The translations under genes and the position numbers were made by a program. The notes under the pieces were generated by a model, which did not search any database, had not been told where the DNA came from, and saw only the letters and a program-made list of their open reading frames with translations. Shown in pieces: positions 1-64,000 of a stretch of 64,000 nt of DNA. This DNA is from a virus. Lineage: Duplodnaviria > Heunggongvirae > Uroviricota > Caudoviricetes. The stretch covers positions 6,193-70,192 of IMG/VR virus record IMGVR_UViG_3300046507_000526. One strand, written 5' to 3'. Positions within the stretch are counted from its first letter, which is position 1, and each line of letters starts with the position of its first letter.

Positions 1-50
1 CAAACGTATTCGACAACTTCTGAAAGAGCAGTTACCGGAAGAAAAGAAGC

Positions 51-527
51 GTGATATTCCTAACCGATCCAAGGAGAGTTAACTTGTTTACCAAAGATAA
101 AGTAGAAGCCGTGTTCATGTTGGCAGGCGTTGAAGTTCAAGGCATGTACGAGATCCGGAATGAATATGGGTCCCAGGAATATCGAGGCCCGTGGTGGCTG
201 GTGAAAACGCCTTACGGGTTGGTTAAGATCGGTTGGCGGAAACGTGTTCTAAACATCGACTGGTCTGATACGCTGCTCCGTGTTAAGAAGGATGCTATTC
301 GCGATTATGAATTCCACTGCATGCCTCTTACTCGGGAGGATACGGATCAAGGAGAGACGTACATTCATGCCTGGAGTTACGGAGATGCTATCAAATATCT
401 GGATGAATTCGAAATCCGGATGCAACAAGTTGTATACGCTAATTCGCCTCAAGGTCTCATAGATCTTTCCGAAAGGAAGGTAAAGTATTTCAAGGAACAG
501 GAAGCAAAAGACAAGGCTACCGCTTAG
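51..527 (+). CDS. Conserved phage hypothetical protein
   Basis: 158-aa ORF, RBS-like GGAG follows for the next gene; aromatic-rich core (GPWWLVKTPYGLVKIGWRKRV) with no recognisable catalytic motif. Confidence 0.6.
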   Translation: MIFLTDPRRVNLFTKDKVEAVFMLAGVEVQGMYEIRNEYGSQEYRGPWWLVKTPYGLVKIGWRKRVLNIDWSDTLLRVKKDAIRDYEFHCMPLTREDTDQGETYIHAWSYGDAIKYLDEFEIRMQQVVYANSPQGLIDLSERKVKYFKEQEAKDKATA

Positions 528-537
528 AGGAGATTGG

Positions 538-738
538 ATGTCAAGGCTTACAGATGAAATCGTAAAAGAATTGATGCTGTCCCCTGCGAAGAATGTCTTC
601 ACGGTATCCAGAGATGAACTGATAGAACTCATGTTCGCACAGGATCTCTATCGCACAGAAGGTCTTTTCGGGGCGGCAGTCGATATTCACAAAAGGGAAG
701 AGTTAGAAAAAGAAAATCCCGGCATTGCACCGGGATGA
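538..738 (+). CDS. Small hypothetical protein
   Basis: AGAGGAG 6-7 nt upstream of ATG; 66 aa. Confidence 0.55.
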   Translation: MSRLTDEIVKELMLSPAKNVFTVSRDELIELMFAQDLYRTEGLFGAAVDIHKREELEKENPGIAPG

Positions 739-791
739 ATCTCAGTAGAAAGGAGCGAAACAACTGAGAATAGACTTATTGTAGTTATTCT

Positions 792-1130
792 TTGAAGTGG
801 CTGTACTTTGTTTCTCAAGAGTATATACGAATTTTAACACGTCAAGACCTTAAGGATCAAGCTATGTCTGGAATGACCATTAGTGCTCAACGCTATGACG
901 AAGCTGTCGCTCAAGTTCGAGTTGCAATCAAGGATCTGGAAAAAAACTCCGTGAAATTTGAGCAAGAGCGAACCAACCAAACTATGGCGGAGTATAAAGC
1001 GTCATATTGTTTGGCATATGGCATGTTGAGTATAATGAAGACGTTAGGTGTCAAAGCCGATATCGAAGCGTACATTCTGGAAAGCCATAAAAGTAAATGC
1101 GCTGTACCTTTCCTGAATTGGGAGAATTAA
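792..1130 (+). CDS. Hypothetical protein
   Basis: 112-aa ORF in the plus-strand run; start codon uncertain. Confidence 0.45.
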   Translation: MKWLYFVSQEYIRILTRQDLKDQAMSGMTISAQRYDEAVAQVRVAIKDLEKNSVKFEQERTNQTMAEYKASYCLAYGMLSIMKTLGVKADIEAYILESHKSKCAVPFLNWEN

Positions 1131-1131
1131 G

Positions 1132-1347
1132 TTGACGAGAGTAGAAAAGTGCATAGCAATTGTATTTGTGATTGCGTTGCTGATGTCTGGTTTTCAATTC
1201 CTCGTCGATTTTCTTCTGCATCGGTATTACGATTCCGGTAGTGCATTCACCAGAGTCCTCATCAGTATCTTCATAATTCGATGTGTCAACCGCTCTGTAA
1301 AACAAAGAGAAGATTTGCTATACCCATGGCGTAGAATCCTGGAGTAA
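1132..1347 (+). CDS. Small membrane protein
   Basis: Two hydrophobic segments (CIAIVFVIALLMSGFQFLV; VLISIFII); followed by a terminator. Confidence 0.5.
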   Translation: MTRVEKCIAIVFVIALLMSGFQFLVDFLLHRYYDSGSAFTRVLISIFIIRCVNRSVKQREDLLYPWRRILE

Positions 1348-1364
1348 GCTTCTTCTCAGGATAG

Positions 1365-1390
1365 GCCCGGCTAATCACCGGGCTTTTTTT
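1365..1390 (+). terminator. Rho-independent terminator
   Basis: GCCCGG-ctaatca-CCGGGC stem followed by T7. Confidence 0.8.
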
Positions 1391-1403
1391 AACCTACTCA
1401 TTT

Positions 1404-1412
1404 TGGTATAAG
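1404..1412 (+). promoter_or_regulatory. TGGTATAAG promoter (extended -10-like, non-structural gene class)
   Basis: Exact 9-mer just after a terminator and upstream of a plus-strand ORF; one of 14 exact copies seen. Confidence 0.75.
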
Positions 1413-1460
1413 GTATATAGAAACATCGCGTAGTATAACGCATTCATAAGGAGAAAAAAG

Positions 1461-1805
1461 GTGACATTAACTCCGTATGTAAAGACAAGAGTAAGTACCG
1501 GGGGTAAGTGTAAATTGATATCATTCGAAATACCAGGCGTAAGCCTGTTCCTTCTACAAGAGGAAGGTAAGCCTTTACAAGCTTTCAGTGAGAGACCAGG
1601 GCATGACATTGAAAATCTGTTCAAGGCAGCTAAGTACAACATTGATCTGGAAATGGCAAGTATAGCTGGAGTTCGATACATGAAATCCAGAATCGAGGCT
1701 TTGCAAAACGTTAAGCTGTACTTGGATGCCTTGATCGCTAACGATAAGATAGACTATATCAAGCGCGAGTCTTTAGAAGGCAGAGTAAAAGTATTTGAGA
1801 TTTAA
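1461..1805 (+). CDS. Hypothetical protein
   Basis: AAGGAG upstream; own promoter and terminator. Confidence 0.55.
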   Translation: MTLTPYVKTRVSTGGKCKLISFEIPGVSLFLLQEEGKPLQAFSERPGHDIENLFKAAKYNIDLEMASIAGVRYMKSRIEALQNVKLYLDALIANDKIDYIKRESLEGRVKVFEI

Positions 1806-1815
1806 ATCCCAAGAT

Positions 1816-1841
1816 AGCCCGAAGTAATTCGGGTTATTTTT
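1816..1841 (+). terminator. Rho-independent terminator
   Basis: AGCCCGAA-gtaa-TTCGGGTT stem plus T-run. Confidence 0.7.
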
Positions 1842-1853
1842 ACTTTGTCAAAC

Positions 1854-1862
1854 TGGTATAAG
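1854..1862 (+). promoter_or_regulatory. TGGTATAAG promoter
   Basis: Exact motif upstream of 1908. Confidence 0.75.
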
Positions 1863-1907
1863 TAGATTAGAAATAGAAGTACTTTACCAACTCACAAAGG
1901 GAAGGGT

Positions 1908-2351
1908 ATGTTTAAAAGTATATTGGAAGGCTTGTTCTGGCTGTACTTAATATATAGTCTCTTCATGTTCGGATTACACTACCTGGTGACCGCTAGTAAT
2001 AAATCTGCTCTTGTCGAAATGCATAGGTTATCCGTTGAAAGGATAGCTAAAGCCTACGTGGATCAGAGGCTCTCGGTTGAACCGTGGATAGTTATCCCTC
2101 AGGTATTTCTAGTAGGACTATCAATGGTGATAATAGGAAGATACCTTTCAGTATCAACCTTCATCTGGTTCCTATTCAGTGTAGGGTATCTCGGATTGAA
2201 TCTCACAGACTTCGACAAATACTATCTCCCTGGCTGGGAATTAGGGGAAAGGATACGTAAAGAAAAAATTCGGAGTCATATTTCCAGGGCTCTTAGCAGT
2301 GTGGATCGAGTAAACAAAAAGAAGTTTGAAAATCCAAATGAGGAGCTTTAG
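1908..2351 (+). CDS. Membrane protein (about 3 TM segments)
   Basis: Hydrophobic stretches at aa 5-28, 60-78 and 80-98; basic C-terminus. Confidence 0.6.
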   Translation: MFKSILEGLFWLYLIYSLFMFGLHYLVTASNKSALVEMHRLSVERIAKAYVDQRLSVEPWIVIPQVFLVGLSMVIIGRYLSVSTFIWFLFSVGYLGLNLTDFDKYYLPGWELGERIRKEKIRSHISRALSSVDRVNKKKFENPNEEL

Positions 2352-2356
2352 AAGTG

Positions 2357-2383
2357 AAAAAGCCCAGATTTCTCCGGGCTTTT
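2357..2383. terminator. Bidirectional terminator, identical 27-mer to 3820..3846
   Basis: AAAAAGCCCAGATTTCTCCGGGCTTTT between convergent genes. Confidence 0.8.
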
Positions 2384-2386
2384 CTT

Positions 2387-3064
2387 TTAGCTATTGAAGC
2401 TTACTGGAACTGGTCGATCAAACTGAATTGAAACGTTTTCTGCGATGACCGGCTGTGCACTTGCGACTGCGAAGCTGTAGTTCTGGAACATACAGTATTC
2501 GAGGTACAGACCTGCAAGAGGAACACCGAAACCATCTGAGCCACCGCCACGAGTCTTGAATACCATCAGAAGACCAAACGGTACTGCGAATGTTTCGGAG
2601 TCTAGATTCATCTGAACGTAAGTGTTCGGAGAATCAGCGCCAGGAGCACCGAAACCACCGTTGTCCATAATCGGACGATATGCTTGCTGTGAAAGCGCAT
2701 ACAGAACGTTGCCCTGGTCAGCCAGGAATTTAGAAAGCGAAATTGCGTGTTGAGTTTTTCCGCGTGTGAAGAACGAACGGTTCGAACCAATTTCGAACAG
2801 TCGTGCTAGACCTGCGTCTGCACTCATTTGAATGTTATCGGTAAGACCGATGGGTACCAGGTCACCTACACCGCTCGAAAGACCGGTGAAACGTGCTGGG
2901 CCTGCGAACAGGGCCGTGGTATCTGGAGATGCTGAATATTGTGAGAAGCGCTCGTAACCATCTTGGTTGAGCTTGGACATATATTCATTTTTCCAATCCC
3001 ATCCGAGCCCAAATCCCGACTCCTGGATGGTTGTTAGACGATCATTTGTAGCGTCGGCTGCCAT
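2387..3064 (-). CDS. Tail tube protein (probable)
   Basis: Lies downstream of the sheath gene; beta-rich; C-terminal pattern (YLEYCMFQNYSFAVASAQPVIAENVSIQFDR) typical of myovirus tube proteins. Confidence 0.65.
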   Translation of the reverse strand: MAADATNDRLTTIQESGFGLGWDWKNEYMSKLNQDGYERFSQYSASPDTTALFAGPARFTGLSSGVGDLVPIGLTDNIQMSADAGLARLFEIGSNRSFFTRGKTQHAISLSKFLADQGNVLYALSQQAYRPIMDNGGFGAPGADSPNTYVQMNLDSETFAVPFGLLMVFKTRGGGSDGFGVPLAGLYLEYCMFQNYSFAVASAQPVIAENVSIQFDRPVPVSFNS

Positions 3065-3084
3065 ACTGTGTTAGTCCTTAAATT

Positions 3085-3816
3085 ATGAATTTTTGGTACA
3101 AGGTAGTTGAACAACCTAGTACTCTACGGTTGTATTTTAATGGAAGTTTGGAAGTGAAACTTATAAACGAAAACAACTATGATTTGACACTACCTGGAAT
3201 TTACTGCATAAAAAACACAGTTAATGAGAAGGTCTACATCGGATCTGCAAAAGTGTTAAGAAACAGAATTTGGGAGCATCGGTCTGATCTTAAGAGAAAA
3301 CGTCATAAAAATATACATCTGACTCGTGCATATGAGCAGTATGGAGTCGAAGCTTTCGAAATTTTTATCCTCGAAGTAATTGAAAATTTAGATAAGTTGA
3401 AGGAACGTGAGCAATATTGGATGGATACCTACCGAAGCCATGACAAGGAAAAAGGATATAACATTTCTAAATTAGCCGAACGCTCCACGATGTCTGAAGA
3501 TGGTAAAAAACGATTATCCGAGTTGAGAAAAGGAAGACCTTTATCTGAAGCTCATAAAAAAGCTATATCAGAAGGAGGTAAGGGCCGCAAATTTACAGAG
3601 GAACATAGAAAAAGAATCGGAGATGCGCATAGAGGAAGGGCTAGGTCTGATGAAGTAAAGAAAATTCTCTCAGAGGCTAAAAAGAAATCAACGTATAGAC
3701 CTGATACTGAAAAACTCAGACTTGCAAATATCGGTAGGATACATTCTGAAGAAGAGCGTAGAAAAAGAGGAGATTCGATTCGTAGTTTCCACGAAAACAA
3801 AAAGAAAGCTTCGTAA
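3085..3816 (+). mobile_element. Free-standing GIY-YIG homing endonuclease with NUMOD3-type repeats (real start probably GTG 3154)
   Basis: GIYCIKNTVNEKVYIGSA, conserved R, EREQYW and GYN; C-terminal SEAHKKAISE/TEEHRKRIGD repeats. Confidence 0.9.
3133..3139 (-). promoter_or_regulatory. TAAAATA late-type promoter for the tail tube gene
   Basis: Same motif as upstream of other structural genes; 69 nt upstream of the tube ATG. Confidence 0.6.
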
Positions 3817-3819
3817 ATA

Positions 3820-3846
3820 AAAAAGCCCAGATTTCTCCGGGCTTTT
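3820..3846. terminator. Bidirectional terminator, identical to 2357..2383
   Basis: 27-bp exact repeat between the endonuclease and sheath stops. Confidence 0.8.
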
Positions 3847-3862
3847 TTTAGCTTATCTAAGG

Positions 3863-6499
3863 TTAGATAATCAGGTATAGATTGATGTAGTTCATCGGGT
3901 AGACGACTGAAATATTCAAATTGATGATTACCTGATCTTTATTATTCGGATCTTGAGCTAGACTCGTAATCTTATAACCTAAAAGCGGTGCACCGATCTT
4001 AGGAAGTTTCTGACCTTTGTAAAGCTCAGAAGCCGAAATAATAGTTTGACGCAAAGTATTCAAACTATCGGGTGTGATGTTCCATTTTCCGATGAATGAT
4101 TTCAATGTGTCTGAGTAGGCATATGATAACCAATCCCAGTTCTTAACTACAAGCAATTCACGATACTCAAGAACAGACATATCCGTGGTAAGTTCGTGAC
4201 GAACGTAAGGAATTGAACCTTGGGTTTCTTGTACGAACAGGAACGTACCAGCAGCAGCCATCGTATTCATCTGTGCTCTTGTGAAGAAAAAGTTTGAATA
4301 CTTCAGATCTGCAATACCAGCCACACCAACGTTTGTAAATCCTTGTTGCACAGGGAAGCCTGCAACCATACCGCCAAGAGCAGCACACAGATAGTAACCC
4401 GGCAGATACTTAACCACGCCACCGATAGTCACACCAACCGTATCCGGCTGAACGTGAATAACACGCTTGTCCGTAAACGTAGTGCTAACAGCAGCAACCG
4501 CAGCGGCCTTCTGAGCCTTAGTCAGCGTGCGAGTTACATAGTAGCTCACAGCTGTAGCAGTGCCCGTAGCAGCGACAACGACTTGCTGATTGCTCAGAAC
4601 TTGTTGAACTTGCAGCGAACCAACTTGAGTCGGCGTACCTGTAGCAGCCGTAACCACAACAGAGTCACCAGGAACAACACCGTCGCTCAGGAACGTAGCG
4701 TTAGAAGCCGTAAGCACGTAGTTACCGTTGATAACAGTAATTGCGTTGTTACCGCCATTAGCGTTTACAAAACCTGACGAGTAAGGACCGATATCCTGAA
4801 CAGTAGGAATAGCAGTGTTAACCAGAGCTACACGCCAAGCAGCCATTTGCGGAGTAGACATTTGATCTACGTGAGCTTGGAACATTGCCAGAATATCTTC
4901 TTCTTGCGTCAGCGGAACCAGTGCGTACAGGCGATGACCTTCAGCAAGCTCCAGAGCCGTTTCGTAACCAATCAGGTCATTTGAAGGCACAGCGATAACA
5001 TTGATTTGCGTCGTCGTGTTGGCCATACAAAGAACTGAAGCCAGACCCAGCGGATTCGCTTCGGAAGTATCACCTAGGATACCTTCGATATCACCAGTCG
5101 TAGTCAGAACCTGGATAGTTCCCGACAGATCTGTACGAAGACCACGGTACGCAAAGTGCACTTCACCGCTAACCACACGACCGTAAACGATGTACGGATT
5201 AGGTTCGATAGAAATCTGACCTGTCGTAGGAGCATTCGAAGCATCGTAGTTAGACGAGCTTGTATGCGGGTTTGTAGCAGGAAGAAGCTGGTTGTTATAT
5301 ACCTTGCGAGTCTTAACAGTGAACAGGGCCTTCTTGATAACAGCAACACCGCTCGACACAGTTGTACCGACAGCAGGCGAAATGGTAAGGACGTTAGATG
5401 CGACTGCAGAAACAGTAGCAACCAGGTCGGCATTGTTAGCACCAGCGCCGCGAATCAGGATCGTGTCACCAACGATGATACCTGTTGCGCTAGTAACAGT
5501 AACCGATGTAGCACCTGACGTAGCACCTGCTGAAAGCGTAGTTTGAACGCTAAGGTCAGAGGGAAGCACATCAGTCGTGTTCAGGGTAATAAGCGTAGAC
5601 GTAGGATTAGTTACTTGGGTAACCGTCGTCGTAAACGTCGAAGCTACAGCACTTACATTCGTATAATCGATTTCGATCTGATCACCGGCTTCAACCAGAA
5701 GGGTAGAAGTTGTCGAATTAACGTTTGAAATAGCCGCTTTGGTAATTACAGCGCCAGCTGCAGTCGTACCAGCTTGAGCAGAAATCGTGAACGTAGTACC
5801 CGAGATATTGGTAATCGTTGCAGTAAGTGCTGCACCAGCTGCACCTGCGCCTGCGATAGTGATCTGGTCACCGATAACAAAGCGTGTAGCGTTAGTCACC
5901 GAAGTGATAGAAGCTGAACCAGAAGTTGCAGAACCAGTACCGGTAGGAGCCGAAATATCCAGTTCGTTAGAACCAGAATAACCAAGGAATCCGCTTACAA
6001 GCGTTTCGATTTTTGCGTTGTTCAGATAAACCTGAACTGAGGTCGTATCTACAACTTGGCCAGGTTTGGTCGAAGGAAGACCGAACGTATTAACTACGCC
6101 AGAGTTGCTGATAACAGCCGTTTTCGTAACAGTAACACCGCTTACAGTTGTACCTGCAGCCGTGTCAGTCGTTGCCGTAAAGCCAGCTACTGAAAGAACT
6201 GTTGCGCTAAGTGTACTACCCGTGGAAGAAGCACCCGGAATAAGCAGAACATCACCGATAGCGAAAGGAACAGGCGCAGTAAAAGTAACCACAGCCGAAC
6301 CTGCTGTCATGCTACCAGAGGCGGAGACCGCTGGAACTGCTGCAGTTTGGATGAGAGATGCGGTCGAACCAGCTACGTAGCTAACTACGTTGTAAGCCGG
6401 ACCGACAAGGCACACTTCCAGATCAGGGGTAGTATTAGCAACACCGCCAGAGCTTTGCAGCTGTTGATAAACTAGTACTGATGGAATGACATATGACAT
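3863..6499 (-). CDS. Tail sheath protein with inserted beta-rich repeats
   Basis: 878 aa; N-terminal YVIPSVLVYQQ and C-terminal sheath domain (GYYLCAALGGMVAG, YVRHELTTD, REL..VKNWD..IGKWNIT, NLNISVVYPMNYI). Confidence 0.85.
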   Translation of the reverse strand: MSYVIPSVLVYQQLQSSGGVANTTPDLEVCLVGPAYNVVSYVAGSTASLIQTAAVPAVSASGSMTAGSAVVTFTAPVPFAIGDVLLIPGASSTGSTLSATVLSVAGFTATTDTAAGTTVSGVTVTKTAVISNSGVVNTFGLPSTKPGQVVDTTSVQVYLNNAKIETLVSGFLGYSGSNELDISAPTGTGSATSGSASITSVTNATRFVIGDQITIAGAGAAGAALTATITNISGTTFTISAQAGTTAAGAVITKAAISNVNSTTSTLLVEAGDQIEIDYTNVSAVASTFTTTVTQVTNPTSTLITLNTTDVLPSDLSVQTTLSAGATSGATSVTVTSATGIIVGDTILIRGAGANNADLVATVSAVASNVLTISPAVGTTVSSGVAVIKKALFTVKTRKVYNNQLLPATNPHTSSSNYDASNAPTTGQISIEPNPYIVYGRVVSGEVHFAYRGLRTDLSGTIQVLTTTGDIEGILGDTSEANPLGLASVLCMANTTTQINVIAVPSNDLIGYETALELAEGHRLYALVPLTQEEDILAMFQAHVDQMSTPQMAAWRVALVNTAIPTVQDIGPYSSGFVNANGGNNAITVINGNYVLTASNATFLSDGVVPGDSVVVTAATGTPTQVGSLQVQQVLSNQQVVVAATGTATAVSYYVTRTLTKAQKAAAVAAVSTTFTDKRVIHVQPDTVGVTIGGVVKYLPGYYLCAALGGMVAGFPVQQGFTNVGVAGIADLKYSNFFFTRAQMNTMAAAGTFLFVQETQGSIPYVRHELTTDMSVLEYRELLVVKNWDWLSYAYSDTLKSFIGKWNITPDSLNTLRQTIISASELYKGQKLPKIGAPLLGYKITSLAQDPNNKDQVIINLNISVVYPMNYINLYLII

Positions 6500-6572
6500 A
6501 TTTATTTCCTAAAAGGATTTTGATACTTGCAGCCACACGGCTACAAGCGAGAATTTTGACACGTTATGCAGG

Positions 6573-6579
6573 TATTTTA
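6573..6579 (-). promoter_or_regulatory. TAAAATA late-type promoter (sheath)
   Basis: Motif 74 nt upstream of the sheath ATG. Confidence 0.6.
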
Positions 6580-7188
6580 ATTTAAATTGATGCCGTCAGC
6601 CTGCATGTTGATGACGAAGTTTTTAATTTTTATACTATCGTTCGTCACCCTCCAACGTTCCTCTTTCATATAAGGCACAGAAATAGAAACTCTGAATTTA
6701 CCATTTGTTTCGTCCCCTACAAACTCACATGGACTTACTGATAGCGGAGAAGCAAAGTCTTTGAATCCTTGGGTTTCGCAGAGATAGGGCCTTGACCATA
6801 GAAGAAAATGCTGCACCATATCGGTAAGAATTTCGCAACTACCTTGTTGGGCAGCTTCTATAACTATCGTCGCTTGTCCTTGATACAATACGAAATTATT
6901 AATATCTTTTAAGCCAAAAGTTTCATTCATTGTTTTCCCTTCTGCAAGGTTATCAGTGAGAGAAAACTTGTTGACCGAATAAGGTCCCCTATCTACGAGG
7001 ATACGAGGTCTTTCATTGAACGTGATCTTGTGCATGTTATTAGAATACTCAAGTTCAACAGTTCTTTTCTTTTCATCAATGTCCCAATAAAAACTGGTAG
7101 GAGATGTGTATGTATTAAAAAAATAACGCAAAGGGCCAAGGATAAGTGAACTTAGATCCACTGGGCTGAAAAATGCTGCATCACTCAT
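6577..7188 (-). CDS. Tail completion/terminator-like protein
   Basis: Position between neck genes and sheath; 203 aa. Confidence 0.45.
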   Translation of the reverse strand: MSDAAFFSPVDLSSLILGPLRYFFNTYTSPTSFYWDIDEKKRTVELEYSNNMHKITFNERPRILVDRGPYSVNKFSLTDNLAEGKTMNETFGLKDINNFVLYQGQATIVIEAAQQGSCEILTDMVQHFLLWSRPYLCETQGFKDFASPLSVSPCEFVGDETNGKFRVSISVPYMKEERWRVTNDSIKIKNFVINMQADGINLN

Positions 7189-8069
7189 TAATATGGCTCC
7201 AAATACTGTGTTGGGAAGTCAGGTAGATTTCTTGTAACCAGTTGATATTCAACGTCCCCTTTGCTTAGCTGAATCAAGGTCAGCATTTGACGTACAACAT
7301 TTCCTTGAAGCTCAGTCGTACGAATGTTTGAAACTTCGTATAGATTCCAATCTCCTATCCGTACTAGAACGTCGCCTAACCGAATATCAGGCATAGAAAT
7401 AGTCCATGCTCCGATAGTGTTTTCTTCATCATGGCCTATGTATGACTTTACTTCCTGGTTTGGAGTTGGATCATACTGAAGGAATAGTTTCACGGGATCA
7501 AAGAATCCTCCTTGAAACGAAGTTCCCAAACACTGAGGGCAATGATCGTCAGTCACCTGTTCAGTAGTTGCATTCCAGCAGCGAGTACAGCGCATTCCAT
7601 AAGTCTTTTTACGAAACAGATAAGAGCCAATACCTGCGAATCTACTAAGCAACCAGTATTCTCTGCGCTGAACTTCAATGCTTCGCAGAGTGACCCAATT
7701 TCGTTGGTTTGTGTTCCATGTTGCAGGATCTGATCTAAGGGTAACATTATTTTTATCCTGTAGTATTGCTTCTACTACGTAGTACCCTTTGTTATATTTT
7801 GAATATTCTTCCGTAGTAGGATCTGCAAAAGTAGTTCCCGTTATCGGTGTTGAATTTAACTTTACAAATCCGCTATCTTCTACAGGAGAGAAATATACAT
7901 CGAATAAGCAGTGGCCAAAAGAAGCCGGTACAGACCACTCTACAGTCACCTGTTTGAACCATTGAGGGTAGACCTTCACTCGGATAGCCGAAGCCCTCCT
8001 AGCCGTTTCTAGGGGCAATTGAAGGGTTTGTATTAAGAACCCTGGGGTGACTGAGAGGTTGAATGCCAT
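7188..8069 (-). CDS. Neck/head-closure protein with Zn-finger motif
   Basis: N-terminal FN3-like strand pattern, CTRCW...CPQCLGT motif, C-terminal head-tail joining beta pattern (IRLGDVLVRIGDWNLYEV). Confidence 0.55.
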   Translation of the reverse strand: MAFNLSVTPGFLIQTLQLPLETARRASAIRVKVYPQWFKQVTVEWSVPASFGHCLFDVYFSPVEDSGFVKLNSTPITGTTFADPTTEEYSKYNKGYYVVEAILQDKNNVTLRSDPATWNTNQRNWVTLRSIEVQRREYWLLSRFAGIGSYLFRKKTYGMRCTRCWNATTEQVTDDHCPQCLGTSFQGGFFDPVKLFLQYDPTPNQEVKSYIGHDEENTIGAWTISMPDIRLGDVLVRIGDWNLYEVSNIRTTELQGNVVRQMLTLIQLSKGDVEYQLVTRNLPDFPTQYLEPY

Positions 8070-8131
8070 AGTACCTGTATTTTAAAAGCAAAAGCCTCCC
8101 GAAGGAGGCCTTGTATTAAGTATTGCTTAGA

Positions 8132-8581
8132 TCACCAAATTGGCATAATTGCCAGATCTGAAGATACATGTCCCCAACCGCTTTCCATGTTCAATTGAAT
8201 CTTCAGCTTTGTAGCCGATTCCATAAACTGTTGCTGGAAGTTAGCAGCTAGACTTCTATACAACTCGGCTCTTTCTTCGATTGGGATCTGAAGCCCACCG
8301 TCGCTGTATTGCATTGTGTTACGAGCTAAAAGCAAAGCTTTACCATCGTATGCGTGCCAAAGAGTTCCATAAAGAAGCAAAACTTTCGAAGGAAAGTTCT
8401 GAACTCCTATGTTTCCCTTGGGAGGAATCACGTTGAATGAATCTGCCGCAAAGGTCATACAAAGCTCAATGAACGTATCGGTCATTTCCTCACCTTCGAT
8501 GAGGTAATTATTTACTGCGTAATCACTTGTATATTCTCTAACCTCTTGCGGGGTGAGAACCTGCGGCATATTCACTGACAT
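8132..8581 (-). CDS. Head-tail adaptor (neck) protein
   Basis: Helical 149-aa protein downstream of the capsid gene; NTMQYSDGGLQI motif resembling adaptor proteins. Confidence 0.55.
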   Translation of the reverse strand: MSVNMPQVLTPQEVREYTSDYAVNNYLIEGEEMTDTFIELCMTFAADSFNVIPPKGNIGVQNFPSKVLLLYGTLWHAYDGKALLLARNTMQYSDGGLQIPIEERAELYRSLAANFQQQFMESATKLKIQLNMESGWGHVSSDLAIMPIW

Positions 8582-8585
8582 CTAA

Positions 8586-9032
8586 TTACTCCGTAGCTTC
8601 AGTTTTATCTGCTGCTTTGCGACCGCGTTTACCGGTATTCGTTTCTTCTGCTGACTTACCGATTGCTGTCGATGCTGCAGCTTCTCCAGTCTTTTCTACA
8701 CCGCTTTGGCCGAGGGCTACACTGCTTGCAGTGCTTTCAGCGGGAGTATCTGTTGACTTAAGCAGTTCTTCTGCAGTCAGGCCTTTATAGCCTTCTGTTT
8801 CGATAATCGGAACGATTGGCTTCGGAAGATCAGCAGCGTCAGGCACTTCAGAATGAACTTCAACCCAACCCTTGTTCACGGAATCCATGATGTCCGGATG
8901 TTCGAGATCAGATTCTAGAACCTTTGCAAAACCACCTACTTTTAGGGAGATATAACCCGCTTTCATAACCAGGCCAGTTTGGAGTTTGTTGACCAGGTAA
9001 AAATTCTTAAATACTACTTTTGACATTGTCAA
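8586..9032 (-). CDS. Virion protein, low-complexity C-terminus
   Basis: In the structural operon; A/S/T/E-rich tail. Confidence 0.5.
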   Translation of the reverse strand: MTMSKVVFKNFYLVNKLQTGLVMKAGYISLKVGGFAKVLESDLEHPDIMDSVNKGWVEVHSEVPDAADLPKPIVPIIETEGYKGLTAEELLKSTDTPAESTASSVALGQSGVEKTGEAAASTAIGKSAEETNTGKRGRKAADKTEATE

Positions 9033-9040
9033 TTCCTTTC

Positions 9041-9364
9041 TTAAGAGTTACCATTGTAAGGCGCGCCGTATAGTTTGTCAATCCGAGCAAGAATCTTATT
9101 ATCTTGATGTTGCATGTACTTATGCAAGCCCAGGAATCCACCACCTACGACAGCAGCTCCACCAACACCCAATTTAACCCTTGTCTGAAATGTTCTTCCA
9201 GCTTCTACTTTGGCCTTCCGTCTAGCTCTACCTGAAGTAAGACCGGATTTCTCCGCCTCTTCTAAAACTGAAGCTTTGTTAGCCCATGACTTAGCAGACT
9301 TACCAGAAGCAGTGTCTAGCATTTTCAAGGTCTTGGATAGGTATTTATTAAATGCACCTGCCAT
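9041..9364 (-). CDS. Putative internal head protein (variant tag FNKYLSK, glycine-rich hydrophobic segment)
   Basis: TAAAATA promoter at 9389..9395; LGVGGAAVVGGGFLGL segment. Confidence 0.6.
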   Translation of the reverse strand: MAGAFNKYLSKTLKMLDTASGKSAKSWANKASVLEEAEKSGLTSGRARRKAKVEAGRTFQTRVKLGVGGAAVVGGGFLGLHKYMQHQDNKILARIDKLYGAPYNGNS

Positions 9365-9419
9365 GTTGGTTTCCTTAAATTACAGAGTTATTTTAACAGA
9401 GTAAATGGATCTTGGAAAT

Positions 9420-9428
9420 TGGTATAAG
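9420..9428 (+). promoter_or_regulatory. TGGTATAAG promoter
   Basis: Exact motif, back-to-back with the late promoter at 9389. Confidence 0.75.
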
Positions 9429-9476
9429 GAATATAGAAAGACCGTGTAGCTGTATCTTTGTTATAAGGAGATATTA

Positions 9477-9749
9477 ATGAAGATTAGTGAAATGACAGAA
9501 TTCGTCAGCAGAGCCCCTTGGCCTTGCGTTGTTGCTTTGGACAGACTTGGGGAGAAAGATCCGGAAATAAAACGAAGGGTCGTTGCAGTAGATCATGCAC
9601 TCGTCATGGAATACAGCGAGCGGGTGATCAAGGTTTTGCTCGAAGAGCTTTTCCAGTACGTCGAGACCAAGTACCTCGTGCGTAAGCCTAAGCTGGAATC
9701 GCGGGTCGTGATGTTCATAGCGGATGCCCGCAGAAAGAAATCCGCTTAA
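9477..9749 (+). CDS. Hypothetical protein
   Basis: AAGGAG RBS, 90 aa. Confidence 0.6.
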   Translation: MKISEMTEFVSRAPWPCVVALDRLGEKDPEIKRRVVAVDHALVMEYSERVIKVLLEELFQYVETKYLVRKPKLESRVVMFIADARRKKSA

Positions 9750-9777
9750 TTAATAGTCAATCTGTACGGAGGGTATT

Positions 9778-9900
9778 ATGAGCAATGACGTAACGACCAA
9801 AGAACCGAGCAGTATGGATTTCTTACTTCTTATTATTGGTTGTATTATCCTGATAGGATTGTTTGGTAAAAAAACTGAAGACGATCATGAATCACGTTGA
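9778..9900 (+). CDS. 40-aa single-TM protein (not in ORF track)
   Basis: GGAGG RBS; MSNDVTTKEPSSMDFLLLIIGCIILIGLFGKKTEDDHESR. Confidence 0.6.
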   Translation: MSNDVTTKEPSSMDFLLLIIGCIILIGLFGKKTEDDHESR

Positions 9901-10081
9901 AAATAAAAGGATAATACAGGAGCTTGCTGATAACCCTGAACAGGTAAAAAGATTTACGCAATCTCGTAAATTCGTAAATCGTATAACAAAAGACCCCAAT
10001 AGACCTCCTCCGAGCCCGATCTTAATGGGTGCGTTAGCAGCTGCAGGGATGATAATGACCCTGCTAATTGTGACGCGATAA
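9887..10081 (+). CDS. Small C-terminally anchored membrane protein
   Basis: ATG 9887 overlaps the previous stop; C-terminal LMGALAAAGMIMTLLIV. Confidence 0.55.
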   Translation: MNHVENKRIIQELADNPEQVKRFTQSRKFVNRITKDPNRPPPSPILMGALAAAGMIMTLLIVTR

Positions 10082-10088
10082 CCTTAAT

Positions 10089-10118
10089 AAAAAGCCCCGA
10101 TTTCTCAGGGCTTTTTTT
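10089..10118. terminator. Bidirectional terminator, near-copy of the 2357/3820 element
   Basis: AAAAAGCCCCGATTTCTCAGGGCTTTTTTT, 2 mismatches to the 27-mer. Confidence 0.75.
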
Positions 10119-10124
10119 AGTCTT

Positions 10125-10844
10125 TCAAGTTTCGTACGCTTCTACAATCTTCTGCACAAGACCACTTCTTACAATATCTGCTCTAGTAAATTCGATCACT
10201 CTTACTTCTGGGATATGAGACAGCCTCTCTACTGCATCTGTAAGGCCACAGGTGCCTTTGATATCCATCTGGGTAGCATCCCCATTCACAATCGCAGTAC
10301 AGCCCTCTCCAAGCCTTGTTAAGAACATCTTCATCTGCTTTGGTGTTGTATTCTGGGCTTCATCAAGAATAACAATAGCATTTCTGAAAGTACGTCCTCG
10401 AATATAAGCTAGCGGAACTGCCTCTATTCTTTTACTGTTAATAAGATAATCTGTAAAAGATCTGCCTAGTCTACGATTTAAAACATCTCTGAAAGGTTGA
10501 AGGTATGGATCGAATTTCTCTTCAATTTCACCCGGCAAATGTCCTAGACTTTCTCCTGCTTCAATAGCGGGTCTAGTGATAATAATGCGATCTATTTTCT
10601 TTTCTGTGAGTAACTTTGCTGCAAACGCTGTGGCTAGAAAAGTTTTACCAACACCTGCAGGCCCTGTTGCGAATATCAGATTATTACCAGACATAGCTTT
10701 AAGGTATTGTTTCTGATTATCAGTCTGTCCAACTAAAGGACTATTATCTACGTGCTCTTTTCTAGGTTCTGGTTCTTGAAAATTATCAACTTGATCATAC
10801 TGCTTAGTGCCACGCTTATTTCTTGTAGTGTCAGATCTTTTCAT
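10125..10844 (-). CDS. phoH: PhoH family ATPase
   Basis: GPAGVGKT Walker A, RPAIEAGESLGHLPG, YIRGRTF, ILDEAQN, RSGLV. Confidence 0.95.
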   Translation of the reverse strand: MKRSDTTRNKRGTKQYDQVDNFQEPEPRKEHVDNSPLVGQTDNQKQYLKAMSGNNLIFATGPAGVGKTFLATAFAAKLLTEKKIDRIIITRPAIEAGESLGHLPGEIEEKFDPYLQPFRDVLNRRLGRSFTDYLINSKRIEAVPLAYIRGRTFRNAIVILDEAQNTTPKQMKMFLTRLGEGCTAIVNGDATQMDIKGTCGLTDAVERLSHIPEVRVIEFTRADIVRSGLVQKIVEAYET

Positions 10845-10906
10845 AGGTATCTCTAGTTACGTGAACCCTGTGAATTCCGGATTCACAATTTATTGTAGCA
10901 CCAAAT

Positions 10907-10937
10907 AAAAAAGCCCGGAATAACCGGGCTTTCTTTT
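10907..10937. terminator. Terminator after the capsid gene
   Basis: AAAAAGCCCGG-aataa-CCGGGCTTTCTTTT. Confidence 0.75.
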
Positions 10938-10961
10938 TTAAATCTATTCTTCCAATTTTGA

Positions 10962-11855
10962 TTAGAAGTTCAGCACAACTGCGCCGTTAACGTTACCGAT
11001 ACCTGCGCCAACAGCTTCGTAGGCGTGGAATTCGATAATGTCAGCTTCAGTCTTCAGGAAGACCGTCGGAGCTTGAAGTTCATAGAACTGACCAAGGTAG
11101 TTCTGCGGTGCAAACACAAGTGCTTGGTTCGTCGGCAGAATGTTTGCCTTGTTCGTCGTGATGATCTTGTAACCGAAGAACGTATCCAGCGAACCTTCAC
11201 CACGGAACAGGTCCGAAGCAGCAGGCGAACCGATATCCGTTGCAGCGAAAGTCAGCAGATCAGCATACATCGATTGCGTCATCAGGATACAACCAACAGG
11301 CAGCTTGTTCAGCAGCATGAACTTGATACCAGCCATCAGGTTAGCCTTTGTAAAGCCACCAGCGATAGTGTGGACATTGCTGTTTGCCGTAGCAATCGAA
11401 ACAATGTTGTTGTAGAAGTTCACGTCTTCTTGCTCTTGAATATCCTTAACGCTGTTTTCCTGAAGGATCGTGCGAATGTCGGTACGGTACGTAGCGAGTT
11501 CGAACTTGCTCTTGCGGAAATCTTGCGATTGAATCTTCTGGAAGGTCACCGGATAACGCGAAGTCTTCCAGTAACGAATTTCCGGACGGCCCAGGAACGG
11601 AGCAGTAGCTGCAACCGAGTCAGGTTCCTTTTCAACGATAACCGTCGGTTCTTCCGTCAGTTGGCGGTCGAGTTCCGAAGCAGTGATCTGAACAGGAGTC
11701 AGGATCTTACGGGTAAATCCGTCTTCACGAAGCTTCTGACGTACGAAAGCTGACATAGCATTCGAAGCTTCTTTGGTATGACCTTGGTCAATCTTATCGA
11801 GGAAAGATTGATTCAGGAATTGTACGTTTACAGTTTCTGTGGAATATGCGCTCAT
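10962..11855 (-). CDS. Major capsid protein (HK97/encapsulin-like fold)
   Basis: Gene order protease-scaffold-decoration-MCP-neck; HK97-like pattern (backbone helix VKDIQEQEDVNFY, FFGYKIITT, C-terminal P-domain strands EAVGAGIGN); optimised codon usage. Confidence 0.8.
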   Translation of the reverse strand: MSAYSTETVNVQFLNQSFLDKIDQGHTKEASNAMSAFVRQKLREDGFTRKILTPVQITASELDRQLTEEPTVIVEKEPDSVAATAPFLGRPEIRYWKTSRYPVTFQKIQSQDFRKSKFELATYRTDIRTILQENSVKDIQEQEDVNFYNNIVSIATANSNVHTIAGGFTKANLMAGIKFMLLNKLPVGCILMTQSMYADLLTFAATDIGSPAASDLFRGEGSLDTFFGYKIITTNKANILPTNQALVFAPQNYLGQFYELQAPTVFLKTEADIIEFHAYEAVGAGIGNVNGAVVLNF

Positions 11856-11867
11856 TTTATTTTCCTA

Positions 11868-12290
11868 TTACGCTACTTTAATTGTAAGATGAGCAGTTTC
11901 CGTCGTTGAACCAGTAACAACGTCGAGTACAAAGCCCACAATCGGATCAGTACCGACAACCCCAAGTGCGACTTGACCGCTCTTGACAGTAATCGGCGAA
12001 CCGGGAGCATAAGCACCTGCAGCATAGTTTGAAATCTTAGCCAGGAAATTGCCCCAAAGAACAAGTGCCTTGCCTGCATACGCTGCTGAACCACTATCGC
12101 CATTTCCGACGATAACCAGGCCTACTGAATTTGACGACGTCGCACCCGATTTATTGACAGTGTTATCGCTCTGCTTGGCAACCCAGTCACCATTCTGCAG
12201 AGTAGCAGCAGCTGTAATCGGTTCGACGCGCTCTAGAGAACCATCGTACGGCCAGCCACGGATGATCTCTGCGTTACGTTCCATTAACAT
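11868..12290 (-). CDS. Capsid decoration/cement protein
   Basis: 140-aa beta-rich protein immediately upstream of MCP, resembling beta-tulip decoration proteins. Confidence 0.65.
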   Translation of the reverse strand: MLMERNAEIIRGWPYDGSLERVEPITAAATLQNGDWVAKQSDNTVNKSGATSSNSVGLVIVGNGDSGSAAYAGKALVLWGNFLAKISNYAAGAYAPGSPITVKSGQVALGVVGTDPIVGFVLDVVTGSTTETAHLTIKVA

Positions 12291-12375
12291 ATTTGTTTCC
12301 TTGTATATGTTTCTTATTAAAAGAAGCTAAGTAAAACATTATTCAACTTAGCTCAAAATTTGTTCACAACATTCC

Positions 12376-12382
12376 TATTTTA
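12376..12382 (-). promoter_or_regulatory. TAAAATA late-type promoter (decoration/MCP)
   Basis: TTAAAATAGGAA upstream of 12290. Confidence 0.65.
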
Positions 12383-12429
12383 ATACGTCGTAAACGTGAT
12401 GTAGGAATTTGTTATTTCTTTTTAGTTTT

Positions 12430-13026
12430 TTAACTCAGCATAAACTCAAGCAGAGGATCGGTTTTAGGACGTGCTACTCCTACGCCATTACCCATGCCCC
12501 ACGGTTCTTCAATAGCAGACGCCATTTTAGTTAGAAGTTCCGGAGAAACGCGTTGGAGTTCTTCCAGATCTTCCTGCGTGAATTGAGCGGCAGAAGCAAT
12601 CTTGGTAATCTGTTCGGGCATATGCGCGACAGCATCAATATGATCGAGCTGTGATTGATGATCTGAAGCCTGCTTTTCGATATTCAGCTTAAGACCTTCG
12701 ATTTGAGCTTCAAGAGCTTCTACATACTCAGCTGCTTTTTGAAGAAGTTCAACCGTGGGGTTAGCTTCGATTTGAACCTTAAAACTATTCAGTTCAGCAA
12801 GGTTAAGATTTGCAGCCTTAACCATTTTTACAGCGTCTTCGTGATCCACGCCTTTCATAGCGAGAACGGAAGCTGCTTCTTTTTCCATTACATGCTGAGC
12901 AACTTGAAGATACGCATCTTCTTCAGTGAAACCCGCTTGTTTAAGATGTTCTACGGCAACTGCCTCAGGCGTCGAAAGACGAACGGTTTCAGCATGTTGT
13001 CTAAGAATTGATGATAGATTACTCAT
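12430..13026 (-). CDS. Scaffold-like head protein with K-x-A motifs
   Basis: Coiled-coil; MEKEAAS, LQKAAE, IEKQAS, ITKIAS, LTKMAS; two G-x-D/T-x-E-D-A helical repeats. Confidence 0.6.
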   Translation of the reverse strand: MSNLSSILRQHAETVRLSTPEAVAVEHLKQAGFTEEDAYLQVAQHVMEKEAASVLAMKGVDHEDAVKMVKAANLNLAELNSFKVQIEANPTVELLQKAAEYVEALEAQIEGLKLNIEKQASDHQSQLDHIDAVAHMPEQITKIASAAQFTQEDLEELQRVSPELLTKMASAIEEPWGMGNGVGVARPKTDPLLEFMLS

Positions 13027-13486
13027 TGTCTTTTCTCTTTTTTTCCATTACGCCTTTGGCGTGATTGTGTCTAACGTGATCCAGGATACTAGCGCCAGGA
13101 GTTGCGCCTATTACGCCACCCGCCAGAGTTCCAGCAGGTCTTAGGATAGCGTGCGTTTTTAAGCCCTTTTTAAGTGAGTCAGTAACATCGTAGGATCCTT
13201 CCCCGATTTTGCCAACACCCTTGATGACATTTTTATTAAGTGCACGTCTTGAAAGTACCTGGGCCAATTTCTTGCCACCAGCCATACCTCCGACTACACC
13301 TACTGCAGCGCCTATCGTACTCACTACATTCCCACCGGCTACTTTAGCTGCATTCTTAAAAGAAGAAATTCCAGCATCTCGGTACTCTTGCGTGTATGTA
13401 TGCTTCTCTTCTTTGCTCAGAGATTTATGGTACCCAATACTCGGGAAAAGCGCAGCGGCTTTTTCAAGATACTTGTTTGTCGACAT
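13019..13486 (-). CDS. Tagged internal head protein (MSTNKYLEKAAA), glycine-zipper segments
   Basis: N-terminal tag; IGAAVGVVGGMAGG and GTLAGGVIGA. Confidence 0.65.
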   Translation of the reverse strand: MSTNKYLEKAAALFPSIGYHKSLSKEEKHTYTQEYRDAGISSFKNAAKVAGGNVVSTIGAAVGVVGGMAGGKKLAQVLSRRALNKNVIKGVGKIGEGSYDVTDSLKKGLKTHAILRPAGTLAGGVIGATPGASILDHVRHNHAKGVMEKKRKDNE

Positions 13487-13913
13487 GTTTACTTATCATT
13501 TTGTTAATCTTAACGCCAGCATAATCCGCAGCAAGACTTGTAGCACCGGTTAGAGCTAGAAGTTTTGCATTGTGCATTCTTCCGCCAGTACCGATAAGTT
13601 TGGGGGTTAGCTTGTTAACAGCGAAGCCTGTACCCGCACCAAGTGTACCGATAACTCCAGTATCTATAGCGTCATGCTTCCAATTAGGATTTCGTTCCTG
13701 AAACGTTGAAGCCACTTTGTGTAAAGCTCTATTGAACAATGTCTTTGCTCCTTCAGATAGTTTAGCACCTGGAGAAACAACATGTTCAGGCTTTGCAACT
13801 TGGCCGAGATGTGTGCCCTTGTCGATCTCCATACCGGCTACTTTAATTCTACCGTGTTCATCGAGATCAATATCAAGGTTTGCAATTTTTTCGAGATATT
13901 TATTCATAGCCAA
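13464..13913 (-). CDS. Tagged internal head protein (MAMNKYLEKIAN)
   Basis: N-terminal tag; GVIGTLGAGTGFAV and LLALTGATSLAA. Confidence 0.65.
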   Translation of the reverse strand: MAMNKYLEKIANLDIDLDEHGRIKVAGMEIDKGTHLGQVAKPEHVVSPGAKLSEGAKTLFNRALHKVASTFQERNPNWKHDAIDTGVIGTLGAGTGFAVNKLTPKLIGTGGRMHNAKLLALTGATSLAADYAGVKINKMISKHVDKQVS

Positions 13914-13978
13914 TATGAAAAAAACCCCTCCATACCGAGGATACAGAGGGGCTTAGTACTTAGTTGTAATGCAGCTAA

Positions 13979-14805
13979 TTAGTCTTTCTTTTCGCCGTGA
14001 TGTTTCATAGCGGAATAAGCTTTGCCGCCGTAGAAACCACCTGCAACTTCGCCACCGATAGCAGCGGCCACAGCAGCGCCTGAGCTAAATTTGCGACCTA
14101 GTGCATAACCTAGTGCTGTCCCAGCCGAACCTCCAAGACCACCGCCTAGGATTGTACCGCCAACTTTGTCGCCTTTCTTGGAGCCCATGTACCCGGCTAC
14201 CAAACCAGCAACAGCAGCTTTTTCGATTTCAGCAGCTTTTTCGATTTCAGCAGCTTTCTTTTCAACCATTTCAACGGCTGAATCAAAATCAAGGCCATTT
14301 TCGACTAGCATGTCAACTGCGGCTTTCTTTTCACGGTCTTTGTCTTTTTTAGACATTGCGGCAGCAGCGACACCAGCACCCACTGCAGCAGCACCAGCAC
14401 CGATAGCTGCCTTAGCACCCATCCCCATGCCTTTCTTTGCAACAGCTACAGCCCGTGAAGGAAGTGCTTTAGGACCAAATGCTACTTTTTCCAACTCAGA
14501 TGCTTTCTTTTCAACCATTTGCACAGCTGAATCAAAGTCCACGCCTGATTCGATCAGGAGACCAACTGCGGCTTGCTTCTCTTGATCATTATTCTTTACA
14601 GCGGCGGTCACACCAGCACCAATCGCAGTTGCACCAAGTGCAGTAGCAGCGACGCGTGCTTTGTTAAGCTTCCGACCTTCGCCGAGAGCGTTTTTAACGC
14701 CCCCGCCCGTACCCGGAATACGTGTAACCTTCTGAGCTAACGACGTGCCTGGAACTTTACCTACTAGTTGCAGGACACCCGCTTCTTTCGTTAGCCCAGC
14801 TTTTT
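13979..14805 (-). CDS. -1 frame extension of the scaffold protein (ORF-track ORF 13979..14611 plus 65 open codons upstream)
   Basis: Frame is open from the A_AAA_AAG site through GTG 14611; begins KAGLTKEAG; no canonical start upstream of 14611. Confidence 0.7.
14212..14257. repeat. 18-bp tandem repeat (about 2.5 copies) encoding EIEKAA
   Basis: CAGCAGCTTTTTCGATTT twice plus a partial copy. Confidence 0.9.
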
Positions 14806-15660
14806 TACCAAGTTTACTGCAGTTTCGAAGTCGAAACCAGCTTCCATGAAGTGGTTAAGAGCAGCTTGCTTGATTTGAGCATCTTCTTCACGTTGAATTT
14901 CTTCCGCAGCAGCCTTTACCAGGTTAACTGCATCTTCGAAATCATGACCTTGCTCGACCAGTGCTGAAACAGCAGCAGCCTTTTCTTGAGCATCGCCAGC
15001 AACGGTAAATGCACCAGTAGCGACTTGGTTAGGAGTCTGTGCAGCAACTTGTGCGCCTTCTTCCTTAGCAACGCCAGGCGTAGGATTTTGATCAACAGGA
15101 GCTGCGCCACGAGCCATTGCGTCAGCAACGATTGCGTCGAAAATCTGGTTAATAGAACCACCATTACCACGACCATCCGTACCCGGTTGGTTTTGGATAA
15201 TGCGATCTTGTTCTGCTACTTGAGCAGCCAGGTCTACCTGGGTCTTAGTCGGCGTTGCGCTAGCAATACCGTTAGTAGTATTCATGTCACCAACTGAAGC
15301 CAGCTTCTCAAGAAGAGCTTCGGCCAGTGCCTTACCTGCGTCAGCAGCTTGTTTGTTCATAGTATCCTCTGTTGTTACTTGATCAAGTTTAATGGATGCA
15401 ACCTTTTGCATTACTTCTTTAGCTAACTCTGCACCCTTAGCCGCAGCTTCTTTGGTACGTTCGTCAGCATCGTTTTCCTTTTTGGCGTCTTTGACATCTT
15501 TCTCAGTCTTTTCTACATCTTTCTTGACTTCCTTGACGTCCTTATCGGCCTTTTCTTCATCTTTCTTCTCATCTTTCTCTGTCTCTTCGCTGGCGGACTT
15601 ATTAAGACCGGCGCTCTTTTCAAGATCCTGGATGAGATCATCAAGACTTAGATTCATCAT
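14791..15660 (-). CDS. Scaffolding protein
   Basis: Directly after the protease; acidic/basic coiled coil; eight or more K-x-A motifs. Confidence 0.7.
   Translation of the reverse strand: MMNLSLDDLIQDLEKSAGLNKSASEETEKDEKKDEEKADKDVKEVKKDVEKTEKDVKDAKKENDADERTKEAAAKGAELAKEVMQKVASIKLDQVTTEDTMNKQAADAGKALAEALLEKLASVGDMNTTNGIASATPTKTQVDLAAQVAEQDRIIQNQPGTDGRGNGGSINQIFDAIVADAMARGAAPVDQNPTPGVAKEEGAQVAAQTPNQVATGAFTVAGDAQEKAAAVSALVEQGHDFEDAVNLVKAAAEEIQREEDAQIKQAALNHFMEAGFDFETAVNLVKKLG
14800..14806 (-). other. Slippery heptamer A_AAA_AAG (programmed -1 frameshift candidate)
   Basis: GTA AAA AAG CTG GGC TAA, two codons before the scaffold stop. Confidence 0.65.
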
Positions 15661-15712
15661 GACTAATATCCTTTTTTAACGAGGCTACTGAATTGTAGCC
15701 TTATGAAAATCT

Positions 15713-17230
15713 TCAGTCAATCTTTTTGTTCTGAATCAACTTTAACATTGCCGATTTGGCTAATCTGTAAGTCAATTTGTAGTCAGAAGCAGATTTAACT
15801 AAAGGTATTTTAACACCAACTGAAACCCTATTCAATTCTTGATCTTTCATTTTTTTCTCAATTACTTGAGTGATATACCATTTAGCAGCCAGAGCAGCAC
15901 CACCGATGGCAACAATTGTATTTAGGATCTTTAGAAGTTGAGGTGTTTTATCAGCTGATTCAGTGAGATTCTGCTCACGGAATTTTTCATATACTGTAGA
16001 CTCGATGTGTGGGCCGTTACCGCTATAGCCTACGTTTGTGCCTTGTACAAAGCCATACGCTGAAGCCTGTTTATTAAATGCTACACGCTCCTCTACGTAT
16101 TCCGGGAAATACGAAGCATCTTGCATGTGGGGAAGCAGAGCATAAGCGATACCAAGATTAGGTTCTGTAATTTCGCCGAAATCTTTATCGAAATCCATTA
16201 ACCCGTCGATTCCAACTTTGTTGATATAAGCAGCTGTAAGAGGACCTATACCACGAGCATCACTGCCTAGTATTTTCCTACCAATCAGTTCAGCGAGAAA
16301 ACCCAATGAAGGGCTAATGCCAAGATGACCCAAGGTACTAAGAATCTCGTTAAGCTTATAGTTCTTAATAACGTCGATAACGTCACCTTGCGGATCCGAA
16401 ACTCGTGATACAAGATTATCAAAATTAGAATCGATAGATACAACATCACCGTCAACCTCTTTAAGCAATTCCGATAGCTTTTTAAGAGCAGCGGATTTGT
16501 TCATTGTTATCTCTTCGAGGCCAGCCGCCAATGCTTCATCAACAGAGCTAATAGCAGGTTGAGCAGAAGCTACTTTTTGTAGAACTGCGCTTGTAACATC
16601 GGCAGGGCGGAATACGATAGAAATATCGAAGAACTTAAGTGGCGCAAGATTTAGCGCCATAACCTTACGACCGTCTGGATAGACACGGCCAAGTTGTTCG
16701 CTAAGATGCTCGCAATATTGTTCACGGGTCTTAGCTTTGTTGCCACAAATACTGCAAACGTCAAAAGGCGTGCGGCATGCCATAGAAGTTTTGGGCCAAT
16801 CTCCGCTACCAATACGTTCTGCAATATCAGGAGCCTTATCGTTCCAAAGTTCAGCGATAAGTTCAACGCGATGCATACGTTCATTGTAAACAGAGAACAC
16901 AACTCTACCGATAGCGATGGCAGGATCTTTGTTTACGTGATTGCGGAAAATATGAGCAGGAGATGTTTCGAACGTCTTGTGATAATCGATCAGCGTAGAT
17001 TCTGGAAAATAATCAGCGTTGCGATTGGCACCATAGAACTCACCAGCTCCCATGGCCAGGATGTGAAGATACGTTTTACCATCTACGGGTGTAATTTTAG
17101 AGGCGAACTCCTGTACTCTAGAGTCCGTGGCTTGTTTAACAAGACTGCCTGTAAGATCCCTATTGTCAAGTACAGTAACATGAGGTTCGTCTTGATAAAA
17201 AGAAGAGGTGTCGATTAATTTCGTTAGCAT
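15713..17230 (-). CDS. Prohead (maturation) protease
   Basis: GANRNADYF, FRNH (His), TSMACR (Ser), CSICG...CEH Zn motif; head-module position; self K-x-A sites. Confidence 0.75.
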   Translation of the reverse strand: MLTKLIDTSSFYQDEPHVTVLDNRDLTGSLVKQATDSRVQEFASKITPVDGKTYLHILAMGAGEFYGANRNADYFPESTLIDYHKTFETSPAHIFRNHVNKDPAIAIGRVVFSVYNERMHRVELIAELWNDKAPDIAERIGSGDWPKTSMACRTPFDVCSICGNKAKTREQYCEHLSEQLGRVYPDGRKVMALNLAPLKFFDISIVFRPADVTSAVLQKVASAQPAISSVDEALAAGLEEITMNKSAALKKLSELLKEVDGDVVSIDSNFDNLVSRVSDPQGDVIDVIKNYKLNEILSTLGHLGISPSLGFLAELIGRKILGSDARGIGPLTAAYINKVGIDGLMDFDKDFGEITEPNLGIAYALLPHMQDASYFPEYVEERVAFNKQASAYGFVQGTNVGYSGNGPHIESTVYEKFREQNLTESADKTPQLLKILNTIVAIGGAALAAKWYITQVIEKKMKDQELNRVSVGVKIPLVKSASDYKLTYRLAKSAMLKLIQNKKID

Positions 17231-17235
17231 AGTTA

Positions 17236-17242
17236 TATTTTA
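17236..17242 (-). promoter_or_regulatory. TAAAATA late-type promoter, 5 nt before the protease ATG
   Basis: TAAAATA-TAACT-ATG. Confidence 0.6.
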
Positions 17243-17257
17243 CAGGCGAATCTAGTT

Positions 17258-17578
17258 TTAGTTGGACTCTGGATTGTCTTGATGGAGACGAAGGTTAACC
17301 GTTACCTTAGGTTTCTTCTTAAGAGACTCTGAAATAACTTTCAATTGGTTAAGAGATTGAGCTTCCAGTTCCGCCATATGTCGGCCTCGCTGTTTACTCT
17401 CTGTACTATTTTTAAAATTAGCAACGCCCAGTCCTAGACCAGATGCAGACATTGCTAATCCAATTTTCGAAGTGGTAGAACTACGTTTCCACCCTCTAGC
17501 GAAATCCTTACCAACCGCCTTAATGCCTTCTTTAACAGCCGACATTGAAGCAATCTTTTCAAGGTATTTATTTTCCAT
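17258..17578 (-). CDS. Tagged internal head protein (MENKYLEKIAS)
   Basis: Tag; IGLAMSASGLGLGVA segment; basic. Confidence 0.65.
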   Translation of the reverse strand: MENKYLEKIASMSAVKEGIKAVGKDFARGWKRSSTTSKIGLAMSASGLGLGVANFKNSTESKQRGRHMAELEAQSLNQLKVISESLKKKPKVTVNLRLHQDNPESN

Positions 17579-17580
17579 AA

Positions 17581-18363
17581 TTACTTCTTAAGTTGTTTGC
17601 TTGAATAATACGCACCAGCTCCAGCAAGAGCGGTTCCCAGGATAGATTTACCCAGGCCTTTTGCGAATCTCCCAGGCTTGGCTTTAATAAAGCTTTTAAT
17701 TTCGCCAAGGGAGTTTTTTGCATAAGCATCAGAACCCTTCATATACTTGTTAGATACTGAGCCTTTATTCGTAAATACCGACTTTTCAAGGGTATCGTAT
17801 ATTTTCTTCTTTTGCAATTTTTTGGCAAAAGGTGGAGTGAAAGGGTCTCCCTTCATATCCTTGAAAATCTTTTTAACTTCTGGATTACGTACTTTTTTAA
17901 ACTCATCAGATTTCCACGTAGGTGCATTGACATGAACTACTCCTTTAGAACTTTTAGTTCCGGGAATCATATCTTTGAACCTACTCATGGCATCGTGTAT
18001 TTTGAAAGTGCCTTCGTGAATTCTTTGGGCCTGATTTGCGTACGTATGAGCTTGATGTTTAGACTTTGTCATAAACACATGCTCTTTTGACTTCAACGCA
18101 TCTTCACCATGAACTTCTTCTGCGACGTCAATAATACCTTTAGAAGCTCGTGGTTTAAGCCCTTCTTTGAGAATCTTCTTTTTATGTTCTACTGCAGTTC
18201 CGTGATAAAGAGTTTCACGCCCAGTAAGATGGCCACGATCATATTGATCCTTGGCCATGCCGACGCCTGCTACGACTGCAGCACCACCAGCTATCGTCTT
18301 ATTGGTTTTGTTCTCATCTTTACCCCGGGAAGACTCTGCGACTTTCTCAAGGTATTTGTTCAT
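17581..18363 (-). CDS. Tagged ADP-ribosyltransferase-fold protein (Tpt1/PARP-like HY clade)
   Basis: MNKYLEKVA; LYHGT...ILKEGLKP, VFMT...AHTYA; hydrophobic segments at both ends. Confidence 0.6.
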   Translation of the reverse strand: MNKYLEKVAESSRGKDENKTNKTIAGGAAVVAGVGMAKDQYDRGHLTGRETLYHGTAVEHKKKILKEGLKPRASKGIIDVAEEVHGEDALKSKEHVFMTKSKHQAHTYANQAQRIHEGTFKIHDAMSRFKDMIPGTKSSKGVVHVNAPTWKSDEFKKVRNPEVKKIFKDMKGDPFTPPFAKKLQKKKIYDTLEKSVFTNKGSVSNKYMKGSDAYAKNSLGEIKSFIKAKPGRFAKGLGKSILGTALAGAGAYYSSKQLKK

Positions 18364-18366
18364 TTT

Positions 18367-18915
18367 TTAAACCAGTGACTTAGGATTCATCGCACCGTTT
18401 TCACGATAACGACCTTGAAGATCCGTTAGGCTTTTGATAGTCATAAGATCAATACCATCGCCAAGAACAGCGTTAGTAAGGACAGATTGTAGCAGGTTCG
18501 GGTCGACAGCGACCATAGGTGCAAATCGATAAATAGTATCTGCGTACTTCAGGACTTTCTTGTTATCATGTTCACGAAGAACGTGGGAATTAGCAATAGC
18601 TTGGTGCAATGCTTTTAGGAAACGCTGATAACGGAATTGATCTACTACCGTGCGGTATCCACCGATAAGAGCATTGACTGCCATATTTGACACGAATCCT
18701 GCAGACGACTTACCAGCTTCTGTAGCCATACCTTTCAGATAGTCACCAGTAATATCTTGCTGATGAGGTCCAGCTGCTTCTTTTTGTAGCTGTTCGACTT
18801 CTTGTGCTTCTTTTTCAATCATCACATGAGCGATAAACCCGGCAACGAATTGGTCGGCAAGTTCTTCATTCCCGGCAAATTTCTCAAGACCGAGTTCTTT
18901 AATTTTTTCTAGCAT
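18367..18915 (-). CDS. Head protein with K-x-A motifs
   Basis: LEKFAG, IEKEAQ, LQKEAA. Confidence 0.55.
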   Translation of the reverse strand: MLEKIKELGLEKFAGNEELADQFVAGFIAHVMIEKEAQEVEQLQKEAAGPHQQDITGDYLKGMATEAGKSSAGFVSNMAVNALIGGYRTVVDQFRYQRFLKALHQAIANSHVLREHDNKKVLKYADTIYRFAPMVAVDPNLLQSVLTNAVLGDGIDLMTIKSLTDLQGRYRENGAMNPKSLV

Positions 18916-18942
18916 TTTAAATTATTCCTTTGAGTTTCTTAA

Positions 18943-20046
18943 TTAATCACGTTGAAGAGCTGTCCACGCGTCATTGCTTCTTCCCGTAGTTGAATCCGTA
19001 CCTGGGTCATACAGGGCAGCGTCAATAGCAGGGCCAGTAGCAAGTCCGATAGCACCCTTAAGTACTGAACCGGAAGTTTTACCGACAGCCTTCACAATAG
19101 CCTTGGGTTTACCGACTCCCCCGCTCATAAGGTTATTGACGTTTGATTTTACGCTATTAGAAGCTGCTCTGCCTACTGCTGCAACACCTTTAAAAGGCAT
19201 AGCCGCAGCAGCTCCTACTGCCCTGCCTGCGACATAGCCAGGATTACCAAGATTCTTGGCAAATTGTCCTGACTTCTTACTGATATTTTTCATCGCATCT
19301 GAGAAGTTATTCTGATTAATTCCCTGTGCGGTAGCAGCGGCTTGTTTCTGAAGTTCTGAACGCTGACGCTGTTCACGAACTAGTTCCCGGGCTTGCTTAT
19401 ACAAATCTGCAAATCCTTTAACTTCGCTTAGCTGAGCTTCTTTAAAAAGACCTACACTTGCGATATCACGATACTTTTGTACGGAGCCTGAAACTAGAAT
19501 AGAGAGTTCTTTGAACTCCTGTTCCGTTGTAACACAGGCCAGTTTATCCATCCATTTCTCATCACTGTTGATTGCCTTAGCTGTTTTCACAAGCCTCTCA
19601 GCGACGTTCATGCTTTCAATCTGGATACGTTCAAGTGCCTCTTTATTAGCAGCTGCAGATTTTATGAAGTAAGCCAGCTTTTCGCCGTGCTCAAGTTCAC
19701 GATTTTCATAAGCAGAAGCTTGTTTTTCCATTGCGTCTTTTTGTTCAACGCTAATAGCTGCAGCAGATTTTTCTTGGAAGTTATCAGGCACTGTAGCTGC
19801 GGTCATGACTTCCGCGTATTTAGCAAGCGGAAATTCGATAGTGCGATCTTCTTTACTCAGTTGTAGAACTTTAAGGTATGCGATATTGTTCGTTGATTCC
19901 ACAGCACGCTTAACCTGTTCACTATTCAATTCGTAGGCGGCAGCTTGCTTTGCAAGACCCGCGCTAAGGGGAACGTTGTTGTTCAGGAAGTCTTCGACTG
20001 CCTTTACTGAGATATCTCTAATTTCTTCTGGGCTGATATTAGCCAT
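18943..20046 (-). CDS. Head/internal protein with K-x-A motifs and C-terminal Gly/Ala-rich segments
   Basis: LAKQAA, QEKSAA, MEKQAS, FIKSAA, LFKEAQ, LQKQAA; promoter 20072..20078. Confidence 0.6.
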   Translation of the reverse strand: MANISPEEIRDISVKAVEDFLNNNVPLSAGLAKQAAAYELNSEQVKRAVESTNNIAYLKVLQLSKEDRTIEFPLAKYAEVMTAATVPDNFQEKSAAAISVEQKDAMEKQASAYENRELEHGEKLAYFIKSAAANKEALERIQIESMNVAERLVKTAKAINSDEKWMDKLACVTTEQEFKELSILVSGSVQKYRDIASVGLFKEAQLSEVKGFADLYKQARELVREQRQRSELQKQAAATAQGINQNNFSDAMKNISKKSGQFAKNLGNPGYVAGRAVGAAAAMPFKGVAAVGRAASNSVKSNVNNLMSGGVGKPKAIVKAVGKTSGSVLKGAIGLATGPAIDAALYDPGTDSTTGRSNDAWTALQRD

Positions 20047-20194
20047 TGTGTCCTCGTTTTGACGATGTTCCTATTTTAGCATTGAGCGCTATAAAGGGCT
20101 TGCTTTTGGGGTGACGAATCGATTTTTGACCAGTCCTCATACGAAGTTGGCCTTGTTTCTTTTTAGCCGCGATTTTCTCTAGATATTTATTCAT
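20039..20194 (-). CDS. 51-aa tagged highly basic peptide (not in ORF track)
   Basis: MNKYLEKIAAKKKQGQLRMRTGQKSIRHPKSKPFIALNAKIGTSSKRGHNG; stop overlaps the ATG of the next gene. Confidence 0.8.
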   Translation of the reverse strand: MNKYLEKIAAKKKQGQLRMRTGQKSIRHPKSKPFIALNAKIGTSSKRGHNG

Positions 20195-20271
20195 GTGTGT
20201 TATTTAACTTCCAGATACAAACAGGGCCTACCAGTATAAAACTTAGTAAGCCCTTGTTTTTAGCTATATTC

Positions 20272-20994
20272 TTATTTTTCGGATTCGTCTTCTTCTGATT
20301 CTTTATCGTTCAACTCTTGTGATGCATCCCTTGCAGGTAGTTCACTCAACTCTTTAATATCGAATCCTTCCAAGCTATCGAAACCGTTAAAGTCCGGTAC
20401 AACTTCTCTAATAGCGATTTCAAGCTCTTGACGTGCTGCATGCGTATCTGTAGTCCATACTTTAAGCAATCTGGCAATATCCATGGACAGTTTCGTCCAT
20501 TTCGTAGCCTCTTTAGAAGCTTCAGCGACATTACCGCTGAACATTGCTTCCTTGCTTTTATAAACGCATGTCGTGAATAAATCGACCAGGCCATCAATCG
20601 GGGATATCGTAACTGCTTTCCCCATTCTCCACGCTATAAATTCGAGTCCTTGACTCAAAGCCCATAACTTAAGGTTTGCTTCGTCTTTATCTCGAACATC
20701 TAAAAGCTCCATCTTGGTAAGCTTGTCGCATTCCGTAACATCGTAGAAAATCTTGGAATACATTTCTACGACATCTACCGGGAGTTCAAGGATATTAGAG
20801 ATAGCTTCAAAATCATTGCTACATAAAAGCGCAGCTTCTACGTAGCCTTTTTTAAGCTTGGATTCCTTGATCGGAATAATTTTCAGATATGCGCGTCGTT
20901 CAGGGCAGTCCACCTCGCTAAGCAATAAATCTACTAGCGGGTCAACTCCCCTTTTCGTGTTGCGGATATGTAATTCGCGTTGATTTGGTCTCAT
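20272..20994 (-). CDS. Hypothetical protein with possible HTH
   Basis: EAISNILELPVDVVEMY helix-turn-helix-like segment; acidic tail. Confidence 0.45.
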   Translation of the reverse strand: MRPNQRELHIRNTKRGVDPLVDLLLSEVDCPERRAYLKIIPIKESKLKKGYVEAALLCSNDFEAISNILELPVDVVEMYSKIFYDVTECDKLTKMELLDVRDKDEANLKLWALSQGLEFIAWRMGKAVTISPIDGLVDLFTTCVYKSKEAMFSGNVAEASKEATKWTKLSMDIARLLKVWTTDTHAARQELEIAIREVVPDFNGFDSLEGFDIKELSELPARDASQELNDKESEEDESEK

Positions 20995-21003
20995 TGCACA
21001 TGT

Positions 21004-22965
21004 TTACTCTTTAACGCTTAATTGTTTTCCAGAAGATTCAGTATCAATAACGTCAGCAGTAGCCGAGTATTCTTTCAGCTTCAGGTAATTATCACCAAGA
21101 AGTCGATACACTGTTTTGAGACCTGCCAGGAATGCGTAGACTTGATCTGCGTCATTGGCTTCAGCAAGACGACCGATATGAACACGAGCCATAAACAATG
21201 TACGTCCGAGTTTATCGATAGCTTCCTCGATGTCGGGAAGATATTCGTTAATCAGCTCGAACATGTCTGGGGCTTGAAGAAGTTCAGAAATAATCGTCGC
21301 CTCTGTAACCTGAGCATCACCCGTAGCAAGAGCACCTTGAACATTAGGGATAAATTGACCGTTAGGTTTATAAGCCCCATTCATGGTAACTTCGTCAGGA
21401 TCAATACCGGTTTGATCTTCTTCCCCGTATTGCGGCATATTACCGTCATCCTGCGCATTCGTGAAGCCAGCTTTCTTAGTCATGTAGATTTTTACGAACT
21501 TCACTTCCTTAGCCTGTTTCACAAAGCTTGTCGCTACTTCTGGATCAATGCCTTCACCTACAACAAGGCGTTTCATAACATCTGATTCTACTCCAGCGGT
21601 TTTACCGTTAATGGCAAACTCTACGCCATCATATCCCAGGTTCATTTCCTGACCGAGCCACTGAATATCATGAAGTTTACGCTTATGCGAAGCAGAGTTT
21701 ACATTACGCTCAAGATCCCCTGTCAGATTCTTACCAAGCTTTAGAACGATGGAATTATAAGGGAGATAGATTTCCTTGCTACGACCACTGCCACATACTG
21801 CAGGACCTGGCTTAGCATTACGATATCCGTAAAGAACCATCTCATATCCATACCCCATTTCTGAAGAAGAGCCTTTTACTTCAACGCCTAGGCTGCTGAG
21901 AACAACTTGATCCACAGATACTGGACCTAGAAACTCTCCTGAATTAAGCACGATTACAATTCTATCACCATTCTCCACATCTTTCAACATGATAGGAGGA
22001 TTGTATTCAAACATCGTTTTGAGAACTTCTTTACGATCAAGAGTTTCCCCGACGGAAACAAAGCTGTCAGATAGAGCGTAGTCCCCTGTTGTGAAAATAG
22101 CCATTGAAGTCTTAGCGGCATCGCCAAGATCATTGGTTACACGTTTTGGGCTAGAACCCAAAGTATACATCTTAGGAATGTAAGCCTCACGAGACGTACC
22201 GTTAGACAGCATAATTTCAAAATCTCTATCTCCATCAAGATTTGAAATATTACGGAAAGTACCTGCTGTATCGAAATTATCAATAGCAACAGCAACCCGG
22301 GAAGTAGGTTGTTCGCCTTCAATGTGGTAACCGTCGTTCAGGATTGAGGAGATCTGATCATTGGTCATCGAAGGGTTTGCGGCAGTTACAACCGAGATCG
22401 GCGAATAATTAGTAACTGCTGCCATACTTTCAGGACGGCTTTTTAGAACATCAAAAATGGCCTTTAGTCCGTACATTTCATCAAGAGAATCGTACACCGA
22501 TTTTTCGGCTGCGATCTTCTCCATTGTTGCCTGTTTGATATAGTCCGGCAGACTAGCCATGAATTCAGTCAGGCGACTAGAACTAGCATAGACATGCTTG
22601 CCAGTACGGGGCGGGTTAATCATATCCGCTACGCTTGGGTTACCAACCACAGTTTTAGGAATATCTGTAGGTTTACCTTGACCGAGCTGGCTCGAAGTAA
22701 CAACAAGGGCTACAGTTTTTTTCGTAAGCGGGAAGAATTTCTTCTCGTTATCAAAAAAGATAGAGTCAATAGGGTACACGTTATCATTCTTCGATACTAC
22801 GGGGACGAAGAAGATTTCAGTTCCGACGCGTAATACGAAAACACCGACCTGAATGCCGGTATCGTCTTGGAGTTCTTCAGAAACATCCTTAAACGTGATA
22901 ATGTAATTCCCTAGCTCAGGAACAGTTTGAAGCAGTTTTGCTAGAGCAATGTCGGAGAAATCCAT
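21004..22965 (-). CDS. Large head-associated protein
   Basis: 653 aa; YIKQAT, MEKIAA, FVKQAK, MTKKAG; promoter 22993..22999. Confidence 0.55.
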   Translation of the reverse strand: MDFSDIALAKLLQTVPELGNYIITFKDVSEELQDDTGIQVGVFVLRVGTEIFFVPVVSKNDNVYPIDSIFFDNEKKFFPLTKKTVALVVTSSQLGQGKPTDIPKTVVGNPSVADMINPPRTGKHVYASSSRLTEFMASLPDYIKQATMEKIAAEKSVYDSLDEMYGLKAIFDVLKSRPESMAAVTNYSPISVVTAANPSMTNDQISSILNDGYHIEGEQPTSRVAVAIDNFDTAGTFRNISNLDGDRDFEIMLSNGTSREAYIPKMYTLGSSPKRVTNDLGDAAKTSMAIFTTGDYALSDSFVSVGETLDRKEVLKTMFEYNPPIMLKDVENGDRIVIVLNSGEFLGPVSVDQVVLSSLGVEVKGSSSEMGYGYEMVLYGYRNAKPGPAVCGSGRSKEIYLPYNSIVLKLGKNLTGDLERNVNSASHKRKLHDIQWLGQEMNLGYDGVEFAINGKTAGVESDVMKRLVVGEGIDPEVATSFVKQAKEVKFVKIYMTKKAGFTNAQDDGNMPQYGEEDQTGIDPDEVTMNGAYKPNGQFIPNVQGALATGDAQVTEATIISELLQAPDMFELINEYLPDIEEAIDKLGRTLFMARVHIGRLAEANDADQVYAFLAGLKTVYRLLGDNYLKLKEYSATADVIDTESSGKQLSVKE

Positions 22966-23031
22966 TTATAACAGTCCTTTGAAATATGCAGATATTTTAG
23001 CAGGATAAGCCGCGTTTAGTCTATTGTGATT

Positions 23032-23811
23032 TTAACATCCGGGTGGATGCTGATTATCACCAGAAGCAACGGTAATCGTCCCCGTGCCAGTACTAGACCC
23101 ATTTGCAACAGCCACACCCCCGCCTGAGCTATTTGCCTGATTGTAGGCAGCTCCGTAGTAAATACTTGCTACGTACGCCGAAGTAGAACTTCCGTTTCCT
23201 CGATCCGTAGCCGCTAATCCAATATAAGCCTGGAAAGTTGCTTCCATTCTGCTGTTATACGTGAATTGACCTATTGTGAATTTACTACCCGATTGTTTCA
23301 CTGCTTTATATTTGGATTCTAAAACTACGAGCCCTGCAAGCAGTTGATTTGATACAGTAGATGAGCCATTAAATTTAGCAGAAAGGCTCTCTCCTGGATT
23401 TACACAAAGTATAGACACAAGATCAGGTCTTGCAGTCTCGATCAGGCACTTACCTGTTTTCTGAGAAGCGCCTTTCACCTGGTTCCAACCCATAGTCTGT
23501 AGAAGACCCCAAGCTCGAAGGCCCTGATCTACGTTGACAGATTGCTGATTAATACCTCTTCCAACTATATTCTGTACAGCGCTAGAATTGTAATAATCCC
23601 TGGCACCTGACGAGTTTATAACGCTCAAAGCAGGGCCTTGAGCATTTACATTGAAATGGCTCTCGTATTGAATCTGAGCCATAACCAACTTTACAATATC
23701 GTTCTCTTTGCCAAGAGTATTGGGAAAATACTGATCAAGTAACTGTCTGATCGTTGTAGCACAAATCTGTTTAATAGAGGTATCTACGACGGTTCCTGTA
23801 ACAGCACCCAT
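23032..23811 (-). CDS. Virion-associated lytic transglycosylase (SLT-like)
   Basis: AQIQYESHFN catalytic Glu motif and AWGLLQTMG; ATG overlaps the beta'-C stop (TAATG). Confidence 0.65.
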   Translation of the reverse strand: MGAVTGTVVDTSIKQICATTIRQLLDQYFPNTLGKENDIVKLVMAQIQYESHFNVNAQGPALSVINSSGARDYYNSSAVQNIVGRGINQQSVNVDQGLRAWGLLQTMGWNQVKGASQKTGKCLIETARPDLVSILCVNPGESLSAKFNGSSTVSNQLLAGLVVLESKYKAVKQSGSKFTIGQFTYNSRMEATFQAYIGLAATDRGNGSSTSAYVASIYYGAAYNQANSSGGGVAVANGSSTGTGTITVASGDNQHPPGC

Positions 23812-25637
23812 TAGTACTTACCTCCCTCTCCTTCACCGAATTCATTGCCGATAATATACGAAGTAATGGGATCAGTACTGTGAATATGTGATTCAGATCC
23901 TACAGCTGCACTTTCACGTAAGGTGTTTTTAAGACCTGAGAATGAAAGCTTAGATACCCAGTTATCATCGAGTAATTTAGCTGTCTTAAGACCAGGCACA
24001 ATCGGAACTACTCGAAGTCCAGTCGGAGCCACAGGCACCTTGGTTACCCCCTTTTCACGCAATTCCTGAATATGATTACCGTCAAGAAGTGTTCCCGGCG
24101 TAAGCTCATAAACGCCTTTTGCTAAAAGTTTACCTTCAGCCTGGTCAAGAGGAACTTCTCCATGAGTGTCAGCAAAATACTTGCGCACTGTATTCACATC
24201 AATCTTTTGGCCAGGTAGGAAACCAGTTTCAGCAGGATCAATTACTTCAACGTGCTTGACCAGGTTCTTGGCAATCATTTCGAAATGGCGAGGATCAAGG
24301 CCTCCGCCGTATATTCCACGAAGCTCATGGGCCATGTACAGCCGACCTGCACCCAGACCTTTCAGTCCAACCAGTTTTCGAGGATTTACAACACCGGTAG
24401 AAAGGGCATCGCCTTTGAGAATCTTTTCGCCAACAGCAACTTTAAGATTCTGATTGTTAGGCACGAAGTGTGCCTGCTCGTTTACGAACACATTATGGTC
24501 ACCAAGAGGGGTTTGCTTAATTGCGGAAACCACGCCATTGATATTCGAGATCGTTGCTTCGTCTTTGAAGTTTTCCGAAGGATTACGCAGAAGATTCGAG
24601 GCTTGATCGTAAGAGTTACCCTTACGAGCACCAACAGAAGCTTTGTGCTTCGTAGAAAGCATGGACTGCGTCAAAACTTCAGATACAGATTGAGCAGCGA
24701 TAACACCAACGTTTTCACCAATCTCAGCAGGTTTACCATTTCCCATTAATCCATAGCATTTCTTGCAAACACCATCATGTGCTTCGCATGTCAATACACT
24801 ACGCACCTTCATGTCTTTATGGCCTGAATTTACAAGTTCTTTGTAATAGTGCTCATCGATTAAGGTGTTCGTACCAACTTCGTAGCGGCCAATAGCTCCC
24901 TTTTTGTCGGCGATTGGCAAAGTTATACCGTTTGTCGTCCCGCAATCGTCAATAGTAATTACTTCATGGAATACGGTAGGGGAAAGTTCCTTAAACAGAG
25001 CGCCTGGAAGAGCTGTAGACAACTGAGATAGAACGGTAGATCCACGACCCATATACGACATTGCGATAACCTCTGCAGGAGTCATACCTTGAGCAAAAGA
25101 ATGCTTAATAACGAAAGGAACAAGTTCCCCTTTAAGGTTGATCGACATAAGAGGGGTCGATGTACCAGTAGCAAGCTGCGTGGGATTACCACGCGCACCA
25201 GTACGAGCCATCTTTGCAGCAGTCGAGCCTTTGCTCAAAAGATAGTCAAGGTTTTGTTTTTCGATCTTACCGTTGTATTCGCCAGTTAGATTTCCCAGCG
25301 CATCATTCTCTTCTTTCTTTGAAAATTTCTTTGCAAAGATTTGATCAACCTTTGTTTGAAATTCATCGATGATAGCCTGACGTTCGTCAGATTCATTTAT
25401 GTAATCGCTGAGCGGAGTAGTAGCACCAATCTCGGTTGCCTTGTTGAAGAACTTCTTACCGAGATCATTAATCGTTTCATGGCTATTAGGCCCGCCGTGC
25501 TTAAGAAGTACATTGACCAAGTCGCTGATAGCGCCTTTATCAAGAGGCCTGTACAGATCGAAGTTGTCCTTCGCTTCTTGAGTGGGAAGTTCTGATTTGA
25601 GCCTAATGGCTCCAGGCGTGGTATATTTTTCAGTCAT
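23811..25637 (-). CDS. rpoC: RNA polymerase beta' subunit, C-terminal fragment
   Basis: ARTGARGN, VITIDDCGT, RSVLTC, CKKCYG, GENVGVIAAQSVSEVLTQSMLSTKH (trigger loop), PRHFEMI. Confidence 0.9.
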   Translation of the reverse strand: MTEKYTTPGAIRLKSELPTQEAKDNFDLYRPLDKGAISDLVNVLLKHGGPNSHETINDLGKKFFNKATEIGATTPLSDYINESDERQAIIDEFQTKVDQIFAKKFSKKEENDALGNLTGEYNGKIEKQNLDYLLSKGSTAAKMARTGARGNPTQLATGTSTPLMSINLKGELVPFVIKHSFAQGMTPAEVIAMSYMGRGSTVLSQLSTALPGALFKELSPTVFHEVITIDDCGTTNGITLPIADKKGAIGRYEVGTNTLIDEHYYKELVNSGHKDMKVRSVLTCEAHDGVCKKCYGLMGNGKPAEIGENVGVIAAQSVSEVLTQSMLSTKHKASVGARKGNSYDQASNLLRNPSENFKDEATISNINGVVSAIKQTPLGDHNVFVNEQAHFVPNNQNLKVAVGEKILKGDALSTGVVNPRKLVGLKGLGAGRLYMAHELRGIYGGGLDPRHFEMIAKNLVKHVEVIDPAETGFLPGQKIDVNTVRKYFADTHGEVPLDQAEGKLLAKGVYELTPGTLLDGNHIQELREKGVTKVPVAPTGLRVVPIVPGLKTAKLLDDNWVSKLSFSGLKNTLRESAAVGSESHIHSTDPITSYIIGNEFGEGEGGKY

Positions 25638-25662
25638 AGTTGTAGAAATTAAAATGCTTTCC

Positions 25663-25669
25663 TATTTTA
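25663..25669 (-). promoter_or_regulatory. TAAAATA late-type promoter (beta'-C operon)
   Basis: CTAAAATAGGAA 26 nt upstream of ATG 25637. Confidence 0.65.
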
Positions 25670-25724
25670 GCGCTAAGGCATGTCCGGCCCTACTCATTCC
25701 CTTTGCACATATTACCCTAAAACT

Positions 25725-25733
25725 TGGTATAAG
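25725..25733 (+). promoter_or_regulatory. TGGTATAAG promoter
   Basis: Exact motif upstream of 25779. Confidence 0.75.
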
Positions 25734-25778
25734 TAAATTACGGATAAACAATCCATCTTAACTTTAGTCGGAGGAAAT

Positions 25779-26045
25779 ATGAACGGTGCATGGCGTATTG
25801 AAATGACAGAAGTAGAGCATGGCTGGGGTCCCAGGCCTGACGGCTATCTTTATTCCCTGAACAAGGAAGCTGTTGAAGCAGCAGCCAAAGAAAGAACTTC
25901 CAAGAAATGGAAGGGAGTTACCATCGAATCTGGCCGGGCAGAATTTGTCCCGATAACTCCGGAACTTCACGTTGTCCTGATGGAAACTGTCTGCATCATT
26001 ACCGCTGTTGGGAAAAAGGCAGGCGATCTGACCATCGTTTCGTAA
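25779..26045 (+). CDS. Small protein, paralog of 26071
   Basis: WRIEMTEVEHGWGPRPDGYLYS. Confidence 0.6.
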   Translation: MNGAWRIEMTEVEHGWGPRPDGYLYSLNKEAVEAAAKERTSKKWKGVTIESGRAEFVPITPELHVVLMETVCIITAVGKKAGDLTIVS

Positions 26046-26070
26046 CCGCAGTACAACATAGAGGTGAGCT

Positions 26071-26415
26071 ATGTTTGCAGCATATCGAGTGCAGATCGAG
26101 GAATACGTTCCGGGTCAAGGTTGGGTCGACGATGGATACCTGTATAGTCCGGATCAGGTCAAACTTAAAGTCGAGGTAGAACGCCGTTTGACCTCCTGTT
26201 ACTTCAACCAGGAACGAGTACGTGCCAACGAAGCAAAGATTGTCGTTGTGCATGAAACGTTCTTGCGGGACCTGAAGACGACGCCTGTACTTTCAACGAT
26301 CAAAGGATTGCATCCCGCTGATCAAGGTACCCTTGAAGAGCATAAGAAAACCTTCAAGGCTCCGAAGGTCTCGAAGTATCAAGGTAGAAGTAATGGCCTT
26401 TCAATGCTTCGTTAA
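26071..26415 (+). CDS. Small protein, paralog of 25779
   Basis: YRVQIEEYVPGQGWVDDGYLYS; GAGG RBS. Confidence 0.6.
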   Translation: MFAAYRVQIEEYVPGQGWVDDGYLYSPDQVKLKVEVERRLTSCYFNQERVRANEAKIVVVHETFLRDLKTTPVLSTIKGLHPADQGTLEEHKKTFKAPKVSKYQGRSNGLSMLR

Positions 26416-26755
26416 CCTCGACAAGAGAGTAGTGTAGATCCCAGACTGGACTGAGCGGAGTGAGATAGATTCTCTCCGCCAGTCCGTATTTTTTAATCAA
26501 ATCAGAAATATGTTGGTATAAAGACTTAAAGATCCCCTTACCTTTATTTTTACTCTTTGCAAATGTCTTTGCAGTTCCTCCAAATTCACCAACAGAGTTT
26601 AGGATAAGGCAATTATCGTGAATCGTTATATCTATAGGCATTCCTGAAATCCAGGCGGTTCCAGGCAATATTTTTTCATCTTTGAATTCGATGGTCGTGT
26701 TTGCTGATTCAGCAAGGGCCTTTAGGAATTCGTTTTCTTTAACATGTGTATACAT
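26354..26755 (-). CDS. Possible GNAT-like protein
   Basis: KNKGKGIFKSLYQHI resembles the acetyl-CoA-binding motif A; weak. Confidence 0.35.
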   Translation of the reverse strand: MYTHVKENEFLKALAESANTTIEFKDEKILPGTAWISGMPIDITIHDNCLILNSVGEFGGTAKTFAKSKNKGKGIFKSLYQHISDLIKKYGLAERIYLTPLSPVWDLHYSLVEVNEALKGHYFYLDTSRPSEP

Positions 26756-27910
26756 ATGGCAATTAAAAATAAGGCTGTTGAACTTCCAAAGGCGGCGCTT
26801 CCAAAAGCTACTACTAACGTAAATGCTTCATACTGGACCCAACTTCCTAAAACCAGCGATGAATACGGAAAAATTCTCGATAAAGTAATTGATGAACTAA
26901 ATAAGTCGCATAAGAACTCAGGATATAGCATTTATGTTCGTAAATCTAACAGATTCAAGGAACTCTCGTCTGCTAAGTATACAGAGAAAATGTTCCTGTT
27001 TTTGGAAGCTAACTATTGGTCATACACTACAAAGGCCGGTGCTGAAGCTATCCAGTACATCATAGATCATTTCCAGCTTAACGATCAAAACGCAAGGCTT
27101 AGTCCGGACCGCAAGCACGTAGAATTTATGTACGACGGCGTACTTGTTGAAATTGGAGATCCGAGTGAACGACTTAGGAAAGCCAATAGTAACCCTGAGT
27201 CTCAGATCACCAATGTTATATACGGATACGGAGGAGAGCTGTATAAGGTGATCAAGATCCTGCTTAACAAGTTTGGATTTGATTTTACAGACGAAGCCAA
27301 GTTTCAGTTCAAGCTTATGGAAGGAGAGTCCGTATATAAAACGTACGAAGTTGCTACGGGTCTAGATAGTTTATATAAACTCCTGGGCACGAGTTCCAGA
27401 AACGCACCGTATATGTTTAATTTTACAAAGCGGTCTGAATTCGCAGACTGGGCAATGGGTTCACGCTACATCGGTAAATCAACATTTGATATCGATGAGC
27501 ACAATAACTATGTAGGGCCAGTGGATTATTACGGGTCATCTCTGTACAGGGAACTGGTTCATATTATTCGTGAGAAATACGTTTCTGACGCAGACAAGGC
27601 TACGCCTGAAGTTTTGCCAGAAACGATCCGTAAGTATCAGAATAAATTCTGGGAAGCCAGAAGCGTTTACGAATATAAAAAGATGCTGAAAGATATGGCA
27701 GTGTATCAGGAACGTAAGATCATTCGGAATAAATTTACTGATACTATGATCATGGAAGTAACTGGTACAAATAACAAAGAAGAAATAGATTCCTTCAAGT
27801 TGAGATTTGAAAATCATATCTCCAACAGCGAAGATTTCTCGTTCTTCTTGCTGAGTTCTTCCGAAGATACTATCCGTGAGAAAATAGCAGCATTCAGAGC
27901 TTCGAACTAA
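26756..27910 (+). CDS. Possible divergent nucleotidyltransferase-family protein
   Basis: C-terminal half (SEFADWAMGSRY; RNKFTDTMIMEVTG) recalls phage Pol-beta-like NTases, but no GD-x-D motif is seen. Confidence 0.35.
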   Translation: MAIKNKAVELPKAALPKATTNVNASYWTQLPKTSDEYGKILDKVIDELNKSHKNSGYSIYVRKSNRFKELSSAKYTEKMFLFLEANYWSYTTKAGAEAIQYIIDHFQLNDQNARLSPDRKHVEFMYDGVLVEIGDPSERLRKANSNPESQITNVIYGYGGELYKVIKILLNKFGFDFTDEAKFQFKLMEGESVYKTYEVATGLDSLYKLLGTSSRNAPYMFNFTKRSEFADWAMGSRYIGKSTFDIDEHNNYVGPVDYYGSSLYRELVHIIREKYVSDADKATPEVLPETIRKYQNKFWEARSVYEYKKMLKDMAVYQERKIIRNKFTDTMIMEVTGTNNKEEIDSFKLRFENHISNSEDFSFFLLSSSEDTIREKIAAFRASN

Positions 27911-27914
27911 GTTT

Positions 27915-27921
27915 TAAAATA
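27915..27921 (+). promoter_or_regulatory. TAAAATA late-type promoter on the plus strand
   Basis: TTTTAAAATAG overlapping the first arm of the terminator hairpin 27924..27957; only plus-strand intergenic copy noticed. Confidence 0.55.
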
Positions 27922-27982
27922 GTCTAGACGTGATATAATGCGTCTAGGCTTTTTTTAGCTTTTCAAAGGCGTCCGACAATAA

Positions 27983-28450
27983 ATGCTACAACCTAACGAT
28001 GAATTCCTTTTTACCCGTCAACGTCACGAAGCTGATGTAATGGGCCTGCATTACGATCTGAGACTCGTTCATGGAGACAAAGCGTATTCTTTTGCAACTC
28101 TCAAGGATATGCCTAAACCTGGTGAAATCATTGCCGTCTATGAGCAGCCTGTACATGATCGTGCATACGCACTTAGCAAGAAGGTTGTCATTCCTAAAGG
28201 TCAGTACGGCGCAGGGACTACGTATCTGGATTGGGTTCGTAAAGCAGTTGTAGCCCCGCATAGCACAGAAACTAGTCTGGTTATATTCACGAAGGATGGT
28301 GAGAAGTTTCTTCTGAAGAAATCTCCGACCAAAGAAAATGAAAAGTCCTGGATTTTTAGAAACATCACAGGCATGGGGAAGAGTCAGAATCCTTATTTGA
28401 AGAAAGTAGAGGAAATGCAGAAAAAAGCGATGCAGGCATTTTATGAATAA
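27983..28450 (+). CDS. LigD-type 3'-phosphoesterase (PE) domain protein
   Basis: QRHEA..LHYDLRL..SFA..K..P..AV..H..Y..IPKGQYGAG, the signature of LigD PE domains. Confidence 0.85.
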   Translation: MLQPNDEFLFTRQRHEADVMGLHYDLRLVHGDKAYSFATLKDMPKPGEIIAVYEQPVHDRAYALSKKVVIPKGQYGAGTTYLDWVRKAVVAPHSTETSLVIFTKDGEKFLLKKSPTKENEKSWIFRNITGMGKSQNPYLKKVEEMQKKAMQAFYE

Positions 28451-29903
28451 GTACCTTGAAAAAATTGCCAAGAAGCAGCCTAAGGAAGATCTTCAACCGC
28501 ATCAAAACGATGCCTTGGATCATCTCGACAAAGAGAAAGGCGTTGTCCTTCATCACAGCCTTGGCAGTGGCAAGACAAAGACGTTCCTTAAGGCTGTACA
28601 ACGCTATCAGGAAGAGAACCCGAAGAAACGGGCTCTTGTTATTGCCCCAGCGAGCCTCGTTACTAACGTCGATAAAGAACTTCAGAAACATCACATCACG
28701 ATTGATAAAAATCGACTGGATGTAATGTCTTATGAAAAGGCTGTAAATGAAGCCCATCACCTTCGAAAGAATCACTACGCAATCGCAGTTGCGGATGAAG
28801 CCCACCGTCTCCGCAATACAAATACCAAACGTGTAAAAGAGCTTCGTGACATTATCAGCGGGGCTGACCATAGACTTCTCGCTACTGCTACTGGTAATTA
28901 CAATAAGCTTTCTGATATTTCGGCACTGGTTAACATAGCGGCTAACGATAATGTTCTTCCCGAAGATTCCAAGAAAATGGAAGACAAGTACACGAAGGAC
29001 GAAACGATTAAGCCTAGCTTCAAAAATAGATTGCTCGGTGCTAAACCTGAAGTAGTAAAAACCCTTGACCGTAAAAAAGAACTTCGAGACATTCTTCAAC
29101 AATATGTGAGCTTTTACGATAGCAAGGATGATCCGAAGGCTAGAGACCATTTCCCCGAAAAGCATGAGAAATTTGTAGATGTTGAGATGTCTCCAGAGCA
29201 GCTCCGTTACTACAAATATGCTGAAGGTAAAATTCCATTCTTGCTTAGAATGAAGATCCGTCACAATATGCCGCTCGATAAAAAAGAGAAGTCGAATCTC
29301 AATGCTTTCTCAACCGGTGTTAGACAGGTTTCTAACGGTCACAGGCATCTCGTTGCTGACGGTAAGGCCGAGTACTCACCAAAGATACAGAAGGCCGTGG
29401 CGAGCCTCCAGGATGGCTTAAAACTGGATAAGAACTTCAAGGCTCTAGTGTATTCCAATTACTTGGATGCGGGCCTTAAAGATTACTCCCGCAAACTTAA
29501 CGAGCTTAAGATTCCACACGCTTTATACGATGGATCATTGTCTCGCAAAGAGAAAGACGATCTTGTAAAAGCATACAACTCTGGGAAGACAAAGGTTCTT
29601 CTTATTTCTTCAGCGGGTTCAGAAGGTCTGGATAGTAAAGGCACTAAGAGAGTGCAGGTTCTTGAGCCTCACTTTAATAAAGCCAAGGTTGACCAGGTAG
29701 TTGGACGTGCCGTACGTTTTGGAAGTCATGACCATCTGCCGAAAGAAGAGCGTAAAGTAGAAGTAGAGCATTTCCGTAGCGTGCATCCAAAACCGTTGTG
29801 GGGCAAAGCTCCGTATAGTATCGACAGGTATCTTTCGGAGAATTCGGATACGAAGCAGGATCTGTTTGAAGAAGTCAAAGGACTGATGAAGAAAGATGAT
29901 TAA
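28443..29903 (+). CDS. Tagged SF2 helicase/ATPase (SNF2-related, NPH-I/D6-D11-like)
   Basis: MNKYLEKIA; HSLGSGKT, DEAH, TATG, SSAGSEGLD, QVVGRAVRFGSH. Confidence 0.85.
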   Translation: MNKYLEKIAKKQPKEDLQPHQNDALDHLDKEKGVVLHHSLGSGKTKTFLKAVQRYQEENPKKRALVIAPASLVTNVDKELQKHHITIDKNRLDVMSYEKAVNEAHHLRKNHYAIAVADEAHRLRNTNTKRVKELRDIISGADHRLLATATGNYNKLSDISALVNIAANDNVLPEDSKKMEDKYTKDETIKPSFKNRLLGAKPEVVKTLDRKKELRDILQQYVSFYDSKDDPKARDHFPEKHEKFVDVEMSPEQLRYYKYAEGKIPFLLRMKIRHNMPLDKKEKSNLNAFSTGVRQVSNGHRHLVADGKAEYSPKIQKAVASLQDGLKLDKNFKALVYSNYLDAGLKDYSRKLNELKIPHALYDGSLSRKEKDDLVKAYNSGKTKVLLISSAGSEGLDSKGTKRVQVLEPHFNKAKVDQVVGRAVRFGSHDHLPKEERKVEVEHFRSVHPKPLWGKAPYSIDRYLSENSDTKQDLFEEVKGLMKKDD

Positions 29904-31272
29904 TAAATACCTTGAAAAGATCGCAGTACAGCTTAAAGAACCTGCCAGCCCAGAAGGGTTAGGATTTGACCTGTCCAAAGGTGATGAAAAAGAGCTATAT
30001 AAATGGCTTACAGCTGTTACTCTTTTTTCAAGGCCTATTCAACGCTCGGTAGCTACGATGGCTGCAAAGCATATGGCTGATAAAGGTTTCCATTCTCCAG
30101 AAGCTGTAGAATCTGCAGGATGGGAGACTCTTAGAGATAATCTCGTACAAGGTCATTATGCTCGGTTCGATGAGTCAACTGCTACGACTATGCTCGCCCA
30201 GGCTAAGCATTTGAAAGAGAAGTATGGAACTCTCGGCAACATGATCGCCAGTCGAACCCCTGAAGAAATTCGTGCCGAGATTCAGACATTCAGAGGTATC
30301 GGTCCCCTCGGCAGTCAGTTATTTCTCAATGGCGTAGTCCCTCATCTCGATGTATACAAAAATAAATACCTTCAAAAAGCGGCTTTCATCGAAGACTACG
30401 TTAGACATAAATATGTAGAGAAAGACTGGACTCAGCTCGAACACCCCGTTGCATCAAAGAAATGGGATGGCGCTCACTTTGTCGCTGATATTATGCCGGA
30501 TGGTAAAATCCGTTTCTTTTCCCGTAGACCAAGTGTAAGAGGTGGCTATCCGGAACGTACAGATCAGTTACCTCATATTACTTCAAAGCTAATTCCCGAG
30601 TATGCAGGTAATAGATTTGCCGTTGAACTTGTCCATACTGGAAAGGAAAAAACAGAGAAGGAATCTCACCCTACTGTTTCAGGTATCCTCAATTCAAAAA
30701 CGGAACGTTCAATTGCTACTCAAGAAGAGAAAGGCCCAGTTAGGGCAGTTCTTATTGACGTTAAAAAACCGGAACTGCCGACATATAAAGATAAGATTGA
30801 GTATCTCCAAGGCTTTGAAAAAGACTTTGGAAATAGCAATGTATTGTTCGCACCTCATCTTGAGCATGGCGTTGAGAACATCAATAAGTATCTTGACAAG
30901 ATTAAATCACTAGGTGGAGAAGGCCTGATCGTTGCGGATTATGAAAGTCCTGAAAATGAGTCTGTACGATATAAGGTCAAGAACTTCAACACTTATAATC
31001 TCAAGGTTGTTGGATTCCAGCAGGAAATCGACATACATGGCAATCCGAAAGATAGCATGGGTGCACTATTGTTAGAAGATGCTACTGGAAGAATGGTTGG
31101 AAAGGTTGGAACTGGGTTTGACCGTGCTACCAGAATAGATGCATGGAAGAATCCAGAGAAATGGAGAAACAGATTAATTCAGATAAGAGCGTATCCACCT
31201 AGCGTACCTGGAGGCCAAGTAAGATTTCCTATCTATAATGGCTATGCAGATGGTGAAATAGACACGGTTTAA
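29896..31272 (+). CDS. Tagged fusion: HhH/endonuclease III-like domain plus ATP-dependent DNA ligase
   Basis: MINKYLEKIA; FRGIGP HhH motif; second tag NKYLQKAA at aa 156; KKWDG, EGLIV, YKVK, GKVGTGF, RFP ligase motifs. Confidence 0.85.
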   Translation: MINKYLEKIAVQLKEPASPEGLGFDLSKGDEKELYKWLTAVTLFSRPIQRSVATMAAKHMADKGFHSPEAVESAGWETLRDNLVQGHYARFDESTATTMLAQAKHLKEKYGTLGNMIASRTPEEIRAEIQTFRGIGPLGSQLFLNGVVPHLDVYKNKYLQKAAFIEDYVRHKYVEKDWTQLEHPVASKKWDGAHFVADIMPDGKIRFFSRRPSVRGGYPERTDQLPHITSKLIPEYAGNRFAVELVHTGKEKTEKESHPTVSGILNSKTERSIATQEEKGPVRAVLIDVKKPELPTYKDKIEYLQGFEKDFGNSNVLFAPHLEHGVENINKYLDKIKSLGGEGLIVADYESPENESVRYKVKNFNTYNLKVVGFQQEIDIHGNPKDSMGALLLEDATGRMVGKVGTGFDRATRIDAWKNPEKWRNRLIQIRAYPPSVPGGQVRFPIYNGYADGEIDTV

Positions 31273-31288
31273 TATTGACCCTTCGATT

Positions 31289-31297
31289 TGGTATAAG
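31289..31297 (+). promoter_or_regulatory. TGGTATAAG promoter
   Basis: Exact motif upstream of 31370. Confidence 0.75.
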
Positions 31298-31369
31298 AAA
31301 AATGTAAGGAGATACCCTTTACTTCTTACATTCATTCTAATTATACTTTTTTCAAGAAGGACCAACTAA

Positions 31370-32149
31370 ATGTCAACCTCTATTGCCAAGCAACAGATCA
31401 TGAAGGCTCGTCAGCCGAAGGTGGTTAATGTGGAAAGTCTGATTTATGCTACTAACTCTGATGCAGTTTACCAGCTCATCAAGAAGTATGCAGGTGGACT
31501 TTCCAGATCTGACCTATGCACCGCACTTGTTCACAGCAAGTCGGACCTTAAGGAACACAGCGTGGATAACGCTTTGCTGCACCTTAAGAACAACGGCTTT
31601 ATTCGCGGGGAAGTAGGCAAAGATCGTGATGGTACGACCGTCTACTTCATCAACGAAGATAAGGAGTACAGGCCTCGCTCCAACAAAGTTGCACGGAAAA
31701 TAGCACCGAACGATAAGAAAGCTCAAAAGGCTGTTCGGCGTATGACTCGTGTGAAGGCAGTAGACCTCACCGAGGAACAGCAAGGTAACCTGCCTTTGGA
31801 GAATGCGAATGGCTCATCTGAAGCCCCTTCCGCACAGGCCAAGAAGAAGCCTGTTCAATCTCAAGATGCGAACCTTAAGGTCACGAAAAAGGCTGAGGGG
31901 AAATCTGGAGGTTTTGAATTCATTCAAGGGATGGCAGCGTTGGATCCGAGCAGCCCGCACTTTGGAGAGACGGCGCTTGACCTTGCTCAAAAGACGGGTC
32001 AGGTAGTAGAAATCCCGGAACCTACGGGCCCGGTAAAGCCTATCGCTTCGATGTTCTTTGAACTAGATGGAGGTCAATCGGTGGTTCTGTCCCCCGCCAG
32101 AGCTTACCAGTTGTATCTCGAACTCCACGCTGCATTTGGTAAGAAATAA
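31370..32149 (+). CDS. Winged-helix DNA-binding protein (probable)
   Basis: VYQLIKK..GLSRSDL..SVDNALLHLKNNGFI plus wing; basic linker. Confidence 0.55.
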   Translation: MSTSIAKQQIMKARQPKVVNVESLIYATNSDAVYQLIKKYAGGLSRSDLCTALVHSKSDLKEHSVDNALLHLKNNGFIRGEVGKDRDGTTVYFINEDKEYRPRSNKVARKIAPNDKKAQKAVRRMTRVKAVDLTEEQQGNLPLENANGSSEAPSAQAKKKPVQSQDANLKVTKKAEGKSGGFEFIQGMAALDPSSPHFGETALDLAQKTGQVVEIPEPTGPVKPIASMFFELDGGQSVVLSPARAYQLYLELHAAFGKK

Positions 32150-32246
32150 GTTGGCTCTTGAACGGCGGAGACGTATCATATTCTCTGCGACCGGCTCTGC
32201 CGTTCGAGGAGGTTGAGGAAGGGGTTCCTCCCCTCTTCCTCTTTTT

Positions 32247-33413
32247 TTACGCTTCGATTTTGATCGGCGTATTATCGTTGATTTCTCCACGCTCAAGAGC
32301 AGATAGTACTTCAGCTTCTGATTTGAATACACGAGGAGCTTGGGTCATGTCAGGCTCAGTCAAGGCCATAGATCCGATAACAGCTTCGTGTCCAGGAGCC
32401 ACCATTGATGCTCCCTGTCCTTTACGATAATCGTAAATGTGTTGTTGCGGCAATAGCTTCTTTTTAGCCTCTTCAACTGCCTCTGGCGTCATCGGTACAT
32501 GCAGTGTTAAAGCATCTCCGTCAAAGTCGCCTGCGTACATAGGAAGATGCAACGGATTAATACCTAGCGTCTTACCTTCAATAGGGACGGGGAAGTGAGC
32601 CGTGATGTTGGTACGCATAAGCGTTGGAGCACGGTTAAGGATAACCGGAATTTGCTTGATAACCTTGTTAAAGCTATTCGTTGCAGATACGTCTCTATTC
32701 GCTACAGCCTTACGAGCGGCCATCATATCGTATCCGTTACGGACAAGATCCCGAATGATATGGAACTCGTACATCGTCCAAAGCATGTCCTTCGGAGCAG
32801 CTACCTCATTGAAACCTAGATTAGGCTCAGCGTAAATCGTTGCACGTCCAGAGAAATCCTGTTTCTTCTTCAAAAGCTTATTGTGAAAAAAGCCGCCTTT
32901 AGGACCAGTATCTCCTGCAATTTGCTGGATGTAGCCCTTCAGATCTTTCCCACGTGCGCCGCCAGAAACTGCATCCCCAAGACCGAACACTGCTTTAAGA
33001 CCGTTATATGAATCCTTGCGCTCATTAACAAGCATGTCATGAGGCAGAAATTCAAGGTTGTCTTTAAGCCCATTGTTAATCAGCATATGGTCTCGGTATA
33101 GAGTATTCACATCGGCGAACTCGATACGGTTCCCTCCCATAGGAATACTGGGCCTTACTAACGGAGGAGTAACAGGCACATTGTGTAAGATATACGCATT
33201 TTCAGGACGTAGATCCATTTTCTGAAGCCCAGCAAGATATTTGATCTTCTTGATAATAGCATCACGCTTAGAAGGAGATTTCGTATCTTTGATTTCAGCT
33301 TTCAAAGCTTTAATCTGTGTATCTACATCAATTGTAGAAAGCATTTTATGAATTGCATCTCCTGAAACGGAGAGGCTATCTGTATCTACGCTGAGTTTTG
33401 TATTGTTATCCAT
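32247..33413 (-). CDS. rpoC: RNA polymerase beta' subunit, catalytic middle fragment
   Basis: VPVTPPLVRP, LLKKKQDFSGRATI, VILNRAPTL, YAGDFDGDALTLHVP (catalytic DxDGD). Confidence 0.92.
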   Translation of the reverse strand: MDNNTKLSVDTDSLSVSGDAIHKMLSTIDVDTQIKALKAEIKDTKSPSKRDAIIKKIKYLAGLQKMDLRPENAYILHNVPVTPPLVRPSIPMGGNRIEFADVNTLYRDHMLINNGLKDNLEFLPHDMLVNERKDSYNGLKAVFGLGDAVSGGARGKDLKGYIQQIAGDTGPKGGFFHNKLLKKKQDFSGRATIYAEPNLGFNEVAAPKDMLWTMYEFHIIRDLVRNGYDMMAARKAVANRDVSATNSFNKVIKQIPVILNRAPTLMRTNITAHFPVPIEGKTLGINPLHLPMYAGDFDGDALTLHVPMTPEAVEEAKKKLLPQQHIYDYRKGQGASMVAPGHEAVIGSMALTEPDMTQAPRVFKSEAEVLSALERGEINDNTPIKIEA

Positions 33414-33425
33414 GTTCTATGTTTG

Positions 33426-34211
33426 TTACCTGATATATGCAAAAGTTCGTCTTTTTACTCGTTTAGGATTATAGCTTATCCTGATCTGGCCACCCGCACC
33501 GTTACCGCCCGCTGATGAGCCCCAGCCGCCGCCGCCACCGCCACCTCCTGGAAAACCGCCATCTCCACCAAAGGGTCCGCTACCATTACCTACAGAACCA
33601 CCGCCACCACCGCCACCATTTGCGTTTGCAGTCCCAACAACACCGCTACCTCCGTTGCTACTGCTGCCGCCAGCTCCCCCAGTACCGCCTTTACTGTTAT
33701 CGCCAGAACCCCCATTACCTCCAACGCTCGAAGTAAACGTACTTCCGGCTACACCTGGTCCGTCTGGACCTGCAGAACCCCCTCCTCCACCGCCAGCTTG
33801 ATTGGTATTATCTGTACCGACACCACCGCTCCCGCCTGCGTATTTTATAGTTCCAACTGTGCCTGTTGTTGCCCCACCGGCACCTGGTGTTGCAGAGTTT
33901 GTGCCAGAACCGCCCTTTGCGCTACACGTACAACTTCCAATAACTGATCCGTTGAAAATTGTCGCTCCACCATCGGTGCCAGTACCGTTGCCACCGCCAT
34001 TACCGAGAATGTAGGGAATAGTTCCGCTAATATTTACGTTTGAAACACTCGAATATGCACCTCCTCCAGCTCCTCCGCCAGAAGCCGGGGGTCCACTTCC
34101 AGATGCACCTCCTGCGCCAAAACACTCTATAAGGTTATCAGAGGGGTTGAAATCTGAAGGCACAGAAAATGATGTGCCAGATACCAATAGAATTACTTTA
34201 GAATAAGCCAC
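33426..34211 (-). CDS. Glycine-rich fibre/virion protein
   Basis: Long GGxGG repeats typical of receptor-binding and fibre tips. Confidence 0.65.
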   Translation of the reverse strand: MAYSKVILLVSGTSFSVPSDFNPSDNLIECFGAGGASGSGPPASGGGAGGGAYSSVSNVNISGTIPYILGNGGGNGTGTDGGATIFNGSVIGSCTCSAKGGSGTNSATPGAGGATTGTVGTIKYAGGSGGVGTDNTNQAGGGGGGSAGPDGPGVAGSTFTSSVGGNGGSGDNSKGGTGGAGGSSSNGGSGVVGTANANGGGGGGGSVGNGSGPFGGDGGFPGGGGGGGGWGSSAGGNGAGGQIRISYNPKRVKRRTFAYIR

Positions 34212-34223
34212 TGTTTAACCTAG

Positions 34224-34748
34224 TTAAGGACGTGTACCCATAAGGTAAAATCTTGTTCCAGCTAACGTAGTATCTGCTGTCGCTGGACCTACTATTTCAA
34301 AAATGTCGCCAACTGAGAAAGTTACTGGTGAAGAGAAAGTAAGAGTGGCTACAGTTCCAGAAGCTGCGAAAACGGCAGTGCCGATAGAGGTCCCATTTTT
34401 AGTAAATGTAATTGTGGTCGAAGCCGTCGCTGCAGTCTTTGCATCAACGAGACTTCCTGTTAAACCGGTAGGTAATGTGAAGCTACGTCTTACATTCATG
34501 GAAAATACAGTTTCTGCATTACTCCATGTACCTTCTACGAATACGGGGATATCAAAAATTCCGGCTACTGTGATCGTAACATCGCCTGTACCGGAATCGG
34601 CTCCTGTGCTAGAAATACTCGTAGTTGTAGTATTGCCTACAAGTATTTTGGTAATGATGGCGCTACCCGCCGTAGACGTATTAATATCCGCTCGTACTAT
34701 CGTTCCGCTTGCGCCTTGCTCGCCGAGGTTAAGCTGCGTTCGTGCCAT
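34224..34748 (-). CDS. Virion fibre/decoration protein
   Basis: T/S/G-rich with a C-terminal beta-sandwich. Confidence 0.55.
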   Translation of the reverse strand: MARTQLNLGEQGASGTIVRADINTSTAGSAIITKILVGNTTTTSISSTGADSGTGDVTITVAGIFDIPVFVEGTWSNAETVFSMNVRRSFTLPTGLTGSLVDAKTAATASTTITFTKNGTSIGTAVFAASGTVATLTFSSPVTFSVGDIFEIVGPATADTTLAGTRFYLMGTRP

Positions 34749-34994
34749 TTATATTCTCTTTTTTCGCTGAGGCTGAACCACCTCTTTTAGCTCTGTATTA
34801 GCCTGCTCTAATTTTAGGATTCTTTCCTTGAGGTGAGATATCAATTCAGCGTCCTGCAAGACCTTCGCAGCCAGCCGTTCTTTCTGAATTTCAAGTAACC
34901 ACATATTAGAATATAAAACACCCAGCTCGTTTTGAATTTTCCCGAGCCAGGCGTCCTGTTCTGGTACTGTATTTTTTAGATCAATCATTTCCAA
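34749..34994 (-). CDS. Small coiled-coil protein (fibre assembly chaperone-like)
   Basis: Heptad pattern, located between fibre genes. Confidence 0.4.
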   Translation of the reverse strand: MEMIDLKNTVPEQDAWLGKIQNELGVLYSNMWLLEIQKERLAAKVLQDAELISHLKERILKLEQANTELKEVVQPQRKKRI

Positions 34995-36082
34995 TAGTAT
35001 GCTCTTAGCTTATCTCCACTCAATGGAGCGAACAGCATAGTTATAGCTGCTCCGCTAACAGTATAATCGTTTCCTGCGCCGGGTTCAAGCAGCTGACCGT
35101 TCAGGAAAAGCTCAAGCGATGAAACCTGAGGGGTATTGGCAAGTGAAAATGCTGTGTTTGAGCCATTAATAGTTCCGCTCGGAGTTTCGTTGTTTACCAT
35201 GTTCCCGTATTTCAGGAAGCCAGTACCAGCCGTGTTATTGACTGCGAATACCCCTGCGTTTGAAACTGTTACATCCCCGCTTGCACTTACCCATGCAGCC
35301 TGGTTAGAAGCGTTGGATACGATAAGTTGAGCTGCAGAACTAGAGTTAGTAATACCTACTCCACCCGCAGCAACAGTAAGCAAGCCGCCTGTAGCTGGAG
35401 TAATAGTTACATTATTCGAACCATCAAATGCCATGCCGTTACCAAGCTTAACCGCAAAAGTGGTTCCTGTAAGCGAAATACCCTGGCCATTAGTGTATGA
35501 AGTTCCTGACGTGTCTTGAGCCCATGTCGTAGTAGTTGTATCCACGGTTATAGCTCCAATATTAGAGCAATACCATTTGCTGTTCTTATACGTAGTGCCA
35601 TCAGGATCGACGAGAACGTATGCTCCTTCCTTTTGTGAACTTGCAGCAGCCCAGTCTGAGGGTCTGGTCCAGGAACCTGACTGAACCGTCCATAGACCAT
35701 TCTGTGCACCTGTAGTCTGACCAGTAAGAAGTACACGATCACTAACTGCCAGAGCTACACCATCTATGGTTTGGGTTCCTGACAGAGTTACGTTAGAAGA
35801 ACCGAGTGCCTTAACCGCATTTTTGAAACTTAGGCCATTGGCCAAGGCGTCGACGTAAGACTTTGTTGCACTATCAGTTCCGTTTACAGGAGTACCGAGA
35901 TTTGTGATTGTGAATCCACCCATACTAAGGGAAGCAGCCATTGCGACTGATCCAGTAGAACGGATAAACGAAGCGCCATCTTGTAATTGAGATGTCGGCA
36001 ATGCGAGTCCAGATACCAGCGCAGAAGCTGGAATGCTTTGTGCCATTATCTGGGTTGAACCGCGAATTAGAGATTGGGCCAT
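34985..36082 (-). CDS. Head/tail fibre protein
   Basis: DSATKSYVD motif, DRVLLTGQT..NGLW, C-terminal LFLNGQLL..DYTV..GDKL beta domain; promoter 36143..36149. Confidence 0.65.
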   Translation of the reverse strand: MAQSLIRGSTQIMAQSIPASALVSGLALPTSQLQDGASFIRSTGSVAMAASLSMGGFTITNLGTPVNGTDSATKSYVDALANGLSFKNAVKALGSSNVTLSGTQTIDGVALAVSDRVLLTGQTTGAQNGLWTVQSGSWTRPSDWAAASSQKEGAYVLVDPDGTTYKNSKWYCSNIGAITVDTTTTTWAQDTSGTSYTNGQGISLTGTTFAVKLGNGMAFDGSNNVTITPATGGLLTVAAGGVGITNSSSAAQLIVSNASNQAAWVSASGDVTVSNAGVFAVNNTAGTGFLKYGNMVNNETPSGTINGSNTAFSLANTPQVSSLELFLNGQLLEPGAGNDYTVSGAAITMLFAPLSGDKLRAYYWK

Positions 36083-36163
36083 TTAGGCTTTCCTTTATTA
36101 TTGAAAGAAAGGCCTTAAATAAGCCAGGCCTTAGCTATTGGTTATTTTAGAATCTGCAACAAA

Positions 36164-36526
36164 TTATTTCAGATATACGAATATTATGGTATCTCCCGTC
36201 ATCAGATTTAGCTCTTCATGCAATGTCAAAGACGAAGTATTTATAGTATATGAACTCTTATGTTGTATAAATCCATTTACAAATAACATTGAACTTGTAC
36301 CTATCGTATCTCCTACAGATAGGATTTGAGCCCCACCTGTAGTAAGAGTCTGTTCAAACTGAATTAAAGACGACGCTCCAGAAGACGTCGGAGCAGGAGT
36401 AGCGGATGGAACTACTACCGGAGTAGAAGGGTTTTGAAGTATTACCTCTGGCCCTTCTATACAAGGACTGTCTACTATATCGGAAATATCCGACAGGCCT
36501 CTTATAAACCGGTTAGGGTTTTGCAT
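36164..36526 (-). CDS. Small virion protein sharing the LFVNG..GD beta domain
   Basis: MLFVNGFIQHKSSYTI..GDTIIFVY parallels the C-terminus of 34985. Confidence 0.5.
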   Translation of the reverse strand: MQNPNRFIRGLSDISDIVDSPCIEGPEVILQNPSTPVVVPSATPAPTSSGASSLIQFEQTLTTGGAQILSVGDTIGTSSMLFVNGFIQHKSSYTINTSSLTLHEELNLMTGDTIIFVYLK

Positions 36527-36528
36527 TC

Positions 36529-39500
36529 TTACTCTCCTGCGTCTGCTACATTGGCGCTATTAACTTTGATAGTTTTGATATGTTTGCCATCTGCTGTGCT
36601 GTGCAAAGCAAAAGATCCCTCCCCCATATCTTTAACTCCGATAGTTCCTTGTACAATACCTTCGAACTCGCTAGACTTAAGACCTAGAAGGCTCTTGATA
36701 GGACGTTCGAATACAGGATTCGGAAGAGGCTCTGCAAGTTCGTAGTGAGTCCACTTGTTACCGCGTAGTCCACCCGTAGTAGCAGGATCATACAGTCCAC
36801 CCTTTTCAGGCTCAAGATTCTTTGCACTAAGAAGCTCCGGAGATTCAATCTTACCATTAGACATTTCGATAATATCAGTATCAGTTAAAGGAGAAGCAGT
36901 AACAACGCCATTCCTGATACTTGTCTTAATTCCTGAACCTTTCAGATAATCGAAAAACTTCTCTGTAGCAAAAGTCATGCGTGGCTTAGGAAGAGCCTGG
37001 CCCATCTTGAACTTAGCCCAATAGTCAGAGTTGTCCTGAGACTTAAGGGTAGAAATTTCCTTAAGATTCTTTCTTGCATTGGAACCTAGGAGACCAAGCA
37101 TTTCCATGTACCCAACTGACTTAGAACCTTCCTCACCACCTTTTTGAGGTTGAAGGACGTTATCATATGCGCCTACATTTCTAGCAGACCAGTTCTGGTC
37201 AGTCGTCTTATATAGTTTCAAGAAATACTGAGGTCCTGTAAGGATTCTCCCCAGATCTTTACCACTCTTAGGATCGACCATCATCTCAGTATCGCTGATT
37301 CCCAGATTATCCAACTCTTTCTTCAAATCAGAAACGTTGCTTCCTTTGCTGAAATTATGAAGAAAGTAAGGCTTACCCGTGGTTTTTGCAATTTTACCTG
37401 CTGCAGTTTCCATCAGCTGGCCAAGGTTAATACGAGAAGTAACGGATGCCGGGTTAAGAAGAATATCGACAGCTTCGCCATTTTCTTTCTTATAAGGCAT
37501 TTCATGATCCTCAAGAATCTTGGAGACGATACCTTTGTTACCATGCAGGCCGGTCAGTTTATCGCCAATTTCCAAAGGCTTAACTGAACGAACCAGGATA
37601 CGGATATTCTTACCTTCTGTGTGAGCATCCACGACAGTACCGTTTTCTTCATGGGTCCAAAGTTCCGCTGCAAGACGGAAAGGCGTAACCAGCGATTTAT
37701 GAAGCCGTGCAAGTAGCTTATCTTCAGCAGAAGGTTCACGTTTTTCCAGAACTGCATAAACGGGATCTCCATGCTTAAGGATAGCCCCGACTTTTGCAAA
37801 GCCTTGATCATCAAGATTTTCAAGTTGATCCTTGGTAAACTTTCCAGGATACCAACGATTGATCAAAGCCTTATTCATTGTCGTAATAGGCTGCACTGCA
37901 TAGTCAATCTTATACGCATGATGACTGCTCAGGCTTTCTGCGCATGAACGGCTGATCACCAAACCATCTTCGTGGTTGTAGCCCTTGTACGGCATGTACG
38001 CAACTTCGAGATTTTTCCCAAGCGCCAGTTCACCATCAACGGTGTAGTTGTTATCAGCTACAGGCTGATTCACAGAAACTTTATCGCCAACCTTAACCAA
38101 TGGCTTTTCATCATCCAGGAATCCTTTCATATTAAAAGGAAGGTTTTTAACAAGGTCTATCTTGTGAGTCTTACCATCATCATCCTTGATATGAATCTGG
38201 GTTTTTGTAATATTAGTTACTGTGCCTGCAGAAGGAGAAACTGTGCTTACAACTTGACCGATTGCTTTAACGAAGCTTGTACCGGCACCGTTAACAGTCT
38301 GGACCAGAGGCTTCTCACGTTCAACAAGAGATAGAGCTTGGGGAATAGCTTTGCCTGCCATCGTAAGACGGCCAGGATGATTACTATTAAGGAACGGTAC
38401 CAGATTAGTTGTAATCGTGTACATGTCTGTAGTATCCCCAAGCCAGTAGTCTACGCTTGAGAACGGAACTTCTTTAAGATCTCCCTTAACCTGAGCCTGT
38501 ACTATCTTTTTGCCTTCTTGATGAGGAAAGCCAATAGTATGGGTCATCATTTCCTGAACTGACAGGTAATGTTGTTTCCCTTGTTTATCAATAACACGTG
38601 CGTACAAATTCCCGCTATCGTCACGACGAGCTGAGATAGTGAAACGCTGGTCGATACCTGCATGGCCAGATTCTGGCGTACGGCTAGGATCGATAATACC
38701 AAGATGTGACGGATCGATATCTCGTGCAGACATAGGTACGCCACGGTCAGAAGCAATACCGCCTTCGCCCGCGCCAAGAACTGTTACCTTACCCACGCTT
38801 TCCAAAGATTCAATCGGATTAGTTTCCGAAGGTGTCGAAACAAGATTACTTTCAATGATGTAGTTAGACATAACCTTGTTATATGGCTTGCTTACTACAA
38901 CATCTCGAATTGAAGGATTTTTTGTCTTATCCAAATTAGCAAGCAACTTCCTACGAATACCGGGAAGAAGCTCATGCTTGTTAAATCTGGTAGTAATAAA
39001 ATCGGGCAGATTCTGAACACGTTTAAATTGCAGAGAATCTCGATTGTCTTCCGGCCTTTCGCCTGCGTGAACCTGGACCAGATTACGCATAGCTCTGAGA
39101 ATTGAGTCAGAGTTAACTGAGGGGACAGATTTACCAAGAGTAACAAGAGTCGTTTGCGGAGAAAGAGACGAAGCTTCCATGGATTCACGAAGCTGCATCA
39201 TTTTCTCTTCTGTGCTTGCAGTAGGCTTTTGCTTTCCAGTGGATACTAGCTTACCGTAGAGATCATTGATGATCTTTTGTTCTTTCCCAGCAGAAGCCGC
39301 AAGATTAGCTTCCCAAACCTGAGCAGGAATGTACTGAGAAACTTCTTTAGGTCCAATGCCAAAAACCTTGGATACTAAAGGTCCAAGGGGGATTGTTGAA
39401 GACGAGCTTGCAGGATGAACTGAAAACTGGAATGTCTGCGGATCTAGCGTGATAGAAAAGCTACGTCCAGAACCGGTGTTGAAGTGAGACTCCAATTCCC

Positions 39501-39906
39501 CGGTTTCTTTGCTACGCGTATACACTCCTGGATTAAGCTGAAGCTGATTTGCAACGGAATAGTTATTTCCCTTGTAAACCATGGTGTGCTTAGGAGTGAT
39601 ATAAAAAGCATCCATCAACGAGAAGTTCTTATTCTCGTCCACTACTTTACCGGTAGCCTTATCAATCAACTTGATATGGCCTTTAATAGGATACGACAGG
39701 GACTTCGATTTAAGAATCGCGTCTTTCTCATCTGCATGAGTAAACTCTTTAGGCTCAGCCCGAAGATCAGAGAGTGTGAGAATGTAATTCTTACCTTCGA
39801 TAGGGAACTGCGACACAATGCCTTGCATCAATGAGCCGTCAACACGGGTATTGATTTCCCGTGGAGAAGAGAAGATTAATTGTAGATTAGTCGCGGGCGT
39901 TGGCAT
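36529..39906 (-). CDS. rpoB: RNA polymerase beta subunit fused to the beta' N-terminus
   Basis: HLGIIDPSRTPES, VPFLNSNHPGRLTMAGK, GELALGKN..GYNHEDG, GDKLTGLHGNKG, DILLNP, GYMEM..TLKS; then beta'-type GGLYDP..HYELAEPLPNP. Confidence 0.92.
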   Translation of the reverse strand: MPTPATNLQLIFSSPREINTRVDGSLMQGIVSQFPIEGKNYILTLSDLRAEPKEFTHADEKDAILKSKSLSYPIKGHIKLIDKATGKVVDENKNFSLMDAFYITPKHTMVYKGNNYSVANQLQLNPGVYTRSKETGELESHFNTGSGRSFSITLDPQTFQFSVHPASSSSTIPLGPLVSKVFGIGPKEVSQYIPAQVWEANLAASAGKEQKIINDLYGKLVSTGKQKPTASTEEKMMQLRESMEASSLSPQTTLVTLGKSVPSVNSDSILRAMRNLVQVHAGERPEDNRDSLQFKRVQNLPDFITTRFNKHELLPGIRRKLLANLDKTKNPSIRDVVVSKPYNKVMSNYIIESNLVSTPSETNPIESLESVGKVTVLGAGEGGIASDRGVPMSARDIDPSHLGIIDPSRTPESGHAGIDQRFTISARRDDSGNLYARVIDKQGKQHYLSVQEMMTHTIGFPHQEGKKIVQAQVKGDLKEVPFSSVDYWLGDTTDMYTITTNLVPFLNSNHPGRLTMAGKAIPQALSLVEREKPLVQTVNGAGTSFVKAIGQVVSTVSPSAGTVTNITKTQIHIKDDDGKTHKIDLVKNLPFNMKGFLDDEKPLVKVGDKVSVNQPVADNNYTVDGELALGKNLEVAYMPYKGYNHEDGLVISRSCAESLSSHHAYKIDYAVQPITTMNKALINRWYPGKFTKDQLENLDDQGFAKVGAILKHGDPVYAVLEKREPSAEDKLLARLHKSLVTPFRLAAELWTHEENGTVVDAHTEGKNIRILVRSVKPLEIGDKLTGLHGNKGIVSKILEDHEMPYKKENGEAVDILLNPASVTSRINLGQLMETAAGKIAKTTGKPYFLHNFSKGSNVSDLKKELDNLGISDTEMMVDPKSGKDLGRILTGPQYFLKLYKTTDQNWSARNVGAYDNVLQPQKGGEEGSKSVGYMEMLGLLGSNARKNLKEISTLKSQDNSDYWAKFKMGQALPKPRMTFATEKFFDYLKGSGIKTSIRNGVVTASPLTDTDIIEMSNGKIESPELLSAKNLEPEKGGLYDPATTGGLRGNKWTHYELAEPLPNPVFERPIKSLLGLKSSEFEGIVQGTIGVKDMGEGSFALHSTADGKHIKTIKVNSANVADAGE

Positions 39907-40180
39907 TTGTCTCTAGTTCCAGATAGCTTACTACCATATAGTATTTGTCCATGAAGGTGAATGTGTCTTTAGTCAAAACAATTACGCCTTGATTCTTAAT
40001 AGCTCTAGTTTCTATGATTTCAAGTTCAGCACGTGAACCCGGATCCATAATATCGATTTGAGCATATCGGACCCGATAATTAGTCACGTCCGAGTCATCT
40101 ACCTTTTTAGGGCCGAAGCCCGGAAAGGTATTTTCTTCTTGAATAACGAGTGAGTTTGTAACTCCGTTAGACTTCGCCAT
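39887..40180 (-). CDS. Hypothetical protein between portal and RNAP
   Basis: 97 aa, overlaps the RNAP start. Confidence 0.5.
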   Translation of the reverse strand: MAKSNGVTNSLVIQEENTFPGFGPKKVDDSDVTNYRVRYAQIDIMDPGSRAELEIIETRAIKNQGVIVLTKDTFTFMDKYYMVVSYLELETNANARD

Positions 40181-40189
40181 CTCTTATCC

Positions 40190-42079
40190 TTACTGTTTGT
40201 CAGGAGGGCCACCAGCAGAATCTTCCTGCTTTTCCTCACCTGAACCATTTTGACTATCAGAAGTGCCTACTCCATTAGTAGACTCTTCTTCCTCTTGACC
40301 GGGAGCTTGGCCTTGTGCCTGTCCAGGTTGTCCTGGCTGACCTGGAATCGGTTTCCCGTCTGGGCCTACTTGTTGCACTTGAGTTGCCTGCTCTTCGGCA
40401 TATTCTTCAAGAAGTTTACCGACAAGCATGTACATTGCGTAATCTTCTAATTTTAGACGGTTAAGTATAGCACGTTTTGTACCATCATCAGCAGTATAAA
40501 GCTGTTCTGCAATCTGTTGAGCTTTGGCAAGTGCAACTTTGTAATCACCGCTTCTATCGAAGGTATCGCCAGTTTCTTTTGCAGCAAGATAAGTACTTTG
40601 ATCAACCTGAAGCTTAGTCTTAACTTCATTAACTGCACGAGCTACAGCATCTTCACGCATATTGTCCAGTTCATCACTAAACTTCATGCCGAAAGATTCA
40701 TACAGACTTGACAGCGAACCGTTATTGGTTTGTACAGTCTGGATAAGCATCTGTTGAAGGTTAGGATCATCCGTAAGCTTAAACGGTGTAAGGTCTACTT
40801 CGCAGCTTTCCACTCCAAGATACTTGGATACCCGAGACATTACCCAGGAGATAAGTTCCGTGATTTGCCCCGTATAGCAAAGCATAGTATTTTCTAGAAG
40901 GCGAAGACCTGTCGTGGAACTAGTCCAATTGGTTGTGCCAGCTAGCAATTCTCTCGAAACCCCAAGGGCCAAGAGGATCGAGTCTTCAGCCTGCTGAATC
41001 TCAGTAGCTACAAGCAGATTTTTACCTTCACCACTGATTGCCTGGTATCCGATAGGAGTCGGTGCCACTACAACGTGGTTATTATCTTGCTTATGCTTTA
41101 CAAGGTTTGCCTGCATCCGTTCTACGAAATTGCGCAAGCTAATGCTCGATACCGGATCACTGTTTGCAGTCTGTGCCTGAGGAAAAATCACTCTAAGCGG
41201 AGACATGAAATCCGTAGCAATAGACTCATTTGCTTTACGTAGCGTTGCCTGGTAAAAAACCAGATAGAACAGCGACACTAGCGGAGGTACTGCAACGCCA
41301 TTAATCTGTTGGCCTGCTGACAGATTCTTCAAATGGAAGATGTTGTTCTTATCGAATTTGAAGTCTTGATTATTCTGAACAGCCTCGATGAAGCCCCATG
41401 GAACGCTATTTACAAAAAGCTTATCCCCTTCTCGAATTCTACGCTTAACGTCATTCGGGATTTTGTAGTAATACTCGTATTCTCCAGTAATAGGATTGAA
41501 GTTTACGTTGATATTTATAGGATCCCATTGGATCAAATTCATATCTTCAATATTTACAGACTTAGTATCACGGCGATGAAAAGTAACACCTTTAGCATCA
41601 CAGTGTGGGCAATTGCCTACGAACTGATAATTCTTGAATTGTGCAAATTCTGCAGCTTTTGCAGCTGTGTTGCCATTACATACTGGGCAATACAGGGTTC
41701 TATGGATCGGGAAGTAGATCGATACAAATACGTTCCCTACTGTGTAGTACTCGAAACCAATGTTATGAAGAGCTGATTTGAGTTTGAAGCTTTTGAAAAT
41801 CTCTTCATACTTTGACTTAGTTGCTTCTGACTTAGTTTTTACAATGAAATCAGTAATGGGGTACGTCGCAAACTTCCGGATAACCTCTGTAGTAACAGGA
41901 GATTGCACGGTAATGTACTTAGCCCAACGAATAACATCGTGCAGGTTCCGAGGGAGAAACTGATTAGATACTGAAAACCAAGGACTGCTTGATGTTGCAA
42001 AGTTGCCGCCTTGTAATTGCCCGGAAGTTCCAGGAATCGGAGGAGGCTGGTATGGAGTGTAAAAACCGTTAGTTGACAT
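40190..42079 (-). CDS. Portal protein (probable), with Zn-ribbon insertion
   Basis: Portal-like organisation (IFHLKN, VPPLVSLF, ILLALGVSRELL); CPVC...CPHC insert; Q/P/G-rich C-tail; promoter 42106..42112. Confidence 0.7.
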   Translation of the reverse strand: MSTNGFYTPYQPPPIPGTSGQLQGGNFATSSSPWFSVSNQFLPRNLHDVIRWAKYITVQSPVTTEVIRKFATYPITDFIVKTKSEATKSKYEEIFKSFKLKSALHNIGFEYYTVGNVFVSIYFPIHRTLYCPVCNGNTAAKAAEFAQFKNYQFVGNCPHCDAKGVTFHRRDTKSVNIEDMNLIQWDPININVNFNPITGEYEYYYKIPNDVKRRIREGDKLFVNSVPWGFIEAVQNNQDFKFDKNNIFHLKNLSAGQQINGVAVPPLVSLFYLVFYQATLRKANESIATDFMSPLRVIFPQAQTANSDPVSSISLRNFVERMQANLVKHKQDNNHVVVAPTPIGYQAISGEGKNLLVATEIQQAEDSILLALGVSRELLAGTTNWTSSTTGLRLLENTMLCYTGQITELISWVMSRVSKYLGVESCEVDLTPFKLTDDPNLQQMLIQTVQTNNGSLSSLYESFGMKFSDELDNMREDAVARAVNEVKTKLQVDQSTYLAAKETGDTFDRSGDYKVALAKAQQIAEQLYTADDGTKRAILNRLKLEDYAMYMLVGKLLEEYAEEQATQVQQVGPDGKPIPGQPGQPGQAQGQAPGQEEEESTNGVGTSDSQNGSGEEKQEDSAGGPPDKQ

Positions 42080-42167
42080 GTCTTGACCGGATTGTTAGAT
42101 ACCCGTATTTTAAACTGACCTATAGTTTAGGTCAAGTACGCAAAATTCAATTTTCTAACATATGATT

Positions 42168-42251
42168 TGGTATAAGTAAAGTACCGGGAAAACATATTCA
42201 TTTCGGTTAGCCCGCCCACAATTCCATTTTCAGGTAGAAACCTGGTATAAG
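42168..42251 (+). promoter_or_regulatory. Tandem TGGTATAAG promoters (42168 and 42243)
   Basis: Two exact copies 75 bp apart. Confidence 0.7.
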
Positions 42252-42300
42252 CGAATTGTAGGAAAATCTATATTCTTTCATACCTCCCAGGAGAGCTAGC

Positions 42301-42612
42301 ATGACAACCGCAAATCAAGGCAAGGCAGCACGTGACAGCGAAACGACGTCGCAAGACGAACGCAATGCCCAGGAAGCACGTGGCCATTCGGAGCGCGTCG
42401 AGCGTGAAGAAACGGTTCATCGCCGGACCGTCGACATCGACGACACCAACAAGTTCAAGCAGTCGTTGCGTCGTGTCGGCGGCATGTGGATTCAGGCAGC
42501 ATGCGTGGCAGCAGGCGCTGCAGTTGGCGTCGGCGGAACGTTGCTGGTTCAGAAGCGCATGAACCGCTCGGCTGTCAACAGCGCACACGATACCGGTGCG
42601 CACCAGGAGTAA
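42301..42612 (+). CDS. C-terminally anchored membrane protein
   Basis: GGAG RBS; charged N-terminus; WIQAACVAAGAAVGVGGTLLV. Confidence 0.65.
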   Translation: MTTANQGKAARDSETTSQDERNAQEARGHSERVEREETVHRRTVDIDDTNKFKQSLRRVGGMWIQAACVAAGAAVGVGGTLLVQKRMNRSAVNSAHDTGAHQE

Positions 42613-42712
42613 GAGGTATGAGCTGGAAACCCCAGCTCGCCTCTTCTTCGCCAAGAAGAAACCGGCACCCCCTGCCCGGTTTTTTTAGTCTTTCAAAGTA
42701 AAGTCAGTATTT

Positions 42713-42721
42713 TGGTATAAG
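42713..42721 (+). promoter_or_regulatory. TGGTATAAG promoter
   Basis: Exact motif after the terminator at 42661..42687. Confidence 0.75.
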
Positions 42722-42837
42722 GATATTGTACAGAAGCATTACTCTTTGTACGTTCGCCTACCTTAAAAATTCAAATAGTGGTAGTTAACACATTGACTTA
42801 TCAGCAGGAAGGTCTATCAAAATCGGGAGTGTGCATC

Positions 42838-42990
42838 ATGTTTCAGTCCAAGCCCAATCCGGAGAAACGAAACGCTAAACAAGACCAAATCTTTAGCAGC
42901 GCCTTCAAAGAACTGTTTCACTCTGCAGGTGTTGTTATCGGGGGTTTGCTCGTTACGGCATTGCTAGTTTCGCAAGAAGGGCGGCACTGA
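42838..42990 (+). CDS. Small C-anchored membrane protein
   Basis: GGGAG RBS; AGVVIGGLLVTALLV. Confidence 0.55.
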   Translation: MFQSKPNPEKRNAKQDQIFSSAFKELFHSAGVVIGGLLVTALLVSQEGRH

Positions 42991-43108
42991 CGACTAATGC
43001 CTGCAAAAGGGGTAGTCAAAAGAAGCCCTTGGCGATTACAAAAAGCAGTAATAAGTGTTGCAATTGTTGGTTCATCAGGTATTTAACGTGTTCCTAGGAG
43101 CATTGATC

Positions 43109-43333
43109 ATGGCTACAAAACAGTATAAAGCGGGGACCCGAGACGGGGGCGTCGAAGTTGAAATTGACGCAGAGGAGGGGGAGTTCCCAAGACTTGCAGC
43201 AGAGGGCTTAAGAGGTCTGTTGCGTATTACCGGATACGCAGCATTGGCGATGATAGCGGGTTACAGCGCTGGATTCGCAATGTCGAATTACCAGGAAACT
43301 CGTGGACGTCACCCGAACGTTCCGGGTCACTGA
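43109..43333 (+). CDS. Small C-anchored membrane protein
   Basis: AGGAG RBS; ITGYAALAMIAGYSAGFAM. Confidence 0.6.
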   Translation: MATKQYKAGTRDGGVEVEIDAEEGEFPRLAAEGLRGLLRITGYAALAMIAGYSAGFAMSNYQETRGRHPNVPGH

Positions 43334-43380
43334 TTAACACCCTGACATATTGATAAACCAAATTCCCTATTGAGGACAAA

Positions 43381-43992
43381 ATGTCAGGGGTAGAAGAAAA
43401 CCTTCGCGCCGATTGGAAAGACCGACTCGCAACGCTTCGGGGTCAGGTTCCTTCGGCCTTCGACGATGAGATTGGAGAAATTGGAGGATTTAAATCCATA
43501 CGCAACAATCGTCGAGGAAATAGTAGCACTAGACGGGTCATCGATCCGTTTGGAGAAGAAATCGTAGTAAAGGCAAGACGAAGAGACCGCAGTGGCAAGT
43601 CTGAGGATGAGTGCCGGGGGGCCGAAACTTTGTTTCGTAAGATTCCTGAAGACATCGGAAGTTCAGCCACTGAAAATGCTATTGGCGAAGAAGAGGTTCC
43701 TATTATGAGTAAAAACTCAGACCAACCTTCGAACGATGAAAATCCGGAGAGGGATTATTCCTCAACCACCAGGAGTAGACGTAGTAAGGCTGAAGGCGAA
43801 TTTCAGGAAGAATATGAGCAGAGTCCTGAAGAAATTGAAAAGAAACGTAAACTAGACTCTACGAATGCATCTATCAAAAGAGTCGTTAAGCTAGGTATAC
43901 TTAGCATAGGTACGCTTGCAGTGATGTCCGGTGTTGCAGCCATCAGCATGGGACTGTTTGGAAAGCATAAGTCTAACATCATGAATATGTGA
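43381..43992 (+). CDS. Charged, disordered protein with C-terminal TM anchor
   Basis: R/E/S-rich; LGILSIGTLAVMSGVAAISMGLF. Confidence 0.6.
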   Translation: MSGVEENLRADWKDRLATLRGQVPSAFDDEIGEIGGFKSIRNNRRGNSSTRRVIDPFGEEIVVKARRRDRSGKSEDECRGAETLFRKIPEDIGSSATENAIGEEEVPIMSKNSDQPSNDENPERDYSSTTRSRRSKAEGEFQEEYEQSPEEIEKKRKLDSTNASIKRVVKLGILSIGTLAVMSGVAAISMGLFGKHKSNIMNM

Positions 43993-44059
43993 TGTTACAA
44001 TGAGAAGATAGGGACCTGAGATACTTCAGGTCCTTTCCTACCTTAAACAGGATTTTTTT

Positions 44060-44407
44060 ATGTCTCTTAATGATTTCAGTTTTAAAAATACGCAGATCAA
44101 AGCTTACTTCGAAGGTTCTGACGAATACGTGCCTTCATCGGAATTGATTTATATTCATTCTCACCCATTAGTAAAACCTAATTTTTTAGATGAGATGGAA
44201 TCCATCATTCTGAAGACTGCCGCTCTGATAGAAAAGAAGAGTATACGAGGCGCAGTAATTGATAAACTTACGAATCTCACAATGCAATTCGGAGCAGAAC
44301 TCCCAACTATCAGTCAGGAGAACGCTCCGAAAATTTTAGGTCACTTACGTGATATCTACAAGCTTTGTACCGGGTTATTGAAAAACAACAACATCGTGTA
44401 TTCGTAG
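44060..44407 (+). CDS. Hypothetical protein
   Basis: 115 aa; 3' end overlaps the convergent gene by 33 bp. Confidence 0.45.
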   Translation: MSLNDFSFKNTQIKAYFEGSDEYVPSSELIYIHSHPLVKPNFLDEMESIILKTAALIEKKSIRGAVIDKLTNLTMQFGAELPTISQENAPKILGHLRDIYKLCTGLLKNNNIVYS

Positions 44408-45562
44408 ATTACCAGTATTAGTATCTGCAACGTTAGCGCCAAGACGATTCAGGGTAAGGAAAAGCTTCTCGCAATTGATAGCCCAGTTGTTATTAACGAA
44501 GCCAGAAAATGCTGTAGCCGGAATAATAGCAGTAGCAGTAGCGTAGGTTTGCATCGCATTCGCAGTTACGTTCATAGCTACAGTTTCGATTGAGGTATTA
44601 GTTAGACCTGTCGTAGTACTGGCTCCGACTCCTACTGCAAGATACGAAAGCTGAAGCGCGTAATTTCCGCCTGCTGTATCCCCTGAGAACGCAAGACGGA
44701 GTTTGACAGGCACATACGGATTCGTGTTCTGGCTACGCAAAGGAACTGGTACTGCAATTCCCTGGGTAGATCCGTCTGCAAACGAGAACGAAGGTATACC
44801 GGCAACGTTTACCTGCGTAGCAGATGCCGTCGTAAGTAGACTTGGACTCGTCGAATGATTTAGACCTTTGATTGCTGGTGCACTGGCTTGGGCATATACA
44901 GTAGGATTAGTTACACCGTACGTTACAACGATAGTGTAAAGTCCAAACCATCCTGGATCAATAGAAGGCTCAACTTGGGTACCGGTTGCTGCTTGAGTAC
45001 CTGCCTTAAGTTGCAGCTTCAATTCTTTGTTAAGAAGCAAACATGGTAGGAACGTATTTGTCGAATCCAGGAATGATGCAGGCAGTCCTGATGAAGGCAT
45101 ATTGGCCGAAGAGATATCCGAAAATTGTGCTTCGATTACATATGCAATGGAAGTACCCGCATTGGACGGCGATACCAGGTTGAAACTTACTGGGGCAAAT
45201 AAAAGTGCCTGTTTTACAATCGTTTGAGCAACAGTATCATTGGTAGCCTGAGCTTGATACACGGCACCAGGGTTGACAGTGATGATGTTAGAGCCTGGAT
45301 AACTTACCGAAAGTCCAGACATGACGAACGAGTTATTCGCATTGGTGAATAGCTCTTGGTAAACCGATGAGATTGCAAGTTGATTGAGAAGAACCGCGCG
45401 TCTAGCCGAGTCTCCGCCGCCAGAGCTGATCGTGGTAATATTTTGGGCAAGATCCGTTAGCGGTCTGTTATCAACTGCGTAATGATACGGATCGAACTGA
45501 GTATAGTAACGGACTTGTGCTAGGGAGTTACTATCCTGAGCGATGAAACCTGGTGTAGACAT
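44375..45562 (-). CDS. Virion (baseplate/tail-associated) protein
   Basis: YHYAVDNRPLTDL motif; structural composition; own TAAAATA promoter at 45606..45612. Confidence 0.55.
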   Translation of the reverse strand: MSTPGFIAQDSNSLAQVRYYTQFDPYHYAVDNRPLTDLAQNITTISSGGGDSARRAVLLNQLAISSVYQELFTNANNSFVMSGLSVSYPGSNIITVNPGAVYQAQATNDTVAQTIVKQALLFAPVSFNLVSPSNAGTSIAYVIEAQFSDISSANMPSSGLPASFLDSTNTFLPCLLLNKELKLQLKAGTQAATGTQVEPSIDPGWFGLYTIVVTYGVTNPTVYAQASAPAIKGLNHSTSPSLLTTASATQVNVAGIPSFSFADGSTQGIAVPVPLRSQNTNPYVPVKLRLAFSGDTAGGNYALQLSYLAVGVGASTTTGLTNTSIETVAMNVTANAMQTYATATAIIPATAFSGFVNNNWAINCEKLFLTLNRLGANVADTNTGNLRIHDVVVFQ

Positions 45563-45637
45563 ATGGGTTGAATTCCGATTTAAGTGTGGTACAATATCTG
45601 TGGCTTATTTTACAGCAATTATATTTCGACTTCAACA

Positions 45638-46102
45638 ATGAAACTTACAGACAAAGGAATTGTCTTCGGATACCACGGAGATACTATTACGCGGCGCTGG
45701 CCCTGGAAAGATCGTCATGGGTCTAAGTTTTTCAGCCAAGAATACTCTATGTATTTTAACGATTTCAACACTTACTGGAAGCATGTTGGGGTCGCACAGA
45801 TTGCATTTTCTGGTCGAAGCGAGAAACTACAAGGCTTCACGTATGGAGAAATCATCGGCCAATGGGTCCAACTCAAGTATCCGTATGAAAGTATAGTGGT
45901 GTTAAAAGATGTGAATGTGAGTGAGCGTGGTCTATCCTTCTGGGCAAGAATTCCTAAGGATAAAATCCAGCACATTCAAAAAGATATTATCGTTCTTCGT
46001 TGCGGAAGCAAAGAAAACGCATGTGAAATCGTAGATTCTATAGAACGTACTTTTGCAGAAGCGTTTGCTTTCTCAGGTGGAATACTTATTAACTATAACT
46101 AA
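45638..46102 (+). CDS. Hypothetical protein
   Basis: Variant promoter TGGTACAAT at 45587..45595. Confidence 0.5.
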   Translation: MKLTDKGIVFGYHGDTITRRWPWKDRHGSKFFSQEYSMYFNDFNTYWKHVGVAQIAFSGRSEKLQGFTYGEIIGQWVQLKYPYESIVVLKDVNVSERGLSFWARIPKDKIQHIQKDIIVLRCGSKENACEIVDSIERTFAEAFAFSGGILINYN

Positions 46103-46103
46103 T

Positions 46104-46394
46104 ATGAAAGGTTACGCTTTTTTAGACGTGGATTTCAGACTCCAGTACAGGAGCAAAGAATACATTGAGGTAGACAATCCCTTTTTCTGGCAACAGAACA
46201 AGTATGATATTCTCAATAAGTGGAAATTCGATACCGATGATCTGGATTCCATGTTTTTTATGTTTAGACAGATACGTGACGTTTTTCGAGGCAGCAAATT
46301 AAGCCAGGAAACGGTTAAGGACTTCTGCAAGATTATCGGTTTCGATATGAAGGTTTTAAAAGATGCGTATAAAATTCAACCAGAACAAGACTAA
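46104..46394 (+). CDS. Hypothetical protein
   Basis: ATG immediately after the previous stop. Confidence 0.5.
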   Translation: MKGYAFLDVDFRLQYRSKEYIEVDNPFFWQQNKYDILNKWKFDTDDLDSMFFMFRQIRDVFRGSKLSQETVKDFCKIIGFDMKVLKDAYKIQPEQD

Positions 46395-48165
46395 GGTATA
46401 TTTCATCAACGATGATATACAGGAGTATAAGTTCCTGTTCAACTATCCGGCCTTTCTTCGTGAAGGGCCTTATTTTTTCGTACCTGCTAAATGGGCAGTA
46501 GCACGTAATGTGTTCAATCGCCTTAGACATGACGCCCCGAAAAAGACGAAATGGGCAATAGACAAGGATGTACATGAATTTCTTAATACGCAGCCCAAGC
46601 TTAAAGAGATCCCTGAATCATTCAAGTTCTTCACAGAGCCTATGGATTTCCAACGCATTGCGCTTAGATTCATGTACACCGTTGGCAGTGGAGGTATTCT
46701 TCTCGATCCAGGTATGGGCAAATCCAAGGTAACTCTGGATTACATTGCATTACAGGGATTTAAAAGGGTAATGATTGTTTGTCCTAAACCGTTGCTATTC
46801 GTTTGGGAAGATGAAATTGGAATTCATAGACCAGACCTTAGCTTCCATACGGTAAAAACCACTGACTGGGAAAAAGAGAAAGTGGGGATTATGTCCAAGC
46901 AGGTTACGATAATAAACTACAACAAAGCAATCACCTTCGCAGAGGAATTAGCTGAGGTTGGATACGAGTATATCCATCTTGACGAGTTTCTAATTAAAGA
47001 TCCTAAAACGGATCGTACAAAAATACTGACAAAGTTAGCATTGAAAATCCCTTATAGATCTGGGGGATCGGGAACTCTTATTAATAATAGCATTATGGAT
47101 GTGTATTGCCCGGTTAGGTATCTGGAGCCTTCCCTGGTAGGTTTGAATTATAAGAACTTCCTGGATCGTCATGCTGTAAAGAAACTGATGACACGGGGGG
47201 AAGGTGCATCTGTGCAGCAAATTGTTGCTTTTAAAGGAATGGATATTGCTAGATCCGTTCTTGAGTCATGCTCGATAGTTATGACAAAAGAAGAATGGCT
47301 TAAAGGTAAGATTCCTGAAAAGAGATTCCATGATATATACGTAACTCCTTCCCAAACTCAAAAGGAATTAATCGATTCTTTGACTCGTAACTATATTGCA
47401 GAATACAAAGGCGAGTTTATAGAAATAGATAATCCTCTTGTTATGCTGAGTAAACTTTATCAGATTTCAAATGGATTTCTATATAAGGCTGATAAAGAAG
47501 AAACTGGAATGAAGGAGTCTGATGCAATGGCTGTTAATGATCTGGATGATTTGCTTCAAAATACAGATCGTAAAAGACGTCCCAAACGTAAAACGCTGCT
47601 GTTCGATGAACAGCCAAAGATCGAAGCTCTACGTGAACTGGTCTGTAACAAGATCCCTGAACGCAAAGCAATTATATGGTTTAATATGTCAGCCGAATTT
47701 GAACTGATTAAAACCTTGTTGGAGAAAGAAGGTAAGAAATATGAAAGTATTAGGGGCGGGGAAGCGAATATCGGCAAGAAGGTTAGACAGTTTAATGCTG
47801 ATCCTTCGATACAGTATCTGGTTTGTCAAGCCAAGGCTGTCAATTACGGAATTACAGTACTTGGAACGACGATTGAAAAACTCGAAGAAGAAGATAATGA
47901 ATTTGAAATAATGCCAAATATCAATCCTGAGGTTCATACCGAGATATTCTACAGTATGAATTTCAGCTTGGAAGTATATCTACAACAGCAAGACCGTATT
48001 CACCGTATAGGTCAAAAACATGTATGCGATTATTATAGGATTTTCCTTAATACCTCAATTGAGCATCAGATTCGTAAAGCGGCTATTGAGAAAATGACCA
48101 TCAGAGAAGAGATGCTTATTGACATTGCGCATAAACTTCGAGAATCAGATGGTAATTTGGTATAA
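46363..48165 (+). CDS. SNF2-family helicase
   Basis: DPGMGKS, HLDE, GSGTLINN, QQQDRIHRIGQ. Confidence 0.85.
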   Translation: MRIKFNQNKTKVYFINDDIQEYKFLFNYPAFLREGPYFFVPAKWAVARNVFNRLRHDAPKKTKWAIDKDVHEFLNTQPKLKEIPESFKFFTEPMDFQRIALRFMYTVGSGGILLDPGMGKSKVTLDYIALQGFKRVMIVCPKPLLFVWEDEIGIHRPDLSFHTVKTTDWEKEKVGIMSKQVTIINYNKAITFAEELAEVGYEYIHLDEFLIKDPKTDRTKILTKLALKIPYRSGGSGTLINNSIMDVYCPVRYLEPSLVGLNYKNFLDRHAVKKLMTRGEGASVQQIVAFKGMDIARSVLESCSIVMTKEEWLKGKIPEKRFHDIYVTPSQTQKELIDSLTRNYIAEYKGEFIEIDNPLVMLSKLYQISNGFLYKADKEETGMKESDAMAVNDLDDLLQNTDRKRRPKRKTLLFDEQPKIEALRELVCNKIPERKAIIWFNMSAEFELIKTLLEKEGKKYESIRGGEANIGKKVRQFNADPSIQYLVCQAKAVNYGITVLGTTIEKLEEEDNEFEIMPNINPEVHTEIFYSMNFSLEVYLQQQDRIHRIGQKHVCDYYRIFLNTSIEHQIRKAAIEKMTIREEMLIDIAHKLRESDGNLV

Positions 48166-48166
48166 G
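48158..48166 (+). promoter_or_regulatory. TGGTATAAG promoter overlapping the helicase stop
   Basis: TTG GTA TAA G. Confidence 0.7.
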
Positions 48167-48207
48167 AGTATTGGGTAAAACTGTAACTTTTACAGGGCTA
48201 AAAGGAA

Positions 48208-48489
48208 ATGTGGATTTGTAAATTCTGTATTGTGCGCATGAAGAAGAAGGTTCCTGAGGTACTGACCTTTAATGCGTGCGGACAGTGCTTTAACCCGATG
48301 GCGGAATGTGCTGAAGAGTCAGCTCTTTTCAATATTGGATCCTCAAATTGGCATAAGCATACTGAGGAAAACAACCATTCTTCTAGCCCTGCGGATCTTC
48401 CGATTCCGGAGAATGGATTATACCTCTGGCTCAGGCCAATAACTCAAACCAGCAGTAAGACCGACTTAAAAGGCGCTAGCAATGAATAA
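48208..48489 (+). CDS. Small Cys-rich protein
   Basis: CKFC and CGQC pairs, possible Zn ribbon. Confidence 0.4.
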   Translation: MWICKFCIVRMKKKVPEVLTFNACGQCFNPMAECAEESALFNIGSSNWHKHTEENNHSSSPADLPIPENGLYLWLRPITQTSSKTDLKGASNE

Positions 48490-49123
48490 CGCAGAAATGA
48501 AACACATTTTCAACGAAGAAGCTATCAACAACGCTGTCAATGCGGCAGTCGTGGGTTGGATGGCAAAGAACCCGACGCATACGTCTGAAGAACGTGCTGC
48601 AGTATCCGACAGCATCCGTGCAAACATCCTCTCCTCGCGGACCAAGGACAAGTTCCTGAATTCCAAAGCGAATCGCTCGGCTCGGCGTGCACATGTCGCT
48701 GAAGAAGTGGCGAAGCATGGTCTGCAGTTCACGACGGCAACGGATCTGGCCGAAGTCGACGACACGTTCCGATTCACGGACGAAGAAAGTCGTGGTATTC
48801 CGCTCCTGTCGATACTCATCGAAGAGTTCGTCAACAGTTTCGGAATGACGAAACAAGTCGAACGTGCAGTGACGTTCTGCTTCAAGGCCGAAGAAATCGG
48901 TTACGGCCACATCGGCATCAAGGTTGCAATGTCCTTCCAGAATCCGGCGGATGAACCGGACTCGCTGGTGGCACGAGAATACGCCTTGTCCAGGTTCCTG
49001 GATGGCAAGTTCGTCGAAGTTGCAGTACCGAAGCTAGCCGTCGAAAAGCTCGGCCTCAATCGCGTTATCCGTGAATGTCTGAATTCCGACGTTCCGGCGC
49101 GGTACATAGCGAAGTATCTGTAA
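48482..49123 (+). CDS. Hypothetical protein
   Basis: 213 aa, GC-richer codon usage. Confidence 0.6.
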   Translation: MNNAEMKHIFNEEAINNAVNAAVVGWMAKNPTHTSEERAAVSDSIRANILSSRTKDKFLNSKANRSARRAHVAEEVAKHGLQFTTATDLAEVDDTFRFTDEESRGIPLLSILIEEFVNSFGMTKQVERAVTFCFKAEEIGYGHIGIKVAMSFQNPADEPDSLVAREYALSRFLDGKFVEVAVPKLAVEKLGLNRVIRECLNSDVPARYIAKYL

Positions 49124-49254
49124 CAAAGTTTCGGGGGCGGGGAGACCAAAATTCCCCTCCGAATTGCTCTACGGGACCGCCAATCCAATAAGAGTGTAGT
49201 TTCCTGGCATAATAACCTTGTAGTAAAAACCAAACCTTTCTCAGGAGAAGCACC

Positions 49255-49791
49255 ATGCGTAAATTCAACAAGTTCGTAGCAGCAATCGCTCTGGCATTCG
49301 GCGCAACGGCAGCAATGGCAAATCCGGTCGGCGATCACGGCAATCAGGTCGCTGGTGGTTCGGTGTCGGGCGGCCTGTCCGTCGGCGGCGAATACACCCT
49401 GGGCACCGTGTCGGGCGCAGTTTCGGCAAACAGCTCGACGTCGGGCAACGCAGTGTCGGCAACCCGTGTGAACGGAAACGGCTACAGCGCTCAGCAAACG
49501 ACGTCGGTTGGCGTGGGTTCGGCTACCGCTGGCATCAACGTGACGCCGACTTCGGTGACGACCGTGACCGGTCAAACCGCATCGTCCAACGTGGTGTCGG
49601 TCGGCGTGTCGAACGGCAATACCCCGGCAACGGATAGCAGCGGCCTGATCGTCAACGGCACCGCTGGCGTGGCACAAGTCACGAACAACGCTGCAGCCAC
49701 GGCAACGCAGACGTTCGTCGGCGCAACGGGTCAGCTGGGCATTGCTGGCACCGCTGGCTATCAGGCAACCGGCGCTCTCGCAGGCTGGTAA
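49255..49791 (+). CDS. Secreted low-complexity (G/S/T/A/V/N) beta-rich protein
   Basis: Sec signal peptide ending AMA; AGGAG RBS; C-terminal Trp; variant promoter TGGCATAAT at 49205. Confidence 0.75.
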   Translation: MRKFNKFVAAIALAFGATAAMANPVGDHGNQVAGGSVSGGLSVGGEYTLGTVSGAVSANSSTSGNAVSATRVNGNGYSAQQTTSVGVGSATAGINVTPTSVTTVTGQTASSNVVSVGVSNGNTPATDSSGLIVNGTAGVAQVTNNAAATATQTFVGATGQLGIAGTAGYQATGALAGW

Positions 49792-49873
49792 GCAGGGCAG
49801 TAGGCAAGTAAGGACCAGGCGGATCGGGGAACTGATCCGTCTTTCATAACAACAAGCTTGGGGTAGTGAAATC

Positions 49874-50569
49874 ATGAACAAGAAAATCATTGTTGCTTTG
49901 GGCATTGCTCTGAGCTTTGCTGTCAGCGGTGCATATGCACAAATCAGCGCAGGTTCCACGAGCACCAACACCAATGGTTCGCAAAGCACTTCTGCGAATC
50001 AAGGTGTGAATCAAGGTATTACGTTTAATTCGGTTACGCCGACTGAAACGACGGTTCACGAACACATCAGTGGCATCACGGGCTCCAACCAGTCCATCGG
50101 TCTGAGCGGTTACGCTGGCTCGTTTTCTCCCAATTACTGCGGTGGTACAGCACAAGCGGGGGTGAGCGCCCCGTACGTTACCATCGCTGCAGGTAAGCCG
50201 GTTCTTGGCGAACCCGGCGTCGCCTGTGTCACGGAAGTGGCATCGGTCCATACGATGGAATTTTCGGCCACGTATGGCACAGCCGCTGCAAAGGCCGCTC
50301 AAGCTGGAAATAGTGAATTGGCCAAGCAGTATGCGGATATGTCCGGTAAGCTTGCAAACGCTGCTGTGAACATGCAGTGCAGCGTTTCGGACATCGTTCG
50401 TAAAAGCATGCGTGATGCTGGTATCAATTGTCCGCTGTCGGATGCTGAGAAATCGGCAAAGTCGGCTGCGGATGCAGAGCTGGTCAAGAAGGAAGTTGTT
50501 GCACGAGGCGAGTCCCTGGACCCGTTCGTGCGTCGTCGTGAAGGCCTGCCTGTACTGGCAGCGCAATAA
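49874..50569 (+). CDS. Secreted protein with four Cys
   Basis: Signal peptide ending AYA; S/T/N/Q-rich N-part; C..C..C..CP pattern. Confidence 0.75.
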   Translation: MNKKIIVALGIALSFAVSGAYAQISAGSTSTNTNGSQSTSANQGVNQGITFNSVTPTETTVHEHISGITGSNQSIGLSGYAGSFSPNYCGGTAQAGVSAPYVTIAAGKPVLGEPGVACVTEVASVHTMEFSATYGTAAAKAAQAGNSELAKQYADMSGKLANAAVNMQCSVSDIVRKSMRDAGINCPLSDAEKSAKSAADAELVKKEVVARGESLDPFVRRREGLPVLAAQ

Positions 50570-50644
50570 CAGGGCTAGGGCAGGATACATAAGAACTTCT
50601 GCCCTGTTCTGAATTCTAATATAACTTGTCAAAGGTAATCGACC

Positions 50645-50998
50645 ATGAAAATTCTGAATCTGTTTTCCCGTAAGAACAATCTCATCGAAGACGGCGTAGT
50701 TCTCGACAAGCAATTCAAACCCAGTCTGCCGCTGGACATCTACCAAGAACTTCCCCCGATGCCGATCAGCAAGGTCGGACCGAACGGCGAAGGCCTCTTC
50801 AAGATGATCGCCGACGCATATCCCGAGGGCGTGCTCTATCCGCAAGCTCGGGAAAATCGTATCAAGTTGTATCAAGCAATTCACTTCCTTCGTACGACAA
50901 GTTCCACACCGTGGGTGTACGACGTGGAAGAACCTGCCTATGTAGCTAAGGTACCTTTGCTTACACGTGTTGCACGCACGCAACACATGGTGCACTGA
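50645..50998 (+). CDS. Hypothetical protein
   Basis: 117 aa, followed by a terminator at about 51027..51060. Confidence 0.55.
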   Translation: MKILNLFSRKNNLIEDGVVLDKQFKPSLPLDIYQELPPMPISKVGPNGEGLFKMIADAYPEGVLYPQARENRIKLYQAIHFLRTTSSTPWVYDVEEPAYVAKVPLLTRVARTQHMVH

Positions 50999-51084
50999 AG
51001 CAGGGTGAATGGGTTAAACTCATTCAAAGGGCTCTCGACGTAAGTCGCCGAGCCTTTTTTTATTCACTTATGGAGGTTTACCTA

Positions 51085-51738
51085 ATGGCTTACATCCGAC
51101 GATGGGTAGGTGTTTTCTCTGCACTAGTAGTATCGGTGCTACTCTCGGCGTGCGGCTCACAAGAAGTCAAACTTGATACTCAAATCAAAACGCCTGTTTT
51201 ATCAACAACCCCTCTCAGCAGTTCAACCGACGTAATAACCGTTTTCCAGCAGCAAAACTTCTCCTTGACGGGACTTGGGAATCTTCCAGATCCTACTTTT
51301 GAAGAAGATCAACATACGTTACGCTTGATCCAATTTGTTGCAAGTAGATTCAATAAGCCGGAATCGCTCATCTCAAAGATAGTTCATTATGCGCAGAAAT
51401 ACGCACGAGATGATTTTCCGAAAACGGAAGACATCCTCGCTATCATAGCGGTGGAGTCTACTTACAACACTAACGCACGTCATCGGGGCTCATGGGGCTT
51501 GATGCAAATAGAAGCCAAATCTCACCGGAGTAAGTATTCTGGTGGAAATTTGACAAGCATCGATACGAATATTCGTGTCGGTTCAGAGATACTGAATGAA
51601 TACTATGTCTCAACGGGATCCAGATCGAATGCGATCATGGCATACAACGTTGGCATAGGAAGCTTTCTAAAGGGTCGACGGCCTCACGAGTACCTGAGTA
51701 AGGTAAACCGTGAACGGGACGCTCTAAGACGCATCTGA
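51085..51738 (+). CDS. Lipoprotein lytic transglycosylase (SLT)
   Basis: GGAGG RBS; lipobox LLSAC; IIAVESTYN, WGLMQI, AIMAYNVG. Confidence 0.85.
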   Translation: MAYIRRWVGVFSALVVSVLLSACGSQEVKLDTQIKTPVLSTTPLSSSTDVITVFQQQNFSLTGLGNLPDPTFEEDQHTLRLIQFVASRFNKPESLISKIVHYAQKYARDDFPKTEDILAIIAVESTYNTNARHRGSWGLMQIEAKSHRSKYSGGNLTSIDTNIRVGSEILNEYYVSTGSRSNAIMAYNVGIGSFLKGRRPHEYLSKVNRERDALRRI

Positions 51739-51760
51739 CGTCAATACGGCTACCCTGACT

Positions 51761-51769
51761 TGGTATAAG
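51761..51769 (+). promoter_or_regulatory. TGGTATAAG promoter
   Basis: Exact motif upstream of 51812. Confidence 0.75.
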
Positions 51770-51811
51770 AGTATTGGGTATAACAATATTTTTTGGAAAG
51801 GTGAGTTCCAA

Positions 51812-52045
51812 ATGAACATGATCAACATTGACGGACGTCATATCCTCGAAGGTCAGAAAGCTCAGAAGTTTGACGCTCGAATGAGAACTGCCTTCTTTGC
51901 TGTTGCGACGGTGGTTATCGTGGGTCTTGCCGCAACGTACAACAATTATGTCCGTCTTCCGGAGAAAGCCGTGTGTGCCAACTCGGCTCAATCCTCAAAG
52001 CTGGATGCGAAATTCTCTGCATACTACGTAGAGTGCAATCGCTAA
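51812..52045 (+). CDS. Small single-TM protein
   Basis: TAFFAVATVVIVGLAA; two periplasmic Cys. Confidence 0.6.
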   Translation: MNMINIDGRHILEGQKAQKFDARMRTAFFAVATVVIVGLAATYNNYVRLPEKAVCANSAQSSKLDAKFSAYYVECNR

Positions 52046-52061
52046 CAGCCAGGAGGCTGTC

Positions 52062-52220
52062 GTGTTAACCTTCATAGCTAAATTTATAATCATTCTGCTA
52101 TTTCTCGGAGTCTTGATGATCGTTGCTGGCGCTATGATAGTCTCGGCGATAGCAGGAGGAATTGCAGGATTATGCTCATATTTCTTCGGTGGGAAATCCC
52201 ACACCGACGATATAGACTAA
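52062..52220 (+). CDS. 52-aa membrane protein (not in ORF track)
   Basis: AGGAGG RBS, GTG start, nearly all hydrophobic; terminator follows. Confidence 0.6.
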   Translation: MLTFIAKFIIILLFLGVLMIVAGAMIVSAIAGGIAGLCSYFFGGKSHTDDID

Positions 52221-52325
52221 GAAGGCGCTCCGAATTCTGGAGCGTCTTTTTTTATTGGCTTTAAAATCCGAGGCCTTTTTTTAGCTTAATAATCAAGTAT
52301 AGGCTAACCTCCGGAGTGCTTAAAG

Positions 52326-52652
52326 ATGGACAAAATTAAACCCAAAGATTACAATAAGATGCCAACCAAGGTGAGGGTACTTGGTAAGAATTTCAAAATC
52401 GTTGAAATGCAAGAAGGCGTGGATGAAGACGCAGACGGTTTATGCAAAATCGCTGAACAGGAGTTGCATGTAAGGCTTCAACCAGCAATTTCGTATTGTC
52501 AAGACACGCTTTTACATGAAACGATACATGCTATCGACGAGACATTAGTCTTGAAAATGTCAGAAAGACAGGTAAGTAATTTAGCCAGTGTTCTTCTGGC
52601 TGTATTTAAGGATAACCCCGAATACATTAAATGGATTTTGCAAGATGAGTAA
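52326..52652 (+). CDS. HExxH metallopeptidase-like phage protein
   Basis: DTLLHETIHAI. Confidence 0.6.
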   Translation: MDKIKPKDYNKMPTKVRVLGKNFKIVEMQEGVDEDADGLCKIAEQELHVRLQPAISYCQDTLLHETIHAIDETLVLKMSERQVSNLASVLLAVFKDNPEYIKWILQDE

Positions 52653-53319
52653 CGAAAACAGTAAGCGGCCAGAAGTATGGTTCATTCATGGCGCTAATGC
52701 AACACCGCTATCTTTTACCCATATTCAGGAAGGGCTCAAGAATAGTGACGGTATAGAAAGTATGAAATTTGTGAATGTACGATATGATTGTCAAGATCCT
52801 ATCTCTACAACTACTGAGATAATTGCAGATAATTTACCAAGTAATACTCCAGTGTATCTAGTGGGACATAGCTTAGGCGGCGTATTAGCTGTAGCAGTTT
52901 CTCAACGCGTTAAACATTTCGGTCTAAGCAAAGATATCAAAGCAGTTGTCACATTAGCTTCACCTCTAGGTGGATGCGAAGGAGCAGATTACCTTCAATG
53001 GATGTTCCCTCACTACCATCTATTCAAAAATATATCTACGAAAAATAGGGTGATCAATGATTTACGAGCAGTAGGTGCCGTAGTTCCTACTTTGAGTTTC
53101 ATTACAACTTCAGGTAATAATCCTATCTACCCAGAAGCTAATGATGGAGTAGTAACTGTAAATTCCCAGAGAGCGCTTGTTAATTCCAAGAAAATAGAAG
53201 CTCCCTATAATCATTTTGAAGTTTTACTAAGCAGCGATATTGTTGAGCATATAAAGAACGTGATTATCAACCCTGAAACTGTTTTTGGATTAGGCTTCGA
53301 TGTCAAGGAAGCGAATTAA
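52645..53319 (+). CDS. Alpha/beta hydrolase (lipase/esterase)
   Basis: FIHGA oxyanion loop, GHSLGG nucleophile, NDGVV, NHFE triad. Confidence 0.85.
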   Translation: MSNENSKRPEVWFIHGANATPLSFTHIQEGLKNSDGIESMKFVNVRYDCQDPISTTTEIIADNLPSNTPVYLVGHSLGGVLAVAVSQRVKHFGLSKDIKAVVTLASPLGGCEGADYLQWMFPHYHLFKNISTKNRVINDLRAVGAVVPTLSFITTSGNNPIYPEANDGVVTVNSQRALVNSKKIEAPYNHFEVLLSSDIVEHIKNVIINPETVFGLGFDVKEAN

Positions 53320-53321
53320 TT

Positions 53322-53330
53322 TGGTATAAG
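53322..53330 (+). promoter_or_regulatory. TGGTATAAG promoter
   Basis: Exact motif upstream of 53355. Confidence 0.75.
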
Positions 53331-53354
53331 CCTCTTGTAAACATAGGAGGCATT

Positions 53355-54611
53355 ATGCAAATTTTTCATGTAGTTCCGGATAAAGAATGTCGAGATAATC
53401 ATCTTTTAGCTATCGGAAGTGATGCTTATAACAAAATCAGGTACAGGGCTGGCTTTCGCGGTTCTATACCTGGTTGGATTTCTAATCTTAAACGGGACCT
53501 TTTGCAAAAACAGAACGGCACATTTGTAAGTGAAAGAAAAGAGAGTGGGCGAATACTGAGCCCTGCAGCAGCTGGTCTAAGGCGAGATTTTAAAGACTGT
53601 GTATATACCAATCTTCACTTTAAATCAAAAACGTTTGAGTATAATGCAACGACTTACGAATTCAAAGTTAATGGCAAATATGTCGCAACGTTAGATTTTG
53701 AAAAAGGTGTGGTGGGACATTTTTCTATTCAATATATAAATGATAAGTATAGTCGTTATAGATTGAGAGATTTGGGTATTCGTCTAATTTCAAAAGATGG
53801 AAAAACATTTTGGAAATTCGGGGTCGAAAAAGGATACTATGATTACCTCATGTCTATCCATGGATCTTTAGCAAATTTACGTAAATTCTTTAAACCGGTA
53901 TTTCCAACTATAAAAGTTGAGAAGAAGGGTGATATCGATGAGGAATTAATTGATTATGTAATTGTTTTTGTATGCGAATTACGTAACGATATTAAATATC
54001 CAGTATGCCCTTCTGCTGAATTGCATTCGTTTTATGTAGGTGGGAATTCTTCATTCGGATACGTAAGTGGTATATTCCATAATTACAAAGAAGAGTACGG
54101 CTCGATATCTAAGGTAGATACCAAGAGTGAGTCATATAAGAGTTCTGAACGATTCACGACAGAACTTAACAATATACTTCTAGTTCCTGAGCAAGAACGT
54201 ATTTATCATTTAAAAATGCTGCTTACGTCTTCTCTACAAAATTTCAATATAATTATACATTTAAATAGATCATTGAAAAACAGAAGTATTTGGACGTATT
54301 CTACTTACGGAGTAGATATCTCTATGGATACCCTGAAGAGGGAAGTAAAACTGGAGGATAAAAATACCGTAGTAGTAGCATCCTTCGATGAATTAGAAAT
54401 AGATAGATACTTCAAAGGAGACAAACTTGTATTTATTCCTGAGAGCACCTGGGAACTTGTACAGCTAAAAGATGAATGTACTGCTCCTGATACCTTAACC
54501 ATTAACGTTAACACCGAAGAGGGACTGATACCATTGCCTCTTCATCATAGATTTTTCAGAACAAATGATATACTTGAAAAACTGGTTGGCAAAGAGTTGC
54601 TAATCGGATAA
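53355..54611 (+). CDS. Hypothetical protein
   Basis: 418 aa, AT-rich, AGGAGG RBS. Confidence 0.55.
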   Translation: MQIFHVVPDKECRDNHLLAIGSDAYNKIRYRAGFRGSIPGWISNLKRDLLQKQNGTFVSERKESGRILSPAAAGLRRDFKDCVYTNLHFKSKTFEYNATTYEFKVNGKYVATLDFEKGVVGHFSIQYINDKYSRYRLRDLGIRLISKDGKTFWKFGVEKGYYDYLMSIHGSLANLRKFFKPVFPTIKVEKKGDIDEELIDYVIVFVCELRNDIKYPVCPSAELHSFYVGGNSSFGYVSGIFHNYKEEYGSISKVDTKSESYKSSERFTTELNNILLVPEQERIYHLKMLLTSSLQNFNIIIHLNRSLKNRSIWTYSTYGVDISMDTLKREVKLEDKNTVVVASFDELEIDRYFKGDKLVFIPESTWELVQLKDECTAPDTLTINVNTEEGLIPLPLHHRFFRTNDILEKLVGKELLIG

Positions 54612-54632
54612 GCTGTAGTTTTTGAGGTAGTT

Positions 54633-55139
54633 ATGGAAGAGATTTACAAACTTACATCCAGAGGTCTTGACGAGTACCTCGAAAATGAGAAATATGTCCA
54701 AGCTGAAGATCTTATCTCTGCTTGTAATTTGAATATCCTAAGCTCATCAGTTGGGATTATGTGTTCGATGTACGAGGTTAGAGGTCTGGGTGAAAAACCA
54801 AATGATAAAAACATACGCAAAGATCTTCAAATCATAGTAGAGCATATAGGTATTCTCGCTCATTGCCTTGATATTGAAATTCCTGAACTGGAAGAGCTTG
54901 AGGAATATTTCGAAGACGAAGTAATGATGTCATTGAAAATGGATGTAACTATGGCATGTACAAACATTAACTTCATTACTTCTAACATTACACTTGAATA
55001 TTTCTCTACAGAATTCGGTGACGAAGACCTGGTTGACAAAGATATGCTCCAGGTTGGAATCCTTGATATGATTACTTCTGTAATGGCTATGTGCAGTAGA
55101 CTTAAATACGATTTTATCGATGTAATCGTCCGTGGTTAA
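54633..55139 (+). CDS. Acidic helical protein, possibly degenerate MazG-like
   Basis: IRKDLQIIVEHIGILAHCLDI resembles the MazG helix but lacks ELGD. Confidence 0.35.
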   Translation: MEEIYKLTSRGLDEYLENEKYVQAEDLISACNLNILSSSVGIMCSMYEVRGLGEKPNDKNIRKDLQIIVEHIGILAHCLDIEIPELEELEEYFEDEVMMSLKMDVTMACTNINFITSNITLEYFSTEFGDEDLVDKDMLQVGILDMITSVMAMCSRLKYDFIDVIVRG

Positions 55140-55152
55140 AACCTCGGGTTTT

Positions 55153-55161
55153 TGGTATAAG
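55153..55161 (+). promoter_or_regulatory. TGGTATAAG promoter
   Basis: Exact motif upstream of the DinG gene. Confidence 0.7.
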
Positions 55162-55310
55162 AATGTTGGGAAAGGCTATCGCTGATCATTGAACGCTCAC
55201 CTCGTTCGATTTCCAGTCTGTCGCCAAGGTTGGCACGCTAAGGCGCTACTATCAATACCCGTTGGTAAGATAGTCCTTTCCCGCTTTCTAATTAATCTGG
55301 TGAAACATCC

Positions 55311-56930
55311 ATGCAACAAACCGATATTCTTTCTTTTTTCCCTCTCGAAAAACCAAGAGCGAATCAGAAAGCAGTTCTTCTGGAAATTGAAAAAGCATTT
55401 GCAGAAGGTAAGAAATTCATCATACTGGAAGCACCTGTTGGCTCTGGTAAATCTCCAGTAGCAATGACTTTCGCAAGAAAGTTTCAAGACTCTCATATCC
55501 TAACACCGCAGAAATCTCTGCAAAACCAATACTACGAAGATTTTGAGGAAGATTCTGTCCTTATGAAAGGCCGGAATGCTTATCCGTGTACTCGTGGTAA
55601 AAGTAAACGCATATATCTCAAAGCTATTAACGATATCAACAAAGGGCAGATTAGACAGCCTGGCCGTGACGAGGATAACTGTGCAACAGCTCCTTGCCGT
55701 AACAGTGAAGCTATTTTCAATCTGTGTGTGCAATCTCAAGGCATGTGTCCTTACACTGCAGCCATAGAGACTGCGCAGAAGCACCACACGGTTATTCACA
55801 ACATTCATTCTTTTATCTTTCAGACTAACTTTGGTGAGAAATTTGAAAAACGGAAGCTACTCGTAGTTGACGAAGCTCACTTGATTGAAGGTATCATTCG
55901 AGACTTCATAACCAAGAAGATTACAGTCAAGGGATTGGTCGAAGCTATCGATACCCCTAATGATAACAAGGTAGAAGCGTGGTGTGACTTCTTTGAGACT
56001 GAACGTTTTCTTCCGCCTTTGACAAAAGCAGAACAGTCTATGAAAGAAGTAGACGAAACGTATGTAACTGAACAAGATAGGTATCTTGAACAGATTATAT
56101 CGTTCCGTGAAAAAGCAGATTACTACGGAGAAGCGTTCACTGTTAAACGAATCCCTAATTATGTTGGGGAGCGCTGCGTAAGCACTACTTTTGAGTTCAT
56201 CCCTCATAGTGTAGGTAATGCGCCTACAAATTTGATTTTCCAGTACGGTGAACACGTTCTTCTGATGTCAGGTACGATTTACGATAAGAATATGTTTTGC
56301 AAGAGTATCGGGGTTAAACCTGATGACGCTTATTTTATTCGTGTACCTTCTACGTTTCCGTTGAAGACTCGTCCTATTTACTTGAAGCCGGATTATCAGG
56401 TTGATACTTCATTTGCAAACTGGGATGGTAATTTTAGGGAGATGATCGAGAAGATCAACAAGATTCTTAAAATCTTCCACGATGCTAAAGGATTAATACA
56501 TGTTCCGTCCTATCAGGCAGCTGAAGACATTGCGAGCTGGCTTCCCCCAGGTCGTGTCGTTTATCACGACAAATCAAATGTCCAGGAGAAACTTCAAGAA
56601 TTTTACAACTCCACAGAACCTAAGGTCTTTCTATCTCCTGTATGCCAACAAGGAGTTGACTTCAAATACGACCGTGCGAGATTCCAGATCGTACTACGTA
56701 TCCCGTACCTCAACACGTCGGATGAGTTTGTAAACTATAAAGTTAAAAACGATTTTTCATGGTACAATTACCAAGCAATGCTTACCTTCGGCCAGCAGAT
56801 AGGTCGAGTTAATCGTGCAGAAGATGATTTCGGAGTAACGTTTCTGATGGATTCCCGGTTCAACAAGTTTATCCAAAAGAATTCAGCTAAATTTCCGAAG
56901 TGGCTTAAAGACTCATTCATTTACAAGTAG
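55311..56930 (+). CDS. DinG/XPD-family helicase with Fe-S cluster
   Basis: EAPVGSGKS, KGRNAYPC..C..C..CPY, VVDEAH, MSGT, QGVDF, QQIGRVNR. Confidence 0.88.
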   Translation: MQQTDILSFFPLEKPRANQKAVLLEIEKAFAEGKKFIILEAPVGSGKSPVAMTFARKFQDSHILTPQKSLQNQYYEDFEEDSVLMKGRNAYPCTRGKSKRIYLKAINDINKGQIRQPGRDEDNCATAPCRNSEAIFNLCVQSQGMCPYTAAIETAQKHHTVIHNIHSFIFQTNFGEKFEKRKLLVVDEAHLIEGIIRDFITKKITVKGLVEAIDTPNDNKVEAWCDFFETERFLPPLTKAEQSMKEVDETYVTEQDRYLEQIISFREKADYYGEAFTVKRIPNYVGERCVSTTFEFIPHSVGNAPTNLIFQYGEHVLLMSGTIYDKNMFCKSIGVKPDDAYFIRVPSTFPLKTRPIYLKPDYQVDTSFANWDGNFREMIEKINKILKIFHDAKGLIHVPSYQAAEDIASWLPPGRVVYHDKSNVQEKLQEFYNSTEPKVFLSPVCQQGVDFKYDRARFQIVLRIPYLNTSDEFVNYKVKNDFSWYNYQAMLTFGQQIGRVNRAEDDFGVTFLMDSRFNKFIQKNSAKFPKWLKDSFIYK

Positions 56931-56936
56931 GTAGTT

Positions 56937-57137
56937 ATGTTTTTCCAATTCGATGAAAAGACCCTCAAGGACGCTATTGAGAACCAGAAGCGCAGAGAGG
57001 CAGAAGCTAAGGCTAATGAACCGAAGTTTGAGTATGAAGGTCATAAGCTGAAGTTCTTCCACGCTGTCGACGGTGAACTTATCGTAGATGCAGATCCACC
57101 GCTTGTGACTGAAGTAAAGGAAAAAACAAGCGAGTAG
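56937..57137 (+). CDS. Small hypothetical protein
   Basis: 66 aa in operon. Confidence 0.5.
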   Translation: MFFQFDEKTLKDAIENQKRREAEAKANEPKFEYEGHKLKFFHAVDGELIVDADPPLVTEVKEKTSE

Positions 57138-57139
57138 GT

Positions 57140-57418
57140 ATGTATATAATGTTGTTGATTTATTTGATAACTCTAGGGCTTTGTACTTGGTTCGGCCCTA
57201 AAGTAGCGGCTGTAATAGAAGAACGTGACGCAAGAGCGGAAGCCAGTAATGTTCACGCCATTGCGGCATTTTTGCTGGGTATCATCCCTGCATTAAATGT
57301 CCTGTTCTTGTTCTTCGGAGCTATATTGTTAGTTGATATAGCAAAGGTGCTTAAAGCGGATGACAAGGCGGGCATTTATGAATTTAATAAAAAACTAAGA
57401 GAATTGTTTGATGAGTAA
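57140..57418 (+). CDS. Two-TM membrane protein
   Basis: Two hydrophobic helices. Confidence 0.55.
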   Translation: MYIMLLIYLITLGLCTWFGPKVAAVIEERDARAEASNVHAIAAFLLGIIPALNVLFLFFGAILLVDIAKVLKADDKAGIYEFNKKLRELFDE

Positions 57419-57872
57419 CAGTATCCAAAAACATATGGCTCATGCAAAATTCATTGGTGAGCTATACAGTAAAGATCCATCTAGTAAAGTTGGTGCCCTT
57501 ATCCTTGGTTCCGATAACGAACCATTATCCTGGGGATACAACGGATTTCCGAGAGGAGCAAATGATGATCCGGATCAACACCCTGAAAGACATGATAGGA
57601 CAAAAGAGAAGTACCAGTGGGCAGAGCATGCTGAACGCAATGCTATCTACAGTGCTGCCCGCTCTGGCCATCAGTTGCGCGGTAGTAGAATCTTCGTATC
57701 TACTTTACCTACCTGTGTGGATTGTGCTCGTGCAATAGTTCAAGCCGGTATCAAGGAAGTGTATGTAGAAGCTGACGCTTTGCTGGTTGAACGCTGGCAG
57801 GAAAGTTGGGGCCTGGCTCAAAAGATTTATAAAGAGACAGGTGTTATTGTTTACGCAATGCCTAATACGTAA
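57408..57872 (+). CDS. dCMP deaminase
   Basis: SKDPSSKVGA, GYNGFPRG, HAERNAI, PTCVDC. Confidence 0.9.
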   Translation: MMSNSIQKHMAHAKFIGELYSKDPSSKVGALILGSDNEPLSWGYNGFPRGANDDPDQHPERHDRTKEKYQWAEHAERNAIYSAARSGHQLRGSRIFVSTLPTCVDCARAIVQAGIKEVYVEADALLVERWQESWGLAQKIYKETGVIVYAMPNT

Positions 57873-57878
57873 CTAAAA

Positions 57879-58511
57879 ATGAACAAACCGCTCCACTACG
57901 AAATTCATGTAACAGTTAAAACAGAAGAAGTAAACAGGTTTATGGAAGAGTGTGGAGCGGTGGGCGTAAAGCCTATTGTTCTAGACTTACAGAAGCAGGA
58001 CGGCGGTATCATCCAGGATGTGATGACCTCTTCGAAATTAACGGGGGATGATACAGATGCCTGGAACAGAATGAAAGAAGTGACGTGGTATTTACAGGCA
58101 AAAGGGTTTAACGTTGTTCGGGAAAAGATCGAAACTGTGCCTTGGCATTCGAAAGCGCTTATACATGATGCGAATTCGCAAGAGGGTTACTTTGAAACTC
58201 ACATACCAGTTATTGTGAAAGAGGATGAAGTAGCAGGCCTCATTAAAGTGGCTAAGTTTCTAGATCTACATCCAAGCAAAAACGCTCTCAAAAAGTTAGC
58301 CAGAAAACAAGTAGTACAAATGGTTACTTTAAGAAGAAAGGACTGTTCTAGTGAACAGTTTAAGAATTGGGTAGACTGGGCTTTAGAGTCTCTTCACAAG
58401 TACGGATACTCCTTACTGAAAGAACCTGAAATCGAGTATGCCCTTTACGATTCAAATGTCAATCACGACGCTTCCTGGATCGGTCAAAATTCCCCATCAG
58501 TTTTGGTATAA
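57879..58511 (+). CDS. Conserved phage protein with duplicated (Y/F)E-x-H motifs
   Basis: YEIHVTV and FETHIPV in two similar halves. Confidence 0.5.
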   Translation: MNKPLHYEIHVTVKTEEVNRFMEECGAVGVKPIVLDLQKQDGGIIQDVMTSSKLTGDDTDAWNRMKEVTWYLQAKGFNVVREKIETVPWHSKALIHDANSQEGYFETHIPVIVKEDEVAGLIKVAKFLDLHPSKNALKKLARKQVVQMVTLRRKDCSSEQFKNWVDWALESLHKYGYSLLKEPEIEYALYDSNVNHDASWIGQNSPSVLV

Positions 58512-58512
58512 G
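58504..58512 (+). promoter_or_regulatory. TGGTATAAG promoter overlapping a stop codon
   Basis: Exact motif upstream of 58623. Confidence 0.7.
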
Positions 58513-58622
58513 AGTATTGTGAAGTAGTACAAACATCTTAATTGCGCTAATTTTTTCGCCGTGCCAACCTGGAGTCAGAAAATGCAGATGCTGGACCTGT
58601 CGTTGAAAGAAAGGAATGAAAC

Positions 58623-59051
58623 ATGTCTAAACGAACCGATACTTCAAAAGAAGAAGATCAGGTTAAGCCGGAAGCCTTCTACTGGCCATTTCCGAGATTT
58701 AATTTTGGAAAAAACTCCAGCCAGGTTTTTTCAGGACCGACGGCAGTCGAAGATTTCAAACGAAGTAAAGAAGGTAACAATTCCTCTGCTGGAGGAAATA
58801 TCTCTGGAAGAAGTAATGTCGGAATTAAATCTTCCGATGTCTTGCCTGGGTCTGGGAAGCGGCGAGGACGACCACCAAAGAACGCAGGAATTTTGGACCA
58901 ACATAGGGATCTACCGATAGTATCACCATCTGAAGCTACTACAGTTTGGATGGAAACCCCTGGTGAATCAAAAACTTTAGCTTCTCAAAATGGAGAACAG
59001 CCTGTCAAGCGTGGAAGAGGCAGGCCCCGTAAGATTAAGCCTCTGGACTGA
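58623..59051 (+). CDS. Disordered protein with two AT-hook motifs
   Basis: KRRGRPPK (aa 79-86) and KRGRGRPRK (aa 129-137); AAGGA RBS. Confidence 0.7.
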   Translation: MSKRTDTSKEEDQVKPEAFYWPFPRFNFGKNSSQVFSGPTAVEDFKRSKEGNNSSAGGNISGRSNVGIKSSDVLPGSGKRRGRPPKNAGILDQHRDLPIVSPSEATTVWMETPGESKTLASQNGEQPVKRGRGRPRKIKPLD

Positions 59052-59135
59052 CTGAAAGAGATTTTTAGCTTTACTCGTAGGTAGAGACAAATGCCTTGGA
59101 ATTGGGACTGCTGGCCGGTGCCTCCGACGAAGTAA

Positions 59136-59918
59136 CTATCTCGTTGGGACCAGCTTTTCCTTAAGCATTTCCATTGCTTCCCGTTTATATGCGCGGAGTT
59201 GATCTTTGGAGATGCTAAGGTTTGATGCCATCTCCGCATGAGTTTTTTCATCACCGTCTTTCATGCCGTACGACATTGTGATGATTTCTTTGTGCGGGCT
59301 AGGTAGTTCATCGATCATCTGATGAATACGTTCTTTATCAATTCGGCTCTCTACTTCGGTCCCAATGGGATCGATTTCAAATTCAGGTCCATCTGAACCC
59401 ATATCCTCAATATAATATGTGAGGAATTTACTTTCTGAAAGTTCCCTGAGGTCTTTATCTGAGACTTCGGGGAATTGTTTCCTAAGATCTTCAAAAGAAC
59501 AATTGTCAGGATTCGCTTCCATGTATTTCTGAATACGTTGTCCAAGTTGTTGCCTCCAAATGGGAAGAGCTACAATACGGACTTTTGACATGGCATACAG
59601 AATTCTTTGATTCACCCACCACCCAGCATAGGAGAGGAATCGTACCTCTGGGGTTGGTTTATATTTTTCAAATCCGACAAGCAAGCCTTCGTTGGCTGCA
59701 CCGATTAGTTCTTCGAAAAGGTAGAGATCTCCGTTGCTAAAATATTTGGCTTGCTTGAATGAGAATCGGAGGTTACTCTGAATGATCCTATTTTTGATCA
59801 TTTCTTTTTTAGCTACAGATACACCGGGGTCATTAAATTCGAGAAATAAATCATACTCCTCTTCCCGTGTCAAGAGAGGCTGTGTGCAAATGCTTTCGTA
59901 ATATTTACTGAGATCCAT
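59136..59918 (-). CDS. Sigma-70 family sigma factor
   Basis: PLLTREEE (region 1.2), SNLRF..AK (2.1), ELIGAANEGLLVGFEKY..RFLSYAGWWV (2.2-2.4), HTH region 4. Confidence 0.9.
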   Translation of the reverse strand: MDLSKYYESICTQPLLTREEEYDLFLEFNDPGVSVAKKEMIKNRIIQSNLRFSFKQAKYFSNGDLYLFEELIGAANEGLLVGFEKYKPTPEVRFLSYAGWWVNQRILYAMSKVRIVALPIWRQQLGQRIQKYMEANPDNCSFEDLRKQFPEVSDKDLRELSESKFLTYYIEDMGSDGPEFEIDPIGTEVESRIDKERIHQMIDELPSPHKEIITMSYGMKDGDEKTHAEMASNLSISKDQLRAYKREAMEMLKEKLVPTR

Positions 59919-59999
59919 TTATAATTCCGTTTGAGACTCTTGCAGTCTCCTATGAAGGTAATGTATCATAGGGTACGTTAATAAAGCAAGAGCAATCTA

Positions 60000-60608
60000 A
60001 TGTCTAAATACCTAATTACCATCACTGGTCCTAGTGGATCAGGGAAAACTGAATTATTGAACAAGCTTTGCGAGACTGGGAAATTTTCCAGACTCATCAG
60101 TGTAGCCACCCGTCCTCCTCGTGCAGGTGAAAAAGATGGGGTTGATTATCACTTCACCAGTATTCCTGTTTTTGAAAGGCTGTTAGAACAGGATGCTTTC
60201 GTACAACATGTAAACTTTAGAGATCAGTACTACGGTACATTAAAAGATGATGCTAAGTCCGCAGTCAATTCAGAAACTGTGCCAGTCGTTATTGTAGAAC
60301 CGACAGGTGTTCCTCAGTTTCAAAAATTCTGCGAAGAGCAAGGGTTTACTCTATTCACCATCTTTGTCCAGGCAGACTTTGAAGTATTGGTCCATCGATA
60401 CATGACAAGGCTTGCACCAACTGATCTGGAAGATAGAGATAAAGTTGCCTATCATTCCAAGAGAATCGCAGCAATCCACAATGAACATTCGGATTGGCCG
60501 TCAACCACAAGTTTCAATTGCACCTTTCATAACTCGGGAAACAACTTGCGGTACATCGATGAAATGGCTACAATGGTTGGTAATTTCCTCATGGACAATA
60601 AACAATGA
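60000..60608 (+). CDS. Guanylate kinase-like NMP kinase
   Basis: GPSGSGKT, SVATRPPRAGEKDGVDYHF, YYGT. Confidence 0.88.
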   Translation: MSKYLITITGPSGSGKTELLNKLCETGKFSRLISVATRPPRAGEKDGVDYHFTSIPVFERLLEQDAFVQHVNFRDQYYGTLKDDAKSAVNSETVPVVIVEPTGVPQFQKFCEEQGFTLFTIFVQADFEVLVHRYMTRLAPTDLEDRDKVAYHSKRIAAIHNEHSDWPSTTSFNCTFHNSGNNLRYIDEMATMVGNFLMDNKQ

Positions 60609-60790
60609 CAGTAAAATGTGAAATGGAAACGAACGAAGAGCAGAAAATTATTGCTTTGTCGTTCACGAGTAGTACAGATACAGAACTCGATGTTCTTGAT
60701 GCGATTCGTACAGCGATGTTCGGTGACTTTGACAAACGTGGTGGTTATGTGAAATCCAACCAGCTAGTTGTTCAAATCAAGACCGAGTAA
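60605..60790 (+). CDS. Small hypothetical protein
   Basis: ATGA overlap with the kinase stop. Confidence 0.45.
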   Translation: MTVKCEMETNEEQKIIALSFTSSTDTELDVLDAIRTAMFGDFDKRGGYVKSNQLVVQIKTE

Positions 60791-61001
60791 ACAAATTGAG
60801 AATTTTTGGTATAACAGTAGTGAGACGATAAATGCTTGAAAAACAAGGTATGGTCGTCTTGACCGATGAGGACCTCGAAGAGTATAATAGAGGCAAAGTC
60901 TCCTCACGAGTACAAGAAACATGGGATCTCTCTTTTAGCGATCTCAAAGATATAATTGCGTCAAAGCAATACGTAACAATCAAAGTTAAGGAATAGAAGT
61001 A

Positions 61002-61853
61002 ATGAATCTCGATTCACTGAAAGCACTGGCAGCAAATCTCCCTGAATCGCATAAGCAAAATGCTCAGGATCTTCTTGAGCGCATGGAAGCAGTTGTTGAA
61101 GGTATCGGTGACGAACCGATTCGTTGGCGTGCTCCGATGCTGCGTATGCTTCAAGCAACGTCAGATCGTAGTAAAGCTCCGAAGGGTGCAGGTCCTGGTG
61201 ACTTCATTCTCGGCGAAGACAAGCTGGATCAACCCCTGCCCTTCATCATCCTGACTATCTACAATGGTCGTCAGTATTGGAGTCCGGATAAAGACGAGAA
61301 CAAGATGCTTTGTTCGAGCCCGGATGGTAAGGTAGGTTATATCGGCATGGAATGTAACAAGTGCCCGCATGGCAAGTTCGATGAAGAAGCTCGTAAGTCG
61401 GATTGCGGCAAGGTTAAGCAGGCATTGGTTATTACGGCAGACTTCAAGGAAATCTTTGTTCTGAATTTCTCGAAGACCAATTATACTGTCGGTATGGAAC
61501 TGGAAACGTTTGCCAAGAAGGCTGGCGTTGCTCCGTATCGTCGAGTTTACAATCTCAGCTCGAAGACTAATTCCAAGTATAAGAACGTTGAACAATTCGT
61601 TGTTGAACCGGCAGCAGGTACAGAAAAGAACGTGGCGGCTGAACTCGTTGATTTCCTGAAGGAACTCTTCGAAGTTGTCCGTGATGATCGTAAAGCTTCG
61701 CTGGAGAAGTTCTACGAAATTATCGAAGTGAAGCGTCAAGGCGGTGCCCCGGCCCTGACCAATGAAAGTGCTGATTCTGTAGTTCTGCTCGAAGGTCCGT
61801 CTGATGGCGGTGCCGAGGGCGACAATGATCTGGCAAGTAAGTATTCGGTTTAA
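61002..61853 (+). CDS. Single-stranded DNA-binding/recombination protein (probable)
   Basis: CSSPDG..C..CP..C pattern, acidic C-tail, highly expressed codon usage, terminator after. Confidence 0.55.
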   Translation: MNLDSLKALAANLPESHKQNAQDLLERMEAVVEGIGDEPIRWRAPMLRMLQATSDRSKAPKGAGPGDFILGEDKLDQPLPFIILTIYNGRQYWSPDKDENKMLCSSPDGKVGYIGMECNKCPHGKFDEEARKSDCGKVKQALVITADFKEIFVLNFSKTNYTVGMELETFAKKAGVAPYRRVYNLSSKTNSKYKNVEQFVVEPAAGTEKNVAAELVDFLKELFEVVRDDRKASLEKFYEIIEVKRQGGAPALTNESADSVVLLEGPSDGGAEGDNDLASKYSV

Positions 61854-61907
61854 GAAAATGTAAGACAAGGCTCCGTTCGCGGGGCCTTTTTCCTTAGGTA
61901 ATTCGCC

Positions 61908-62468
61908 GTGCAAGAAATTGAAAAGAACGCTCCGGTTCAAGAGAGCGAAGTTGACAATGAACATATTCCAGAATACATGAAAACGTGTATTCAACTGTCT
62001 ATTAATGAGCCGTTGGCTGAGACTGAGATCCGGGATAGATGCTTCCACTTGCTTAGTGGAGGGGCTATTTTCGGAGTTTGTATCGGAGAACTTCCGGACT
62101 CTTTTTTAGTCTCTAACAGTTGTCAGCTAGTTAGCGAATCTGGGAAAATAGACGGTAAACCTTTTGCCAGGTCCAGGGTCATTCGTCTTTTCCGTAATAG
62201 TATTGCGTTCATCTCTATTCCAGATAGGGAACATCGTTACTATTACTTTAAGTGGTTGAAAAAGCAGTTCAGCGATCAGATTGAATTCTTCAATAAAGAA
62301 CGCCGTGACATTATAGAGAAATACGTGTATGCTTATGAAAACAGCAAAACGAAAGTTGAGCAATCAGATGTACCAGAAGATAATGTCCATGACGTAGAAG
62401 AAGAAAGTGCTTCCATGATTGGCCTTGACTCATTCTGGTCAATTCATAACAGCACGGAATTTCACTAA
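61908..62468 (+). CDS. Hypothetical protein
   Basis: 186 aa. Confidence 0.5.
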   Translation: MQEIEKNAPVQESEVDNEHIPEYMKTCIQLSINEPLAETEIRDRCFHLLSGGAIFGVCIGELPDSFLVSNSCQLVSESGKIDGKPFARSRVIRLFRNSIAFISIPDREHRYYYFKWLKKQFSDQIEFFNKERRDIIEKYVYAYENSKTKVEQSDVPEDNVHDVEEESASMIGLDSFWSIHNSTEFH

Positions 62469-62469
62469 T

Positions 62470-63450
62470 ATGACGACGGAAATTAACAGCGTTTCAGACG
62501 TTGGAGATAAAGATGACAAGCTAAAAGAGATCTACAAGGATTTCCTTAAAACCCTGTACACTCAAAGCGACGCATTAGAAGAAGTAAAAATGGACGATAT
62601 CTCACTTGGACCATGGAGCCATAGTAAGCTCAAGGTTCTTGAGAAATGCCCGTTGCAGTTCTATTTGAAATATATCCTCAAGGCAAAGCTACCAATTCAA
62701 TTGGCAGAGGATCAAGATACCAGCATGGCGGATACAGGATCGGCGGCACACAAGATCCTGGAGTTGATTTTCGTTGGGCATAGTGTGAAAAGCGCATATG
62801 CAATGGCGAAGACCGAATTTGTGCCTGCTAGACTCACAGAAGAAATGTGGGTAGAAAAGATTGAAGGTGTTGAATTCAACATTACTCAGTTTTATGATCG
62901 TATTGAGTCGTTCAAGAAACGACACAAGATCAAGAAGATTTATACAGAACTTCGTCTCGGTATTACCAGAGATTGGAAGCCTACGAAGTTCTTTGCATCA
63001 GATGTGTGGATGCGGGGTGTGGTTGACTTTGTTATCATTCTGGAAAATGGGGATGCTCTTATTCTGGATTGGAAGTATGGTCCCCCGGCAGCAGCGGGTA
63101 TCAGAAATTATAAACAGCAACTAGATAGCTATAAACCGCTCATTAACTTCGGTCTGAAGCAGATTCGAGGAGCTACTTCCGGAGTAGGGTTTATCAAGGA
63201 TGGAGAAATCATTCTTGACGAGTTCACGCCAAGTGAAGACATTGAAGGTAAAATGAAGAACACCATCGAATTTAACGTCGAAGGTGCAATCGAATCAGTA
63301 AAGACTGCTGGTGAATTTGAACACCGCGTTGGATCCTGGTGTAAATGGTGCGAGTATGCTCCCTGGTGCAAAGCTAAGAAAGCTGATGGTAATCTCAAAC
63401 AGTTGGAAGCTGGCACCAAGAAGTTCTTTAAAATCGAAAAAGTGGTATAA
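62470..63450 (+). CDS. PD-(D/E)XK exonuclease with 4-Cys cluster (Cas4/RecB-like)
   Basis: SHSKLKVLEKCP, GSAAHKILE, RGVVDF..ILDWK, QLDSY, CKWCEY..C. Confidence 0.8.
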   Translation: MTTEINSVSDVGDKDDKLKEIYKDFLKTLYTQSDALEEVKMDDISLGPWSHSKLKVLEKCPLQFYLKYILKAKLPIQLAEDQDTSMADTGSAAHKILELIFVGHSVKSAYAMAKTEFVPARLTEEMWVEKIEGVEFNITQFYDRIESFKKRHKIKKIYTELRLGITRDWKPTKFFASDVWMRGVVDFVIILENGDALILDWKYGPPAAAGIRNYKQQLDSYKPLINFGLKQIRGATSGVGFIKDGEIILDEFTPSEDIEGKMKNTIEFNVEGAIESVKTAGEFEHRVGSWCKWCEYAPWCKAKKADGNLKQLEAGTKKFFKIEKVV

Positions 63451-63451
63451 G
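63443..63451 (+). promoter_or_regulatory. TGGTATAAG promoter overlapping the nuclease stop
   Basis: Exact motif upstream of the primase. Confidence 0.65.
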
Positions 63452-63554
63452 AGAACAGCTTTAGGGCTGTGATTAACAAAGCGGGCTTCACGTCCGCTTT
63501 TTTAATTTCTAGAAGTGTAGTATCCTTGTTGACTTGATTAAGGCGACGGTGAAG

Positions 63555-64000
63555 ATGTTTGACATAATTAAAAAGAGCGTTAACCTGCTTGAGCAGATTG
63601 CTAATGATACCGAGCAGGCTATTGTTGAGTGTGGTAGTGATACGTATAAATTCGAGGAAGATGAGGAAGTAGGTTGTTTCTTTTGCGGACACAAAGGGTG
63701 TCTGAAATTCTTCCTTAAGGAAGATGAGCCTGAGCGTGCTGGATATCATTGTTTTAGTTGCGAAGCTCATGGAGATGTAATTGGTTGGACTATGGAGTTT
63801 GCAAAGTCCAAAGGTGAGGAGTTAAATGCTCGTGACGCTGCTATCAAGCTGGCGAAAGAGCATGGCATTAAACTGCCGTCGGACTACAATCCGATTGCAG
63901 AGATTTTTCAACTAGCGGCTACGTATTATGAAACGTGCTTCTGGGAAGAATGCAATAAGCCGTACATGGAGTTAGCAAAGCTAACCCCAGCTCAGTACCA
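63555..64000 (+). CDS. dnaG: DNA primase, N-terminal Zn-binding domain (truncated by window end; not in ORF track)
   Basis: Translated by hand: CFFCGH..YHCFSCEAHGDVI..DAAIKLAKEHGIKL, a CHC2-type Zn domain. Confidence 0.8.
   Translation, partial: MFDIIKKSVNLLEQIANDTEQAIVECGSDTYKFEEDEEVGCFFCGHKGCLKFFLKEDEPERAGYHCFSCEAHGDVIGWTMEFAKSKGEELNARDAAIKLAKEHGIKLPSDYNPIAEIFQLAATYYETCFWEECNKPYMELAKLTPAQY

Follow-up and report, generated by a model that had tools for sequence, protein, structure and literature searches.

Within the window, by which we mean the whole analysed stretch of 64,000 nucleotides from a large uncultured tailed phage, a compact unit on the plus strand encodes a LigD-type 3'-phosphoesterase (PE), a helicase and a ligase. 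The PE (27983..28450, 155 aa) was recognised by LigD_N (5e-8), TIGR02777 and an H-x6-H-Y-D-L-R-L motif. The helicase (P0001; 28443..29903, 486 aa) was assigned to the D6/D11 class of SNF2-superfamily ATPases from its translation, Pfam matches, AF2 model and trees, and the ATP-dependent DNA ligase (29896..31272, 458 aa; phrog_114, 6e-25) carries a tagged N-terminus, with NCBIfam ligase matches below threshold and weak similarity to NHEJ ligases. The genes overlap by 8 nt at both junctions, the PE stop overlapping the helicase start (ATGAATAA) and the ligase start overlapping the helicase stop (ATGATTAA). A terminator-like hairpin with a 12-bp stem and a T-run lies 5' of the unit (27921..27950, plus strand), and another with a 10-bp stem containing 6 GC pairs and a T-run marks its end (32215..32241, plus strand). 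When the PE-helicase-ligase island was compared with 50,697 phage records by megablast, no match was obtained. The final gene of the unit, ORF259 (31370..32149, plus strand), has no Pfam or NCBIfam match and recurs in just 3 of 80 related loci, and ORF388 (26744-27910) has no family match and is conserved in only 2 of 57; because they lack family matches and are rarely conserved, both were left out of the mechanism considered below.

The island is flanked by genes of a multisubunit RNAP on the minus strand, namely the beta' C-terminal subunit (23811..25637; RNA_pol_Rpb1_5, 7.6e-15; 51% identical to Arash gp216) and the beta' N-terminal subunit (32247..33413; Pfam Rpb1 domains 1 and 2). The beta subunit (36529..39906; Rpb2_6, 1e-59; 55% identical to Arash and 52% to Vibrio phage D69) and a homolog of Arash gp218 (21004..22965; blastp 31% identity, 4e-79) are encoded on the same strand. 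The helicase is located inside a block of RNAP and structural genes, which favours the interpretation given in an earlier note on this DNA.

The helicase ORF reads through without stops and is intact. Motif I (GSGKT, residues 41-45; 28563..28577) is preceded by a His to give H-x-x-G-S-G-K-T, motif II is DEAH (residues 118-121; 28794..28805) and motif VI is QVVGRAVR (residues 418-425). Motifs V and VI together with a D6/D11-type extension occupy residues 383-444 (29589..29774), which align with residues 437-497 of NPH-I and are conserved in the family; the motif V-VI string quoted in the earlier note occurs exactly in the translation. Pfam SNF2-rel_dom (3e-19, 69.6 bits, cut-off 24.9) and Helicase_C (4e-15, 56.5 bits, cut-off 23.5) both matched above their cut-offs. 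With two RecA-like lobes, motifs I, II and VI and these Pfam domains, the protein is a member of the SNF2 superfamily. Its AF2 model (pLDDT 88.6) shows a predicted Snf2-type fold with helical protrusions that can be superposed on solved Snf2 motors, since Snf2h, INO80, SRCAP, Mot1, ISW1 and CSB were aligned over 380-420 residues with Z values of 22-27 and an rmsd of 4-5 Å. A Foldseek search of the PDB with the model (E about 1e-21) placed chromatin remodellers and CSB on top, and NPH-I was absent from the 50 best PDB chains (Foldseek, VIA-align), indicating that NPH-I does not stand out on overall fold. The affinity to it lies in sequence signatures and phylogeny, whereas the fold is nearer to those of Snf2h, INO80 and CSB.

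The signature is found in and after motif VI. Instead of the classical Q-A-x-D-R-x-H-R-I-G-Q, the helicase has QVVGRAVRFGSH followed by an insert of 8-9 residues; the other helicase of the window, at 46363, has QQQDRIHRIGQ, as the earlier note had stated. The extension after motif VI, which can be abbreviated as SHxHLPxxERxVxVEH[FY], is present as Q-x-x-G-R-x-x-R-[FY]-x-S-H-x-x-L-P-x-x-E-R-x-[VM]-x-[VI]-E-[HY]-[FY] in almost all of the best 120 homologs, and an extended motif VI, G-R-A-x-R-x-x-S-H-x-x-x-P-x-x-R-x-V-x-V, was found in the helicase and in every NCLDV-type match. The phage family and its NCLDV-type relatives also have the HxxGSGKT form of motif I in common; in ordinary SNF2 proteins this motif is [DEA]-x-G-[LT]-G-K-T without the preceding His (5/7 sampled proteins where motif I was located).

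When residues 370-486 alone were searched against the PDB, vaccinia NPH-I (6rfl_Y, residues 437-497) ranked first with E=1.8e-5, and no classical SNF2 protein appeared at E<10. A profile of 42 family sequences matched NPH-I over a single stretch of 71 residues (E=1e-14, 57.9 bits). At these E-values, the likeness to NPH-I that the earlier note had claimed is real and beyond chance. The family profile gave 93-162 bits with NCLDV-type proteins, compared with at most 68 bits with any solved SNF2 protein. In the whole-database search with this profile, the best 150 matches listed were family members only, and a search among proteins longer than 1010 aa was used for distant classes. All non-family matches among these longer proteins bear the identical motif VI extension; two of them were checked and have giant-virus gene contexts, and one has NPH-I as its sole PDB match. 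Structure matches among viral proteins were headed by a 598-aa family member, followed by the NCLDV early transcription factor 70 kDa subunit and D6R-type helicases, with identities of 20-26% for the NCLDV early-transcription/D6R-type proteins versus 16-20% for ordinary phage SNF2 proteins.

The phage helicase family comprises 1,915 clusters at 50% identity. Trees were calculated for each lobe with 7 ordinary phage/bacterial SNF2 proteins as the only outgroup, poxvirus D6 and D11 sequences being absent. In the lobe 2 tree, the phage family and the NCLDV-type clade are sisters (98/89), and a split supported at 100/100 sets them apart from the 7 ordinary SNF2 proteins; giant-virus 'mid' sequences branch basally to both the phage family and the NPH-I-like clade. 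The lobe 1 tree, in which no extension is included, shows the identical split (SH-aLRT 98), with the NCLDV clade arising beside the phage family. RapA falls with the outgroup in both trees. The comparison of NCLDV D6/D11 with bacterial SNF2 proteins that the earlier note had proposed as a check sides with the NCLDV type in both lobes against this 7-sequence outgroup. A D6/D11-like rather than ordinary SNF2 character is upheld, but orthology to NPH-I is not, since in both trees the phage family stands next to the NCLDV clade, as its sister or beside it, and forms a clade of its own that is not nested among NCLDV sequences. Based on these observations, we take the phage family to correspond, among tailed phages, to the D6/D11 helicases of NCLDVs (NPH-I / VETF small subunit), and the closest non-phage relatives of the helicase are giant-virus/poxvirus helicases that assist the virus's own packaged RNAP. 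D6/D11 helicases were reported to be monophyletic within giant viruses, with phage relatives unmentioned (Yutin & Koonin 2012, PMC3493329), and we found no report of a phage relative of D6/D11, NPH-I or VETF in the literature searched, which covered journals without subscription.

The phage helicase resembles NPH-I (D11) and the VETF small subunit (D6) as a two-lobe SNF2-related ATPase with an extended motif VI, and differs from them in several respects. It has 486 aa, compared with 631-637 aa for NPH-I/D6, and it lacks the C-terminal Rap94-binding domain as well as a Rap94 or VETF large subunit partner; Pfam NPHI_C (Rap94-binding) was unmatched at E<=0.01, and about 45 residues remain beyond the extension. 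While D6 and D11 are essential in poxviruses, about half of the related phages with an RNAP lack this helicase. Fusion or coupling to a LigD phosphoesterase and a ligase is frequent for the phage helicase, and to our knowledge it has no D6/D11 counterpart.

We then examined the fusion partners. Of the 120 closest homologs, 29 (about a quarter) are PE-helicase fusions, and helicase and ligase domains are fused in the relatives P0141, P0158, P0160, P0161 and L048, two of which (P0141 and L048) are PE-helicase-ligase triples. Other partners are NUDIX, HD, kinase and cell-wall peptidase domains, and as in phage polyvalent proteins, helicase relatives with such domains sit in multidomain proteins of 1000-2600 aa. 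The best PHROG match of the helicase itself is the middle of a 1881-position polyvalent-type profile. Fusions of this kind suggest end chemistry of nucleic acids or injected polyvalent proteins, and not transcription. The arrangement resembles bacterial LigD in that a LigD_N-type PE (H-x-D-x-R motif) and an ATP-dependent ligase are neighbours, and differs from bacterial LigD/NHEJ in that an SNF2 motor joins the two enzymes in place of a Ku and POL/PE-ligase system. The PE and the ligase score well under the cut-offs of the LigD family, no Ku was found in the 134 kb record (73% complete), and no LigD polymerase or primase-polymerase domain was found among the neighbours of the helicase.

The helicase and the ligase have a short tag in common with ORFs embedded in the structural block. 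In the helicase it is NKYLEKIA at residues 2-9 (28446..28469, plus strand), and the tag for which the earlier note had called the helicase 'tagged' is real, since MNKYLEKIA is borne by seven ORF N-termini in the window, plus one internal copy. Among unfused homologs the tag is N-terminal in 64 of 67, and in fused homologs it is internal, at the PE/helicase junction.

The linkage of the helicase to RNAP genes extends beyond this phage. The helicase lies between the beta'-C and beta'-N genes in the window and in two related loci (L003 and L004), and in Arash, L032, L054, L056 and L071 an RNAP ORF is its immediate neighbour. Of 57 non-redundant loci, 24 have an RNAP gene within 10 kb of the helicase. 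RNAP beta is encoded by each of the 32 large contigs that bear the helicase (25 of 25 among those at least 90% complete), whereas LigD_N is encoded by just 9 of the 32. A single RNAP-bearing phage clade may suffice as the cause of this complete co-occurrence. When contigs were selected by RNAP instead, the helicase was present in only 9 of 18, and in 3 of 6 near-complete ones. Vibrio phage D69 has an orthologous RNAP and the same synteny with the helicase nowhere in its genome, and the complete genome of PA-SR01 has the helicase with RNAP beta and beta' undetectable. The helicase is not an obligatory RNAP subunit, because about half of the phages with the same RNAP are without it and PA-SR01 is without the RNAP. 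A complex of beta'-C (residues 90-608) and the helicase (residues 16-486) predicted from separate alignments had scores of 0.10, 0.39 and 0.00, the mark being 0.32, and weighs neither for nor against a contact.

Evidence for packaging comes from Salmonella phage Arash, in which Gp217 is an ortholog of the helicase (40% identity over 97% of the length) in which the motif VI extension is kept. In Arash virions, Gp217 was detected with 100% coverage, 38 peptides and 1148 spectra, in comparison with 1210 spectra for RNAP beta' and 1333 for the major capsid protein, and the virion protein gp218 with 36 peptides and 1149 spectra, while two other Arash helicases gave 2 peptides each (PMC10585845). 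The gene context is also similar, as gp216 (RNAP beta' C-terminal) directly precedes the Gp217 gene and gp218 is encoded next to it, both being relatives of genes in the window. Gp217 differs from the window's helicase in having no NKYLEKIA tag and no PE or ligase gene within the ±6 kb examined. Carry-over into the Arash preparation is possible because it was made by sucrose gradient only and contained 116 proteins, a point raised by the authors themselves, who label Gp217 'DNA helicase' and give no functional or evolutionary reading (PMC10585845). Packaging of the helicase has published support through the ortholog, and by analogy it may occur in the window's phage, for which the tag in common with ORFs of the structural block is a further indirect indication. 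This would parallel the NCLDV D6/D11 helicases, which the literature describes as packaged with a multisubunit RNAP in poxviruses.

Several other motors can be compared with the helicase. E. coli RapA and eukaryotic CSB/Rad26 have the idea of a Snf2-type motor assisting a multisubunit RNAP in common with it, and the Pol II-bound forms of CSB and Rad26 rank among its closest solved folds (Z 22-24). In phiKZ-type phages an RNAP-linked SF2 helicase has been predicted, likewise beside the beta'-C and beta genes; that helicase is described as Rad25-related (PMC7824862), and no phiKZ-type phage was among the matches listed for the window's helicase. P1 DarB, an SNF2-type ATPase, is taken up into the head and enters the cell with the DNA (PMC5512222). 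DarB-type proteins are fused to an EcoKI/TaqI-like adenine methyltransferase and further effector domains in a giant polypeptide, whereas the window's helicase stands alone without a DNA methyltransferase partner, bears the D6/D11-like signature and has a strong genomic link to RNAP; no methyltransferase was found by Pfam in the 486-aa protein or in the relatives listed.

Based on these observations, we tentatively favour, as a possibility still short of probable, that the helicase reaches the cell in the virion and serves the phage RNAP as an accessory motor, with a local coupling to end-healing and ligation. What is observed is the affinity of the family, the linkage of the genes and the ortholog in virions, and from these we infer packaging in the window's phage, the RNAP contact and the biochemical role. 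The helicase, a predicted active two-lobe SNF2-superfamily DNA translocase, would be synthesised together with virion proteins, enter the capsid and reach the cell along with the DNA and the multisubunit phage RNAP. It would then move along the incoming duplex by ATP hydrolysis as an accessory, non-core helper, by which the RNAP might be pushed or released or the template cleared. NPH-I, RapA and CSB are motors that push or release their polymerases or clear the template in this manner. Binding of D6/D11 homologs to the cognate RNAP is known from poxviruses and yeast virus-like elements (PMC6211774). Against this reading count the phages in which helicase and RNAP occur apart, the fusions to a PE and to other domains, the single clade that may underlie the co-occurrence, the possible carry-over in Arash, the untagged Gp217, the missing NPH-I C-terminal domain and a fold nearest to remodellers and CSB. 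In the lineage of this phage, the motor is also tied to the LigD-type PE and the ligase by fusion or overlapping genes, and with such coupling, exposed 3' ends (3'-phosphate or RNA-tipped) on the same DNA could be cleaned and then sealed.

As judged from sequence, the exact job of the helicase may be that of a transcription helper or the repair of incoming DNA. The earlier note had offered early transcription as an alternative to repair, and this opposition could not be maintained, since the LigD PE and ligase fusions make repair part of the picture. The main rival to the RNAP-helper reading, which we hold to be conceivable but rather doubtful, is accordingly that the helicase, the PE and the ligase are co-packaged in the manner of polyvalent-protein cargo and care for the injected genome independently of RNAP. 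The motor would track the duplex to ends, nicks and bound host proteins, the PE would clean blocked 3' ends and the ligase would seal them, and the incoming genome would thereby be protected or repaired against host nucleases. The PE-helicase fusions and the triples, the overlapping genes bracketed by terminators, the one tag on helicase and ligase alike, the polyvalent-type fusions and PHROG match and the virion-borne ortholog all agree with this, as does P1 DarB, which protects injected DNA (PMC5512222). However, end repair cannot be the core role of the family, since LigD_N accompanies the helicase in so few of the large contigs compared with RNAP in all of them. RNAP ORFs also repeatedly abut the helicase in differently arranged genomes, the nearest characterised relatives (NPH-I, the VETF small subunit and yeast VLE ORF4) are all transcription factors, and neither Ku nor a LigD polymerase was found as a partner.

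An ordinary intracellular recombination or repair helicase of the Rad54/UvsW type, acting at replication time with the ligase and PE, is an improbable explanation in our estimate. Jumbo-phage Snf2 helicases have been proposed for recombination-dependent replication (PMC7824862), and the SsoRad54 and Rad54 cores were the best full-length PDB sequence matches of the helicase. The virion signal in Arash would then be carry-over of a highly expressed protein, but the Gp217 spectra are as numerous as for the capsid protein and RNAP beta', far from the 2 peptides of each of the other Arash helicases. The gene also lies within the structural and RNAP block and away from replication genes, its tag is that of structural-block ORFs, and the cell-wall hydrolase fusions in the family are typical of ejected proteins. 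A generic bacterial or defence SNF2 helicase acquired by the phage, with NPH-I likeness by chance or convergence in a short motif, is very improbable. The fold is generic SNF2 overall, and DrmD, ZorD and DpdE are the top NCBIfam and PADLOC matches; but the PADLOC matches are partial, the NCBIfam scores (DrmD 60.5 bits, cut-off 950; ZorD 25, cut-off 1500; DpdE 27.5, cut-off 500) are all below cut-off, and the matches, at about 60 bits against cut-offs of 500-1500, end near residue 430, ahead of the extension. These sub-threshold matches, the grouping of each lobe separately with the NCLDV type, the signature kept across the 1,915 clusters and the profile scores largely refute this explanation.

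A bolder proposal, which we consider somewhat unlikely, is that the Arash-type virion transcription machine of multisubunit RNAP and D6/D11-class ATPase shares common descent, beyond mere analogy, with the early-transcription apparatus that poxviruses and other giant viruses package. If so, D6/D11, so far an NCLDV-only hallmark, would have a vast sister family in tailed phages and would have been inherited from or exchanged with phages. In the window's lineage the motor would in addition recruit a 3'-ribonuclease/phosphatase and a ligase, which suggests that RNA 3' ends left by the RNAP on the template are processed and sealed, for example in transcript-primed DNA synthesis or ribo-patch repair. 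D6/D11 helicases are hallmark genes of giant viruses, and about two thousand sister clusters in tailed phages provide them with a prokaryotic-virus context. The genomic tie of the family to phage multisubunit RNAPs and its one virion-abundant cultured member bear on how large DNA viruses assembled a self-sufficient packaged transcription system. Because Arash can be grown, it is a tractable model for the action of a D6/D11-type motor on a polymerase. The recurrent motor-PE-ligase fusion is an unexplained architecture and may reveal a new coupling of translocation and end-healing on injected DNA. As to the tag itself, the AF2 model shows it as a low-confidence helix, and in being common to structural-block ORFs it resembles the capsid-targeting sequence of T4, a portable sequence of 10 residues (PMC9026906).

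The open frame at 28443-29903 (+) encodes a 486-aa SNF2-superfamily helicase with the Pfam domains SNF2-rel_dom (3e-19) and Helicase_C (4e-15), and its motifs I (GSGKT), II (DEAH) and VI (QVVGRAVR) are undamaged. The AlphaFold model, built with 42 homologs, was confident (pLDDT 88.6, pTM 0.80) and shows the generic Snf2 motor fold, with Z values of 22-27 to Snf2h, INO80, SRCAP, Mot1, ISW1 and CSB; poxvirus NPH-I was absent from the best 50 structural matches. Against curated bacterial and defence SNF2 families the helicase scored far under the cut-off, and the alignments stopped at about residue 430. When the full-length protein was used as the query, the best solved relative was the Sulfolobus SNF2/Rad54 core (5e-13, whole length), and NPH-I (6rfl_Y) was aligned over residues 383-444 only. 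When residues 370-486 were used, NPH-I came top (E 1.8e-5, against NPH-I 437-497) and no classical SNF2 protein scored among the solved structures. The alignment with NPH-I continues beyond motif VI across the insert SH..LP..ER.V.V..F, whereas classical SNF2 proteins pass from RIGQ to a strand at once, and this extension is kept in nearly all of the 120 closest homologs. The profile of the family, i.e. the phage homologs of the helicase, matched NPH-I at rank 3 overall (E 1e-14, 57.9 bits, a single 71-residue stretch) and solved SNF2 proteins with at most 68 bits. An earlier note had claimed, quoting a string that is indeed found in the translation of this frame, that the NPH-I pattern fits the helicase better than the classical SNF2 motif, and the search with residues 370-486 bears this out. 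The other helicase of the window (46363-48165, +) carries the classical QQQDRIHRIGQ, as was also claimed. Its best PADLOC similarity is to ZorD, at sub-family level only, and it is conserved (36% identity) in Vibrio phage D69, a phage without a D6/D11-type helicase.

Foldseek against predicted viral structures placed first a 598-aa family member, of the same length as the homolog in Pseudanabaena phage PA-SR01. It was followed by NCLDV proteins annotated as 'early transcription factor 70 kDa subunit' or 'DEAD/SNF2-like helicase', from Gaeavirus (26% identity, 4e-31) and then from Pithovirus and Marseillevirus bins; since all these NCLDV bins are metagenomic, they may contain contaminating phage contigs. 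These proteins ranked above ordinary phage SNF2 proteins (16-20% identity), and Variola NPH-I was at rank 48. To reach relatives outside the family, a profile search was limited to proteins >1010 aa. Fused family members came first, down to 269 bits; the next matches began, after a gap, at 162 bits and were proteins of 1040-2130 aa (93-162 bits), all with Q-[IV]-I-G-R-A-V-R-x-x-S-H-x-x-L-P-x-x-x-R-N-V. The gene contexts of two of these long proteins were examined, and both are giant-virus-like: P0199 shares its 170 kb contig with a large PolB, a Ulp1-type peptidase, RNase III, ERCC4 and asparagine synthase, and P0170 adjoins a D5/C962R-type primase-helicase and PIF1. The sole PDB match of P0199 was NPH-I (56.7 bits), at about the same score as the phage profile.

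Maximum-likelihood trees were built from 24 family members, 30 NCLDV-type proteins picked by similarity, with poxvirus D6 and D11 not in the trees, and a small outgroup of seven ordinary SNF2 proteins (the window's other helicase, its D69 homolog, and those of Bacillus SP-10, an Oceanotoga phage, Gordonia Diabla, Clostridium P21 and E. coli RapA). In the lobe 2 tree (195 columns), the family (97/88) was sister to an NPH-I-like clade (99/97) with support of 98/89, four giant-virus 'mid' sequences were basal to both, and the ordinary SNF2 proteins were separated from all others at 100/100. Since lobe 2 includes the extension, the tree was rebuilt from lobe 1 alone, leaving out six rows, two of them outgroups, in which motifs I/II gave no clean anchor. 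The same split from ordinary SNF2 proteins was obtained (SH-aLRT 98, long branch), and the NCLDV clade emerged beside the family. Both groups share a lobe 1 mark, H-x-x-G-S-G-K-T at motif I, whereas the five ordinary SNF2 proteins with the motif located have [DEA]-x-G-[LT]-G-K-T and no preceding His. On both lobes, then, the family groups with NCLDV-type proteins, apart from the ordinary ones, in agreement with the affinity proposed earlier. D6/D11 has been reported as monophyletic within NCLDV, with phage relatives unmentioned (PMC3493329), and our literature search found no paper tying a phage family to D6/D11. We conclude with high confidence that the helicase is a predicted active translocase of the SNF2 superfamily and belongs to a huge phage family (1,915 clusters at 50% identity, E<=1e-30), and that no known relative of the NCLDV D6/D11 class is closer than this family.

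The helicase is gene 2 of a plus-strand unit between two terminator-like hairpins (27921-27950 and 32215-32241). The other members are a LigD-type 3'-phosphoesterase (27983-28450, +; LigD_N 5e-8, H-x6-H-Y-D-L-R-L present), an ATP-dependent DNA ligase (29896-31272, +; phrog_114 6e-25) and ORF259 (31370-32149, +; 259 aa), and the phosphoesterase/helicase and helicase/ligase junctions are each an 8-nt overlap, ATGAnTAA. Around the unit lie minus-strand genes of the phage multisubunit RNA polymerase (RNAP; beta'-C 23811-25637, beta'-N 32247-33413, beta 36529-39906) and homologs of the virion proteins gp218-gp222 of the cultured Salmonella phage Arash. ORF259 had no Pfam or NCBIfam match and only a marginal one in PHROGs (phrog_2030, E 6.9e-4), and a 388-aa ORF (26744-27910, +), which has a terminator-like hairpin of its own, had none in Pfam, NCBIfam or PHROGs; conservation of both across related loci is poor.

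The tag mentioned earlier is the N-terminal peptide MNKYLEKIA, and its presence was confirmed: seven window ORFs start with (M)NKYLEK[IVA]A and one further copy lies within the ligase ORF (copies at 13019-20194 (-), 28443 (+), 29896 (+) and 30361 (+)). The seven ORFs are otherwise unrelated, and five are within the structural block. The tag is N-terminal in 64 of 67 unfused helicase homologs, and in phosphoesterase-helicase fusions of relatives it is internal, at the junction and sometimes doubled. Because it heads unrelated ORFs and recurs inside the ligase and at fusion junctions, NKYLEKIA behaves as a portable linear motif (docking or protease site) and not strictly as an N-terminal signal. 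The T4 capsid-targeting peptide resembles M-x-x-Y-x-E-x-I-A. Portable N-terminal capsid-targeting peptides of ~10 residues are established in T4 (PMC9026906). The PA-SR01 family member (locus L002, 5575-7371, +) has a 140-residue N-terminal extension with the tag-like repeats RRNFLKN and RRQFLKN, which also look like twin-arginine signal motifs.

In LC-MS/MS of purified Arash virions, the helicase ortholog Gp217, which has no tag, was covered completely (100%) by 38 unique peptides and 1148 spectra, at a level comparable with beta' Gp216 (40/1210), Gp218 (36/1149) and the major capsid protein (30/1333). RNAP beta was detected most of all (3516 spectra), and two further DNA helicases gave 2 peptides each (PMC10585845). 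The preparation was purified by sucrose gradient only, 116 proteins were detected, and carry-over was raised by the authors (PMC10585845). The sigma-like factor Gp10, two RNA ligases, phosphoesterase Gp58, NUDIX-type pyrophosphohydrolases and ribonucleotide reductase were also listed (Table 2 of PMC10585845), which points to a cargo rich in enzymes or else to impurity of the preparation. With moderate confidence, we place the helicase in the virion and take it to be delivered together with the RNAP.

In Arash, gp217 begins at the end of the beta'-C gene gp216, ahead of gp218, and the window's arrangement is repeated in two further loci (L003 and L004). An RNAP gene lies <=10 kb from the helicase in 24 of 57 non-redundant IMG/VR loci, several abutting (-4 nt in L071, -145 nt in L054, +1 nt in L032), and a phosphoesterase or ligase in 19 of the 57. 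LigD_N is fused ahead of the helicase in 29 of the 120 closest homologs; among longer relatives, P0141 and L048 unite phosphoesterase, helicase and ligase in one chain, others join helicase and ligase, and others again carry NUDIX, HD, kinase, pyrophosphatase-like or cell-wall peptidase domains. Since RNAP beta is present in 32/32 large helicase-bearing contigs (25/25 of those >=90% complete) and LigD_N in only 9/32, the RNAP appears to be the constant companion of the helicase and the phosphoesterase/ligase a lineage-specific addition. The helicase-RNAP link is not obligatory. In phage D69, beta (52% identity) and beta'-C (50%) are present and beta'-C, a small ORF and the gp218 homolog follow one another as in the window, with no helicase copy anywhere in its genome; the helicase is found in 9 of 18 contigs chosen via RNAP (3 of 6 near-complete ones); and in the complete 137 kb genome of PA-SR01, a family member (37% identity) lies among structural genes and RNAP beta and beta' are undetectable.

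Our leading, still tentative, reading is that the helicase would serve the RNAP of the phage as an accessory motor on the genome entering the cell, and that in some lineages end-healing and ligation would be bolted onto it. On a duplex, the phosphoesterase of bacterial LigD acts preferentially at 3' ends that carry a phosphate or are tipped with RNA. Since a displaced polymerase would leave ends of this kind, a putative model combining motor and end-healing is attractive. D6/D11 homologs of poxviruses and yeast virus-like elements associate with their own RNAP (PMC6211774), and the earlier note had proposed that an NCLDV-like early transcription apparatus may be packaged. In phiKZ-type phages an RNAP-neighbouring SF2 helicase was predicted and a RapA-like role proposed; that helicase, however, is described as Rad25-related (PMC7824862) and is absent from the matches to ours. 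An injected repair or protection kit acting independently of RNAP seems less probable and is ranked second. From P1 DarB and polyvalent proteins, SNF2 modules are known that travel in the virion and shield the DNA after injection (PMC5512222); counted against this reading are RNAP beta in all 32 large helicase-bearing contigs and LigD_N in only 9 of them. An ordinary intracellular repair helicase, ranked third, is improbable; the full-length match to the Rad54 core and possible carry-over in the Arash preparation stand on one side, and the spectra of Gp217 on the other.

Homing endonuclease/intein elements (LAGLIDADG, intein splicing domains) repeatedly split or part the phosphoesterase and helicase genes in relatives (L005 6112-7029; proteins P0134, P0156, P0161 and P0167). 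In many related phages the RNAP is one giant ORF of ~1,900-3,060 aa matching beta, beta'-N and beta'-C (loci L053-L057, L071, L087 and L088; records G011-G032), and in the window's phage, Arash and D69 these are separate genes, a difference that looks like a fused-versus-split polymorphism of a phage multisubunit RNAP.
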